Shown here one piece after another: positions 1 through 64,000 of a DNA stretch of 64,000 bases. The stretch's first letter is position 1. Each line of letters begins with the position of its first letter. Made by a program: the position numbers and the translations under genes. The stretch spans positions 13,394,001 to 13,458,000 of the forward strand of contig NC_087245.1 of NCBI RefSeq assembly GCF_037042905.1, written 5' to 3'. Source of the DNA: Lytechinus pictus (Eukaryota). The notes beneath the pieces were generated by a model that was given only the letters and a program-made list of their open reading frames with translations, did not search any database and was not told where the DNA came from.

Positions 1-974
1 CTCACCACAAACAAAGCCCTTAAATATTTTGTAAATTATGCATCATAATGCAGTCATGTGACATAAGCACATGATACTCAATTACCATGGTAACGCATCA
101 TCGTTGAATGTTGTCTGATCTTCATTTCAAACACGGATATGTGTACCCAGTGTTAAAACTCAAGAACAAATAGACATACACAAAGTGTGAAGAAATGAAT
201 GAAAAAATGTATTCAAAGTGCTGAAATTAAAAGTGTGTCTCATATGGCATACAATACATGATCCAACCAATCCAGTGCTAGCTAATCATATCATACATGG
301 CAGCTTACATTGGATTTGATAAGCACGAGATCCTATCCAAATGCATGATCATGCTTGTTTTTATAGAATGTCAGTATTGTCCACTTATTGTACTGGATGC
401 AAAATGTTTTTTTTTTCTTTTTCTATGTATTACTATTAAATATATTAAATGACAAAGATGCTAAGAGGTTAAAGATAAATAGAAAGAGAGAGGAAGAGCA
501 AGAGAAAGAGAGAGAGTGGTGGAGGGGGAGGAAGAATGATAGAGGGGTGGGTGTCAGAGAGATAAAAAGAAAATGATAAAGAAATCAAAGATGAGGAGAA
601 AGGGGAGGGTATTCCTAAGAAAGCAGCAATAGTATGTTCCAAGAAAATGAATGAGTCATATTCAAAGAATGTGGTCTCCAGAGGAAGAGAAAGGCTAAAA
701 CCCAAGAAACCACCTTTGTGAAGAGAGAATAAACAGAACACATTTCTTTGTAAACAGGAACAATGGTTTTTAGACTGTCTTTAAAGGATTAAAGAAGACA
801 AAGGTAATGCCAAAAGACTGTAGTGTACACTTTGAAAATTACCTTTTGAACATTTTGTGTAGGCTAAGCTTGTGTAAAATATGTTTGTATCAATTTCTGT
901 TTCAATGCTAAACATTACCAAGTTAAATTTTGCCATGCACAATACTTGCAAGGCAAAATCACAGGCAACATACT

Positions 975-1063
975 TTTCAATGTTGACCTCTTCTATTTTT
1001 AATGCTATTATTAAGAATGATTCTTAATAATAGCATTAAAAATAGAAGAGGTCAAAATTGAAA
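975..1063. repeat. Long near-perfect palindrome (hairpin)
   Basis: 983-1018 TTGACCTCTTCTATTTTTAATGCTATTATTAAGAAT is the exact reverse complement of 1020-1055, with a single G spacer at 1019; extends to 975-1063 with one mismatch. Confidence 0.95.
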
Positions 1064-1974
1064 TGTTTATGAAAAATACAAAATAAAACTCTCATTCAAA
1101 CACTTGCACTTGGAGAATTCATTTGTTTCCTAAGAATGATAATCACATTTCGCTAAACAGAGACTTTCATTTTTCTGCAATCTAATTTGCTAATAGTACT
1201 GAAAACTTTTTGATCCAGTGCTGGATAATTCCATTTGTGTTGTCGTGCACCAGTATGCTAAAAAGCACTCGCATACACATGGGTACAGAGATGCAAATAA
1301 GACAATATGCCTTATTCATACAATATGCCTTAATTTACATTGTATTTAAATATTTTTATATGGTTAATAAATGAATTGAATTGAATACAGAGCAAAGAAT
1401 ATGAAGTGGCAAGGTTGGCACTGAACCACAGACCTTCATGTCTTAAGTCAAGTATTTAAAAAAGAGAGCCACACAACCAGAAATGAAATAAAATGGTCCT
1501 AGTTTTCTTGTGTTACCACAGAAGGACAGGCATAAATCCCTGAAGGCTGAAAGTAGGCTAGCTTTAGTGTCATCATCAGCCATTCAGTGGTTGGCCACAT
1601 TATCGGAGATGGAAACTCATTTGAGAGACAATCTTTCCTCCAAGATACTAGATCAATCATGTCACAAAGTGTGGTTTTTCTACTTCCTACAGTGTTCAGG
1701 CAAGTAATGACATCATCGCATAAATAACCCAAGACAATGTAGGCTTAATGGCTTAGTTGTTTGGAGGAAAACGAGGGACACTGACACTTGCCTGAGAGGT
1801 AATGTAACGCATTGCTTGAATAATCCCTTGTTGCGGGTTGGATGTGACCAACATCGTATTAAACTTGATGAAAATATTGAGGTTCAACTTTGATATGAAG
1901 AAGTCTAAGAATTTCTCTTTTTCCAAGCTGAATACTGATGAAAATTACGATGAGGGTGAGGAAACTGAGGAAAG

Positions 1975-2335
1975 TGATGATGATGTGATGATGATGATAA
2001 TGATGATGATGAATTGATGATGATGTGATGATGATGATAATGATGATGATGATGAATTGATGATGATGATGATGATAATGATGATGATGATGATGAATTG
2101 ATGATGATGATGATGATGTGATGATGATGATGATGGTGATGATAATTTGAGGATGATGATGATGGCGTGATATAAGTAATGATGGTGATGATGATGATGG
2201 TGCTGGTGATGATAATGGTGACGATGATTACGGTGGTGATGATGACGATAACGATGATAGCAATGATGATGATGATGAATGAGTGATCATTGAGGTGAAG
2301 AGGAAAAGAAGGAAGAGGATGATGATGATGGTGAT
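1975..2335. repeat. (GAT)n microsatellite, degenerate
   Basis: Long GATGAT runs with GGT/AAT variants; source of the poly-H/I/S ORF 1905..2480. Confidence 0.95.
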
Positions 2336-3318
2336 AAATACCGGTACTGATATTGAAAACTAGAACTGCAAGTTTCTTCAAATTGTCAATGAATGGAGCA
2401 TCATCAGGAGGCAACAAGGTCTCACTGAGTGGAGCAAGTTCGCGGGCCTGCACGAACCACCAGTTTGTTGAATCATACAAATATGATTTGTATTTTCAGA
2501 CTTAAAATGTGATTTGTGTGATACAGCTTTTTCAAACCTGAACAAAAAGTCAGAACCTTTGATAGACTTCTCTCAAGACCCACTTGTTGATCAAAATCAT
2601 AAAGTAAATATACATTAAAAAATCACTCACAACTTTTGACTCTATAAAACATGCAGATTCCTGCTTTTGAATCTAAATTGCTAAAAGGTCTAGCAATATT
2701 TGGCATCAATATCCACTCACTTGCTTTGTTTTAGCAGTTTTTCATCATAGTTTATATAAAATCTACTAAAGTCTAGTACATGTACGTCTTGTCTGTGATG
2801 GAAGACTATCTGCTTCAAAGCATTCCAGACATGCACAATACCTGTTTTTCTACTGGGCCAAGTCAAGTTCCATGGGAGAAATGAAGTAGTCTGGAAGTCT
2901 CTCTCCTTCCTCCCTCAATCAGGGTACTAATGGATAATTCGTTTTTCATTCCTGATTTTCGTAGAGCAAAAACGGAAGTCAACCTCATGGATTGGTCTTT
3001 GAAAACACAAAAACGAAATCACAACGAGAAAAACCCCGTTGTGATTTCATTTTTGGAGATCAAAAACAGAAGAATGAAATCAGAAATACTTTTGGTCCTC
3101 TCTGATACCTCATTCTATACCTGTGTTTGTTATATATTAAAAACAAAATCAGAACACGCTTTCTTCCCCCTGATTCTGTTTGGAAAAACGCAGACAGCGA
3201 AAACGAAATCGGGTAGTTCGCTTTCCACTTCCTGCTCTCTGATTTGGTCTTTCGCACAACCAACAGCCATATCGAAATACGTTATACACACGGGCACGCA
3301 GTGCATGCCTGATACGAC

Positions 3319-3346
3319 CATGAAGCTATTACGTAATAGCTTCATG
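3319..3346. mobile_element. Putative P-element-family excision footprint (28-bp palindrome with 7-bp TSD)
   Basis: CATGAAGCTATTACGTAATAGCTTCATG flanked by ATACGAC/TTACGAC; absent at the homologous position of the right arm (~8995-9008), which has a single ATACGAC. Confidence 0.65.
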
Positions 3347-3511
3347 TTACGACCACGTGCAACAAATGGCTTTTAATTTCCAGCGTTTTCGGACCTTCAC
3401 AGACAGTGGCGTAGCTAGGATTTTCCCCCCCGGGGGGGGGGGGGGGCAATGGGGGGTCCTAGCTTTTTCAGGGGGGGGGGGCACCGGCCATTTTTGGCGG
3501 TGTGTGTGTAA

Positions 3512-4012
3512 TAAAGTAATTTTTCAAGGGGCGCCCCAGGAATATCCCGACGGCCTAGCCAGGGTAACCACGTACCCTAACTTGTAGAGCTCGACAAGGG
3601 CAACCAGATAAACACTGACTTGACCCGGCGCATGCACATTAAGGGGGCTCAAATTAACAAAAATAAAGGGCTATTTATCGCATTTTTGAAATTAAAATAA
3701 AGTAAATTTTCAAGGGGCCCCAGGGATATCCCGACAGCCTAGCCAGGGTAACCACGTATCCTAACTTGGAGAACTCGACTCGGGCAACCAGATAAACACT
3801 GATTTGACCCGGCGCATGCACATTTAGGGGGCTCAAATTAACAAAATTAAAGGGAATAAAGGAATATTTATCGCATTTTTAGAATTAAAATAAAGTATTT
3901 TTTCAAGGGGCCCCCAGGGATATCCCGACGGCCTAGCCAGGGTAACCACGTACCCTAACTTGTAGAACTTGACTCGGGCGATCAGATACACATTAGCTTG
4001 ACCCGTTGCATG
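3512..4012 (-). repeat. ~193-bp tandem repeat array, left arm (about 2.6 units, resuming at 5963-6015)
   Basis: Repeated CCTAGCCAGGGTAACCACGTACCCTAACTTG units, reverse complement of the 7719-8825 array. Confidence 0.9.
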
Positions 4013-5962
4013 CAGTGGCGTAACAGGGTCGGTGGCTGGGGGGGGGGGGGGGGGGCAAGAACCAAGAATTTCCCGGTCACATCATAAAGCAGGCAATGGA
4101 GTCATAAGGCAAAAATTTTGAGGGGGCGATATTATGGAGTATCGGACAAAAATATATATATATGCGAGCGAGCGGAGCGTTCGAGCAAAAATTTTGACAT
4201 TTTAATGGCAAAAATGAGTGGGGTCCGGGGTAGAGCCCCGGAACCTCTTGATATTAAAGCCATTTTAAACCTTACAGATGGCCACTAATTTTAATCAAAT
4301 TGCGTGTATATTTATATAGCTTTCACACTACACATAAATTCAGTGCTGCAGTTGTGTACCGTAATCATCTAAATATTTTGAGGGGGTCTACCATAGCAAA
4401 TGTGGGAAAATTTGTAAAAAGTCGGCAGCGAGCGAAACGAGCCAGAAGAAAAATGGCCTTTTGAAATAAAATTGAATTGTGTGATAGACTTTTACATCAC
4501 AGCAAATATTATGTCTTATATTTTTTTTTATTTCATTCATCTCATTTCGCTGCCTCCTTCATATTCTTTTATTTCCCCTTGGCTGTGGAACCAATCCCCC
4601 CCCCCCGTACGCCAGTGCTTCAACGCAAAGGTTAATGCAGGAAGGGTCCATATAGGGGCCCGTTATAGAGCCCTTTAAAAGTTACAAGTTAAGAGCCTCC
4701 ACTGCACGGGGCCTTGACTCTTGGACAGAGCCCCCGGTAGCATTGGATATTTAGCAAGTTTATAATAGACTTTCATACGAAATTATGCTATATACCATCC
4801 ATCTTTTTTTCCCGCTCGTTATCTTCAATCCTCAGCAGCGCGGTAGTAATATCTTGTCCCTTTTTTTATTTTCCAATTTAGATTTTGCCTCATTCCATTC
4901 TACCTTCACTCGCTTTTGTTTGCCTTTTTGTCATCTTTAATTTATTTCCCTGTCTTTTAAAATGATTTTGAAAATAAATTTTAATTATGTGATAGTCGCT
5001 TTGGAAATTTAGTCGATCAATCAATCAATCAATGCAGTTGTGTACCGTAATCATCCAAATATTTTGAGGGGGCACGCCAGAGCAAATGTGGGAAAATTTG
5101 TTTTAAAAAAAAGTCGCCAGGAGCGAAGCGAGCCAGAAGAAAAATGGCATTTTGAAATAAAATTATAATTATGTGATGGATTTTTACATCATAGCAAATG
5201 TCATGTCTTATATATTTTTTAAAATATTTTATTCATTCATCTCATTACGCTGCCTCCTTCATTTTCTTTTATTTCCCCTTGGCTGTGGAACCCCCCCCCC
5301 CCGTACGCCAGTGCTTCAACGGAAGGATCCATATAGGGGGTCGTTATAGAGCCCTTTAAAGGTTACAGGTTAAGAGCCTCCACTGCACGGGGTCTTGACT
5401 CTTGGACAGAGCTCCCGGTAGCTTTGGAGATTTAGCAAGTTTATAATAGACTTTCATACGAAATTATGCTATATACCATCCATCTTTTTTCCCCTCTCGT
5501 TATCTTCAATCCTCAGCAGCCCATGTCCCTTTTTTTTATTTTCCAATTTAGATTTTGCCTCATTCCATTCTACCTTAATTTCCCGCTTTTGTTTGCCTTT
5601 TTGTCATCTTTAATTCATTTCCCTGTCTTACTAAGCCTAATGTATATCTGGGAAAATTGTTCTTCCTCACATGTTCTTCTTTCCTTCCTTTTTCCAAATT
5701 CTTTCCGTTTTCCCTTTTTTTCTTAGTTTTATTTTCCCTTACCCTTTTCTATTCCCCTCCCTTTCCCCCTTTCATCTTTTTTCCTTTCCTTTTCCTTTCC
5801 CTTTCTTTCTTTCTCCCCTTATTTTTTCCTTTCCTTTTCCTTTCCCTTTCTTTCTTTCTCCCCTTATTTTTTTCCTCTTCCCGTTTTTTTTCTTAACATT
5901 TTCACGGTGAACTCCGCCAGGGGGAAGGGGGGCAGCTTGCCCCCTCGCCTGTTACGCCACTG
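4013..5962. mobile_element. hAT-type non-autonomous element nested in a satellite unit
   Basis: 15-bp TIR CAGTGGCGTAACAGG / CCTGTTACGCCACTG; perfect 8-bp TSD GTTGCATG (4005-4012, 5963-5970); the interrupted 193-bp unit resumes after it. Confidence 0.9.
4347..5629. repeat. Internal ~600-bp direct duplication (period 686 bp)
   Basis: TGCAGTTGTGTACCGTAATCATC begins at 4347 and 5033; similarity runs to CCCTGTCTT at 4956 and 5629. Confidence 0.9.
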
Positions 5963-7718
5963 GTTGCATGCACATTTTGGGGGCTAAAATTAACAAAAGT
6001 AAAGGAATACGGGCTTTTTCAAGCATGGGGAACCATGGTCCTGACTTTTCCCCCCATCCCTTAGTGCTGCCGATGGGTAGAGTAAAAAACAACAAGGAAA
6101 GAGAGAAGACAAAATAGAAGAGAGAGAAGCGAAAGGGAGAGATAGGAAAGAAAAGGAGGGGGAAAGGGAGAGAAAGAGAAGGGAGAACGGAGGGGTCATA
6201 TCATTGTATGAACGGGATATTTTATGATTATGCCCCGAGCATTAGTGTGAAGCTCAATGCGAGATAAGAACAAAATAGAGGGGGCACACCATGGCGCACG
6301 CAGCAAAAATTTGCTTAATAATAAGTCTCCAGCGAGCGAAGCGAGCGAGAATAAAAATCACCTTCAATTTTGAGATTGATTTTGACATGGTATGCAGAAA
6401 ATGACATATCTTTCCTCTTCCTTTTCTTTCTTTCCTTTTATCATTTTTTTTTTCTCGGTTGTAGAACTTTTTTTTTTTTTTTTTTTTTTTTTTGGGGGGG
6501 GGGCAGTGCTATGCGGTTCGGGTCCGGGGCAATGACGGTACTAGGGTTTTTAACCTAGGAGGAGGCAAACAAACATTTTGGGGCCGAGGGGATGGCACAC
6601 ATTTTTTTAAAAATCGAGCGAGAAGCGCGAGCTAATTTTATTGCAAATGCAGTCCCTACTGATTTAAAAAGGGAACTGTTAAGAATCAGCTGTTTGCATT
6701 AATTGGGTCATGAAGATGATATCTCACCAAATGAATAATGCGAGCGCGAAGCGTGAGCTGAAAATTTTTGATATCCGGGATGATACCTGGCCGTTCTAAG
6801 CTTTTTTTAAATTATAAAATGAATGGCTATCTAATTCGCTGAAAATAAATCCTCTATGGAAATTATGAATACGCAGGATATGTATCTCGCTAAAACAAAT
6901 AATGAAAACTCTAATAACATTTGATTTTTAAGCCCCATGTGAACAGATAATCATTAATAACTGCGAGCGCGTATCGCGAGCTACATTTTGAATTTTATAT
7001 AATGGCCTGAAAGATTTATGTTAGTGACCAAAATTGTTGGGATCTAAATGCTAACGGTGAATGGATGAGAATATTTTTAAAATTTAAAGAACAAAAAACA
7101 TTTTTGGAGTATTATGACAACGTTTACTATACATTTTGTTTCTTCAAATTTCGGGGGGGGGGGGCAACTCACTGGGGCCTCCCCATTCGGTGGCGCCACT
7201 GGTCTGGGGCGGAGCCCCCAGAACCTCGTGATATTTTTAAACATTGCAGATGGCCATTTTTTTTTAAATCAAATCGCGGGTACATACATCACATATTATA
7301 TTAAGTTGCTAATTAATTGAATTGAAGGCTACACGTGCAAAAGAAAATGTCTCATGAGAATTATTCGAAGATTAGAGGAGCTTTATACTCATATTTTATA
7401 TTTTGACAATACGTTTTCTATCGATATACGCCCCCATCTTTTCTCCAAGAGATGACGATCTACAACAGAAGGCTGAAGATATTCATTCGACCCAACCCAT
7501 TCTCATTTTTTAATTTGTAAGTTGATTACAAAAAAGAATATGTATAATGATTAGACTGATTCTAGAAACAGAGAATGGGCAACCATTGAACATATTTTGT
7601 GCAAATAAAAGAAAAATACAGGTGTCACTCAGCTTTCGGAACTATTTTATTGGCGGAGGATTTAGGACTGAGTATAATATATGAATAAGATCTGCTCATG
7701 AGATGCTTTAACCAGTTG

Positions 7719-8825
7719 CCCCCTAAATGTGCATGCGCCGGGTCAAGCTAGTGTTTATCTGGTTGCCCGAGTCGAGTTCTCCAAGTTAGGGTACGTGGTT
7801 ACCCTGGCTAGGCCGTCGGGATATCCCTCGGGGCCCCTTGAAAAAATACTTTATTTTAATTTTAAAAATGCGATAAATATCCCTTTATTCCCTTTACTTT
7901 TGTTAATTTGAGCCCCCTAAATGTGCATGCGCCGGGTCAAGCTAGTGTTTACCTGGTTGCCCGAGTCGAGTTCTACAAGTTAGGATACGTGGTTACCCTG
8001 GCTAGGCCGTCGGGATATCCCTGGGGGCCCCTTGAAAAATTACTTTATTTTAATTTTAAAAATGCGATAAATAGCCCTTTATTCCCTTTACTTTTGTTAA
8101 TTTGAGCCCCCTAAATGTACATGCGCCGGGTCAAGTCAGTGTTTATCTGGTTGCCCGAGTCGAGTTCTACAAGTTAGGGTACGTGGTTACCCTGGCTAGG
8201 CCGTCGGGATATCCCTGGGGGCCCCTTGAAAAATACTTTATTTTAATTTTAAAAATGCGATAAATAGCCCTTTATTCCCTTTACTTTTGTTAATTTGAGC
8301 CCCCTAAATGTACATGCGCCGGGTCAAGTCAGTGTTTATCTGGTTGCCCGAGTCGAGTTCTACAAGTTAGGGTACGTGGTTACCCTGGCTAGGCCGTCGG
8401 GATATCCCTGGGGGCCCCTTGAAAAATACTTTATTTTAATTTTAAAAATGCGATAAATAGCCCTTTATTCCCTTTAATTTTGTTAATTTGAGCCCCCTAA
8501 ATGTGCATGCGCCGGGTCAAGTCAGTGTTTATCTGGTTGCCCGAGTCGAGTTCTACAAGTTAGGGTACGTGGTTACCCAGGCTAGGCCGTCGGGATATCT
8601 CTTGGGGCCCCTTGAAAAATAATTTATTTTAATTTTAAAAATGCGATAAATAGCCCTTTATTCCCTTTAATTTTGTTAATTTGAGCCCCCTAAATGTGCA
8701 TGCGCCGGGTCAAGTCAGTGTTTATCTGGTTGCCCGAGTCGAGTTCTACAAGTTAGGGTACGTGGTTACCCTGGCTAGGCCGTCGGGATATCCCTGGGGG
8801 CCCCTTGAAAAATTACTTTATTTTT
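7719..8825 (+). repeat. ~193-bp tandem repeat array, right arm (about 5.7 units)
   Basis: TAAATGT(G/A)CATGCGCC recurs at 7724, 7918, 8112, 8305, 8498, 8691 (periods 194,194,193,193,193); units nearly identical. Confidence 0.95.
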
Positions 8826-9977
8826 TGGCACACACACCGCAAAAAATGGCCGGTGCCCCCCCCCCTCCCCCTGAAAAAGCAAGGACCCCCCAGTCCCCCC
8901 CCCCCCCCCCCCGGGAAAAAAATCCTAGTTACGCCACTGTCTGCGAAGGTCCGAAAACGCTGGAAAAAGCCATGTTAAAGTGAATTTTTGTTGCACGTGG
9001 TCGTATCATGCATGCACTGCACTGCGTGCACGTGTGTTGGCTGTTGGCTGTGCGAAAGACGAAATCAGAGAGCAGGAAGTGGAAAGCGAACTACCCGATT
9101 TCGTTTTCGCTGTCTGCGTTTTTCCAAACAGGATCAGGGGGTAGAAAGCGTGTTCTGATTTTGTTTTTAATATATAACAAACACAGGTATAGAATGAGGT
9201 ATCAGAGAGGACCAAAAGTATTTCTGATTTCATTCTTCTGTTTTTGATCTCCAAAAATGAAATCACAACGGGGTTTTTCTCGTTGTGATTTCGTTTTTGT
9301 GTTTTCAAAGACCAATCCATGAGGTTGACTTCCGTTTTTGCTCTACGAAAATCAGGAATGAAAAACGAATTATCCATTAGTACCCTGATTTCCCTCTTTC
9401 CCCTTTCCCCCACTCTGAATATCCTCTTTCAAAATATGATACTACCCCCTATACATGCTATAATAAATATTGACCACACTTTGACATTAATCCTTGCATT
9501 AATGCTCACAGCTTGGTTCTATGGGAGTCATAAAAAATAATTTTATGCACAATATGTGTCATGTGCTACCGGATAGTGATATGTTTCGTTTCATGAATCA
9601 TGAAATGTCACTTTGGCACATGCAGGTACATAAAACAATTTATACTTGAACATTCATGAAAAGATTTGATAGAGAATCGAATTTCCAGGGTCAATGTAGT
9701 CAGAAGATGAAGCAGGGAATTCATCCCCAGGTTTTTGTATCTGGCAATTCATGGGGAATCCAACACAAATAAAGACTTTTTTTAGAGGAAAAAGAAATAA
9801 AAAACAGACTACATAATTTTTTTTTTCTGTCTAACCAAGGAGACTCCAGACAAGGTGACAAGCACTTTGCCGGATAGTCACAGGTATATACAGTGTATGT
9901 TGCTGCGAAGTTTCCAAGTAGCCCATGTCTCAGAGACTTCTTATACTTTCTGGTCTCCTGCAGGCTGCACGGGCCTA

Positions 9978-11608
9978 GGCTGCGTTTATGCGACCTCAAG
10001 TCAGAATCATGATTCGAATCATGATTTGAATCATGATTCAAAACACAAACATGAATCACAATACCACAGAATCAGCGTTCAGACGACCTTCATTTTAAAG
10101 CTGTTTTTCCTCGGATTCGGACCGATCCAGTGCGCATCACAGTGCGCAGTTTGACAGAGGAAGTTAGGTCAACTTTTTTCGCATGTGTTTTGGCTCCCGA
10201 AAAATCAATCCTGTACCTTCCGAATTCAGTCTATTATACCACAATTTGTTTACCTATTATTCTTCTTGTCGGTTTATCGAAAATTGTGTTCGGATGTAAA
10301 TTTTAGCGTAGATCCAATTTCATATTGACACTTGTTAACTCAACAACAATTGATATCATTGTCTGTTCAGTTAGTTCATTTACTAGTTCACTTGAAGTTG
10401 AAGACATGACAAAAAAAAAAGATGAAAAGAAGTGGACGATGCGATGCCCAACACTGAAAGCATGCATATCATATTATGTATAAATGCACTGAGCATATAG
10501 CGCGTCTTGAGCTTGGCAAGAGTCAAACCTAAAGTAGCCCGACACAATGACGTCATAGAATCATGATTGTAATCACGATATCGTTTATTCGAACATTTTC
10601 GTACGTGATTCTGCAGAAACGTCTTTCCAAACGCCCCTTTTTTCGTGTTTCATGTTTGTGATTCTAATCATGATTATATTCAATTTCGACTATGGCTGCG
10701 TTTATGCGACCTCAAGCCAGAATCATGATTTGAATCATGATTTGAATCATGATTCAAAACACAAACATGAATCACAATATCACAGAATCAGCGTTTAGAC
10801 GACCTTCATTCCAATGCTGTTTCTCCTCAGATTCGGGCCAATCCAGTGCGCATCACTAGTGCGCAGTTTGACAGAGGAAGTTTTTCGCACGTGTGTTTCG
10901 GCTCTCGAAAAATATTTTGCTTCCAGAATTCAGTCTATACCTCATTTTGTTTACTTCTATCATATAGGGTCCATATGCTTCTATTCATCTTGTTAGTTTA
11001 TCCAAAATGGTGTTCGGAAGTGAATTTCAGTGTAGATCCAATTTAATATTGATACTCTATATACTCAACAACAACTGAGATCATTGTCTGTCCAGTTAAT
11101 TCATTTACTAGAACTTGAAGTTGAAGACATGACCAAAAAATGAAAAGTAGTGGACGATGCGATGACCAAAACAGAACTTGAACATGACAAGAAATGCATG
11201 CGTAGTACATACTCATGTACATACAATGAGCATATAGAGCGCATTGAGCTTGGCAAGAGTCAAACCGAAAGTAGCCCGACACAACAGTGAGGTCATATAA
11301 TCATGATTGTAATCACGATATCGTTTATTCGAACATTTTCGTACGTGATTCTGCAGAAACGTCTTTCCAAACGCCCCTTTTTTCGTGTTTCATGTTTGTG
11401 ATTCTAATCATGATTATATTCAATTTCGACTAAACGCAATCGTGATTCTGCAGAATCATGATTTGAATCATGATTCAAATCATGATTCTAGGGTAAAAAA
11501 GTGGCGGATAAACGCACCCTAAACGCAATCGTGATTCTGCAGAATCATGATTTGAATCATGATTCAGATCATGATTCTAGGGTAAAAAAGTGGCGGATAA
11601 ACGCACCC
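9978..11608. mobile_element. PIF/Harbinger-type MITE (outer copy)
   Basis: TIR GGCTGCGTTTAT / ATAAACGCACCC; 3-bp TSD CTA (9975-9977, 11609-11611); the empty site GGGCCTAATCAC is visible in the second direct repeat at ~13054; subterminal GAATCATGATT repeats. Confidence 0.9.
10694..11519. mobile_element. PIF/Harbinger-type MITE, same family, nested in the outer copy
   Basis: Complete 826-bp copy with the same TIRs; flanks TAT (10691-10693) / TAA (11520-11522); the empty site TTCGAC-TAA-ACGCAATC is seen inside this copy at ~11425-11441. Confidence 0.85.
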
Positions 11609-13935
11609 CTAATCACTAGTGGCAGGCCATAGATATTCATTCGAGCCAACCCATTGCTATTTTTTTATTTTGATATGGCTGATTGACAAAGTGTATGCAT
11701 ATGATTGTCCATCTAACACTGATTCTATTTTTGGTAATTACTGAACTTTTCCCAAATTGGGAAGAAGTATCACCAATTTTGGACTATATTTTGACTGGCA
11801 GAAGGATTAGGGCTATATTGCTGTTTGAGGTGATGAATCTGCTCCCCCCGACGATGTCTTCAAACACGCCAATTTATTTTTAAAATGAGCCGGTCGAGGG
11901 ACCCTTTTCTGGTCAGATATGGATTGCCAGATATATATCCTATCCACTGGTAGTAAACATTCGACCCCCGAATTTCATCCTTAATTTTTATGAATTTTTT
12001 AAAGTGCCAATTTAACACACGAGTCTTTGGGTAATGAATTAGGCCTGTGATACCTGTAACCTTGACCATATCCTATTACAAGGGGAATTCCCTAGTAGAT
12101 GAAATACCTGCCTAAACTCTTCAGTAGCAGATTGCTTTCACTAGTATACATGTTTCAATCATCAAGAGGTCCAAAAACTGAACTTCATGGCTATATACAA
12201 GGCTGCATAGGGGGTATAACAGGTAACAAATAGTGATAGTAACTCTGTGTTTGTGTACCTAGGCTAGGCTGTGTAGGCTGTGTGTTTGTCTATGCGTTGC
12301 ATGTTGTCGTGTGTTTTCGTATACCGACGAGCGCTAATGTAAATCGTGTATAGCACCCATCACAAGATATAGTACACATTAGATAGGCCTTGCATCAATT
12401 GCACTTGTGAAATTGGTTCATGGGGAAGGGAAGGAGAAGTGAAAACTTTAGAATTTGGCTGAAGAGTGGTGGATTCAAGAGGGAGGGGGGGGGTAGAGAA
12501 AAGCAAAGTTAGTATGTTTGGGGGGGGGGGGCTGAGAATGAGTGCTACTGCTATCTTGTTCAACTTTTACTGACTTCTAGCCAGACTAGCCCCCATCCAT
12601 TTAGAATACAAGCCATCTAACCCCCTCTCTCCCTGTCTCTATCTCTCTCTTACACCCCTTGGGCCCTTGTCATAGGAAGATGTGAATGTATAGTATGCTT
12701 GTATGTTGATTGTCATTTCTTTTTATTGTTATCTAATTTAACTCATGTGAATCTGGTATTTATATTGTGGGCAGATCTTGAATCCAGATATGCACACTAT
12801 TCATATCTACAATTTGCATAATAGGATTTGGGCCCTACATTGCATCCATTGTTGAGCTACGTATAGGCAGTTAGGATGTGTGTAAATCCATAGAGCACTA
12901 GACATTAGGAGTAACATTAAAATTGGTCATTACAAAACACATCTGTATATTTCATGCATTTCTTTGTGATAAAGTGAGTGTACATATGTTAAAGAAAAGC
13001 CAGAAAGGTACATTAAAAAGAAACCTTCATATGCCATACAATACAGGCTGCACGGGCCTAATCACAAGTGGCAGGCCATAGATATTCATTCGAGCCAACC
13101 CATTGCTATTTTTTTTAATTTTGATATGGCTGATTGAGAAAGTGTATGCATATGATTGTCCATCTAACACTGATTCTATTTTTGGTAATTACTGAACTTC
13201 CTTTTCCCAAATTGGGAAGAAGTATCACCAATTTTGGACTATATTTTGACTGGCGGAAGGATTAGGGCTATTTTGCTGTTTGAGGTGATGAGTCTGCTCC
13301 AAACACGCCAATTTATTTTTAAAATGAGCCGGTCGAGGGACCCTTTTCTGGTCAGATATGGATTGCCAGATATATATCCTATCCACTGGTAGTAAACATT
13401 CGACCCCCGAATTTCATCCTTATTTTTTATGAATTTTTTAAAGTGCCAATTTAACACACGAGTCTTTGGGTAATGAATTAGGCCTGTGATACCTGCAGGT
13501 CTCTGCAACATCTCTGAAATCCTGAGACTTTGCAGAGCCATCACGAAGACGTCTCAGCTGTTGGGGGATGGAGTAAGTATCTGTGACGTCTCTGTGACTG
13601 ATGGAGATGTCTCAGAGATGTCACCAAGACATCACAAAAACGGGAAAAGTATTTATTGTTTTTAAGTCTAAAAACTCAACACAATGTGACTCCTCAGAGA
13701 TTAAAGGCTAATCAAGAATAAAATGAAAAGCCCTAATAAACTTCAAAATGTATAACAATAAATTTTCTTGATTCATGGATACTGATGACCAGGGTACAGC
13801 AGGTGGACATGTAAGTTTAGATTTTCTTTTTGCAAGATACACCCACTTCCTGGCTTTCTCACTTTTATAAGCCAAAACACCACAAAATATATATTGTCTT
13901 CAAAATTCATAAATGTGGGTAGGGGAAATTATATG

Positions 13936-14106
13936 GGTTCCATATGACATTTGCTCCAATCGTCCTCAAAAACTAAAAAAAAAAACCTAATCCTGATCCA
14001 CACATTATTCTGAACCAAAATTTTTTTTACAATCCTAACTCTCATCGTATACCCTAAGATATATTAAAACCGGACCAAATGTCACAGGAGCGAATGTTGT
14101 GTCCCC
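13936..14106. mobile_element. Short degenerate MITE
   Basis: Imperfect inverted ends ATGACATTTGCTCC / GGAGCGAATGTTGT around CCTAA-type internal repeats. Confidence 0.45.
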
Positions 14107-15382
14107 ACACTATAGGATTATAGATCTACATGTAGGTTGGGTTGAGACTATCTCAAGCCAATGAAACTGAAGAATCTTGGAATAGACCTATACAATGAGG
14201 CCACAGAAAGCAACTAGATTGACTTGATAACAATTCTGAATATGTTTGCCTCTTCCTCCTATTCCAAACAATTATCAATTTTGAAGAAGAAGAAGAAAAA
14301 AAAACAATTTACAATGGATGCCACGATACAGTAAGTGATGGATAAACCAAAATAAGCCTTTCCAAAATTTAGCTCCTCCACCTTACATAAAATATGAGGA
14401 CTGAGGAGGCAACAGAAGGTATATGGTGATGGACAAAGAAAAAAAAAACAAATCCTTTCTCAGAGTGTTTTCCCCCTTCTATTGTATCCAATACTCATGA
14501 CAGACAAACAGACCCCGGACAGACAGAGAAGCACGTATGTACATGTAAAAAATCTTACATGTGTATGTATGGAATCAGGATATTGATAAATCCATTAGTA
14601 ACAATTTATTTCATATGAGGCAAAAGCATACTCATGACATTATGAACCTTTAAATTTATAATCTCTTATTGCAATTCCACAAATTGATAATCTCATATAT
14701 GTAAATCTTGACATGAAATATGTAGTAATTACTGATGAGGATTTAAACAAAAAGTATGGCATCATATTATATTTTTGGACCCATTAAAAAGGTTGGTTGT
14801 AACACAAACATGTAGTTATTTGTTTCTATTAAATTGCATAATGAGGTAATAAGAAATCTCCTGCCTTTCGGGAACATGAATTTGTTTTCAAATAAATACT
14901 GTTCATGCAAAAGTCATTGTACTCAAATGGGAAGATCCAATTTAGATGGAAGCTTCAAACATCATGCTTTGCGTAATTGCATGGAAGTACGATGTCAGTG
15001 TGGTCAAATGTAATAAACCGGTAAGGAACTCTTTTTAGGAAGATAGCCTTGCTAAAACGGAAAGATCTCACATCATGTATCTTAAAAAAAAAGTGCAAGG
15101 AAGATCAGTTTGAACGTTCCATGGTATATTGGATTACTGTGGTGACGTGGTCTTGCATTCAGACTACTGGCTCAGCTTTTTGCAAAGGCATTTCATGTAA
15201 ACGAAGCTGCACCAAACACAATTTTCATTAATAATAAAAATTCATATTCATAGCACCTTTTCCACAAAATACATGCTTTGATATGCCATCCCTTCTCAGC
15301 ATAGGAGATAAAATCTTTGCAAATTGTTTACAGTATTGTTCTTATGCACATGATCAGGATATTAGAAGAGGTAGGTCTTTAG

Positions 15383-15967
15383 AGGTCAAGTCCACCCCAG
15401 GAAAATGCTGACTTGAATAAATAGAGAAAAATCAAACTAGCATAGTGCTGAAAATTTCATCAAAATCGGATGTAAAATTAGAAAGTTATGACATTTTAAA
15501 GTTTCCCTTATTTTCACATAACAGTGATATGCACAACTAGGTGAGTCAGTCGATGATGTCCATCACTATTTCTTTTGTTTTTATTGTTTGAATTATACAA
15601 TATTTCATTTTTTATAGATTTGACAATAAGGACCAACTTGACTGAACCATATAGTATTAAACAATGCTAATTCCATATGTTCAGGAAGGAATTAATCGTT
15701 GTATCACTTGACAATGAGGGAAAAATTAGAATAATTCATATTTCATATAATAAAATACAAAAGAAATAGTGAGTGGATGATGTCATAGTCTCCTCATTTG
15801 CATACCAGCCAGGATGTGCATATAACTGTTTTGTGAAATTAAGCGAAACTTTAAAATGTCATAACTTTCTTATTTTACATCCGATTTTGATGAAATTTTC
15901 AGTGTTATGCTTGTTGGATTATTCTCTTTTTATTCAAATCAACTTTTTGTTGGGGTGGACTTGTCCT
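15383..15967. mobile_element. Kolobok-type (TTAA-targeting, AGG...CCT) MITE, family A
   Basis: TIR AGGTCAAGTCCACCCC / GGGGTGGACTTGTCCT; flanks TTAG / TTAA; long subterminal inverted similarity; same family at 30628, 61337, 61837. Confidence 0.85.
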
Positions 15968-17689
15968 TTAAGTTTTTATTGAATTGATCAAATATTGGTG
16001 GTGATTTAAGGAGAGGATCATCATTATTCTCATCAATAACACCATTCATAATTTTTCTAATCAGAAATAGAATGATCAGTCCTCATTTGTATCAATCGAA
16101 TTATCTTTCACCACTAGATTATCATCATCAAAAGCTATCCTAATTATTGCAAAAAAAAATTATTGTCATATTTATAATTATTACTTCTAGTTTGCTTGTT
16201 TGTTTGTTTATTTCCCCTATATTTTTTTTAAAATTGTATTTCAATGTTATTTGTTGTTCACTCTTTATGTATGTCTTATATTTATTGTATTTAATTGTAA
16301 TTGTATCACGGTGGTGCCCCACCCACAATTTTTTTAAATGAAAACTTCCAGGGGCTCCCAATCCCATGTTTTTATCTAATTTGTATATACCTGTATCTTT
16401 ATGATTGATTGATTGATTGAAATAAATTTTGAATTGAATTAAATTGAATTGAGCAAGACAACATGGGGAAACATTTTATGCAATAACTTTTTCTCAAATT
16501 TATTATAATAAAAATAATAAACCTTAAGTTTAAAAAGTCAATATTTCTTGGCTTTTATTATTGGCCTCCACATGTGAAATAAATAGTAGTACCTTTTCTC
16601 CTGCAGAGATTTCCAAAAATATACTGAAATTCAACCTGAAATCATAAGTGAAATGTGGACCACAAAATATTCCAGGCAAATTATCAGTTTCAGATCAATA
16701 CTTGTTTTTTTGCTTTCAGTCTGAGTGATTAATATAGCTCCTCCTGCTTCAAGCATGAGAGAATGAATTACTTACATTTAGTAACAATTTGTCACAATTT
16801 ATTTTTTATCAGTATTTTTGTCTAAATTAAACTTCTTTTTAGTTTTATGCAATTTATTATATTTTTCTTCAATTTACATGAAAACATAAAATTTTTAAAG
16901 ATTTTTTCCTTCTGCATAATAACAATCAATATAACTCACCGTAATCAAATCAATACAGACTGGGGAAAAAAGAGTGATGCGGGGGCTACGCTAGAACATA
17001 GTGGGAGTGGTGGAAATGAAAACCCACTTCCTGAATAAATCTAATTGCCTTGAAGAAAGCCTATGATTGAGGTGATGCTGGAAGGCCCAAATAATGTCAC
17101 TTTCCTCCTCTCACACCAATATGTCTCTATCAATCAAGCTCAACTGATATCTGCTTCCAGATGTCCTGAACATCTAGCTTTGTTGATACATCCAAGCAGA
17201 AGCCGCGCTGCTTGCAGTAGCAGCTATTGGCTCGCCTGTGCCTGCGAATATAGCAAAGTCACTATCATGTGTCCCAATGTAACGCTGCAAGATTCCCAAT
17301 GCATCATCCTGTTATATCAATCCCCAAGTCTTAAGTGTAGAGAGAGTTCAAAAGCCTTGATAATGTTATCCCCATGAGACCAGTATGTCAATGACATACG
17401 TGTATGCATTTGCCCAGCATCAATTGATTCTTCCTTTCTTGAAAGATACAGGCTTTGCGATTGACTTGAACCATGTAAAACCGATTCCTCTCATACATCA
17501 TTAAAAATTGAAAAAATTTCAATAATTTTTCCCCCTTGGCCTTGCTAAAATCATTGATTGCATACATTAAGTCATATTATGTACTGTCCATGTAGGTAGA
17601 GATCATTTGAAAAGAGACAAGAACTTGGTTACAAGGCCTTAATGTGTCCTGTTTGAAAAATCAATTGTTTACATGAATATTACATAAAC

Positions 17690-17940
17690 ACCATATGGAT
17701 CAAAGGATAAGTCCTCTGACTGTAAACCACCAGGTCTGAGGTTCAATTCATTACACAACACTTCTGAAGTTCTGACCTTTGGTAAAATGCATAACTACAC
17801 TGTACATTTGTCACTAGTATCTATCCAGGTATATGCGAGCTAACAGTACTCAGTATAGGATGAGAACATAAAGTGTGTAGCAATCTGAATGACTTGACCG
17901 CTCGTTACTTAAAAAGTACCCAGGGAGTGGAGACTCCACA
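17690..17940 (+). mobile_element. Degraded tRNA-derived SINE
   Basis: Head with CTGACTGTAAACC...GAGGTTCAATTC (B-box-like) followed by CCTTTGGTAAAATGCAT...TCTATCCAGGT; similar degraded bodies near 23050-23170 and 27140-27290. Confidence 0.4.
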
Positions 17941-20900
17941 TACATGTACATGTATATTGTACTAGGGAAAGTCGGAATCATATGACCTCAGTGATAATGT
18001 AGGCCTATCTGTAAAGTTCTTCCAGACATTTTTCAATTATTAAATTATAGCTCAATACAAAATGTGAATTGTTATCATCATGACTACAAAAACATAGAAA
18101 AAAGGGAAGGAGGTTGATGATACAAGTAACAACCAAGGAACACTGAAGTTGCTTATCATATCTAGTAGATGACATGAATGTTCAAACCTAATCCACATCA
18201 TGTTCTCAGACAGCTAGTCGACTCATCCCTTGGGAGCATGAATTTTAATACTGATAGTGACTTACAGTTATGACAGATACCTGCACATCAAGTTTATACA
18301 GTTCATCTTCATGTCATTCTGGAAATTTCTCTGAAAACTTCAAGGTGAGATCGGCATGGCACATGATACCCTGCTAGAGAGTCTGCATACTATAAACTAG
18401 GCATTGTTAGTGTAGCGGCCGCAAGACTTTGAGCACATGTGAAAAAACAGATCACTTTCAAGAGGGAAAGGCGAGAAAGGCACGGTCTGAGACACCATAG
18501 GGGGGTCTCAAACACCTCCAGGTATCCAATCAGTTACCTCTGTCCCCGTCAACCGCTCTTCTTGTTTCTTTATTTCAATTTCAACCGCTCTTTATTTTTC
18601 TTGCAGGATGGAAGGAGGAGGGGTGTCTTTAAAACAGTCACATGGGTCTAAGATATGAATCAATGCATTCCTAAGATCTGAAGAATAACATTTCGATTTG
18701 ACTTGAAAGGCACGTTTTCAATTTTTCTGTGAGGTATACGGTCACCACAAGAGTTATCTGAAAAAGAAGTATAGCCTCCCAGTCTCCATCCTGACTGTTT
18801 TCTTTTTCCAATACAACCCTGTCAAGTCATTGGTGCCATATCACTAATCCTATTCTGCACCTCCTAATTTATTGATTGTTCTGACAATTTTTCTTAAATA
18901 ATCTGGACTGTGTGCATTATCATACCAAAACAAATAGAGAAAATTAAACAATCAATGATTAGGCCTCCATATAAACACCCAATGAATCTGCATAGGCCTA
19001 GGACTTCAAGAATTTCTGTTAACACAGAAAAAAATTGTCCATATTTTGTTGCACTTACGATGAGAATTGTCTTTTGAAGATAGTACAAGGGACCTTTCAC
19101 TGGGGGTTGTCTAGTTCTAGAAGTTCTGGAAAGCCTATAAAACTAGTCTTATCTCGCCGCTTCAAAGGGATAACTTCGCTTCTACCTCAAGCCACAAGAT
19201 AGTCAAGGGACCGTAGCAACAGAACACGCCCTCCCCCAGTGGCCCCTGGCACCATCTCATGCACACACAAAAACTGTGTCAATTGCCACTTGGTCTAACC
19301 CCATTTCATCCAATACCATGTGGTCTACACCCAGTTCACTTTATAGTTCATTTTTTCTTCTCTTAATTATCATCCTCTTTGTACTTTTTCACACATTTAA
19401 CTCTAAATATTCCATTTATAGTAATACAGAAAAGAACTTTGATAGTTTGCTAACTTGTCACTACTAAGATAAGACAACAGACTGTCTTCCCAATTAATCA
19501 TATTTTGCATTTTACATGTACATTATCAATTAACTTGTCTCGTTTTCATGGCTACTGTAAATAAAAATCATGTACCATCTGATTTCGGCGAAATAGCTTG
19601 CCCAATATGGTTTTATTGTTCCGATTTCACACACACATACATGATTAGCAACAGGTGTAGCTATCAAACAGATCCATATCACAATGATTTGGAGTGTGGT
19701 AATCAGGCTCCTTATAGATTATATTTTGAGATATTAACTTGGCAGACTCACAGTTTGCTTTTTCTCATGTCTCTTGGCATATAAAGTTTGAGGAACTTTG
19801 ACGTGATGTTGACATAATTTCCCTTTGATAAGTAGGGTCAGATCTTATTTTGGTGTTGTCTTACAAACTAAAATGCCTTTAGCCTTGGCTAATCACTTCT
19901 CATTCATGACTAACTCATAAAGAGTTGTCAGTAAAAGTTCACTGTTTCCTCAAAATCTGTTTTTCCCCTTATACTTTCCTTACACTTTTAAGGAAGTTAC
20001 AATCATGTCATGTTTTCAATATCATAATTGTTAGCAGAGTTCAAGTAATCTGGATTTCTGATAAGATTAAACCCACACCTCGTCTAAATGTTATTTATAA
20101 ATATCATGGCTTTTGCAGATACATGTACACTGATATTGGGTATTTTAATATCGTAAGTCTGGGCACCTAGAATTAGACTTAAAATCTGAAATAACAATTT
20201 AAGTTTCTACACTACAAACGCTTCAAAACATTGTTTGGCATATGGTATAAGGGCCAATTATATCATAATAATTCTATTTGGCAACCTTACAATTTACTTA
20301 CTGAGGAGATCACGGTTCTACAAGTTCTTGAGATGGGCTTCTCTGTCAGTGGCCCATGGCTTTCTCTCAGAGCAATCAGCCATGACCACCCGACACTAGC
20401 AGAAGCCTGTGCCTGTGAGTCAGCTTTTAACTAGCCCCATTACAGCAGCGCTCCACCAACTTGTCAACGAATGCACCAAGAAACATGATTCACGGAGAGA
20501 ACGGGATAAAAATAAATTCATTTCCAGACAGTTCGTTTTGCCTCTCTCTTGAAGCAGTTTGGAATCTTTCTTGAGTAAAGTTCTCACCTTGACCTACTAT
20601 AGGGAAAGCTTGTGGAAGACTTCTCACATTGCATCCACATACAAATATGAGGATTAGACTGAGAGTGTCTGAAGCACTCTGATTTATGGTCTGAAATATG
20701 ATGAAATGACAGATTATGAAAGGAAACAGCAAACAAGCATCCTGCAATATATCACTACCAATTATAGATTGCCATGACAACAGCAAATTACCTTGATTCA
20801 TAAAGCCCCCCCCCCTCTCTCTCTCTCTCCCTCTCTCCACATTAGCCTCCATGTAGTATACCAATTAGTACTTAATTCACAAATTACAAAAAAATATTAA

Positions 20901-23900
20901 AGCTGTAAGGTGCCTATGACATTTGGCCAAGTATATGTGTCCTATATATAAGAAAATAAGAATGTAAAAGAAAATTTGGGAGTTTTCTTCTATATGACAC
21001 TGTGTATATCAACATGCCTCCTGCACTCAAATAGAAAAGACATTCCCCCTTTTCACTTAAAACTTTTATCCAACTATCTACAGCCTGTCTCGATCAATCT
21101 CAAGTACAAAATCCATTTGTTGAAACCCAAGTAGTCTTTTGGCAATTTGAATGGACTGCATGTCCGTTAGGAACAGAATATGCTTGTTCTTGTGGAGTTG
21201 ATTAGACAACTAAATCCAAATGACAGAAATGTATCACCAATTCTACTCATCGCTTCCAGCCCTTCTGAGATTCACTGACCTATATTTATTTATTTGACAA
21301 GGAAGGGAATGAACCTACATAATAAAGACCTAAATATCAGCAGGAAATGTGCCACAATTTCTGGTACACATCAACAGCCTCATTTCTACAGTGACGCTGG
21401 CGAAGAGGCACGACTGCCTTCGGAAGGCAGTCAACGGATTGGGTTCAGCTCGGTTGAACAATGGGCGCAAGGAGGCAAGTTTGGGGTTCATTTTGTGGTC
21501 ACTGCTGACAATACTCTCCATTGGCCATGTGGAGGGCATAGAGCTGGAACTCCGTAATAGGGTCCATACCAAATGGGATGGAGAAGCCGTGAGTAACCAT
21601 CAACACACTTGTTGCGGACTCTAGTGTATTAACATGGTATTAATGAAACTCCCAGACTAAAACTGGATGACTGAAATCACAATATCAAATTACACAGTAT
21701 TAAATTAAGAGCTAAATAAAGGAGCCTATAGTACAAATGCATTCAGAAGCCTTTGAACCAAATGTCTACCGTCTATATTTCTAACAAGGTGGTTCATAAT
21801 CAAACTTATTTGTTATCATTTAATTCAACTTGAATAGTATTTTAATTTTTAAAGACTTCTTTTATCATAATCTCATTACTGAATAGCAGGCAAAAAATTA
21901 TCTTTTTTTAATTTTTGAGGGCTGCTGTTCAAAGACTACTGCATAAATCTGCAAGATTTGATTTAATTTTTAAGCTTCAACATTGCAGTCAATGGGGATT
22001 TCGAGGGCTATTTTGAACATTTCAGGGGCGAAATCACCAAGCTCCAGTGTCTTTTTTCCCTGCTGAAAAAATATATAGATCTTACATAGATCTAGTCCAC
22101 AATATGTCCACAATAACCTTGAGTTCAGTATATAAGGTAATGATCACCTGGTAATGATAGAACAGAACAGCATTAAAATTAGTTCCTCCACAAAAAATAT
22201 AAAATTGTTCCAAGATATTGTATCAAATTTTATTAGCAAATGGGCCTACAATTCCATTTACAAAACATTTTCGAGGGGAAAAAATAACGAGGGAATGATT
22301 AATTCAAAACACTCATTTTTTTAATTTAAAGAAAAACTTATAGCTAAATATCATCAAATGCCACCGAAGAAGCACAGGATTCAACTAAATACACACATGT
22401 GAGTCACAACGCATGAATGCATTATCTCATCAAATCAAAGTCAGAGAGCAGGAATTGAAATAATACCTTATCTTTCCCATTCAGATTCAGGAAGAGGAAA
22501 ATAGTAGGGGATGCGGTCGAGGAGAATACTCTTATGAGAGGGGCATGACATTGCAAAAACTTGAATATGTGGAATTGTGTGTGGGCATGTTTCACCAGCG
22601 AAATGTGCAAGAATATAGAACAACAAAAAAAGCAAAAAATAGACTATAAAGTAGAAACATGTAGCCTCAACCCACACACACACACACACATACTCATGTT
22701 GCCATAGCTACACTCAGACGAGAAACAGCTTCACCAGAAAAATCACAAATGAAATGGAAATTTTCATTGACATCTGTTATCAAGAACGGAATTCCTTGCG
22801 ACTGGCTGGGCTGAGAACAAATTTGTAAGTGAAAATCACTGCAAAATTGAAACTAAAACTACGGACGGACAACCATGTTCCTATTTTGTGCCTTGCCCAC
22901 TAATAATTAATTATACATCAACAAGCACCTTCTCCAGATTCTATTGAGACATTGATGAAGCAAAGTATCATTCATGCCATATACAGAATTAATGGATGGA
23001 TGTCCATTTCATTCACCCCTCCCCTCCCACAAGGGGTATCCCAGCAAAGGCATGTTTTCCTTCAGCAAGAAATTTATTCACTTTGTGTTACACTAAACCC
23101 AGGTGAGGAGAATACCCGGCAGGATTAAATTCCTTGAACGCATCAAGCACTGGAAACAGCTGCTGCAGCTTAAGAGGGATAATTTTTTCATAATTTATGT
23201 ATTAGCTTTTTTTTAAAAACACATTCAGGAAAGAAAAAATTGTGCATATTTAGCCATATACTGTATACATACATGTACATGTACATGCAGATCTGTGTGT
23301 AGCGCAGTTTTGAGGATTTTCGAGTAAGACCAAATGGGATTTGACAAAGTGGCCTATCTAATATTCATGATTACAGAATAAAACAAACAGACCAACTAAA
23401 AGCAAAATAAAGAGTCTAGCAAATAAGCAATTATCCTCATGATATGATTAGTGCATTACAAAATGTCACCATGTGGGCAAACAGCTAGATCATAAACTTG
23501 ATCAATTATACTTGCAAAAGCAGTTTAACCCAGATATCTGATATTCCTAAGTGTGAACTGACTGTCTGGTAGTTTATCATGCCAAAGTGGGTGGAATGAT
23601 GGGTAGTATGAGGAAGAAAAAACCTGTGAAACAAACCTCAATACATTTCCATCAATTCCCTTTCTTTACATTTGACATTTCAAAAGGGCAGCAAAGAAAA
23701 GGCTGAACACATAAAAAAAAAACGTTTGCCAGAACCGCTGGCCAGAGGAGGTTACTTTCTTCAGTGTATTTTCCACTTGCATTCAAGATGCAGTGCATTC
23801 TATATCAAAGGTTAACACAACAAAATCTAGGTCCAGCTGTAATCACTATTTAAATCCAAAGTTTCCTAACAACTCTTGTGCCTCTTTCTTTATATTTACC

Positions 23901-24949
23901 ATAAAAAAAAAACTGTCCTCAAAACTATTGTACAAAAGTGAATTTAACTCCTTCCCTGTACCTTGGAGGTTATCATAGAATTGCTTTTTTAGTTACATAC
24001 ATGTATTGTTTATCAGCATACATGTAATAAGCGTTGAACCTCCCATACAACACTTCATATTTAAAATTCTTTCAGTGAATGATTGGTCTGAACCGGGTAT
24101 AGGTGTGGACCTGGTCCGCACAAAGTCACAAAATTTGAATAATGGCAATGCCAAAATCCATGCAGTCCAGATTATTTTATTGTTGTTTTCAGGAACACCA
24201 GGCGTACACCACAGAATAACGAAACTAGCACTAGCAGCACCAAGTCCAAGCAAAATTCCTTGAACAATCAAATGTAAATTGTTGAGCAGTACAAACAAAG
24301 CTTCAAATAAATTGGGCCTGATCCATGCATGTGTTACCATGACAGTTACCCTCTTTCAGACTGATTAATTTTAAGTGTCCTCACGACTGAAATGTGGTAA
24401 GCTATGAATTACTAACTGCAAATTATACTTCTCGGTGCACAATAATCACATGTTTACACGCTACCCCAGCTCTAACCCATGAGGCTAGTCTGACTTGCCT
24501 TTTTTTCTGCATGCAAAACCTGAATACCTTGCTCTGCGAACCAGAGTTGACTCGTCTTTTTTGCTCCGCAAAAAATAGTAAATCGAATTCATTAATGTGA
24601 GCTGCGTGAGTGATGATAGATTGACTGTTATAAATAATATTTCCAAAATGTTGCCCAAAAAATAGATGAAACAGATAAGCTACCTGCTTTACCTCCAGTT
24701 CAATTTCGATTTGTGGGCGCACGTAATTTGGCTCTCAGAGCATTGTGGGTTTTGGAGATATTTTATCCACTGATCTGTGTTTCTGTTCAGCAAGCCGAGT
24801 CTGATCCTCGAGATGGGGCAGTGTGTAAACGCGACGCTGGATATTCCGAATCCGCAGGCCGAGTCTGCTCCACAAGGCAGGTCTGCCCTGCGAGCTGGTG
24901 AAGCATCACGTAAACGCGTTAAGTGATGCATGGCCAAATGTGGAATAAT

Positions 24950-25507
24950 CCCGGGGGGCCACTTACATTGATGAGTAGATACCATGCGCGACCAAAAAAA
25001 CACGTAAAAAGGATGTCTTTTTCAAGATAGAGTATTTTACGTACGTAACGTAATAAGGGTGTCAAAAACACTAAAATATTGAAATAGGGGTATCTATTTT
25101 GCTAGGAAAGCTACGTGTTTAGGGTCAGATTTGCGAGGGTATAAAAAAGACTAAAATGTTTTATACAGGATATACTTTTTGCCCCGTCAACACTACATGT
25201 TGAGTCCGATTTGCGCGAGGTGTGGGAGGTTGGGCCATATACCCAATGATGTAGTAAAGGTAAAACCGACGACCGACGTCCGTGACATAACTAAAATATC
25301 GCTGTACTTGTTTAGGGGTTCAATTCAGGGAATACTTGCCAAGGGTATCGTTTTGTTCCCAATACTTGTAAAGGGGAGAGTTTCACATGCCAATACTTAA
25401 TAAGGGGTGCATTTTCACTATATACAGAAAATACGTGTTTAGGGTGCTTTTCGAGACCCCATGGTCGCGCATGGTATCCACCCGTCAATGGAGGTGGCTC
25501 CCCCGGG
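24950..25507. mobile_element. CCCGGG-ended MITE with ~45-bp TIR
   Basis: CCCGGGGGGCCACTTACATTGATGAGTAGATACCATGCGCGACCA vs TGGTCGCGCATGGTATCCACCCGTCAATGGAGGTGGCTCCCCCGGG; degenerate 8-9-bp TSD GGAATAAT / GTAATAAT. Confidence 0.8.
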
Positions 25508-26883
25508 GGTAATAATCAAACAAAACACAAGTTTTAATGAATTTACCCGAAATGTTCAGAACGGCTCTACATACATGTACATGCAATAAGACAATCAATT
25601 CACCTTGACATAGAAAGAGTTCATATCCACGAGTAATTTTGTATACATGTACCTCTCTCTATATTTCTTCTTCTCCTTCACCACTCCTTGCCTTTACAAT
25701 CACAAGCGCTTCCTTGCCCCTTCTCTCCCCATGTCTCCATGAGGAACCATATAAACAATGACTCAAACCTTGGAAAAGAAACACTTCCTTTTCACATGTT
25801 TTCACCAAACAAATGATCGCAAATGTCAAGTATCATGATTGGCCATCAAGTAAATGTGATATCGTTTAATAGTCAAGTTCCACATGCATGGCAGAACATT
25901 GAGGAAATGGAAGTTGACCAAAGAAAATCCGATAAATCAGAAAGATATATTTATTAGTACTTCTTGTTTGATGCTTACTGGCATGACTTGAATGAGTCTT
26001 CAGGGAGAACAGGATAAAAATTGACAGGAAACACAAATAAAAGTGTTTTATTCCAAATAATTTGCAAGTCATGGATTATATATACTTTGACAAAGTGACA
26101 AAGTGGGGGGGGGGGGGGTTCTGAAAAGTGAGAAAAGGATTTTTATCTGCAGGTAATAGCCAACATCACCCCCCCCCCCCAAAAAAAAAAAAAAGATAAA
26201 GAATAGATAAAAACTATTAAAAAAAGATAAATGAATAAATAAAAGTTCTATAAATGAATGAATAAAAGAATTAACAAAATAAATAAATTGTATATGAATG
26301 AATGAACGAATTTATAAACAAACAAATAAATTATGTTTGCATCGAATCACAATATCCCCCAGAGGACCCCCCCCCCCCACCACCATCTCTGGGTCTCCCG
26401 TGTCTGTCTCTCTCTCTCTTTCTATCTCCTCTTTTTTCTCTCTCTCACACAATAATCTTCATGAACATACAGTTCTCTGTCCCTCTCAACCAAATCTCTT
26501 GACACAGGAACCATGGTCTGGCTCTCAGCTACAGATATTACTGACGACTTGTCGCTCCATTCACAAGTGTACTACAGCACACCTACCTCCTCAGGACTGC
26601 TAACGATACGGTAGTAGCTCCATGGTATAATACTGTCCATTATCCAACTACATTTGGTGATAAATGTACATACAGGCCTAATGTAATAACTAGCAAAACA
26701 AATTTAACTGACTTAAAGAACAAATCAGGGATCTGTCCACAGTTGTGGCACAATGTTTGTGACTAAACAAGGAACAAAATGGAGCCTAATTGCCTGCATG
26801 TATCTGAAATTGAAAACGCCTGAATCCCCAAGATACATGTAGTTATAAAGTTAAATTGTCACAATAACCACGGAGGAGGACGA

Positions 26884-26950
26884 TGGACAAAGGGATGGAG
26901 ACAGGTGGACAAAGGGACAGAGACAGATGGACAAAGGGACAGAGACAGAC
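26884..26950. repeat. 22-bp minisatellite x3
   Basis: TGGACAAAGGGA(C/T)(A/G)GAGACAG repeated three times. Confidence 0.85.
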
Positions 26951-27716
26951 ACATATTAGAAGACAAGCAAACTGGGATCACGATGCAACTGCTGTAAACA
27001 CACATACACAAACATAGGAAATTTCTTATCTGAACTTTAGTAATTGATCATACAACATCCTGAACTGGGACTAAAAGTTTAAGAGGTACACTGCACAAGT
27101 GCATGTACTTTCATATCAAGCCTGAACAATCCCACCAACAACAGTCATTGGACTGTGAAATGTCAGGCACAAGGTTCAAACCACAGTGTCACTTGTACCA
27201 TTTAGCAAGGCATTGTTCAGCATTTGCTACTTTCTATCTAGATGAAAAAGCAGGATACATACCAAACGCAAATTCAAATTCCTAGTAGAAATTCTCGAAT
27301 AGCCATATATTTTCAACCATGCAAATTGAAGGGTAAAAAGTAATCAATTTTGATAGAAATCTCTTGCAAATGAACTGCATGCCTTGCACAGATAGTGATT
27401 TCCATTTCAAACTTGATCTAAATAAGAAATTCTATTTTGTCATAGAAAATCTACACAGCAAAAAAATGATTTTGGTTTCCTGAAAGTAAATACAATGAAT
27501 TTTCACATCAAAAGTAAAGAACCAAAAGGGAATCAATTTTCATTTTGATTTATCCATAATCAGAAAATCACTGTCCCTAGAACTGCTCCAAATATTACTA
27601 GCTGAAAGTATGCCAATGTTCAAATTCTCTTTATTCAAATATTGAGTAGACCTACAATAAATTGCATCATTAAAGTTTCACAAAGTTCCTATGAACTGGG
27701 TTTAAAAAATCTTTAC

Positions 27717-27878
27717 CTGTTAAGGAGAAATTCAGCCATCTCTGAATCAGACTCTAAGGACAACACTGCCATGCAGTTCTTCCATCTTGTGAAAACACCC
27801 TCAGAGAGCTGTATGAACTTCCCCATTGGAGCTTGAGCCCTGGCTTCACTCACACTCCCTTGTTTGCGAGACAGGATC
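27717..27878 (-). CDS. Internal coding exon (phase 2-2, 162 nt) encoding an RW..x..L.SD.E.A.FLL.R-type helical domain
   Basis: Minus strand: pyrimidine tract TGTTTCTCTCTTACTGTTGTAG acceptor, open frame ILSRKQGSVSEARAQAPMGKFIQLSEGVFTRWKNCMAVLSLESDSEMAEFLLN(R), donor CAG|GTAAAG. By recollection the motif resembles N-terminal domains of transposon-associated and zinc-finger proteins of fish and marine invertebrates (not searched). Confidence 0.7.
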
Positions 27879-28084
27879 CTACAACAGTAAGAGAGAAACA
27901 AGAAGACAAGGTAGCTGGATGATGTTATTGAGAAATGATCTTCAACATTTGTTACTAAAATGCCTTGCCAATTGGTAATCATGTTCCTTTCTTTCTAATG
28001 ATCAAGAGAAATTAACCCAGTTCTACTTTTTACAACCTACCTTCACAAATCTAAGATGCCCAAAGTGCCATAAGTACAAGCCAT

Positions 28085-28550
28085 GTGTAACCGACCCTAT
28101 TTCTTCTGTGTCAGAGATCGTATAAACAATACTACGATATTTACTACATTCATAAAATTGCCATATAGTTTTCAAGAAGAGATAAAAGGCTCTTGCAGTG
28201 AAACGCTATCGTATTTCCAGCGTGTTAGATGGTGTCAATGTGAGTCAGATAGAAATGTTGCTGGTACAAAGGTTTTTAAACCATTTCTTTCTATTCAGAC
28301 TTCAAAAATTTGCGGCTATTGACCCGGTGAGGAGAAGGGCATGTGAAATGTAGAAGGGTTCTTTTCCTCGTATCAGTTTCACATCGCATAACCACTCCAA
28401 GAGAAAAAGTGCACGCAACATTTTTACCGATGTTAAAGGTATGAGTTCAGCTGCATATATAGTTCCATTAATTTAGGATCTGCCCAAGAAACTTTGACAC
28501 AACATCCAACAGTGCGGCAATTCACTCAGGATGCCACCGCAGTTCATCCA
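28085..28550 (-). pseudogene. Possible decayed transposase-like coding fragment
   Basis: Frameshifted, stop-interrupted pieces LLDVVSKFLGQ..C..HTFNIGKNVACTF / LEWLC...FYISHALLLTG...F..LN / TFVPA......RW resemble the Cys-rich N-terminal region of some DDE transposases; judged by eye only. Confidence 0.3.
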
Positions 28551-29651
28551 AAAAAATAACTTTGTATCATGGTGATAATAATTCTTCTATTGTTGTCTCA
28601 TATTGAAGAAAATCAAGTTTGTTTTAGGACTAGATAATCCATCAATTAATTTTTTTTTTCAAATCAAAAGTATTTCTTTTTTAATTGATTTATTATTATT
28701 ATCATTATTAATTGATGCCATTACTTCAAAGGAAAAACAATTTCTTAAGATGTTATGACAAGCATGTTTTTCTACTCTCCTAGATTTGGTTTCTTGAAAA
28801 GGTATGGGGGTTTTTTCACCTCGTACATGAAAATTACTTTGGAGATGAAAAGATGAAAATCATCCATCATTTACGTATGTCCAGTCTGTAGATCTAGCAT
28901 GTGACAATATATACAAAATTTCTGAAAATCCTTCTTGGATTTATCATCTGCAGGCCCGTCAACTCAGGGTGCTGAACAATATTCAGGCACGCATGCCTAA
29001 TTGAGCAATTGACTGCCTCTTTCATGGGCACATCTATATAGTCAGCAAAGGTATGGTTCTATCATTTTCACTAAATATGTATTTTGTCTTTAACGGTACC
29101 TTAAGCCATCAAAAATATACTGATTGCATCCTGAAACTAAATTGATACAGTGTCACCATTCAAATGTCTATTTTCAGACACACTACATCCAGGGGCCGCA
29201 CTATGTTGCACGCGATCTCTCTATCCCCCCCCCCCCCCCCCCTCTGTCTATAGCTCCAGAGGAAAATTACATTTTTATCACTGGTATAGAACCTCTCAAA
29301 TACTTTACTTTTTCATAAAACGTCAAGAAATCATAAGTGGTGCTTGTATTTTCCCCAGATACCTGCAAAATAGATTAACATGTACTATACTTTACATAGA
29401 CGTAGAGTTTAGATCGATTCCTTTGTCTTCCCAGAAAGTTTCAATGAATTGAGTCGGTTACAGTTCTTTAGTTATAATTACATGTATACTCTTCTAGTTA
29501 CTGCAGACAAAAGTGCAGAGAAATTCAAACATTTTCTATTTTATGACAGTTGTTGGTATAGTCACAACTGAGTAATTCAGAAAATTTTAGGATGTTTGGT
29601 CTGAAAAAGATGACACAAGATCTTTGAATGAATGAACGGTGGTCCCCTTAA

Positions 29652-29999
29652 AGGAAAATTGAAAATCAATGTTGATTTTCAAATTTAAACTGCAATGATT
29701 GAACACATAAAACAGAACACTGTTCAATGGTGAAAAATCAAAATATAAAGCTGATTAAACATTGATCTACTTTAAATATCCCGCTCTCTTTAATGCAGCT
29801 TACTGCACAGTTTGACCATTACAAGAAAGTTCACTTCTGGCACGTGCCTATGTAGGCTTCCACTGCAAGAGAAATTATAAAGCATTTCAAAACTCATCGT
29901 GTTCAATATTGCATTCTGTAGCATCCGCGAAGCTGAAAGTCGTAAAATCTGAGCTGATCGCGTTTCCAAACGTACCTTTTGTGGCATTTAAATTTTCCT
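29652..29999. mobile_element. Possible old Kolobok-type MITE
   Basis: TTAA|AGGAAAATT ... AATTTTCCT|TTCA; short TIR only. Confidence 0.35.
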
Positions 30000-30627
30000 T
30001 TCAATCGTGATATGAAAGATGTTTACTTTTATGACTGGGAATGGGGGACATTGAAAAGGCTCTTTGTTTCTCAATATATCCGCATTTTGTAATCACGTTT
30101 TCAATCATAATTCATTTTGCTGTTTAAATTTGGAAAATCAACATTGAACACACCCTTATTTCAACAACTTGAGTTGGTTCTACTGATATTCTACTAGTTG
30201 AATAAAATCTTTCATGAGTCAGTCTACCAACATGTAGGCCTACCATAGATCTATATTGCACACATACAGGAGATACCTGTACCTGGCTGAAATTATGGAA
30301 CAGGCAGTAGAAAGTCTAGTACATGGATCACAGAATCACATCAAATCAAGTTTTTCATTCTAAAACACAAGACCTGATTACGGTTACTTTTCACAGAAAG
30401 AAATCAGTCAGATACCAGGAGAAATTCTTAAAGTCAGAGAGCAAGGCTAACATATTTGTTTTCTATGGCTATCAAGTGACGAAGAGAGCTGCACGCCTGA
30501 CCTTAGAAATCAGTTCATAGGGTCCAGGAATCAATACCAATAACTGGAGTCTCTTTAAAATGCAAAAGAGGCGAATGACATGGAAAATTCTTCACTCATT
30601 TTTACAGCTTGGATAATGGATATTTAA

Positions 30628-31213
30628 AGGACAAGTCCACCCCAACAAAAAGTTGATTTGAATGAAAAGAGAAAAATCCAACAAGCATAACACTGAAAAT
30701 TTCATCGAAATTGGATGTAAAATAAGAAAGTTATGACATTTCAAAGTTTCGCTTAATTTCACAAAACACTTATAGTTATAGGTCGGTATGTAAATGAGGA
30801 GACTGATGACATCATCCACTCACTATTTCTTTTGTATTTCATTATATGAAATATTTTAATTTTCTCCTCATCGTTGTGTGAAACAACAATCAATTCCTTC
30901 CTGAGCATGTGGAATTAGCATTGTTTAATACTATATGGTTCAGTCAAGTTGGTCCTTATTGTCAAATCTGTAAAAATTGAAATATTGTATAATTCAAACT
31001 ATAAAAGACAAAAGAGTGAATAAGAGACATCATCGACTGTCTCATTTACATGTTACTGAGTTATGCATATCACTGTTTTGTGAAAAATAAGTGAAACTTT
31101 AAATGTCATAACTTTCTTATTTTACTTCTGATTTTGATGAAATTTTCAGCATTTTGCTAGTTGATTTTTCTTCATATATCAAAATCAACATTTTTCTGGG
31201 GTGGACTTGACCT
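30628..31213. mobile_element. Kolobok-type MITE, family A (opposite orientation to 15383 copy)
   Basis: TTAA|AGGACAAGTCCACCCC ... GGGGTGGACTTGACCT|TTAA, perfect TTAA TSD, 586 bp. Confidence 0.9.
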
Positions 31214-32816
31214 TTAATAAAGTGACAGATTGACTAAGATTTCAGTCAGATTGAGAAAGTAGGATTATTCATATTTTGATGTTGCTTCATGTATGAAGAA
31301 AGTAGAGCAGTCTGTAGGCACGACTAGACTACAAGCCAATCTCTTTTTTAACCAATCGAGCGTGTACCTTCTTCTCTGCAGTGCAGGTTTTGCAAGATCA
31401 TTGTAGATCAAGTCTATAAAACAGATCCGGTATTTTTTAATACACCAGATGACTACCGGTAATCCATGGTATGAAAATATAATGAATAAAGTGGTAGGTT
31501 GACAATTGGATAAATAAACAAATAGGCCAATGTGATATACCAAAGTGGTACTATTAGACCAAATTGCATTAAAAGTGACTTGGATAAAATGGATCCAGCA
31601 AGTGTATAATCTGAAAATTAGACCAACTGGTACTATACCAAGTGGCTAAATAAAGCCAACAACCACTTGTCTGTGCCTTGTGAGGTTAGGAGGTCAATAG
31701 ATGAAGTCATCCAGGAAAAAGGGTCAATACAATCATCAAGCATCTCCTTCAAAGCGAGAGCAAACCCAAGCCAATATACTTAGATTTCAGGCCTTCAATT
31801 TCCCACTTGAAATACTACACACAATGAAAAACGAGTGATACCGCTACACCTAAAAAGATTAGCAGCATGTACTTGTAGTATTTTTTTATTCAGGAATTGT
31901 TTACAATGCAGGTACATATACAGAAAAATTCACCTACAAATTGACAATGCAACATTTTCTCATCAAGAAATACACAATGAAAAAAAGAAATCTGCTTTAT
32001 ATTCTTTTGGATACATTTAATAAATTATAGGCCTACTGAATGCAAGATTTCAGTAAAGATATAGGCCCTAATCATATGGATGGTGTTTTCAGAGCAAAGG
32101 TTAATAGTCTCTCAGATGGTATGTAAAACGTAAATATATCTCACGTATAATTATCATCATTTAACAAATTCCTTGCCAACTAGAACAAATCAAATATAAC
32201 CATTTCGCACAATTTGTACAAATTATTCTTGATCATCACCCCCCCCCCCTCTGTCCTTCCCCTTGATCCAAAGCTTCTCAAAAGTTGAACGCCCATCACA
32301 ACAAAGTCACCTTGCAGTGACGAATGGTGGAAAAATGTTTTCATAAAAAGGTCACACTTGAATGTAGACACAAGAAACCTAACGAACTTTTTTACACATC
32401 TTATCAAATGTACAATCTGTAATGATACCCTATAATATTTGATAAACAAAATGGCATAATTCAAGATATATGGTGTTTGACTTTCCACCTGTTCAAACAA
32501 AACAGATGATATAGATTATACATCAGATATTGATGTTACAATGCAGATTAAAAAGCATAACTTAACACCTCCTTTTATGTATTTGAATTAAAAAGCAGAA
32601 ATAATGAGATACAATGAAGGATAGATTGATCTCCTTTTGTGTGGCAGTGTTTCCATAATTCAAGAGTTGAGATGATAAGAGATGGGGGTTAGAGGGCAAA
32701 AACACCAAGTAGGGTAAAGACAAAGGCAGAGTTTGAATTGCATATTAGGCTACGTTCACTCAACCTCATGCAATCAACCCTAGAAACATGTTTTTGAAAG
32801 GCATATAGTTCAAAGT

Positions 32817-32869
32817 TTGCTCGTATGTAGCGGTAGTTTGAAGTTCAAACTACCGCTACATACGAGCAA
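32817..32869. repeat. Perfect 53-bp palindrome
   Basis: TTGCTCGTATGTAGCGGTAGTTTGAA-G-TTCAAACTACCGCTACATACGAGCAA: 26-bp arms, 1-nt spacer. Confidence 0.95.
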
Positions 32870-35800
32870 TTGTTCTTGTCGATCATAAAAATTCTTTCAA
32901 AACGCACACATGAAATGCTTAAAAGGTACGTTTCTAAAGGCGACTCTGCAGAACCAAGGATGTTATAAAGTATGACTGATGCCAAAGAGATCTCATTCTC
33001 TATTATAATTCTACTGTGCATGAACTGCGACTTCTCCAGTTCAAAGATGTAGATAAACATACTGTATCCATTCCAAGTCAAACACCATGATCTGTGATTA
33101 ACAGTGGATGGGCTTGAAAGAGGAAATAAACAGTGCTACTGAATGCTCTCCCCACGTAACCAAGTTTGTTGCGCGTTTTGATTTGTGATTAATGTTTGTG
33201 ATTCCAGCTTTAAATAACATAGTTTGAACACACCCTTAGATGCTGATTAGCACCTGAATGATGAATAGACTGGAACGAAAAAGGACTTTGATTCCCAATC
33301 TGCATGATGCAGATGAAGTGACAGGAGATATCGCCAGATAACCCCGGGCTGAGGGAACAACTTTTATCAGGTCAATGAATAATACATGCGACTACTCCAA
33401 TTCTTTTCCTCCTTTCGTATAAGCTCGGTGTCTCCTTGTAGGGTACTATGCGTCCGTGTTGCTCATTGCCCATTCCTTTTGGAATAATTTCCACAAAGAC
33501 GGTGTATGTGTTTGAGTATGATATAGGGTGGGGAGCAAGTGTGAAGATATCCATGTGTTTATTAGTAATCAGCATCACTCAAACAAAAAAATGCAGCATT
33601 TGATGGGGTCATAAAAGGCTATTCTTTTTTTATTAAGATCAATCAAAATTGTTAAAGTGATGCAATATGGTTTACAATCCCAAACTAATACACTGATATA
33701 TTGTGAGTCATATAACTTGGGCTGAAATTAAATAATAAGTTTGTTTCATAAGAAATATAAAATGGAACACTATGAAATATAACTAAAGTGCATCCACCAT
33801 GAAATAAAATTACTTGGGACCACACAAATATGTTCAGCTAAAACTTATTAAGCAAATTCAACTTTGAAGTAATTAACATTTTGAATAATCTGGTTTAAAA
33901 ACACTCCAACTTTTATACGCAATTATTCGACTTTACATGTACATATATATGAGGTCCACTATTGCAGACCTAATCATATATATATTTTTTTTCAAATTAC
34001 CAACAAAACCAATGAAATAAGAAATCAACATTAAGAACAATTAAAATGTAAAGGGTGAATCAGTTGTGGATGTTAAGAAAGCCTCTACAGCAGGCTAATA
34101 AAATGTAAGAACTCAGGGCAAATAATACTTCACTCCCAAGATGTAAAAAAAAAGCTCTCACAGACTGAAGCAGAGTCTAAATTCATTTGGATTTAATAAA
34201 GTCAAGCAACAACTTGAGTTGAAAGAATAACCTCTGTTCAGACAAGAAATATTCATTTTTACCCCAGTATAATAGAGGCCAATTCATTGGTTCCCTTTAT
34301 CAATATTTTGGTAGATTCTCTCCAATCCTACATGCAGAACCGGTTATCCGAACTGGGGGTTCACTTATAGTATTCTTGGACAGGAATGATATCTGCTGCG
34401 TACGGTACATATATTATGCACTTGTTGAAAATGTAAAAAATAAATCATAACATATGCAATTACCAGGGAACTTGGAGCCTGAAAAAATACAAACAAGTAA
34501 ACAATTAAAAGAAAATTGCTCATATCCTTTCATCATTTCCTACAATTAACGTTTGTTTGCCCACGTTTTCCCACTACAATGAAGACAGTAGTCTGCCCGC
34601 AGTTTAACCTGAACGGATTGGTCAGAGTAGGAAGTATAAATACGTGGTTGCCAAGCTCAGGCAGGATACCAACATGATAGGTGAAATCGTTCTCTCTTCT
34701 GAAGTTTTGGCAGGTTAGTTTATTTCTAGGGTGCTTACATTTCTTCCACTGAAAGTCATTAAGGGAAATAAGTTCAATACTGGACCAAAATCAGCAATCT
34801 GAAATGCATTATAGAGTATACCACAGTCGCATCAAGTCTCATTTTCATCACTTAAACACAAATCTAGAATGCATAAACTCACACGGAATTGCGTTTGGGA
34901 CAAACATTCCTTTTACTAAGACCAATAAATGAAACATTACTAAATGTGCTTTTATGATATCACAATAAAAATGATTGCAGTCATCCAAGACCTCATGTAT
35001 GAACTCCTTCAATCTCTCTCGATACGTATATGAGAGTTGATCCTGTTAAAAAAAAGATCCATATCAGGAGTCCTGTGAAAATCCACCTACCATTTCTAAT
35101 CTGCCTGAATATATGTATTGAACCATGTATCATGCACATTTCATGATGCTCATTCTTCCATTGAAATATTAGCATGAACACACTCAGAGTTGAGTCTGAG
35201 ATGCAAGACTATTAGTACATACATATCAAGTATGATTCAAAGAAGGTGGGCGTGTATTCTAATCTCATATCTCATGACCAAATCATCCTGACACTGTTAA
35301 CGAGCTATCGAAAATAACACTTCCTTGCCATGCCCTAACTAGACCATTGGTCATAATGGTCAATCAGCAGTGACCAGCGGTCAATCACAACTGACTACTG
35401 GTCAATCATAACTGATCAGCAGCCTATTATAACTGTCCACTGCTATTATTTACATACAGTGGATCAGATCTGTATTGCATAATTCTAGTGAGTTTGGCAA
35501 TGGGCACCAAAACTATTATCCCAAATGTGATAAATTAAATGGTATCAGTAAAATCATTTTCATCATCCAATTCAAAATTCTACCATTTACTAATAATGAT
35601 AGTGTTCCATTATGGCAGAACTACGTACCGACAAGTAATATTTATTTTAGCGAAATTGGGTAAGAAATGTCTAAAATGTGTAAAATATAAACACCAAGAC
35701 TTGGTGTAGGTAAAAGAGCCAATCATGTGTTGAACCCATGAGATTTCTATTCATGCGATTATATGTGTGCGATTCATGTACATATTTCAGGAAGTTCACA

Positions 35801-38739
35801 AGAGAAATGGATGGACAAACATTTTAATATGGTCACTTATTTTTATTTCAATAAAAAGTCACAAGAAAATGAAAGTGGGATATCAAATGTCTAGCATTTC
35901 AATGAGGCGAGAGGAGGTTGTGATTTTCATGGAATTCAGATCTTTAATCCATTTTTATAACAATTTAATATATTTTAGCTACTACTCGTAATAACCTTAT
36001 AATCAAGACCATGTTCAAGAGCTGTACTTCCTATTTACAGTCAATTTATACTTCGTTATAGATTGCTAATATTAAACTAAGGATTTCTATATCAATCAAA
36101 CAAATTACAGTATGTTCTTTAAAGACACGAGATATGAGAAATATTCTAAAGTTAAGGTAAAGGAAATGTTTTGCTGGGATTTTTTCCCCTTTTACATCAA
36201 TTGTTCTAGATTGGAGGTAAGGTGAGTGAACTGAGAGTCTTTGATCTCACATGGCTTCATTCCTTTTCCTGTTTTTATCTCACACAGCTCACAGTGTGAT
36301 CAGGAAAATAAAATGACTATCTTCAAGCAGTTGGACTCTACACAAGGAACATGATTCAAACTTTTGGGGTCAATGTTTTCTCATTTCTTTTTTTTCTCTG
36401 GCAGCACAAGAGAGTTCATATTCATAATGACATTTGCACTATGATAATTGATTCGTACATGTATCAAGCACTTTTACACAAAGATTGATCAGAGTGATTT
36501 AAATAATGGACACTACAGTAAAATATTTACATAGTGAAATTTGAAGTAAAAGCATATTATATGTAGAATGCTGGAAAGACTTCAGTTTTAGGATTGATTT
36601 TGAAGAATCTTCTTTATAAGAATGGCTGAATTTAATGAATAATTGCTTCTTTTTGAAGCAAACTTACCCCCCCCCCCCACACACAAAATTAATAATACTC
36701 ACTTTTCTTGCAAAATGTTCTTCCTATAGGCTATATGTATGTTGGGGTGGATTATACAGACATGTATCACCATGTTGCAGGTCCATATAAAAAAATACAT
36801 CAAATGTCATATTAAAGTAATGTTTAATCCAGATGAGCTATTGAATGTGAACGAGGCATAGACTGTCAACCTCAAGGGGCACAAGGATGATACCAATAAA
36901 TTTTAAAACATGAGTAGTATAACAATATGGAAATATCTGGATGAGCTCTTTTGTGTGAACAGGGTTCAAATTAAACCAAACTACACCTTTTTAGACTTAT
37001 AATGTGAAAGGGGCTATGATACCAATAGATCAGTTAAAAACATGAGAGTAAGGTTACAGGGGAAACCGGGCAATTGAGTGCCCTGGATGGGATACTTCAG
37101 GTCAATCACACAACTTTGTCATCCTTTTTTAAATAAACAAACTGTTAAGGGTACTTGACTTTCCTTGATCAAGCAGGCTAGTGATTTTGTATCAAAAAGC
37201 TTTGTTAAACATTTCCAACATTATATTTTCAAATCTATCAATCAGACAACAACAGTGTATCTTGTTTCACAAAACAATTGCAATTCTAAGAACTATCCAT
37301 GAAAAGACAGCTTAACACTTTTATGATATTTTAATGAAACCTCAACAAAAATCATACAGAAAGTGTAAGAAACAAACCATATCAAGTACCCGTTATTTGG
37401 TGGCTCAATAGCTATAGTATTCAAAGTATTCTATAGAATTCTATAGAAAACAAAAAATTTCATCAATTCTTTGAAGATTAAAAATGTAATAGGAATAGGC
37501 CTATAGATGTCCTGTTCAAATTTGTGTTTGGTTTTTACAGACCTTTTCTTGGGCAAATGATGTGGCTTGAACATGACTGTAAAAAAATAGTGTGAATGCA
37601 GTGATCATCTCCTAATACATGTACATGTATGTTATATTGACTTCACAGCACATGCTCCTATAAAAAAGGAAAATATGCCCCCCCCCCCCTTTGCCAGCCC
37701 AAAGTTGACCCTTTTCAGGAGGTTAACAGTCAATATACTACACAAAAGAGCTGTAATTCGGCAAGAATCATCAGTCCTGAAAGATCACTTTGTATGAAGA
37801 ACCCTCTCAAGTCTAAATAGTCTAAATGGCATTTAAAATGTTGCTTTATGATTGTGGTTTTCAGGTAAAAAAAAAAATAGCAAGAACATGCCCTAACCAT
37901 GCATTCCTTACTGTGACGATTCAGTTTAGAGAATGGAAGATCATTTCACTGAAAACTGTTATAAGCTATTACATTCTTTGAACCCGACTGGCTGCGAGCA
38001 GATTTGTCATTTCCAACCTGCAAACAAGATGCTTTGTGAAACACACTCCAGACAATAAGATATAAATCATAGAGAAATAAAATAAGAATCAAGAGATGGA
38101 GAGAGCTGCAATGACTGACAATATAGGCTACATGTAGGCTACAGCAGAGTGCTCACGTAAACAGACCATTACACTGCAATCTTGTTTTCACTAGGAAATA
38201 ATTAACTCAAGTCGGGAAGTTCGTTTATATGCAATTATGCTGAGCGGCAGCAACAGGCATGACTACTACAGAAATGAACATTCCCAGTTTACGGGCCAAA
38301 ATTTCTAGCTTTTATAAAAGTCAGTATACCTTTATAGACATCAGTTCAAGACCGAAACGACTCATAAGGTTCCCAGATCCTAACCAGGTCCCAGGCCAGG
38401 TCAGGGTGCAACATTTTGATGTAGTCAAATAATATAAAACTTTACCCCCCAAAATATAGATATTTTTCCACTACCCTACTTGTAAAGAAATACATGTAGA
38501 TTATTATACAGTACGCTTTCAAGCATTCCTTTATAGTTGTCGATAAGAATTGAATGAACATCATTATTTTTTAAAAACCCAAAGTGACCATATATTTCTG
38601 ATTTATTTATGAAAAGGTATATAACATAGGCAGATAGCCTGCATGTCAATAAGATTATTGCACATGACCCTGTGCTAAGAAAGTGCCTCAGCTCATGTTC
38701 TTGTAACCAATCTTCATCCATGTATATAGAGATTTGATT

Positions 38740-39197
38740 AATATGAAATATGAAATATTTTAATTTCCTTACAATAATGTGAAATAAAGTTTAATTCTAA
38801 ATAGGTTCATTATTGCGGAATGAAATAATCGCTAGAGGGTATTCATTTGTCTCGCAATCTACTATGGAAGTTTAATTCATTCCTTAATATGTTGAGTTAA
38901 CATTTTTGTAACCTAAATGTGATTTTTTAAGTCAAATGTTTTTTTTTGGTCAAATCTGCAAATACTGAAATATTGTATGATTCACATTATAAAATGCAAA
39001 AGAAATATGAGTGACATTATTGATTCTCTTATTTGCAGAATACTTTATTGTGCATATAACTGGTGTGTGAAATATAAGTGAAATTTAGAAATGTAAGAAC
39101 TTTCATTAATATTCCACACCCAGTCTTGATTGAAATTTTTAGCATTATGCTAGTTTAATTTGATTTTTCTTCCGTTGGGGTGATTTTCCGCTTTAAA
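38740..39197. mobile_element. Old degraded relative of Kolobok-type family A
   Basis: Motifs ATATGAAATATGAAATATTT, GTGCATATAAC, TGAAATTTTTAGCATTATGCTAGTT and terminal TTGGGGTGATTTTCCGCTTTAA match family A in order. Confidence 0.55.
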
Positions 39198-39201
39198 GTA
39201 T

Positions 39202-40153
39202 AACAAGTGGAATGCCTCTGGCCGTCTCACCTGCATCACGCGATTCAATATAGCAGCAGTGCTGATTTTGAAAACTACTATAACTCGCACAAGATGTTCA
39301 GTGATACTTGGTTACTCTTATTTCCACGTTTTATGAACTAGACCAATACACTTATAGAGATATGATGGCAATTCAACAAATACCCCCAACGTGGCCAAAG
39401 TTCTTTGACCTTACATGACCTTTGACCTTGATCATGTTACCTGAAACTCGCACAGGATGTTCAGTGATACTTGATTACTATTATGTCCAAGTTTTATGAA
39501 CTAGACCAACACACTTTCAAATTTATGGCTGTAATTCAACAAATACCCCAATTTGGCCAAAGTTCATTGACCCTAAATGACCTTTGACCTTGATCATGTG
39601 ACCTGAAACTTGCACAAGATGTTCAGTAATACTTGATTACTATTATGTCCAAGTTTCATGAATCAGATCCATAAACTTTCAAAGTTATGATGGTAATTCA
39701 ACAGATACCCCCAATTCGGCCAAAGTTCATTGACCCTAAATGACCTTTGACCTTGGTCATGTGATGTGAAACTCATGCAGGATGTTCAGTGATACTTGAT
39801 TAACCTTATGTATAAGTTTCATGAACTAGGTCCATATATTTTCTAAGTTATGATGACATTTCAAAAACTTAACCTTAGGTTAAGATTTTGATGTTGATTC
39901 CCCCAACATGGTCTAAGTTCATTGACCCTAAATGACCTTTGACCTTGGTCATGTGACATGAAACTCAGGCAGGATGTTCAGTAATACTTGATTAACCTTA
40001 TGGCCAAGTTTCATGAACTAGGTCCATATACTTTCTAAGTTATGCTGTCATTTCAAAAACTTAAACTCAGGTTAAGATTTGGTGTTGACGCCGCCGTCGC
40101 CGTCGGAAAAGCGGCGCCTATAGTCTCACTCTGCTATGCAGGTGAGACAAAAA
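39202..40153 (-). mobile_element. Helentron-associated non-autonomous element (HINE/DINE-1-like) with internal tandem repeats
   Basis: Subterminal inverted repeat GTCTCACCTGCAT / ATGCAGGTGAGAC; extra IR GTCTCAC near the 40153 end; T-run termini on minus strand; GCCGCCGTC microsatellite; tandem units with TGACCTTTGACCT (GATGTTCAG at 39293, 39456, 39618, 39781, 39973). Confidence 0.85.
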
Positions 40154-40293
40154 TCTTACACTTTATAAAGTATAAAAATCAAAGGCCGGAAATTTGCTGC
40201 AGCAAAAACAGTGTGAAATTTGAGCACTCTAGACTAATGTAAAAAAAAACTAGATTTTAATTCGTCATGCGGACGAATTAGGTGGTCTGTCGT

Positions 40294-41270
40294 ATAGATA
40301 GATAAACAGGAAAAAAATATTTAAACAGATATTAGATTGAAAAATAGATAGACAAACAGATTTACATAATCAAACAGATACATACAAGAAAGATATATAA
40401 TTATAGTAGATGGATGGACTGATGGATGGAGAGATCAATTATAGGTGGTTATATTAATAAAACATAGACATATAGATAGATAGAGACACAGACATATAGA
40501 TAGATAGAGAGACAGACTTATAGATCGATAGATTGATTGATAGATATATAGATAGATAGAGAGAGAGAGAGATGATTGGTGGTTATATTAATAAAACATA
40601 GATAAACATATAGATAGAAAGAGAGACAGACAGATAGATAGATAGACAGATAGATCTAGACAGACATATAGATAGAGAGACAGACATATCATGAAGCTAT
40701 TACGAGCTATCTCGTAAGAGACAGACATATAGATTGATAGAGAGACAGAGATAGATAGAGAGACAGACATATAGATGAATAGATAGATAGCTAGATAGAG
40801 AGACAGACAGACAGATATATAGATAGATAGATAGATAGATAGAGACAGGCAGATATATAGATGGCTAGATAGATAGACATATCTAAACAGATAGATACAT
40901 ATATATAATAATTAAATATAATTATATATCATAATGTATGTACATTTTCTCATGTTAATTTTATGTTTATAACAAGATATATTGTGATTGTTTTTTTAAT
41001 ATGCAGGACCCCAAGGGAGAGCAATTTTTTGTTGATTGGGTATCCTGTTGAAATATTGTTAATAAATAAATAAATAAATAATAAATATAGCGTATTAGAC
41101 ACACAGAGAGAGAGATAGATAGATAAACAGACAGAATAGATATACAATGTAGGTAGATAGACAGACAGACATATGGATAGATAGAGAGAGAGGGACGTAT
41201 TCAAACAGAAAAATATATATTAGACAGAGAGATGTGATGTAGGTAGATAGACAGACAGATAAATAGATAT
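40294..41270. repeat. GATA/GACA-type compound microsatellite inside the Helentron-like element
   Basis: Long TAGA/CAGA/GAGA runs, interrupted by an AT-rich block at ~40900-41095. Confidence 0.9.
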
Positions 41271-41379
41271 GATATAAAAAGTAATTATAATCTGTTTTAT
41301 TTTGCAATATTTTAGCTATTATTTGTTAGAATTCTTATAATTGATCGGGGGCAAGATAGCTTAAAAAAAAAAAAATCAT

Positions 41380-41453
41380 GTTCACCCGCGGACTCGAACC
41401 CCTGCCTGCATGATGGAATGAGAAGTAAGTCTGACGCCTAACCGATTGAGCTA
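41380..41453 (-). ncRNA. tRNA-derived Pol III-promoter-like sequence (pseudo-tRNA)
   Basis: Minus strand TAGCTCAATCGG (A box, 41453-41442) and GGTTCGAGTCC (B box, 41400-41390), followed by a 13-T run (41375-41363); no convincing cloverleaf. Confidence 0.55.
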
Positions 41454-42850
41454 GAATATTTCCCATAGACTTAACACTTAAGCAAAACACCAGAATCTCA
41501 AATCCAATCTTGCAAGTGAATTACGGGCATGATCCCGACATCTGATCGGAAAATGAAGGAAACGCAACCGAAAGCTTAGAATCTCAGCTACAACATACTA
41601 AAAGCTCAGGGATAACTAGCAACAAAAATTGGAGATATGGCTTACGAAATAGAAGAATGTAGAATCTAGTTTTGAGAAAAAGTCATGTCCCATAGAGATT
41701 ACCCGCAAAATGAGTAAAAATGACATGCCATTATTATTTGCAATTTTTGAGGATGATTTGTCTATCAAAATGAAAAATAAAGGCAATAACTTAGAAAGAG
41801 TAAGAACTAAGCTACAACATATCAAAAATTGGGTGAAAATTGACCAATATTCACGGAGTTAGAGCAAGATTTGCATAATTATAATGACGTCATAATAGGC
41901 AAAATGGATTTTTTGAATTCCGACGCCATTTTGATGACGTCATAATATAATTGAGGGTCAAATGAGACATGAAATTATATCTCTAGTTCATACTCTATCA
42001 AAATATGAAAAAAAAATTGGGGGTCCCCATGCGTTCTGAAGAGCTACAGCGGATTTTCTATAGGCATGTTTTTGCCCATATATGGCCTATAGTGAGAGCT
42101 CGCGCGCACACGTGCTGCAAACTTTAACGGGTGTTAATTTCCTTATTAATGGTCGTAGAAGGTTGATCAAGGTATCAAATTGCTCAAAATTATATGATCA
42201 ATGCAATGAAATAAAAAAAAACGGTGTTTCTGAGTTGCATTGAGGCGTTACGCGCGGAAACGCGCGCGCATACGTTTGCGCGCGCAATTTTTTGAAATGC
42301 TTAAAATGACCTAAAACGTACTCTGTTTTGGTCAAAAAGTGATTTTTAGCATTTTAAAATTTTGACGCGCGCGTCGTGACCTTCAGGTGACCTTTGATGA
42401 CATGACCTGATGACCCTTGATCTGAAGTTTATGTCATGTGAATTTGATTTATTTTTGATAATTGATAATGGAGATATGATTGATAATGTGATTTTACAAA
42501 ATGGCGTCTAGATGACGTCATGATGACGTCATGACATTAAGATTCTTGCAGAATTGAGGTCTTATTGATGTTGATATGTGGTGATATTTTGATGATTATT
42601 GAATATGAACTTTCTGAGATTTGCTGTCCACAAGAAATGGAGGAAATAAAAATAAGAAATAAAAATAAATAAATAATAAAAAGAAAATTCGGACAAACAT
42701 AAAAGGTGATCTGTCAATTTTTGACAGACCACCTAAAAACGGGCCTCATAGAAGAGAACAAGGGCATCAAAAGTTAATAGAACAGGGTCTAACACAAAGT
42801 TTAATGATTGTAGCTCACAATTTTTGAGGGATTTTGATCACTACAACTAA

Positions 42851-43348
42851 TATGCTTTTCACACTGCATTTCCTTAACCCTATACTATCCTTAACCCCGG
42901 ACAATCCTTAACCCCATACTATCTTTTTTTCAATTCACACTGTCTTTCTTAACCCCATACTATTTGCTTAGCCGGGGTTAATGCCTTAACCCCGGGCAAT
43001 CACACAACTCATTAATATTGATGATTTTTACCATACAGAGCACGATTAACGTTCAATTTCGACTTCTGTGATTGGCTAATGCTTAGCCCCACTTTTCCTT
43101 AGCCCGGTTTCGAATCACACTGCATCTCTTAGCACCGCAATTGTGGTGCTAGCACCGCAATATGCCGGCTAACCCTGCTTTTTTGCAGGGCCAGATAGTA
43201 CCGTACTATTTACTGTGCTAGCCCACTTTGCTAAAACGTAGTGTGAAAACGAAGTGGAATAAGCTTAACCCCGGGAAATTGGTGGGGCTAAGACCCCCCC
43301 CCCTTAGCCCCACCAATTTAGGACAAAAAGTGCAGTGTGAAAAGCATA
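42851..43348. mobile_element. Harbinger-like MITE, family B
   Basis: TIR TATGCTTTTCACACTGCA / TGCAGTGTGAAAAGCATA; flanks TAA / TTA; CTTAACCCC/CTTAGCCCC subrepeats; inverted copy at 56528-57033. Confidence 0.85.
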
Positions 43349-44331
43349 TTAGTGATTCAACATAGAATCAATCAACCAAATCAATAGATTACTACTGTAA
43401 CAGGTATACAATATTTAGAGGTAGTAAATCATAATGTAGGATAAATAACAAGTGTGATTTAATATTCTTTATAGCAAAGTACATGTATACCTAAAAATAA
43501 GCTATAGATCAATATTTTTTTTCAATTTCCTCAACAAAAAAAGAAAAACAAAACAAATTTTTATTACATGTACATGTAGGCCTGTAAATGTACATTTTTA
43601 TCGTCACAACATAATAAAAAGATAGAATAGACATGTAAAAGTTCTTAATACTGGTAGACTCTGAACATTAACTTGGATGAATGGGTTTACCTTTAACCTG
43701 TTGAAAGGAGTTTTTGAACATGAAATGGTATACTTGAATGGAAGGTTGAATGCCCTGTGGGACAGGGCATGAGGCTTTGTTTAGAGGCAGATCATGTGAT
43801 CATGGATTCCGGAGGTATACCAGGAAATAATCAGGCAAGGATTAGGAGCCAGACAGGAGAAGGGTGGAAGGAATCAGGGTAAAGATGTGTGTGTGTTTGG
43901 GTGGGAGGGGCACAACTCCCCTACCACCTTTTAGCTCGAAAAGTGACTTAATTTCCCTCAAAATAGGAAAGAGGCAAAATTTCTCACAGAAATATGCATA
44001 CATCAATCATCATCATTGATGCTTATGTTTAATATGCTATGTGTTTTAATATGCTGTCTTTGACATTTCATGTTGTATTGTTTATCTTATGCTATATGGT
44101 TTATATCATGCTTAGTAAAAATTTTCATTGACATTATGTCATATCATGCCATCAGAAGTTACATTGTGGGACCTACACGGATACTATTGTAAAAACTTTT
44201 GTCATTTGGCTACATGCTGCGATTGACTTGTTTAAACTTGAATATTGGATGGTCAAATATCAAATTTTCCACTTCAAATTGAGAACGGTTGGGTAGGTTA
44301 AGGGTGTGTATCAGCGAGAGAGTGCTACTTA

Positions 44332-45200
44332 GGGTGTGTTTATGCTTCTATTGCGAGGAAAGAATCAGCGTTTTCAAACATCGTTTCAAAACGCCGATCG
44401 TAAACGTGGTTCTGAGAGTGCTGTTTATGCTTAATTTTTCAGAGGCGAAATCACGAACTCCAGCTGGCTTCGCATGGTAATTTTCGTTGAGCAGGAAAGC
44501 TAGGTCAAATTGGGCGCGCTCTTTTTCGAAAGTTTTTTTTTTCCGAGTGTTGTTATGGGGAAGGTGCGACTGTTATTTACACCTCGAACAATTTCCGTTA
44601 TTTTAGTCATTGTATGGAGCTACTTGGCATAGCCATATAATTTCCACCATGGTGAGGATAATAGTGAGAATGAAATAAAGAATATTAAAGTATGCATAAT
44701 AAAATAATAAAACATCTATTTGTTTATGCTACTGAGGCATCTGGCGATGTCTCATTATAACTCATGTTCCTGGTTTTTTTTTGTAAATCCCTCAACATTC
44801 ATTGTGATGACAAATTGGAAGAGTAATACTAGTGATAGTACTTACTTAAATCAATTTTAACACATGCAAATGTGACAAGGGAGATGAGAGGTAATTCCGT
44901 TGAGGTATACATGCGACCATGGAGCAATGCGACTGTATTTGCCCGCGGATTTTCATCTTACCGGAAGCATGTCCCAAATGACGTCATTTAAACACGTTTA
45001 CGATCGTGGTTCTGTTTATACTTCCCCAGAAAGCCCGATTCTGGTCAAACGACGTTTACAAACGCTCCTTTTTGTGAGTTTACGATCGGCGTTTTGAAAC
45101 GTTGTTTAAATGAAAGTAAGCATGGACGCAACCGTGTTTTGGACTAATCACGTTTGGAAACGCTGATTCTGGCCTGAAAAGTGGAAGCATAAACACGGCC
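44332..45200. mobile_element. PIF/Harbinger-type MITE, family C
   Basis: TIR GGGTGTGTTTATGCTTC / GAAGCATAAACACGGCC; perfect TTA TSD (44329-44331, 45201-45203). Confidence 0.9.
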
Positions 45201-45278
45201 TTACACATGTAGCTACATGTAGAACAGAAATCACAGGGGGGTAAGCTATTCTTTTTCTCTCTCTCTCTCTCTCTTTAA

Positions 45279-45864
45279 AGGAGAATGAAACCCTTGAAAC
45301 CAGCTGAATCCATATCAAAGAGAAAAATCAAAGAAACATATTGTTGAAAGTTTGAGGAAGATTGAATGAATAATAAGAAAGTTTTGAGCATTTGAATATT
45401 GAGATCACTAATGCCATGTAGATCTTCCCATAGGCAATGTGACCAGGATCTGTGATGTCACACACGTACAACTCCCTCATTACTTTTGTACTTATTTCAC
45501 TTATATTCTCACTGTTATAGAGTCTATCACAAGGTGAGGTGTTCTCTTTATATGAGAGGACAAGTACAGAGGTTTCACAACATTATATCATTGATGAATC
45601 GTTTGTCATATGATTAGAATGAGCAAAAAGAGATGTTTTGGGGTATATTTTCAGTGTCCAAAAGGGGAGAGTCGTTCATCTGTGACATCATAGATCTTGG
45701 TCGCATTGCCAATGGGAGGATCTCCATAGCATTAGTGATCTCGACATTCAAATGCTCATAACTCTTCTATTGCTAGTCCTATTTTACTCAAACTTTTGTT
45801 GATCTTATTCTTTGATTTCTCTGCTTTCACAAAAGCTAACTTGCTCCAAGAGTTTCATTCTCCT
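45279..45864. mobile_element. Kolobok-type MITE, family D
   Basis: TTAA|AGGAGAATGAAAC ... GTTTCATTCTCCT|TTAA, ~180-bp imperfect inverted arms, 586 bp. Confidence 0.9.
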
Positions 45865-46173
45865 TTAAATTGCCATTCATCTGGAAAATATTTCAAATTA
45901 TTTCCAATAATATTCTCTTACTCTCTAGACCATGAAGAGGATGATGATGATGAAGACTGATGATGATGATGATGATAATGATGAAGATAATAATGAAAAA
46001 GATAAAGATAATCGTAAATGATGATATTATCAGCATTTGTATAGTTCCATGTACATGGAGGAGCAGACTCAAAATCTACTGTGCTTACTAATAAAAAATT
46101 CATGTGCCTAAAAACATTATAATGTGGGTCACTTGCATTTCCACTTCCACCACCCATATTATTCATGTATCAA

Positions 46174-46671
46174 AGGGGAAGTTCACGTTAACAAAAAGTT
46201 TATTGTAAAAATAGCAGAAAAAATATTGCCAAAGGTATTTGAGAAAAATCCACCAAAGAATAAAATAGCTATTAGAATTTTAATTATTTGATTTGTGACA
46301 TCATATGCGAGCAGCTTTCCTTCATACAAGTAGCATACTATGGTAAAAATAGTTCAAATGTCATTTTCTCAAAAAATTGAAAATGGTTTTTACTGTACCT
46401 TCAGTATATGAATAGACAAATCATTTGTCACCCCTTCCTAAAAGAAAACAAACATAAGTCATCCCAAACCATTAAAAAATATATATTTTACATATCATTT
46501 GGGGCAGCTGCTTGTTTATGACATCACAAATCCAAAAATCAAAATTTTAATCACTTTCTTAATCTTAAATGGATTTTCCTCAAACCTTCAACCACCTATA
46601 TTCTTTTATTATTTTTTTCTGCTATTTTTACAACAAACTTTTCTTACTTTTCTTCAGGGTGAACTTCCCCT
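46174..46671. mobile_element. Kolobok-type MITE, family E
   Basis: TCAA|AGGGGAAGTTCAC ... GTGAACTTCCCCT|TTAA; inner inverted TTTGTGACATCATA / TATGACATCACAAA. Confidence 0.8.
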
Positions 46672-49109
46672 TTAAAGTGTTACTGTACATGTATGATTCT
46701 CATATACAGTATACAGTAGCCATGATTCATGATAAACAGACTTCAACATAAATCCTGTCAGAGGTAGCCTCAATGATCATAAAACTAAAGAATATTCCGA
46801 TCTTGTTTTATTGGGAAGGCATGACTGTCTGATTCAAACATCTCCACAGCACTGCACTGGTTGGCAGACAGAGTAAAGAAAAAGCCTACAAGTTCTTTAA
46901 CAAAAGCTAGACATTCAAGAAAACTCTAAAATCTTTTCTGGGAAAGGGTCTTTATTCTGGAAAGACGGGGGGGGGGGGAGTACTTGAGCTTTTTTGACAT
47001 TGTATATGACCCTGAATAATGACAAAGTTATTGTTTGCAAAACATTTAGTCCTACTTGCCCATCAATATCCAAGTCGTTTGGAAGCGCATAGGGACGTTA
47101 TGACATAATGTGATATGCACTATACAAGAAATGCGTTATTGTTTTTATAATATACCTTTCATCCTTTCATCAATAAAAAATACCAATTAAAAAACTTTAA
47201 AAAATATACATTTTCTATCCTTTTTGACAGACCAATTATTCATTAGAATTTGTAAAACTTACATGAAATCAATCAAACAGGTGCAGATATAATCTACCTG
47301 GATTATTTGTTTTACAAAGCCCTGTGGGTAATCCAAATCATATTCTTTAAAGAAATGATATAATTCCAATAATATAACAACAGGAGCAGGTGGAATGGTA
47401 TACATCTCAGTTCAATATTGAATAGTGTAAGTGCGTAACATGAAAGAAAACCCCACTTTTATTTATTTTTTCATCTATAGATTAGCCCAATTAATATGAG
47501 GAAGCCAAACTTCACCCAGAATAACAACTCACCAGCATACATATATATTTTGCTTGAAAAAAATTTCACTTACATCCTGAAGCTTGTATAAAAAATTAAG
47601 GATTTAAAAAAAAAATAATTCCAATCATTTTTACAGACAATATGAAAGAAATCTGCTCTTAAAATGATAAATGATAAAATCCCATGCTATGCTTTATGCA
47701 TCACCATCAGCTTCATTTTCAATTTTAAGCTAATTATTCAAAAGTTCAAGAAACAAATTAGACAAACACTCTAATCTATATTTTGGTTGCTGTTGACGTT
47801 TGATATTGCTTCAATGCATCAGTGGCTTGAGTACAGTTACATTGTACAGTCTGCCGTTAAAAAAAAAACAGGTTTCTAGGATAAAAAAAATTGCCAATTG
47901 AACACAGTCCATATACATGTAGGAGGTCAAAATAATTCAGTACCAAAACTTTTCTGCCTAATCTAATAATTGAAACTACAGATTTGCCATCAATCAAGGA
48001 CTTTTGTAACCACAATAAAAGAAATTTTACTATAAATTTGGAGATTAGATTCCATGGAACATCATTCACAACTCAACTTTTGTTCATGCCAGTTTACTGC
48101 ATCATAACCATTTTTGATTTAAAAAAAACTTTGACATGCCCATATTAGAATCTAGTTAAAGCAATTTTATTCACAGGTTTGTGAGCAGATAAAAAAAATT
48201 GTTATTTTCAGGGGCTTATCACAACTTAATACTTCCTAATTATGCAACATTGGATCGGGGCAATGAATGGGGATTTTCCATGGCTCTTTTTTTTTTAGTT
48301 TCCAGGGTTCTTTTGAGCATTTCGGGGGCAACACCGCCCCAAGCCTAAGAGTAAATTTTACCCTGCTTGTGAGTGACTATATAAAAAGAGATGTACATTG
48401 TAAACTCTCATTTTATGCAAAGAATATTTTTACAGAGAAAATTCACCACCGAATGAAGATAAGCTGGAAAAAACAACAACAAGATATTAACATAAAACAT
48501 TAAACTGAAAACTGAACGCTTAATCCCCTTGTTAATACATGCATACTGAGTCAGGAAGGCAATATAATTACAAAACCAATATACATAATCCTCTGATATA
48601 CTTCAAAAAGGTACAGTCTCTATAGTGCAAGTACGTGTACATCACTTACTCCTCACGTCACATTACATTTGAAAATGAAACTTCTGTTCTGAAGATATTT
48701 AACACATGCAATCACAAAAGAGGAAATACACAGTATTCCTTAAAGTAATCTTGAAGACTTTCAGTGTGGAAAAACACTTTGCAATCAGAATCCACAGTAA
48801 TGCACCTAAAGTTTGTATACTCACATAATCTGTCTTAACCCATGACACAGCTTTCAATGGAGCCCCCAATACCATTACCAAGTTCACTCTCCCTCTAACA
48901 CACAAACAGAGCACTGCGAGTCAGTCCTTTCCTTCAGTTAGCCAACGACAACAAAAAACTTGGAAGTGAGGGCTCACTGAGTAATGCATGGATTACCAGA
49001 CCGACACTCAAGATGAGATGTCATTAGTCTGGCCTAAGACTCTGGACAGACCGAATAAACGGAGACGACAGAGCGATCGACCTGATAAAAAGTCCATCCA
49101 GCTACCTAC

Positions 49110-49114
49110 CTCAT
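49110..49114 (-). CDS. Candidate start (ATG AG) at the 3' end of a first exon
   Basis: Minus strand GGGGAC-ATG-AG|GTAGGT; in-frame upstream TAG; phase 2 matches the 27878 acceptor to give MRILSRKQ...; CCAAT and TATATAA upstream (~49520, ~49420). Confidence 0.35.
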
Positions 49115-50238
49115 GTCCCCGTGACACAATGAACTCCCTCTCTTCCTTGAGCTCTAGCAATGTTTACAAAGAACTCATCATCATCAACAGAGAAGTAAAC
49201 TATCAATCAATGGGTACAGATTAACAGCATTGGACAGACAGATGGATGGACTACAGAATTAAAAAGATAAGTCACCAAGACTGGTGTGAGATTCAACGAT
49301 AGTTTGCGCAGGATTTCTCTGTTTTGTTTCTTCTTGATCTCTCTTCTCTCATGCTCTCTTACTCTCTCTTTCGTGATGGGATAACGCTCCGAACTGCTTG
49401 TGAGAGAGAGATTGTTATATACACATGCATAGCAGTCATAAAAGAAAATCTTGAGGTAAAAAGTTGGATTGAGGACTGTAGGGAGTTGGTGTATCAAGTG
49501 CGTAGGTCGTCCACAGGATTGGTGGGAATCTACAGTCAATGTGTGTGTGTGTGTGTGAGAGCTTCGTTTGTGAGTCTCAGAAGAGAACTAGTCTAAACTA
49601 TTCAGACCTTTCTATTATGATACCCCATCTTCAAGTTCAAGTACAAAATACCAGCCGACAATGTTTAAATGCGCTTTAGACTACATCTTGTTAGGAAATT
49701 GGAGATTGGGAATTCAATCAAACCTTATTAATAATGAGAGTTTGTGATGTAATATCTGCTTTTAAAATGTTTTGACTGTAATACACATACATATCTTGAT
49801 CTCTAGGCCTAGTACATGTATATTTTCATGCAATGGTATGTTAAGCTTAGTAAATTCACCTACATGTATAAAGACGAACATTTAAAAACATAGGCAACAT
49901 AAAAAGGTCTTATATCACAAAAAACTGAACTTTGATTCATGTTGTGCTTAATAATATTACTATTGTTCAGATGAAGAAAAAAAAACCCAGGAAGAAGACA
50001 AATTCATGCAGAAACTTTCAAGTTATATGTGACTGAAATATCATCACTTGCAGTAAAACACTGATTTCGTGAGAAAGTCTGTAAAACCAACGTTAAGTAT
50101 TACTATATCATCATGGATCTAGATCTGGTACAGTTACATAAACTGAACTTTGTGAAATCATATAACTCTAAGCTGAAAAACGATCACACTGAATATCACC
50201 AACACAGATAGGCACACGTGGGACAGTGTATATTATTG

Positions 50239-50850
50239 AGCACTTTTAGAAATGTACGTCCACATAGTGGACTGGTACGAGATGACGTCATTTTTTGGAC
50301 TGCCATATGCATCAGGTCCTCACACACGTCCACTATCAGAATCGAGAACCTCGCCACATCCGTTTTGCGGTTCTCCTAAATCATAGTGGACGTGTACGTG
50401 AGTGACGTCATTTTCACCGTTCAAGCCCAGCATGAAGATCAACCTTTCCCTTTTAAAACACAGTTTTCAGTGACTTTTCACAAAATTAATGTAAGTTGTA
50501 CGATGCACTATGTTTATCATATTTGAAATTGCTTTCTGATCTCCAAAATATACATCGATATATATCCTAACGCGCGTAAAAAGGAATCAAAGCAAGTGAA
50601 AGGGCACATGTGCACAAGTTGCACCTTCGCATCACCCAACCGGGTCGCCAAGCGATGATGCGCCAGATCTTCCGGGTCGGGAAGCATGTCATGACCCGTT
50701 ATCCCGCTGTTTCATGTGGACGTACGTACACATGCAAGTCGAGTGAAATCTAAAGTATTCGCATCTCTAGTGAACAAGGGCAGACGACGACGTTGACTAG
50801 AACGATCAGATGACTGCTACGTCGTTCACGTTCACTGCTCCTAAAACTCT
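50239..50850. mobile_element. MITE family F, copy 1, inserted in an older repeat
   Basis: Ends CTTTTAGAA / CTAAAACTCT; body is the reverse complement of 63197-63959 (e.g. TCTCCTAAATCATAGT, GTTCAAGC, TTGCACCTTCGCATCACC). Confidence 0.75.
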
Positions 50851-53800
50851 AATGTTGCTGGAATAAAGACCCGACTGAAGTGCCACAACTGGCATTTATC
50901 TTTAAGTAATCTCCTAGGAAGATTTTTGAGGGTATGGGATGAAATGAATTACGGTCACTTTAAAATATTTCACTTTTTTGAAGTACAAATGATATTCAGG
51001 CACAATTTTTTTTTTCTGGGCTACACTTTTATAACATCACAGACACAGGTGATGACTGGGACCTAGCAGCTCTTATTTTTTCAAGTCAAATCAATAATAC
51101 CATATGCCTGGAATATTTCAAATGTACATATGGCCCTCAACACAAAATGTTTGGTAAATGAATCAAAAAGAAAGATTTCATTCAACATAGAATAGTTTCA
51201 CACTTTTGGCAAGGGTGTGAGATTGCTACATGTACACCTTACCTTGGTTTTGTTACATTATGATAAAAGGTACGATATACCGAAAATCTTTCACTTTAAT
51301 ATGCCAATTAACTTTAATTTTATATGTAAGTCTCTAGCAAACCTTGCATACACTACAAAAATGTTACAACTGATTTCAAAATATTCATTCCATCTTTTTA
51401 TGTTATAGAGCCCTAAATGGCAAATATATGGTTACAAAAATCTGACATTAAAAATATAATGAAATTCAGTTTATAGTAGGTTGATAATCGATTCACTTTC
51501 TTTCGTGAAAGATTAAACCCTATCGATATCAGTTCATTCTTTAATTTGATCAATAACATAATCATGTGTGATGCGACAGCTAAAATCAATACCAATTTTT
51601 AAACTTGATATTGGATATAAACAAAAAACATTATCTTATAATTCACAAAAATATTTGCACCATAACAGATCTCCATTTATCAAATGTTTGGATTTTCTCA
51701 ATCAATTCATCCCTTTTCACAGCTGAAAAGTATAATTTACCCTATCGTTCCAACACTTATAGGCTACTCATCTTTTTAAAAGAACCATGCAAATCTCTCT
51801 GAAACACACAATTCCCACATTGAAAACATCAGAATTTTTCACCCCAAAATTCTCTAATATTTAGGGAATCTTGACAATCAGGGAGATTGTCCTGCCCACC
51901 TATTGCCAATCAATAAACAAACCTCATTTACTTCCTTCTAAGTTAGAAATCGCCATGAATTATATTTATGAATTTTAATTACAAATGTCTAGTCTCCAAG
52001 TCCAATATCATTCAATTGTACCGATTTTCACTGCTGAAGCTCAAATTCACCAAGTTCCATTGTTGAAAAGAGAATTACTTTCTAGAGCATCTATTGCATG
52101 CCACAAGTAAATAAATAAAGTAATGACACATTTAAAAATTGATTTGTATTCTCCAATACTAATTATGGTGACTTTAAAGACTTTTCAACTGTTGAACCTC
52201 ATCAAATGCATCATTTTTCAGAGCTGAAGAATGCAATAAAGCTGAAGTGCCTGAATATCACACTGTTCAGCCGTATTGCATGGTAACAAACCCATCTTTT
52301 TATCTTAAAAATTGAAAATGCAATAAATATGTGCAAATTTTAATAGACCAATAAAAATGATTACAGATGTCCCCCTATTAAATCAATTTACTTTATATTT
52401 GCTGTTGAAACTCTTTGAGTTCAGCATGTTTCATAGCTGACAAAGAGTTCACAAGAAATCGTCAGTGAAGCCTATCTACAGTTACATGGCACAGTAGCTT
52501 ACGGCTTGTGAACCTACTCGCGCTGGGTTCGATCCAAGAAAACATGAATTTTGATACCTCATTTTCAGACTAAGGAATGACTGTCTTGCTTCAGGAGCAG
52601 TGAGACCAAAGTTCAGAGGGGTCGCAGGGTCAGTATCCTGTCACCTTAGCGATATTGCAGTGACCTCATCAAAGGAGGTCATCGGTTTGCATAGGCTGAT
52701 AGCTATACACCAGCACCACACACTGCAGGCATTCTAGTCTTCGTCCTCAGACCTAATACCTCATACCACCATGCAAACCTTCAAACATCAACTAATACCT
52801 CATATTGAAACTATACTATTTCACATGTAAAATCTTCTTTTTTTAATCCCTTTACATTAGGGTTTTGTAAGAATAAATAATGGCCTAATATATAAAGGGA
52901 TCACCTTTGGAAATCAGTGGTGATTTTTTTTTTTGGGGGGGGGGGCAGGGAGGGGTCTTGAAAGTAACTTCAGTCAGGCTGATTTTATTAGACCTTATTA
53001 TACAAACCCATCTACATGAACATGTATCACATAAGTTCACCATTATGAAATACTGTTACTCTCACTGATGAAAGTGGGCCTACTGCAGTCATTTCCTATA
53101 GTTTAGGCTTTTTTTGAACGCATCATGCATTGCTTTAGTTCATATCAGTGACACCACTACGCCTACATGTGTATAATTATATATTCATGGCAAAATATGT
53201 ATATTGATATCTGATATGGGATTAAAATGAAACTAAAAAGAAAATAACTCCAAAAAGTCTATATTCTGGTATACACTGTAGTGTCTTCTACTCCCCTACC
53301 ATAAAGTAGTCAAATCCATCAGTTTGAAGGTCCTTTATGAAACACTATCACAGCGATTTTCTTGCTCAAAGTAAACCACCATCGTAATCTCATTTAGTTA
53401 AAAAAAAGCAACAATAAAAACACTTGTGAAGCTTTGACCAGGCAGGAACTGGAAAGACATAAAATCAGTATATCTGACAGATATTACAAGACAAATAAGA
53501 ACAACTCATTTCTGACCTTCGAGGAAGATGGGTACCAACAAGCAGCCTACAGGCCTATTGGGTTCTAAAGAGAGAAAATCTTACACACACTAAATTATAA
53601 ATCCTGATTTTTGTTTTTAATTCTTGATTTGGTTTTGAGGTCCTCATTGACCACCTCTTTCAATTTACAAGTTAAATCAAAACAATTTCCTAACAAAAAA
53701 GACTTACATATTTTAGAGGAAAAACACTTCCATCTTCCTGACCTCATTTCATTCCTTTCCATCTTGAACAAAACCCTGGACAATACCCCCAGAAGGCATG

Positions 53801-56527
53801 CATAGCAAGCAGCAGCACTTGAAGACGGTATGCGCAAGAGAGCTGAAAAGAGAGACTAAAAAGCGGGCCAGTGCCGTGGGCTCTCGCACCATGCACAGCA
53901 TGCTCTCCCACTCTAATTACTAGCTGGGTTAAAGTGCAGTGCAGACACGCACTTGCTTTCCATTATACATGTAAGAAGCATTCACACCACACAAACATGA
54001 CCCCCGTGTGAACCTGAATACTAAATTAGCAGGGGCAACAACCAGTCCAGACACTCCCTTAGTCCAGTCCCCATCAACAATTTATCACCAGGATTGATTG
54101 GTGACTGGACGGAACTAATCCCTATAGGTGGTCATTCATGGATCAATATTCAATTCAATATGGAAAGGAGAAATGTTCTGCTCATATGAGACTGAATTGT
54201 GAATGAAACTGTTTCAAACATATAGGCCCTCTATTGTAAAATAGAATTTAATATGGACCGCTATATGTACATTCTATAAGATTTTGGAATCATCAAAATG
54301 ACTGAAATAGAATATAATAAAACTAGTTTGCCGAAATTCACATGTACTACACACAATTGCATGTATGGGACTACACACATATATTTGGTCACTATATTTC
54401 ACCTACATGTACTATTTTATATTTATATTGACTAAAGGTATCTGTAGAGAGGCTTTATCCCACAGTAATTTAGTTAATTTTTTCTGTCCCTGTCATTCCA
54501 ATGGTTATTTCTTCTCTTGTATTGTTAACTGAAAAGTGTTGTTCTTTGTATTTTTTTTAGCCGAATATATAATTATAACATTCTTCCTGTGAAAGAATCT
54601 GAAAGCTCACAGCGATTGTACTTTAACCTTATCCACAACCTGAGGTTCCCTTTAATAAAAATTAAAAAATCCATTAGCACTTTCATTTTTTACCAGATCT
54701 GACCATCCCCCTGCTAGTGCATTCCACAACAATGTACTGCCTCCATGGTTGAAGAATCACTCTTTCTTCGGCTTAGGTCATTTATCTCTGACTAATCGAG
54801 GAATTCTTAGCAAATTCTGACTTGGCTATTGGCTAGACACTTTTTATGACATCATAAGCTTCAAATTGGACTAAACACACACAATCAGGTTTTGGAATAG
54901 GACCTAATACCTATTAAAAGTCTCTGGCTTGGTTAAACAGTGTAAACCTATAACTAACTACCATAGCAATAAAGATAAATAATACCAAGATCCAGGACTC
55001 ATAAGCAAATTTGATTGCTGGGGATATACACCTAGTAAAAATAAAAATAATTTTACATGGCATGTGTGTTTTTAAAACAAAACAATAATAGCACAATAAT
55101 GAGAAGGGAGAGGAGACATAATAAGAATGAAAAAAGGAGCAAGAAGAGGGAGAATGAGGGATAGAACTGTATGACTTTTAAAAAGTTTGAGTACCTTTAA
55201 TGGTTGAAAGGTTCAAAATAAAAAGAAGCAGGCATTGGCAAAGAGATTGGAAAAATTCAATCCGGTATGAATGCAGCCCTCTACATTAAAATGCGGACAG
55301 CCCGAAGACTATAAATTTTGCAGCCAGCTCAACGATAATCTTGACATCAAAGTTGGGCATGCATAATGCATGCTGCATGTCTATACTGCAGCTATACACA
55401 CATATTCCACATTTCCCACAATTTCTGACATGATAGCAGACACTGGATACAGAATGCTCCCTGAAAATATTCATGAAATTCCAACATGTAACCTAGGCAT
55501 CCTGATTAGTAACCGATGAATATGATGTATCTTCATTCATATCGAATGGTGAAGATTGTGACACTCATTCATGCAACTGTAACTGTGATGTAGACAACAT
55601 TATAGTTTTACATGTATATATTTGCTTGTTAATTTCTTTGGAGTACATGTACTTGCTTACTTTAGTTTTTAAAACAATTATATACAAAGATATAATTGAT
55701 TTGGAGATGTGCCCCTTGCATCAGGTCATGCTACCAAACAAAGCAGAAAGAACTACTGAATATTAAATTTGATGGACAACCTTCTCCCAACACCAAAGAA
55801 AAAGGGAAGAAAGATAAAAAGAAACAAACACAGAATATAATCACCCACATCCTGATGAATCTTTGAACAAAGTGAGTGTGTCAGTGAACTGTAAAATCCT
55901 CTTGAACAATCGGCTTATTGATCTTCATTGATTTCTAACCCTCATAGTATTCAACTCACAAACTGTGACCACACTATCTTTTCCTCTTTACTGGTTGGAT
56001 TAAAATAAAAAAAATTTCCATTTCAATTATAACATACACCTCTTCTCTACCTCAGCAAGACAACAGTCACAACACCATGTACAGAATGCATTATTCTAGC
56101 AGGTAACAAATTCATCTTAACAGTATGTTGTAAAATAAAATGATAATTTTTTTTATTACATAGATGAAATTCAATCAGTTCTACCAGCCAGAGATAAACA
56201 ATTAACAGTGTTCAATATTTCCACAATGTGAATTGTATATTAATGAGAAATAAATCAATTCCCATCAAACATGCCCAGAGTCAGAATGGGATTTAGCATA
56301 CACTGTAGAAAGTCATTTAAAAAAGGTTATTGCCCCTCCACTGGCTACATGTATGTCATGATTAATTAAACTTCAATTATTTTTTCAAATTAAAAACTAA
56401 TTAACTAAATGAGACAGCACTTAACTTCACTGAATATTTAAAGATGCTTCAAATAAAACCATTATACAATATATTGCGCACTATCATTAATCGCTATGTA
56501 ATTCAATAAAATAAAACACTAAATGTA

Positions 56528-57033
56528 TATGCTTTTCACACTACAGAAATTGTCCTTAACCCCGGGAAATGGGTGGGGCTAAGGGGGCCTCAGCCCCACT
56601 AATTTCCTGGGGTTAAAGCTTAGCCCACTTCGGTTTCACACAACATGTTTTACCAAAGTGGACTAGCATGGTAAATAGTACAGTACTATCTGGCCCTGCT
56701 AAAAAGCAGGATTAGCCGGCTTATTGCGGTGCTAGCACCACGATCGCGGTGCTTAGAAATGCAGTCTGAAACCAAACCGGACTATTGAAAAGTGGGGCTA
56801 AGCATTAGCCAGTCACAAAAGTCAAAATTGCACATTAATTACACGCTGTGTGGAAAAATCATCAATTTTATTCATGATCTGTGCGACAGTCCGTGGTTTA
56901 GGCATTAACCCCGGCTAAGCAAATATGGTAGTATGGGGTTAAGTCTAGAAAGACAGTGTGAAACAAAAACAAAGATAGTATGGGTTAAGGATGGTATGGG
57001 GTTAAGAAAATGCAGTATGAAAAGCAAAGCATA
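56528..57033. mobile_element. Harbinger-like MITE, family B, inverted copy
   Basis: TATGCTTTTCACACT ... TGCAGTATGAAAAGC; internal sequence is the reverse complement of 42851-43348. Confidence 0.85.
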
Positions 57034-58184
57034 TGTAACTTTATGAATTTACTTATTAGTAACTTTCAATTGGCTACATGTAAAACATGTTCTTAAAATT
57101 CTTAAACAGAACATCATCTGGAAAGTGGAGACAAAATTATATTTTCTATTCAACTATAGCTTTAAGAAAAAAAGCGCAGAAGGATCAAAGAATGAAAATG
57201 GTCACTTGTATGGCTTTAAATAGGTTCAATTCATTTTACAATAAAAAGCTGAGTATCAGTACATGTACTTGTACCATCCTTTTGCAAATCTAATGAACAT
57301 GACAAAAGGTGTTACTGGGTACATTTTTAAAATCAACATGACAATACCTCTCACATTCAGAGCCAACTCATGCTTGTAACATTTTGTACAAACAAAAAAC
57401 ACTTGATCAGATCAAGAAGATTCTATGACTAGAGTTCAAACAGGCAACAAATTTATTCAAGCAGCTGTTCATTTCTAAAGAAGCACAAAAGAAAGAACGG
57501 CAATAAGGACCTTTTGATGTCCGCCTTCGAAGCCACCAGTTTCAGTGAAGAAAGCAGAGGGGTGAAATTTTACGAATATCCATTTGTATCAATTTTCCAT
57601 CTTTCATATTAATAAACAAACTGAAATTTGAATGCATGACAAAGCATCAATAACCAAGCACTATTACGACGAGATATTTGCCCAGATTATATCAATTAAC
57701 CTGTAATTAGTGAAAAAAGAAAGAATTTGACCTTTCCTGAAACCAGATTTTAACACTTTTCCGATCGTTTGCGGCGAATGAAAATTTCAAATGTGGTCTG
57801 TAGAATATTGTTGTTCATTACTGTATATGCCAGATGAGTGCCCGCTCATGCCCAGTCGAGCAAATTTGAGTCATATTTCAGGACATATTGAATAGTTTAT
57901 TTTTGCATGCCTCCGAATTATGTACTACACATATAACCAGACCAAGATGCGGCGAAAAAGTAATTATCATCACAAAAACATATTTCCCTTTATGTATGAC
58001 CTATAGCTGCGGAGTCATGCGGGAATCATTTGTCTACACAATTGCAAGAGATGTTGAGCAAAGTGCATGCCTGACATACTTTCTGCTGGCGGCTTTTAAC
58101 CTTGTTCAAAGAGATTTTATTTGCTGTTACTCCATCTCATTTGATACCACCTTGCTCAGATGATGAAATCTATGTAAATGTAGC

Positions 58185-58418
58185 CACTGGAGGATCCAGG
58201 GGGGCACAGCCGTCCTGTGTCCCCCCCCCCTTGAGAGGCATAATTAAAATCTGTAATGTAAAAATGCTGTTAAAACAGAAGTGTGCCCCCCCCCCCCCTT
58301 TGAAAGTAAAGACTTTTTTTTAGGAAATCCCCTTAATTTTTGGTTAAAACCCTTTTTCTTTTTTTGCTTGTCAAATTTTTCCTTGGAAAAATGTGCCCCC
58401 CCCCCCTTCCTGCCCCTG
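58185..58418. mobile_element. Short hAT-type MITE
   Basis: Perfect 8-bp TSD AATGTAGC (58177-58184, 58419-58426); degenerate ends CACTGGAGGA / TCCTGCCCCTG; TGTGCCCCCCC subrepeats. Confidence 0.8.
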
Positions 58419-58953
58419 AATGTAGCCTACATATTCCCTTCCAAATAGAGTGGAAATCTAATATCAATAGAAAAATTATCTAGTATGTAAGCAAATCATG
58501 TTCAGAAAACTATGAAATTAAAGTTAAGCTAAATTCAGACCTTGACTATAACTTAAGTAAATCTCACTTTTTCTGACATTGATGTGCGGTAGATTTCAGT
58601 ACAATGAGAGCAGATGGTTCAAACCCCTCTCAAAGGTTAGTCGGACAAAGGAGTTAATGATACGGCTGTAAATTACACCCGTTTCAATTACTTCCTACAA
58701 TAACAGGCATTTACTTCCTTTGTGCTTGTAATATGCCATTCCGTTTTTTATGTGGCAGGACAGACATGAGATAGTGATGATTTACAGTTGTTTCATGCCT
58801 TCTTCATTCATTCTTCATCTCATTCTTGTAACAATCTCAAATCTTGCTTTAGTGTACATCTACAATTCTACACAGCCCCCCCCCCCCCCTCTCTCTCTTT
58901 CTTTCTCCCTCCCTCTCTATCATTCTTTCTCTCTTGAACTTACTCTCTATTAG

Positions 58954-59504
58954 TACTGTTTTCAAACTGGCCTCAAATACCGCTACAGTCCTGGAACTGT
59001 CCCACAACTGTAGTGGTGTTGCCTTCAATGTGAATTCTCGGACCCGCAATTAACTACCCAGGGATAAACTTGCCTCGCTATAGCCCCGCAAAACAAACTA
59101 TCAGCCCCGAGACTGTAGCGGTGTTCCTTCAGTGTGAAGGCACACCGCTACAACACTGGGATGAACCACTTTTGATATGTTTACTACAATGTGGGGGTGT
59201 CATAGTCTCGTGGTTATTGCTCTCTTCTTTCAATCTGAAGGACATGGGTTCGATTCGCCGCCCTCAAGTATTTCCGGTGTTTAAGAGTCGGGTCACTTTA
59301 ATACAGGGTCACAAGCCTACACGTGTTTGTTACAGAGGTCATAAAAATTACCTGCTGCGCTGGTGTGAATGGATAAATGAAATTTATCCCAGGGCTGTGC
59401 CAGGATAACTTTTCAACTGCGGATGCATTTATGGCGCGTTTCTAGCGGTGTCGCCATCCCGCGACAGCAACGGGATAACATTTAAAACCAGCGTGAAGAC
59501 TGTA
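58954..59504. mobile_element. Degenerate TIR element containing a tRNA-like segment
   Basis: Imperfect TIR TACTGTTTTCAAACTGG / CCAGCGTGAAGACTGTA; ACCGCTACA/TGTAGCGGT subrepeats; A/B-box-like motifs at 59203 and 59247. Confidence 0.55.
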
Positions 59505-61336
59505 TTAATTTCTAATGTTTTTCTCTCCCTATATCCCTCTTCATCCCACTCTCTTCCTTACCTCTTCTTCTACATGTATAATTTTTGCACCTTTTCTATC
59601 AATCATTTCCTCTAAATTTAGGTCAATTAATTAATTTGTAGCTGGCCTTCTGAAATAACCTTTAACATTCCTATCCCCTAACGTTCAAATTAAGTTTAAC
59701 ACTGATACAGCAGGACTAGGACCTACATGTATTTCACAGGCTTGTAATAGGCTACAGTGCATTTCAGTTCAGTTTCAATGTGTTTCAATAGTGTCATTCC
59801 ATAAAGTGTTATGGCACCCATATTTTGTTTGCCCTTTAATTTTGTACATTTGCATATGTTTATTAAATCATATCTACATGTACGTGAAAGTGAGGAGTCC
59901 AATGCATAGTCTCTTTAGCTAGGTTCAATCAGGAGAGAAAATGAAAAAAACCTTCACTCTGCACTGGGTTGCTTTCATCAAACTTCTCCCCTCACAGCTC
60001 GCCCCTCTCATAGAAGCTTCCTCCCACATGAACCCAACATGACAACAACCTCCATATTTGACAATTCTCAGAAAATGAAACTTCCTCCACTTTCTCAGCT
60101 CTCCCTATTCCTTCAATGACCAGATATGTTGCTTGTACGCAAACAGTTTTCTTTTTCTCTCTCCCTTGTTGAATATATGACTAAAACAACAGGACTACTT
60201 TCAAACTAAAAAAAAAAAAAAACAGCTGATTTTAAAAGTTAATAATCTCATTTGACCAAGTTTTCCCAACAGGACCCCCCCCCCCCCCCACAAAAAAGAG
60301 AGAAGATTTGTACTGTAATGTTTTTTTCATTCTAAAATCATTGTTTACTTGTAGATACATGTAGTTATTGTACTCAACAATGTTGTAATGGCATCTCAAT
60401 ATTTACTACCCTATCAAACCACCACTTAATGAAGGCTATATTTTTTTTAATGTATTTTTTGTATTTTTACTGCATTCATACGGTACTTCATCACCCATGC
60501 ATCCAACGATCAATGCTCTTTAATGTGACATTGTTGATGTGACTTTGGTGACATAAGATTGCAAGTAGGTAGGCCTGCATAATTAATTCAATCAACATAA
60601 AATATTCACTAATTCTTTATTGAAGTCTTGAATAACAGACATCTATGATGCTTCAGGGCCTTGGAAGCAAACTGTGTATAAAAAATATGTTTCATTATAT
60701 CAACTACACATCTTTATTTCCAAATCGTTGGTTGAAACATACTAACAGTTGATTTATAGGTGCAGGCCTCTAGTTTGTTAAAAAGGGGTCTGATTTCGAA
60801 ACCTAAAGAAGATGCAAGTTGTGACTTTGCTGGACTCGAATTGCAAGATCCATTTGTTGAATTAGGTGCACTTTGGGTCTGTTGATTTAGACTACATTAG
60901 GGGCTGTGTCAACCAGAACACAACACAAGGAAGATGTAATTAGTAGCCTTTATTCAGACCTCTGCAAAACTGAAATGTGTTTATACTGTGAAGATCAAGA
61001 AAGAATCAAGTCAACCAACATACTTGATAACTTGCAGTGTCCAAAAATGGACACACTTTCTATTCTAACAAATTGTTTAAAGCCCTTTGTGTGAACTATT
61101 TCTGCCAGGGCCTGGTTACATAGATATAAAACTTGTATCAGGCACTCTACCGCACACTGAAAGGGTCTGTGCAAGCAAACTACTATACAAGTGGCTGTGG
61201 GTCACTGGACTTTGATAGAATGGGGGGGTCATGTGACTTGGTGGACAAAGTTCATATCATAAAACAATTGATGAATCCAATTATTTGAGTATTAGGGTGG
61301 GCTGATAACTACATGTATGGAAAGTGGAAGTTAAAA

Positions 61337-62547
61337 AGGTAAAGTCCCCCCAGAAAAAATGTTGATTTTAATCAATATAAAAAAATCAAACAAGCATAAT
61401 GTTCACTTCAAATTTCATCCAAATCGGATGTAAAATAAGAAAATTATAACAGTTTAAAGCTTCGTTTATTTTTCACCAAATAGTATATGCTCAACTCGGT
61501 GATATGCAAACGAGAGAATCAATGATGCCCATCACTCACTATTTCTTTTGTGTTTTATTGTTTGAATTGTACAATATTTCAATTTTTACAGATTTGACAA
61601 TAGGCCTAATGACCAATATGACCATACCAAAAAAAAAGGTTAAATCAATTGTCATTCCATGTATTAAGGAATAAATCACATGACAATGAGGAGAAAATTG
61701 AGATATTTCATATTTATAATACAGTAATGAAAAACAAAAGAAAGAGTGGGTGACGTCATCAGTCCCCTCATTTGTATACCGATCAGGATGTGCATGTACA
61801 TGTAACTGTTTTTGTGAAATTAAGTGAAACTTTTAAAGGACAAGTCCACCCCAACCATTAGTTGATTTGAATAAAAAGAGAAAAATCCAACAAGCATAAC
61901 ACTGAAAATTTCATCAAAATCAGATGTAAAATAAGAAAGTTATAGCATTTTAAATTTTCGCTTAATTTCACAAAACAGTTATATGCACATCCTGGTTGGA
62001 ATGCAAATGAGAAGACTGATGACATCATCCAATCACTATTTCTTTTGTATTTCATTATATGAAATATGAAATATTCTAATGTTCTCCTCATTGTCAAGTG
62101 AAACAAAGATTAATTCCTCCCTGAACGCGTGGAATTAGCATTGTTTTGATACTATATGGTTCAGTCAAGTTGGTCAAATCTGTAACAAAAGAAATATTGT
62201 ATAATTCAAACAATAAAAAACAAAAGAAATAGTGAGTGATGGACATCATCCACTGTCTCATTTGCATGTCACTGAGATGTGCATATAACTGTTTTGTGAA
62301 AAATATGCGATACTTTAAAATGTCATAACTTTCTTATTTTACATCCGATTTTGATGAAATTTTTAGCGTTTTGCTAGTTTGATTTTTCTCTATTCATTCA
62401 AATCATCATTTTTCTGAGGAGGACTTGACCTATAAATGTCACAACTTTCTTATTTTACATCCGATTTTGATGAAATTTTGAGTGTAATGCTTGTTGGATT
62501 TTTCTCCTTTTATTCAAATCAACTTTTTGTTGGAGTGGACCTATCCT
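61337..62547. mobile_element. Kolobok-type MITE family A, older outer copy
   Basis: AGGTAAAGTCCCCCCAG ... GGAGTGGACCTATCCT|TTAA, split at its internal AACTTTAAAATGTC site. Confidence 0.8.
61837..62431. mobile_element. Kolobok-type MITE family A, nested inner copy in inverted orientation
   Basis: TTAA|AGGACAAGTCCACCCC ... GGAGGACTTGACCT|ATAA; host sequence resumes ATGTCACAACTTTC. Confidence 0.85.
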
Positions 62548-62863
62548 TTAACAAATAGAGGCTATTTATGTGTATGATAAACATGAATGACTGAAATGAC
62601 ACTAATCTTCATGAACTGAATAAGTTTTAAAATCTAAATTTGAATATTCAGATGAAAAGTGTATTCAGGGATAATTTTTGAATGATGAATCGTTGATGCC
62701 TGGACTCTGGTTGAAATTTGCTGATGGCAGAGTAGAAAATATCATAGTCATCTAACCTATCGTCTTGGCATAAATCATTAATGTCAGCTAGATGATGAAT
62801 CCGCTTGGTTCAAATATTAGTCTCCTCTTCAGATGAACGAAAAGTCTATTCTTTCACATCATA

Positions 62864-62928
62864 GGCTTGGAGGTTTAGTGGGATAGCACCTGACTCATGA
62901 CAAGGAGGTTATGGGTTCAATACCCCAG
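62864..62928 (+). mobile_element. tRNA-derived SINE head fragment
   Basis: GGTTTAGTGG (A-box-like), CTGACTCATGA, GGGTTCAATACCC (B-box-like). Confidence 0.45.
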
Positions 62929-63070
62929 TTAATTCATATCAAAGACTTATTAAATGTTAACCCTTCTTTATTCTTGTCAAGAACTTTGCAGAACAGGGAC
63001 TGGAGAAAAGCAAGCGGGGCGCACTGGAAGATCAGCTAGCTGCCTAAATAGCTGAAGTGAGTAGATTTAC

Positions 63071-63160
63071 CCTGATAAAATCATAATCATCATGCTCTAC
63101 AGTATACCATCTCTCTTCAAATTTAAATATTACATCTGGCTTTGGGTCAAAGGTCCCCAT
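63071..63160 (-). CDS. Candidate first coding exon MGTFDPKPDVIFKFEERWYTVEHDDYDFIR
   Basis: Strong Kozak context AAGATGG, 30 open codons of protein-like composition, donor AGG|GTAAAT (phase 0). No homology recognised. Confidence 0.25.
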
Positions 63161-63196
63161 CTTTGCACAGCACTGTCCTTTATCAAGACATTTAAT

Positions 63197-63959
63197 AGAG
63201 AGTTTTAGAATGAGCGAACGAGAAGGTCTTATTAGTCGACTGATCATGTGTGTCAACGTACATGTAGTCGTCTGTCTCTGTTCACTACAGATACATTCTA
63301 GAATTCACTCGACTTGTACGTGTACGTACGTCCACAAGAAAGAGCGTGATAACTAACAGGTCTTGACACGCTGACAAGCCCGGAAGATCAGGGGAGCGTT
63401 TCATGAAAGGACTTGTCGGACGTTTTATCTGACAAGTCCTGTTTTATCCGACAGTTACTATAGTAACAGTGCTTCTCAACCAATCAGAATCCAGGAAAGT
63501 TGTCAGATCTGACAACTTGTCGGACGAAAATATTGATGAAACGCCCCCCCTGGCGTACCATTGCGTCACGACCCTGTCTGGTGATGCGAAGGTGCAATCT
63601 GTACTCACTTGCTTTTATTCCTTTTTACATGAGTAGGAGATCTAGCGATATATATTTTGGAGTTCAGTAAACAATTTTACATACGATAAACAAATTAATT
63701 TTGTGAAAAGTCACTAAAAACTGTGTTTTATAAGGGGAAAGGATCCATTGCAATTGATCTTCTTGCTGAGCTTGAACGGTTGAAATGACGTCACTCACAT
63801 GCACATCGACTATGATTTAGGAGAAAGGCAGAATGGAGGTGGCGAGGTTTTTAATTTTGATAGTCGGCGAGGGTGAGGACCTGATGCATATGACAGGCAA
63901 AAAAAATGATGTCATCTTGTACCAGTCGTCTATGTGGACATATGATTCTAAAAGTCTCT
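63197..63959. mobile_element. MITE family F, copy 2 (AT-flanked, ISL2EU/Harbinger-like)
   Basis: AT|AGAGAGTTTTAGAAT ... ATTCTAAAAGTCTCT|AT; homologous to 50239-50850. Confidence 0.8.
63392..63549. mobile_element. ~158-bp Harbinger-type MITE nested in family F copy 2
   Basis: TIR GGGAGCGTTTCAT / ATGAAACGCCCCC; flanks CAG / CTG; the empty site (GATCTGGCG) is present in copy 1 at ~50661-50670. Confidence 0.85.
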
Positions 63960-64000
63960 ATTAACTCTGCATTTGGAACTCTTCACCCAGGTGCAAATAC

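What the first reader, a model, noticed from the sequence alone, without database searches (positions are those of the whole stretch)
3312..3353. P-element-style excision scar: two 15-nt TIR stubs joined through CG microhomology inside a 7-bp TSD
Seen: CATGAAGCTATTA-CG-TAATAGCTTCATG between ATACGAC and TTACGAC; the opposite arm of the foldback provides the empty site. The same 15-mer recurs at 40690, extended to 17 nt. Known: Drosophila P transposase cuts leaving 17-nt 3' overhangs of the CATGA-starting TIRs on the donor DNA, and repair leaves footprints of about 15-17 bp per end inside the TSD. Inference: a P-superfamily (THAP9-like) element with TIR CATGAAGCTATTACGAG excised here recently, using the same 17-nt stagger in a non-insect genome.
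Basis: partly seen in the sequence, partly recalled or inferred. Interest (0 to 1): 0.8.

Follow-up and report, generated by a model that had tools for sequence, protein, structure and literature searches.

The report
P-like transposon scars, motif-set cut depth
The 42-letter palindrome is a real scar left when a cut-and-paste jumping gene related to the fruit-fly P element left its site, and hundreds of such scars in this genome suggest that the enzyme cuts just outside a short internal motif, 17 to 21 letters from the tip, not at a fixed distance.

Summary
In detail: two 15-nt stubs joined through CG inside a 7-bp duplication (one mismatch), with the empty site in the opposite arm. It is an excision footprint. 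Long non-coding elements carry this TIR (23-24 bp). 31 of 35 independent scars checked have a 7- or 8-bp TSD, mostly 7, consensus GTnnnAC (Galileo-like). No scar of 39-69 bp exists. Three claims fail. The scar is not a recent local event: it was copied with its host foldback (12 host copies pair a scar arm with an empty arm). The 40690 copy is a truncated scar carried in a tandem repeat. The stagger is probably 18 nt, not 17. Sister ends place an AGG motif at 18, 19, 21 or 22, and their stubs stop just before it (17, 18, 20, 21 nt); one element has a 21-type and a 17-type end. One end reads AGGTGG there, as the fly P TIR does. So the inner cut looks motif-anchored. No transposase-coding copy was found, so P membership rests on DNA features. 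The scan earlier reported P-like scars with family-specific depth on other DNA of this genome (e1-7810740).

The parts
3312..3318 (+). Left copy of the 7-bp target-site duplication
   Evidence: equals the single copy at the empty site
3319..3333 (+). Left TIR stub, 15 nt of a 23-24 bp TIR
   Evidence: TIR read on long copies
3332..3346 (-). Right TIR stub, 15 nt; shares the CG at 3332-3333 with the left stub (2-nt microhomology)
3347..3353 (+). Right copy of the TSD, first base changed; the change is shared by the other host copies read
2917..9390 (.). Host foldback element that carried and copied the scar; long inverted arms, flanked by a 6-bp duplication
   Evidence: scar arm paired with empty arm in 12 copies
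9000..9006 (-). Empty target site in the opposite arm
40690..40717 (+). Truncated copy of a second, 38-bp scar (17 + 4 filler + 17, or 18 + 3 + 17); only 7 nt of the second stub are left
   Evidence: table 5c sets the joint at TIR base 18
40240..42740 (.). Part of a ~2.6-kb tandemly repeated unit that carries the 38-bp scar and supplies most listed genome matches (limits approximate)

Best explanation
A non-autonomous P-superfamily DNA transposon once sat in one arm of an ancestral copy of the host foldback. The transposase cut one strand at each tip and the other strand inside the TIR, leaving long 3' single-stranded TIR tails on the donor DNA. End joining annealed the tails at CG, trimmed them to 15 + 15 and left the 28-bp scar between the TSD copies. 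The host then copied the scar around the genome. Shown: the scar, the TSD, the parent elements, the size wall and the host copying. Inferred: the inner cut falls directly 5' of a conserved AGG(A/T)G motif, which is after base 18 in this family and after base 17, 18, 20 or 21 in sister ends. The likely reason is that the transposase grips the tip (CATG) and the inner motif separately while the strand between them loops out, so the loop length is free. My odds by step: footprint 0.95, P superfamily 0.85, depth specific to each end and stopping at AGG 0.85, last kept base is the A before AGG (18 here) 0.7.
For: Parent elements with 23-24 bp TIRs and TSDs of 7, 8, 7 (one mismatch) and 7 bp. 87 stub-stub joins of 20-37 bp and 0 of 39-69 bp. 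Of 35 independent events among 40 fetched sites, 26 have an exact 7-bp TSD, 2 a 7-bp TSD with one mismatch, 3 an exact 8-bp TSD and 4 none. Junction types (1-4 nt microhomology, blunt, short filler) match those of fly P (PMC2895639 Tables 1-3). Base 18 kept in 20 of 21 events, base 19 in 7 of 20, base 20 in 0 of 7 (hand count). In the fly tables the base after the true end is A in 14 of 60 ends (hand count; Fisher p 5e-9). Intact sister ends have AGG starting at 18, 19, 21 or 22. The A before AGG is kept in 34 of 54, 29 of 47, 23 of 34 and 63 of 75 scar sites of these types. Only 2 sites in the genome run into AGG and then meet a partner stub. One 1,047-bp element with an exact 7-bp TSD has a 21-type and a 17-type end, and one scar joins 19 nt of a 21-type end to 16 nt of a 17-type end. 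That 17-type end reads AGGTGG after base 17, as the fly TIR does. In the fly structure the transferred strand loops out and is disordered at -14 to -18, and the HTH domain holds the inner half of the TIR (PMC7776569 section 8).
Against: No transposase-coding copy was found, so the enzyme is unnamed. In the sister types the last A is kept in only 62-84% of sites, and joins that stop one base earlier are common, so the exact cut could be one base nearer the tip. Flanks were read for only 3 sister-type scars; the other sister tallies are hand counts of sites, not de-duplicated. The tallies are anchored on stubs that already reach the base before that A. 4 of 35 events lack a TSD, and so does the 38-bp scar. 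One 46-bp scar keeps 22 nt of a 17-type end. The fly control comes from spn-A mutant flies and may not match repair in this animal. My strand-refolding register did not single out the inferred cut. One mixed-end element and one hybrid scar were read in full.
Confidence: 0.75

Rival explanations
1. Footprint of a P-like element, but the cut lies one base nearer the tip (17 nt in this family; 16, 17, 19 and 20 in the sisters). The extra A comes from the partner stub or from untemplated addition.
For: Joins that stop at the G make up 18 of 47, 20 of 54, 11 of 34 and 12 of 75 sister sites. Two scars of this family read as direct 17 + 15 joins. The A can often be assigned to either stub.
Against: A follows in 20 of 21 events of this family against 14 of 60 in the fly control. 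The commonest products are those expected from a terminal A pairing with each A of the partner. The fly AGG register gives 18. Even on this reading a fixed 17 fails for the clan.
Confidence: 0.15
2. Several related transposases, each with its own fixed stagger, whose TIRs co-evolved; the depth is a property of the enzyme and is not set by the motif.
For: The genome has many P-type transposase loci (41 PF21787 matches). End types differ in sequence as well as in length.
Against: Ends of different type sit on one element with an exact TSD, and one scar joins two types. 17-type ends run into AGG in 1 of 54 scar sites, which would be common if a 21-nt cutter acted on them.
Confidence: 0.15
3. The short units are internal deletions from aborted gap repair, or tiny mobile units of their own, and do not record the cleavage site.
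For: In flies most repair products come from incomplete synthesis plus end joining (PMC2895639 passage). A 155-bp left-end stub and a 46-bp unit exist.
Against: There is a hard wall: 0 sites at 39-69 bp and 2 sites reaching into AGG. Junctions vary from site to site, and repeated units share their flanks, so they were copied with a host.
Confidence: 0.04
4. The palindrome is a tyrosine-recombinase site or the head-to-tail junction of tandem Crypton-like elements.
For: The 38-bp form has two 17-bp arms around 4 bp and recurs every ~2.6 kb.
Against: The 2.6-kb unit merely carries one scar with identical flanks. The arms point into long elements with a different TSD at each site, and the spacer is not conserved.
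Confidence: 0.01

Closest known systems
Drosophila melanogaster P element and its donor-site repair junctions (PMC7776569: passages and section 8 read; PMC2895639: passages with Tables 1-3 read; PMC11368186: one passage read)
   Same: CATG tips; long TIR stubs left between the TSD copies; microhomology, blunt and filler joins; AGG directly after the cut, AGGTGG in one end read here.
   Different: TIR 23-24 bp against 31; TSD mostly 7 bp against 8; stub limit 17, 18, 20 or 21 nt by end type against a single 17; natural fixed scars against laboratory events; no transposase in hand.
Galileo (P superfamily; PMC4168063, passages read) and 1360/Hoppel (PMC3698922, passages read)
   Same: 7-bp TSD with occasional 8; palindromic target GTnnnAC here against GTATTAC or GTANTAC for Galileo; 1360 also makes 7-bp TSDs.
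   Different: Short TIRs, no long foldback arms; middle target bases are not constrained; those passages give no excision stagger or footprint.
Zebrafish Pdre2 / zfTHAP9 (PMC10983969, passages read)
   Same: P-like element outside insects, CAT tips.
   Different: 13-bp TIR and 8-bp TSD; the passages describe larger flanking deletions after excision and map no stagger.
Earlier scan finding e1-7810740 (same genome, other DNA; a few lines seen)
   Same: P/Galileo-like scars with 7/8-bp TSD whose lengths show a family-specific cut depth.
   Different: The lines I saw do not mention a motif anchor, mixed ends on one element or the AGG match to the fly TIR; I could not see the full report.

Membership tests
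P superfamily of DNA transposons | Terminal inverted repeats with CA...TG tips | tested here: met
   23-24 bp TIRs on 4 of 4 paired long copies read. The CA...TG rule for the superfamily is recalled; fly and zebrafish tips were seen.
P superfamily of DNA transposons | 7- or 8-bp target-site duplication | tested here: met
   4 of 4 long copies; 31 of 35 scar events; 4 of 4 sister-type sites. Sizes for P, 1360 and Galileo from PMC3698922.
P superfamily of DNA transposons | Long staggered cut that leaves TIR tails on the donor DNA | tested here: met
   Stub-stub scars with a hard size wall. Inferred from scars, not from cleavage.
P superfamily of DNA transposons | Autonomous copy encoding a THAP + RNase H + GTP-binding transposase | tested here: inconclusive
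   Two long copies read are non-coding. None of 41 PF21787 or 13 PF21789 matches lies near a listed TIR end (compared by eye). The ends of the transposase loci themselves were not read.
P superfamily of DNA transposons | Subterminal THAP-binding sites and internal inverted repeats | not tested
   No binding motif is known for this family.
P superfamily of DNA transposons | GTP cofactor | not testable with these tools
   Needs biochemistry.
P element proper (D. melanogaster type) | 31-bp TIR and 8-bp TSD | tested here: not met
   23-24 bp TIR; 28 of 35 events have 7 bp and 3 of 35 have 8 bp.
P element proper (D. melanogaster type) | Fixed 17-nt stagger | tested here: not met
   75 and 34 scar sites keep at least 20 and 19 nt. 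In the family of this scar base 18 is kept in 20 of 21 events.
Galileo | 7-bp TSD with GTANTAC-like consensus | tested here: met
   GTnnnAC; 11 of 28 seven-base TSDs match both halves and 21 of 28 at least one.
Galileo | Long, internally repetitive foldback TIRs | tested here: not met
   TIRs are 23-24 bp.
Galileo | Galileo-clade transposase | not tested
   No coding copy in hand.
Crypton / tyrosine-recombinase elements | No TIRs or variable TSD; conserved crossover spacer | tested here: not met
   TIRs and site-specific TSDs are present and the spacer varies. The family description is recalled.

The most novel reading that the evidence does not exclude
The hallmark 17-nt stagger of P transposase is not a ruler. 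P-superfamily enzymes cut directly outside an inner AGG(A/T)G motif that is conserved from fly to this animal, and one enzyme accepts 17 to 21 nt between tip and motif, even unequal lengths at the two ends of one element. Natural scars are then a genome-wide record of cleavage sites.
Probability: 0.6. Interest if true: 0.75.

Novelty: new variant of a known kind. Interest (0 to 1): 0.6.

Why it matters
[quoted passage not shown] If the inner cut is set by a motif with a free-length loop, this gives a simple test on the fly enzyme: add or remove bases between tip and AGG and map the cut. It would also let cleavage sites of unstudied P-like families be read from genome sequence alone. The single scar is of modest interest; the series of end types carries the value.

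Tried and rejected
Crypton or recombinase-site reading of the 38-bp palindrome: rejected. Search for an autonomous copy: ORFs of two long copies gave no Pfam family over cut-off (11 ORFs of one copy scanned; the other listed); the 3.8-kb copy owes its size to a 1.5-kb nested insertion; no listed TIR end lies near a P-type transposase match ([40 of 96 candidates scored], 75, 80, 90, 91). Metagenome scan with a degenerate TIR: 12 of 12 hits had no partner TIR and no likeness to the element. Sequencing runs: no RNA holder listed; laying 4 runs on one element showed no joint across it at that locus and no route to a transposase. Strand-refolding idea (tip pairing with the bases after the cut, with a compensatory change): the register gave 4 of 5 pairs at base 18 but also at 15, and 3 of 5 for the 17- and 21-type ends, and duplex energies did not peak at the inferred cut; dropped as evidence. 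The 3-mismatch match at 26610-26624 shows no motif or partner and is treated as chance. A scan of 395 kb of held DNA for other micro-elements with exact TSDs found none. The primary fly papers PMC6948148 and PMC316450 are not held, so the base-pair register of the fly structure and the original footprint data were not seen. Ten literature searches listed no paper on natural P-type scars outside Drosophila or on a variable stagger; the library lacks most subscription journals and Repbase Reports, so this is weak evidence of absence.

Full report
Observation. The finding is in the sequence as described: a 7-bp word at 3312-3318, a 28-bp palindrome at 3319-3346 made of two 15-nt arms that share CG, and the same word with its first base changed at 3347-3353. 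The opposite arm of the host foldback has the word once, at 9000-9006. The 15-mer has 734 exact matches in the 812-Mb genome and the reversed control has none. Earlier scan notes call this genome a sea urchin; I did not test that.

Parent elements. Exact and one-mismatch 23-mers pair up 2.3 to 3.8 kb apart. The 4 pairs read have TIRs of 23-24 bp and TSDs of 7, 8, 7 (one mismatch) and 7 bp. The two copies read in full are non-coding, and the longer one holds a 1.5-kb nested insertion. Three held copies are 94-96% identical, gaps included. The genome has 41 matches to PF21787 and 13 to PF21789, some in open frames of 817 and 959 aa. By eye none lies near a listed TIR end. I could not read the ends of those loci, so the enzyme is unnamed.

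The scar population. With 10-nt arms, 87 sites are 20-37 bp long (34 of them 25-37 bp) and none is 39-69 bp. I fetched 40 sites, picked for long stubs and for the commonest short classes, not at random. They merge to 35 events: 26 with an exact 7-bp TSD, 2 with one mismatch, 3 with an exact 8-bp TSD and 4 with none. The symmetrised 7-bp consensus is GTnnnAC, close to Galileo's GTATTAC or GTANTAC with its rare 8-bp cases (PMC4168063, passages). Junctions show 1-4 nt microhomology, blunt joins and short fillers, as in the fly P tables (PMC2895639).

This scar is old and copied. The same scar, flanks and TSD mismatch stand in 4 of the 4 copies read. The three others are about 95% identical to the window's arm over 500 bp, gaps included. 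There are 28 empty sites, and 12 host copies, the window included, pair a scar-type match with an empty site in inverted order 4-22 kb apart (matched by coordinates). The event happened once in an ancestral host copy. The host spans 2917-9390 with a 6-bp duplication. The 40690 match belongs to a second scar of 38 bp that rides in a ~2.6-kb tandem unit and is cut short in this copy. That unit supplies most of the 100 matches listed.

Depth of the cut in this family. The window's scar shows only that the tails were at least 15 nt. A tally that ignores the partner stub found 33 sites of the 17-mer variant with A at base 14: 8 intact ends and 25 scars, 21 events after merging 5 copies of one. Base 18 is kept in 20 of 21, base 19 in 7 of 20 and base 20 in 0 of 7 (hand count). 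As a control I counted the fly tables, where the cut is known: the base after the true end is A in 14 of 60 ends (hand count, spn-A mutant flies). Base 18 differs from that control (p 5e-9) and base 19 does not (p 0.38). The best estimate is 18 nt; 17 with a borrowed A, or 19, remain possible.

Sister ends. A clan with G at base 5 has 225 scars of 25-50 bp (50 listed). Its intact ends place AGG at base 18, 19, 21 or 22. For each type I counted how often scars keep the A just before AGG, then the next A, then G. 17-type: 34 of 54, 7 of 34, 1 of 7 (first 100 of 121 rows, 9 clustered sites merged, 15 intact ends left out, one site moved from intact to scar). 18-type: 29 of 47, 3 of 29, 0 of 3 (17 intact left out). 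20-type: 23 of 34, 6 of 23, 1 of 6 (5 left out). 21-type: 63 of 75, 10 of 63, 1 of 10 (5 left out). These are sites, not de-duplicated events; flanks were read for 3 of them and each had an exact 7-bp TSD. Genome-wide only 2 sites run into AGG and then meet a partner stub. So the wall moves with the motif. One 1,047-bp element with an exact 7-bp TSD has a 21-type left end and a 17-type right end, and one scar joins 19 nt of a 21-type end to 16 nt of a 17-type end. The 17-type end of that element reads AGGTGG after base 17, the same six letters that follow base 17 in the fly TIR (PMC11368186, one passage); most other ends read AGGAG.

Mechanism. Known for the fly enzyme: cuts at the 3' tip and 17 bp inside on the other strand; the HTH domain contacts the inner half of the TIR; the transferred strand loops out and is disordered at -14 to -18; the order and mechanism of cleavage are not known (PMC7776569, passages and section 8). 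Inferred here: the enzyme holds the tip and the inner motif separately and cuts at the motif's outer edge, so the loop may be 17 to 21 nt. The tails left on the donor are joined by end joining, which gives the scars. My attempt to support this with a strand-refolding register failed and is not used.

Against. No coding copy was found. The last A is kept in only 62-84% of sister sites, so the exact base is uncertain by one. The tallies are by hand and anchored on long stubs. Four events and the 38-bp scar lack a TSD, and one scar keeps 22 nt of a 17-type end. Several enzymes with fixed staggers are not excluded, because only one mixed element and one hybrid scar were read in full.

Comparison and novelty. 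It works like a P element. It fails the tests for the fly P element proper (TIR length, TSD, fixed 17) and for Galileo proper (long arms); superfamily membership is met on three DNA features and open on the transposase. Footprints of this kind are known from fly experiments. The scan already reported P-like scars with family-specific depth on other DNA of this genome (e1-7810740) and an ends-only relic in a fungus (e1-7826970); I saw only a few lines of each. Ten literature searches listed nothing on a variable or motif-anchored stagger, but two primary fly papers were not held and no supplements were read. Verdict: real, a new variant of a known kind, interest 0.6, carried by the series of end types and not by this one scar.

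Noticed in passing
window 2917-9390: Host foldback with long inverted arms, ~193-bp tandem units in both arms (3521-4014, 7718-8824) and a 6-bp duplication; superfamily not worked out.
   Followed up: partly
window ~40240-42740; L011, L031-L050: A ~2.6-kb tandemly repeated unit with a GATA-rich tract holds a 155-bp left-end stub plus a 38-bp scar without TSD. The same junction flanks appear in runs with two different organism labels.
   Followed up: partly
G000:C2 and C3: 26 of 45 listed clan ends lie on two contigs that hold 19% of the genome, 20 of them on C3, while scars are spread over all large contigs. May reflect local hopping or recent activity.
   Followed up: no
L097 (G000:C3:23664997-23665045): Looks like two scars stacked at one site: a long stub joined to three bases, a TSD copy, a four-base scar and another TSD copy.
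   Followed up: no
L007 and L026, about 1500-1580: A ~76-bp scar with filler that resembles inverted copies of both flanks, carried in another multi-copy host; no TSD.
   Followed up: no
L064, element positions 155-1643: A 1.5-kb nested insertion belongs to a young family; about 30 near-full-length copies are 95-98% identical.
   Followed up: no
G000:C12:261850, C4:26170661, C21:9248440: P-type transposase matches in open frames of 817, 959 and 959 aa; the last two score identically and may be recent copies.
   Followed up: partly
right ends listed: Most right ends of the commoner sister subfamily lack a CATG tip within 20 bases of the inner motif (2 matches against about 20 candidates); unexplained.
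   Followed up: no
window 10005-10042, 10741-10758, 11452-11489: Short palindromic arrays built on one repeated word.
   Followed up: no
window 972-1066: Near-perfect inverted repeat with 47-nt arms and 1 base between them.
   Followed up: no

Follow-up and report, generated by a model that had tools for sequence, protein, structure and literature searches.

The insert and its surroundings

The locus comprises a 28-nt insert in a degenerate microsatellite, which itself lies within a Helentron-type element (Table 1). We worked on a 64-kb window, by which we mean the whole stretch of DNA that was analysed, and our reading of the insert at 40690-40717 was identical, base for base, to the one given in the preliminary description.

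Table 1. Features of the insert, its host and the sister scar (positions refer to the window).
Feature	Position	Strand	Remarks
Host: Helentron-type non-autonomous element (HINE/DINE-1-like)	40250..42735	-	
Degenerate GATA/GACA microsatellite, recipient of the insertion	40460..40881		
Left stub, 15 nt; putative outer end of a transposon TIR	40690..40704	+	Identical to 3319-3333
Two bases, AG	40705..40706	+	TIR positions 16-17 (17-nt reading) or start of templated filler (15-nt reading)
4-nt filler	40707..40710	+	Direct copy of stub positions 8-11; also reverse complement of the basic 4-nt unit of the array
7-nt inverted copy of 40700-40706	40711..40717	+	Inner tip of the right stub or fold-back copy of the left stub
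Predicted hairpin			7-bp stem and 4-nt loop; -6.8 kcal/mol for 40676-40731
6 nt in place of the outer 10 nt of the right stub	40718..40723	+	Equal to left flank 40677-40682 and to the start of the array unit
Putative 7-bp target duplication, left copy	40683..40689	+	Length borrowed from the 3319 scar
Putative 7-bp target duplication, right copy, or the same 7-mer of the adjoining array unit	40724..40730	+	
Possible filler template	40785..40792	-	Reverse complement equals 40705-40712
First scar: perfect 28-nt palindrome	3319..3346		Two 15-nt stubs with a common central CG
First scar with its 7-bp flanking repeats	3312..3353	+	Repeats at 3312-3318 and 3347-3353, 1 mismatch
Empty site of the first scar: single 7-mer	9000..9006	-	Opposite arm of the 2917-9390 foldback element

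At the level of the host, we found 13-bp subterminal inverted repeats at 42723-42735 and 40279-40291, a short inverted repeat beside the 5' subterminal one, a 3' hairpin at 40259-40279, and T-runs at both ends. The same features, including a T-rich insertion site and an internal microsatellite, are listed for DINE-1/HINE elements in the part of PMC4067079 available to us. All the listed features of Helentron-associated non-autonomous elements were seen on the minus strand of 40250-42735, and the Helentron-like nature of the host, already proposed from a first inspection, is thus well founded. The host belongs to a multi-copy family: when contigs from 4 of 22 public runs (best share among the 22, 0.45) were compared over 40050-42950 except 40460-40881, many of them matched the end at 40250-40291 and then diverged; none of the pieces listed runs across the whole stretch. 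No second copy of the host element was present within the 64-kb window.

Two further observations were made around the host. The segment 41377-41450, inside it, looks by eye like a tRNA-derived head in reversed orientation; ARAGORN found no tRNA. A second, very high-copy Helentron-type element with internal repeats of 163 and 192 bp occupies 39282-40154 and ends about 95 nt before the host; many public contigs cease matching at 40153-40155, where it ends.

The microsatellite contains a 134-nt higher-order duplication (40445-40578 and 40579-40690), and both copies open with the same 24-nt non-repetitive stretch. In a rough alignment –too rough to define an empty site– the related copy at 40445-40578 carried no such stub.

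The same 13-mer abuts the insert on either side (40677-40689 and 40718-40730) with no mismatches, as had been described. Besides being a possible duplication, it is a unit of the array, with a third copy at 40760, and its 7-mer GACATAT occurs eight times in 40251-41300. Thus, the length of the target duplication is not measurable at 40690, and a 13-bp target duplication was ruled out as the origin of the repeat. The repeat may instead reflect joining to the adjoining array unit through a 1-nt match.

The insert is real and foreign to its microsatellite surroundings, since the other 394 nt of the array lack 16 of the 25 tetramers that it contains. Exact matches to its first 15 nt are seen at 3319 (plus strand), 3332 (minus strand) and 40690 (plus strand) of the whole 64-kb window. 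The number of chance copies expected on both strands of 64 kb was 1.5e-4 with an order-0 background and 5e-5 to 9e-5 with Markov orders 1-4. With an expectation of about 1e-4 over these five background models, the identity to 3319 is as unlikely by chance as was initially supposed. At its other end, the insert carries at 40711-40717 the reverse complement of stub positions 11-17, that is, the inner tip; the right-hand stub of this scar lacks its outer 10 nt.

Chance resemblance, host sequence or an assembly error would be a very unlikely source of the motif. The site does lie in a low-complexity array, within the 40460-40881 segment left out of the contig comparison. However, the low chance expectation, the tetramers foreign to the array and the lack of a stub in the roughly aligned array copy all speak against this explanation, as does the presence of the motif as an insertion in a different host at 3319.

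A sister scar with an empty site

The host of the first scar is a foldback element. The scar is in its left arm, and the right arm offers a direct comparison: it has the same flanks and a single 7-mer, but no palindrome. The filled arm has gained 35 nt over the empty one, made up of the 28-nt palindrome and a second 7-mer with 1 mismatch. The shared 15 nt and this empty site indicate that the motif is the end of a mobile element and not host sequence. We therefore ruled out a stub that is part of a host consensus, since it occurs as an insertion in an unrelated host; for 40690 this evidence is indirect. With 15 nt identical in two unrelated hosts, the assignment of both scars to one family also stands, and these are the only two scars carrying this 15-nt end in the window.

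The foldback element at 2917-9390 has arms longer than 1 kb and a 6-bp target duplication. Only 4 positions differ between the outer 353 nt of its arms, which also hold tandem arrays of 184-193 bp.

Taken alone, the 3319 scar can be read just as well as 26 nt flanked by 9-bp repeats, again with one mismatch. At 40690, the base that follows the 7-mer is informative: elsewhere in the array GACATAT is followed by AG at five of seven places and by C at one, so the C at 40690 does not continue the array unit, and CATG ends with a 7-bp duplication are the simplest reading. The two scars together favour CATG ends and a 7-bp target duplication. The putative targets at 3319 and 40690 are alike at 5 of 7 positions in opposite orientation, for which random 7-mers give a chance of 0.02-0.03.

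The 9-bp reading would suit footprints of another superfamily that leaves long end stubs, such as Mutator-like elements (9-bp duplications, ATG ends) or hAT-like deletion derivatives, and no transposase was found among the window ORFs scanned. Nevertheless, this reading requires an extra substitution at 40690 and a coincidental C before both stubs. Excision by hAT elements leaves hairpins on the flanks and Tc1/mariner excision leaves 2-3 nt, products unlike the 15-nt stubs seen here. We consider another superfamily rather unlikely.

Tails of 15, 16 or 17 nt all lead, by prediction, to the 3319 palindrome as the microhomology join with the least deletion. The palindrome fits P-type excision and cannot separate these tail lengths. 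We also scanned the window for CA...TG micro-palindromes: a flanking repeat accompanied 3 of the 100 candidates, compared with 0-1 per shuffle over ten shuffles, and among those candidates only 3319 had a long arm.

The inserts at 3319 and 40690 are both 28 nt long, and in form the 3319 copy is built like a MITE. They could thus be copies of a 28-nt micro-MITE, or of an internally deleted longer element, with the 40690 copy later rearranged by microsatellite slippage or conversion; microsatellites are unstable, and a second event would explain the lost outer right part more easily. We regard this as unlikely. The fly P transposase requires internal binding sites further in than the terminal repeat (PMC7776569, in the portion available to us), and 28 nt leave no room for these. 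The inserts differ after base 15, so their equal length may be a coincidence, and the join at 3319 falls on the microhomology that end joining would be expected to use.

Length of the tail and origin of the filler

The stub measures at least 15 nt at three places (both stubs at 3319 and the left one at 40690), and 15 nt is all that the two scars confirm independently of each other. The preliminary description had gone further and read exactly 17 nt of TIR. That exactness was not supported by the analysis: the TIR length is defined only by the scar's own hairpin, and bases 16-17 (AG) could be templated filler, because AG also starts the copies of stub positions 6-11 and of array positions 40785-40792.

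Both copies are exact. Positions 40705-40710 directly repeat the 6 nt at 40695-40700 (stub positions 6-11), and 40705-40712 are the reverse complement of the 8 nt at 40785-40792. The latter is the only AG-NNNN-CT 8-mer within 100 nt on either side (2 of 256, counted once per strand), and the match should not be overrated, since the filler itself is simply the basic 4-nt unit of the array in reverse complement. A templated origin of the filler is in line with both copies.

In a 17-nt tail, the terminal AG would give a 2-nt primer match to either template. A 15-nt tail would have no primer match, given that the 9-mer that includes the preceding G has no other nearby copy. For this reason we lean, by judgement, towards a tail of 17 nt.

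The same family and event with a tail that is not 17 nt long would be a credible alternative, although we do not favour it; it concerns the cut depth only and overlaps with our preferred explanation. In one variant, a transposon end of 15-16 nt would be followed by an 8-nt templated insertion (40705-40712) and 5 nt of the opposite tip. In another, the element end would run past 17 nt, and part of what we call filler would be TIR. As a special case, a 28-nt palindromic scar like that at 3319 could have formed first, to be later broken at its centre and repaired again. Only 15 nt are common to the two scars, the bases from 40705 onwards have the two possible templates described above, and 40713-40717 are equal to positions 14-18 of the 3319 palindrome. 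Two extra complementary bases would arise by chance in 1/16 of cases and are automatic under fold-back synthesis. Against these points stand the priming by AG, available to the 17-nt tail and not to the 15-nt one, and the known depth of the fly P transposase, 17 nt in the part of PMC7776569 available to us.

The right-hand piece of the scar deserves separate attention. A symmetric stop at 17 nt had been put forward as a match to the P transposase stagger. We could not sustain this symmetry as independent evidence: the right piece has no outer part, and its 7 nt may be a copy of the left stub. If it was copied from the left stub by fold-back, symmetry at 17 is automatic. Trimming from the break was ruled out as the origin of the short right piece, since it would take the inner and not the outer part. 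As break-end trimming removes inner bases first, loss of the outer 10 nt needs copying of the tip and joining elsewhere, or a second event.

Search for an intact element

No longer element with this end was found in the 64-kb window. A scan for the 17-mer gave no matches in viral contigs and 19 loci in metagenome contigs, collections that need not contain the repeats of this animal. The 19 loci had no shared continuation past base 17 and no likeness to the window outside the motif. Their inverted partner was never closer than 2 mismatches in 13, and even such a weak partner was seen at only two of the 19. We take these metagenome matches to be probable chance hits.

The window is non-coding and repeat-rich. 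We scanned 205 of its 212 ORFs of at least 60 aa against Pfam, and none of the 205 reached a Pfam cut-off; two matches fell under E 0.01, both far below their cut-offs. Among the same 205 ORFs, we found no transposase with a THAP domain and an RNase H fold with GTP-binding insertion. A literature search, with subscription journals and Repbase outside its scope, listed no paper containing this end sequence, and no study of P elements in sea urchins was among the papers listed.

Other repeats were observed in the rest of the window. There are two perfect palindromes, of 73 nt at 983-1055 (36-bp arms, 1-nt centre) and of 53 nt at 32817-32869 (26-bp arms, 1-nt centre), neither with an evident flanking duplication. 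The octamer TACATGTA has 44 copies in the whole window as a raw count. At 10004-11608, a palindromic 12-bp unit is clustered in three-copy runs, and the segment 11430-11608 is an 89-bp tandem duplication. A palindromic MITE-like family of about 600 bp has three copies (15378-15971, 30619-31217, and 61832-62440) and fragments at 38872-39172 and 61335-61837. Finally, an element of about 500 bp with internal palindromes is present at 42853-43349 and 56527-57026, in opposite orientation and 79% identical.

Proposed mechanism

We suggest that 40690-40717 is probably a P-superfamily excision footprint, with a 7-bp duplication, long staggered cuts, and theta-type joining with templated filler. In the order of steps that we infer from the junction, a cut-and-paste transposon of this superfamily, with CATG ends and a 7-bp duplication, would have inserted at 40689/40690 in the microsatellite of the Helentron-type host. 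Its transposase would then have excised it by a staggered cut, leaving on the chromosome long single-stranded tails of the element ends, at least 15 and probably 17 nt long. The break would have been sealed by error-prone end joining of the polymerase-theta type.

During this repair, the left tail would have been retained, and its 3' AG may have primed the 4-nt templated filler, taken from the tail itself or from the microsatellite. Next, 7 nt of the opposite tip would have been copied, either from the right tail or by fold-back of the left one; in the fold-back variant, the 3' end would pair on AG after the filler and copy five more bases. The end would finally have been joined to the right-hand array unit, where the junction has a 1-nt microhomology (the A that starts 40718-40723), with the outer part of the right tail being lost. 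The 3319 scar would be an independent, cleanly joined footprint of the same transposon family.

Significance

By itself, the 40690-40717 scar is one ordinary repair scar in non-coding DNA, and both P excision footprints and templated insertions are already known phenomena. Its value is as a data point. The 17-nt stagger has been reported for the fly enzyme (PMC7776569, PMC2895639), and the available part of the zebrafish study (PMC10983969) does not state how deep the fish enzyme cuts. Should intact elements with this end be found, a genome-wide table of stub lengths could test from sequence whether the stagger is a trait of the superfamily. The scar also carries a warning: since a symmetric stub can arise spuriously through templated repair, cut depth should not be read from single scars.

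We put forward only tentatively that the unusual 17-nt stagger, measured by biochemistry for the Drosophila P transposase, is conserved in a distant, non-insect P family that makes 7-bp duplications, that it can be read from natural scars, and that the two scars represent a local hop of one element. Their distance of 37 kb would suit local hopping, which we offer as a suggestion; for fly P, the accessible portion of PMC7776569 gives a range of about 50-150 kb.

Comparison with known systems

One close known system is the Drosophila P element. According to the parts of the sources available to us, its transposase makes a cut on one strand 17 bp into the terminal repeat (PMC7776569), and excision leaves 17-nt 3' tails on the chromosome (PMC2895639). 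The junctions in Tables 1-3 of the latter paper, as far as available, amount to 114 by our count (116 in the figure legend). In the commonest one, the ends are joined at a self-complementary dinucleotide close to the tips; many others have near-full tails with tail-copied fillers, including partial copies of the opposite tip. Three junctions extend beyond the duplication.

In form, the 3319 scar belongs to the commonest Drosophila class. Both systems have the CATGA start and would share element-end stubs between duplications, joins at tip microhomology and tail-copied fillers. They differ in the duplication, putatively 7 bp here (as read from 3319) and 8 bp in the fly, and the scars described here are natural, lie in a non-insect genome and are known from footprints only. 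Moreover, the right stub at 40690 has the inner tip but no outer part, an arrangement seen in none of the 114 fly junctions counted in the available Tables 1-3 of PMC2895639.

At the sequence level, the stub and the fly P tail are alike at 10 of 15 positions, the first five (CATGA) being identical. As good a match to the fly tail is found for 330 of the 127,970 15-mers of the window (0.26%), and for 47 of the 860 that start with CATG (5.5%). The likeness would thus give modest support to a P-like end, and with CATG taken as given this support is weak (p about 0.055). The zebrafish Pdre2 end begins with CATAC, sharing the CAT start, in the available part of its description. The P-like assignment made in the preliminary description remains plausible, with CATG ends and a 7-bp duplication favoured and the 3319 junction of the form described above; the likeness to the fly end is weak beyond the first 4 nt.

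Galileo, also of the P superfamily, makes duplications of mostly 7 bp, and footprints are not mentioned for it in the part of PMC4168063 available to us. The 7-bp duplication would be common to Galileo and to the scars of this window. Inspection of the putative targets gave agreement with GTANTAC, the Galileo consensus, at only 3-4 of 6 positions.

In Drosophila mojavensis, BuT5 has left a naturally fixed remnant of 27 bp, in which 12 bp of one end and 15 bp of the other stand between target duplications and which is read as an excision footprint in the available part of PMC3355041. This is in line with our scars, which would be natural end remnants of similar size bounded by target duplications. 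The BuT5 duplications are 9 bp long, and both BuT5 stubs are anchored at their outer ends, unlike the right stub at 40690. BuT5 relies on a transposase of the P type.

Regarding the repair, our assignment of the pathway is drawn from the anatomy of the junction only, and a close parallel is with insertions made by polymerase theta. The human enzyme extends a stem-loop from two terminal base pairs (PMC11292364, in the part available to us), which resembles the fold-back that may have produced the right-hand piece at 40690. As far as PMC11292364 and PMC2895639 could be consulted, these insertions consist of the same kind of short direct and inverted copies of break-adjacent DNA, primed by 1-2 nt, as those seen at 40690-40717.
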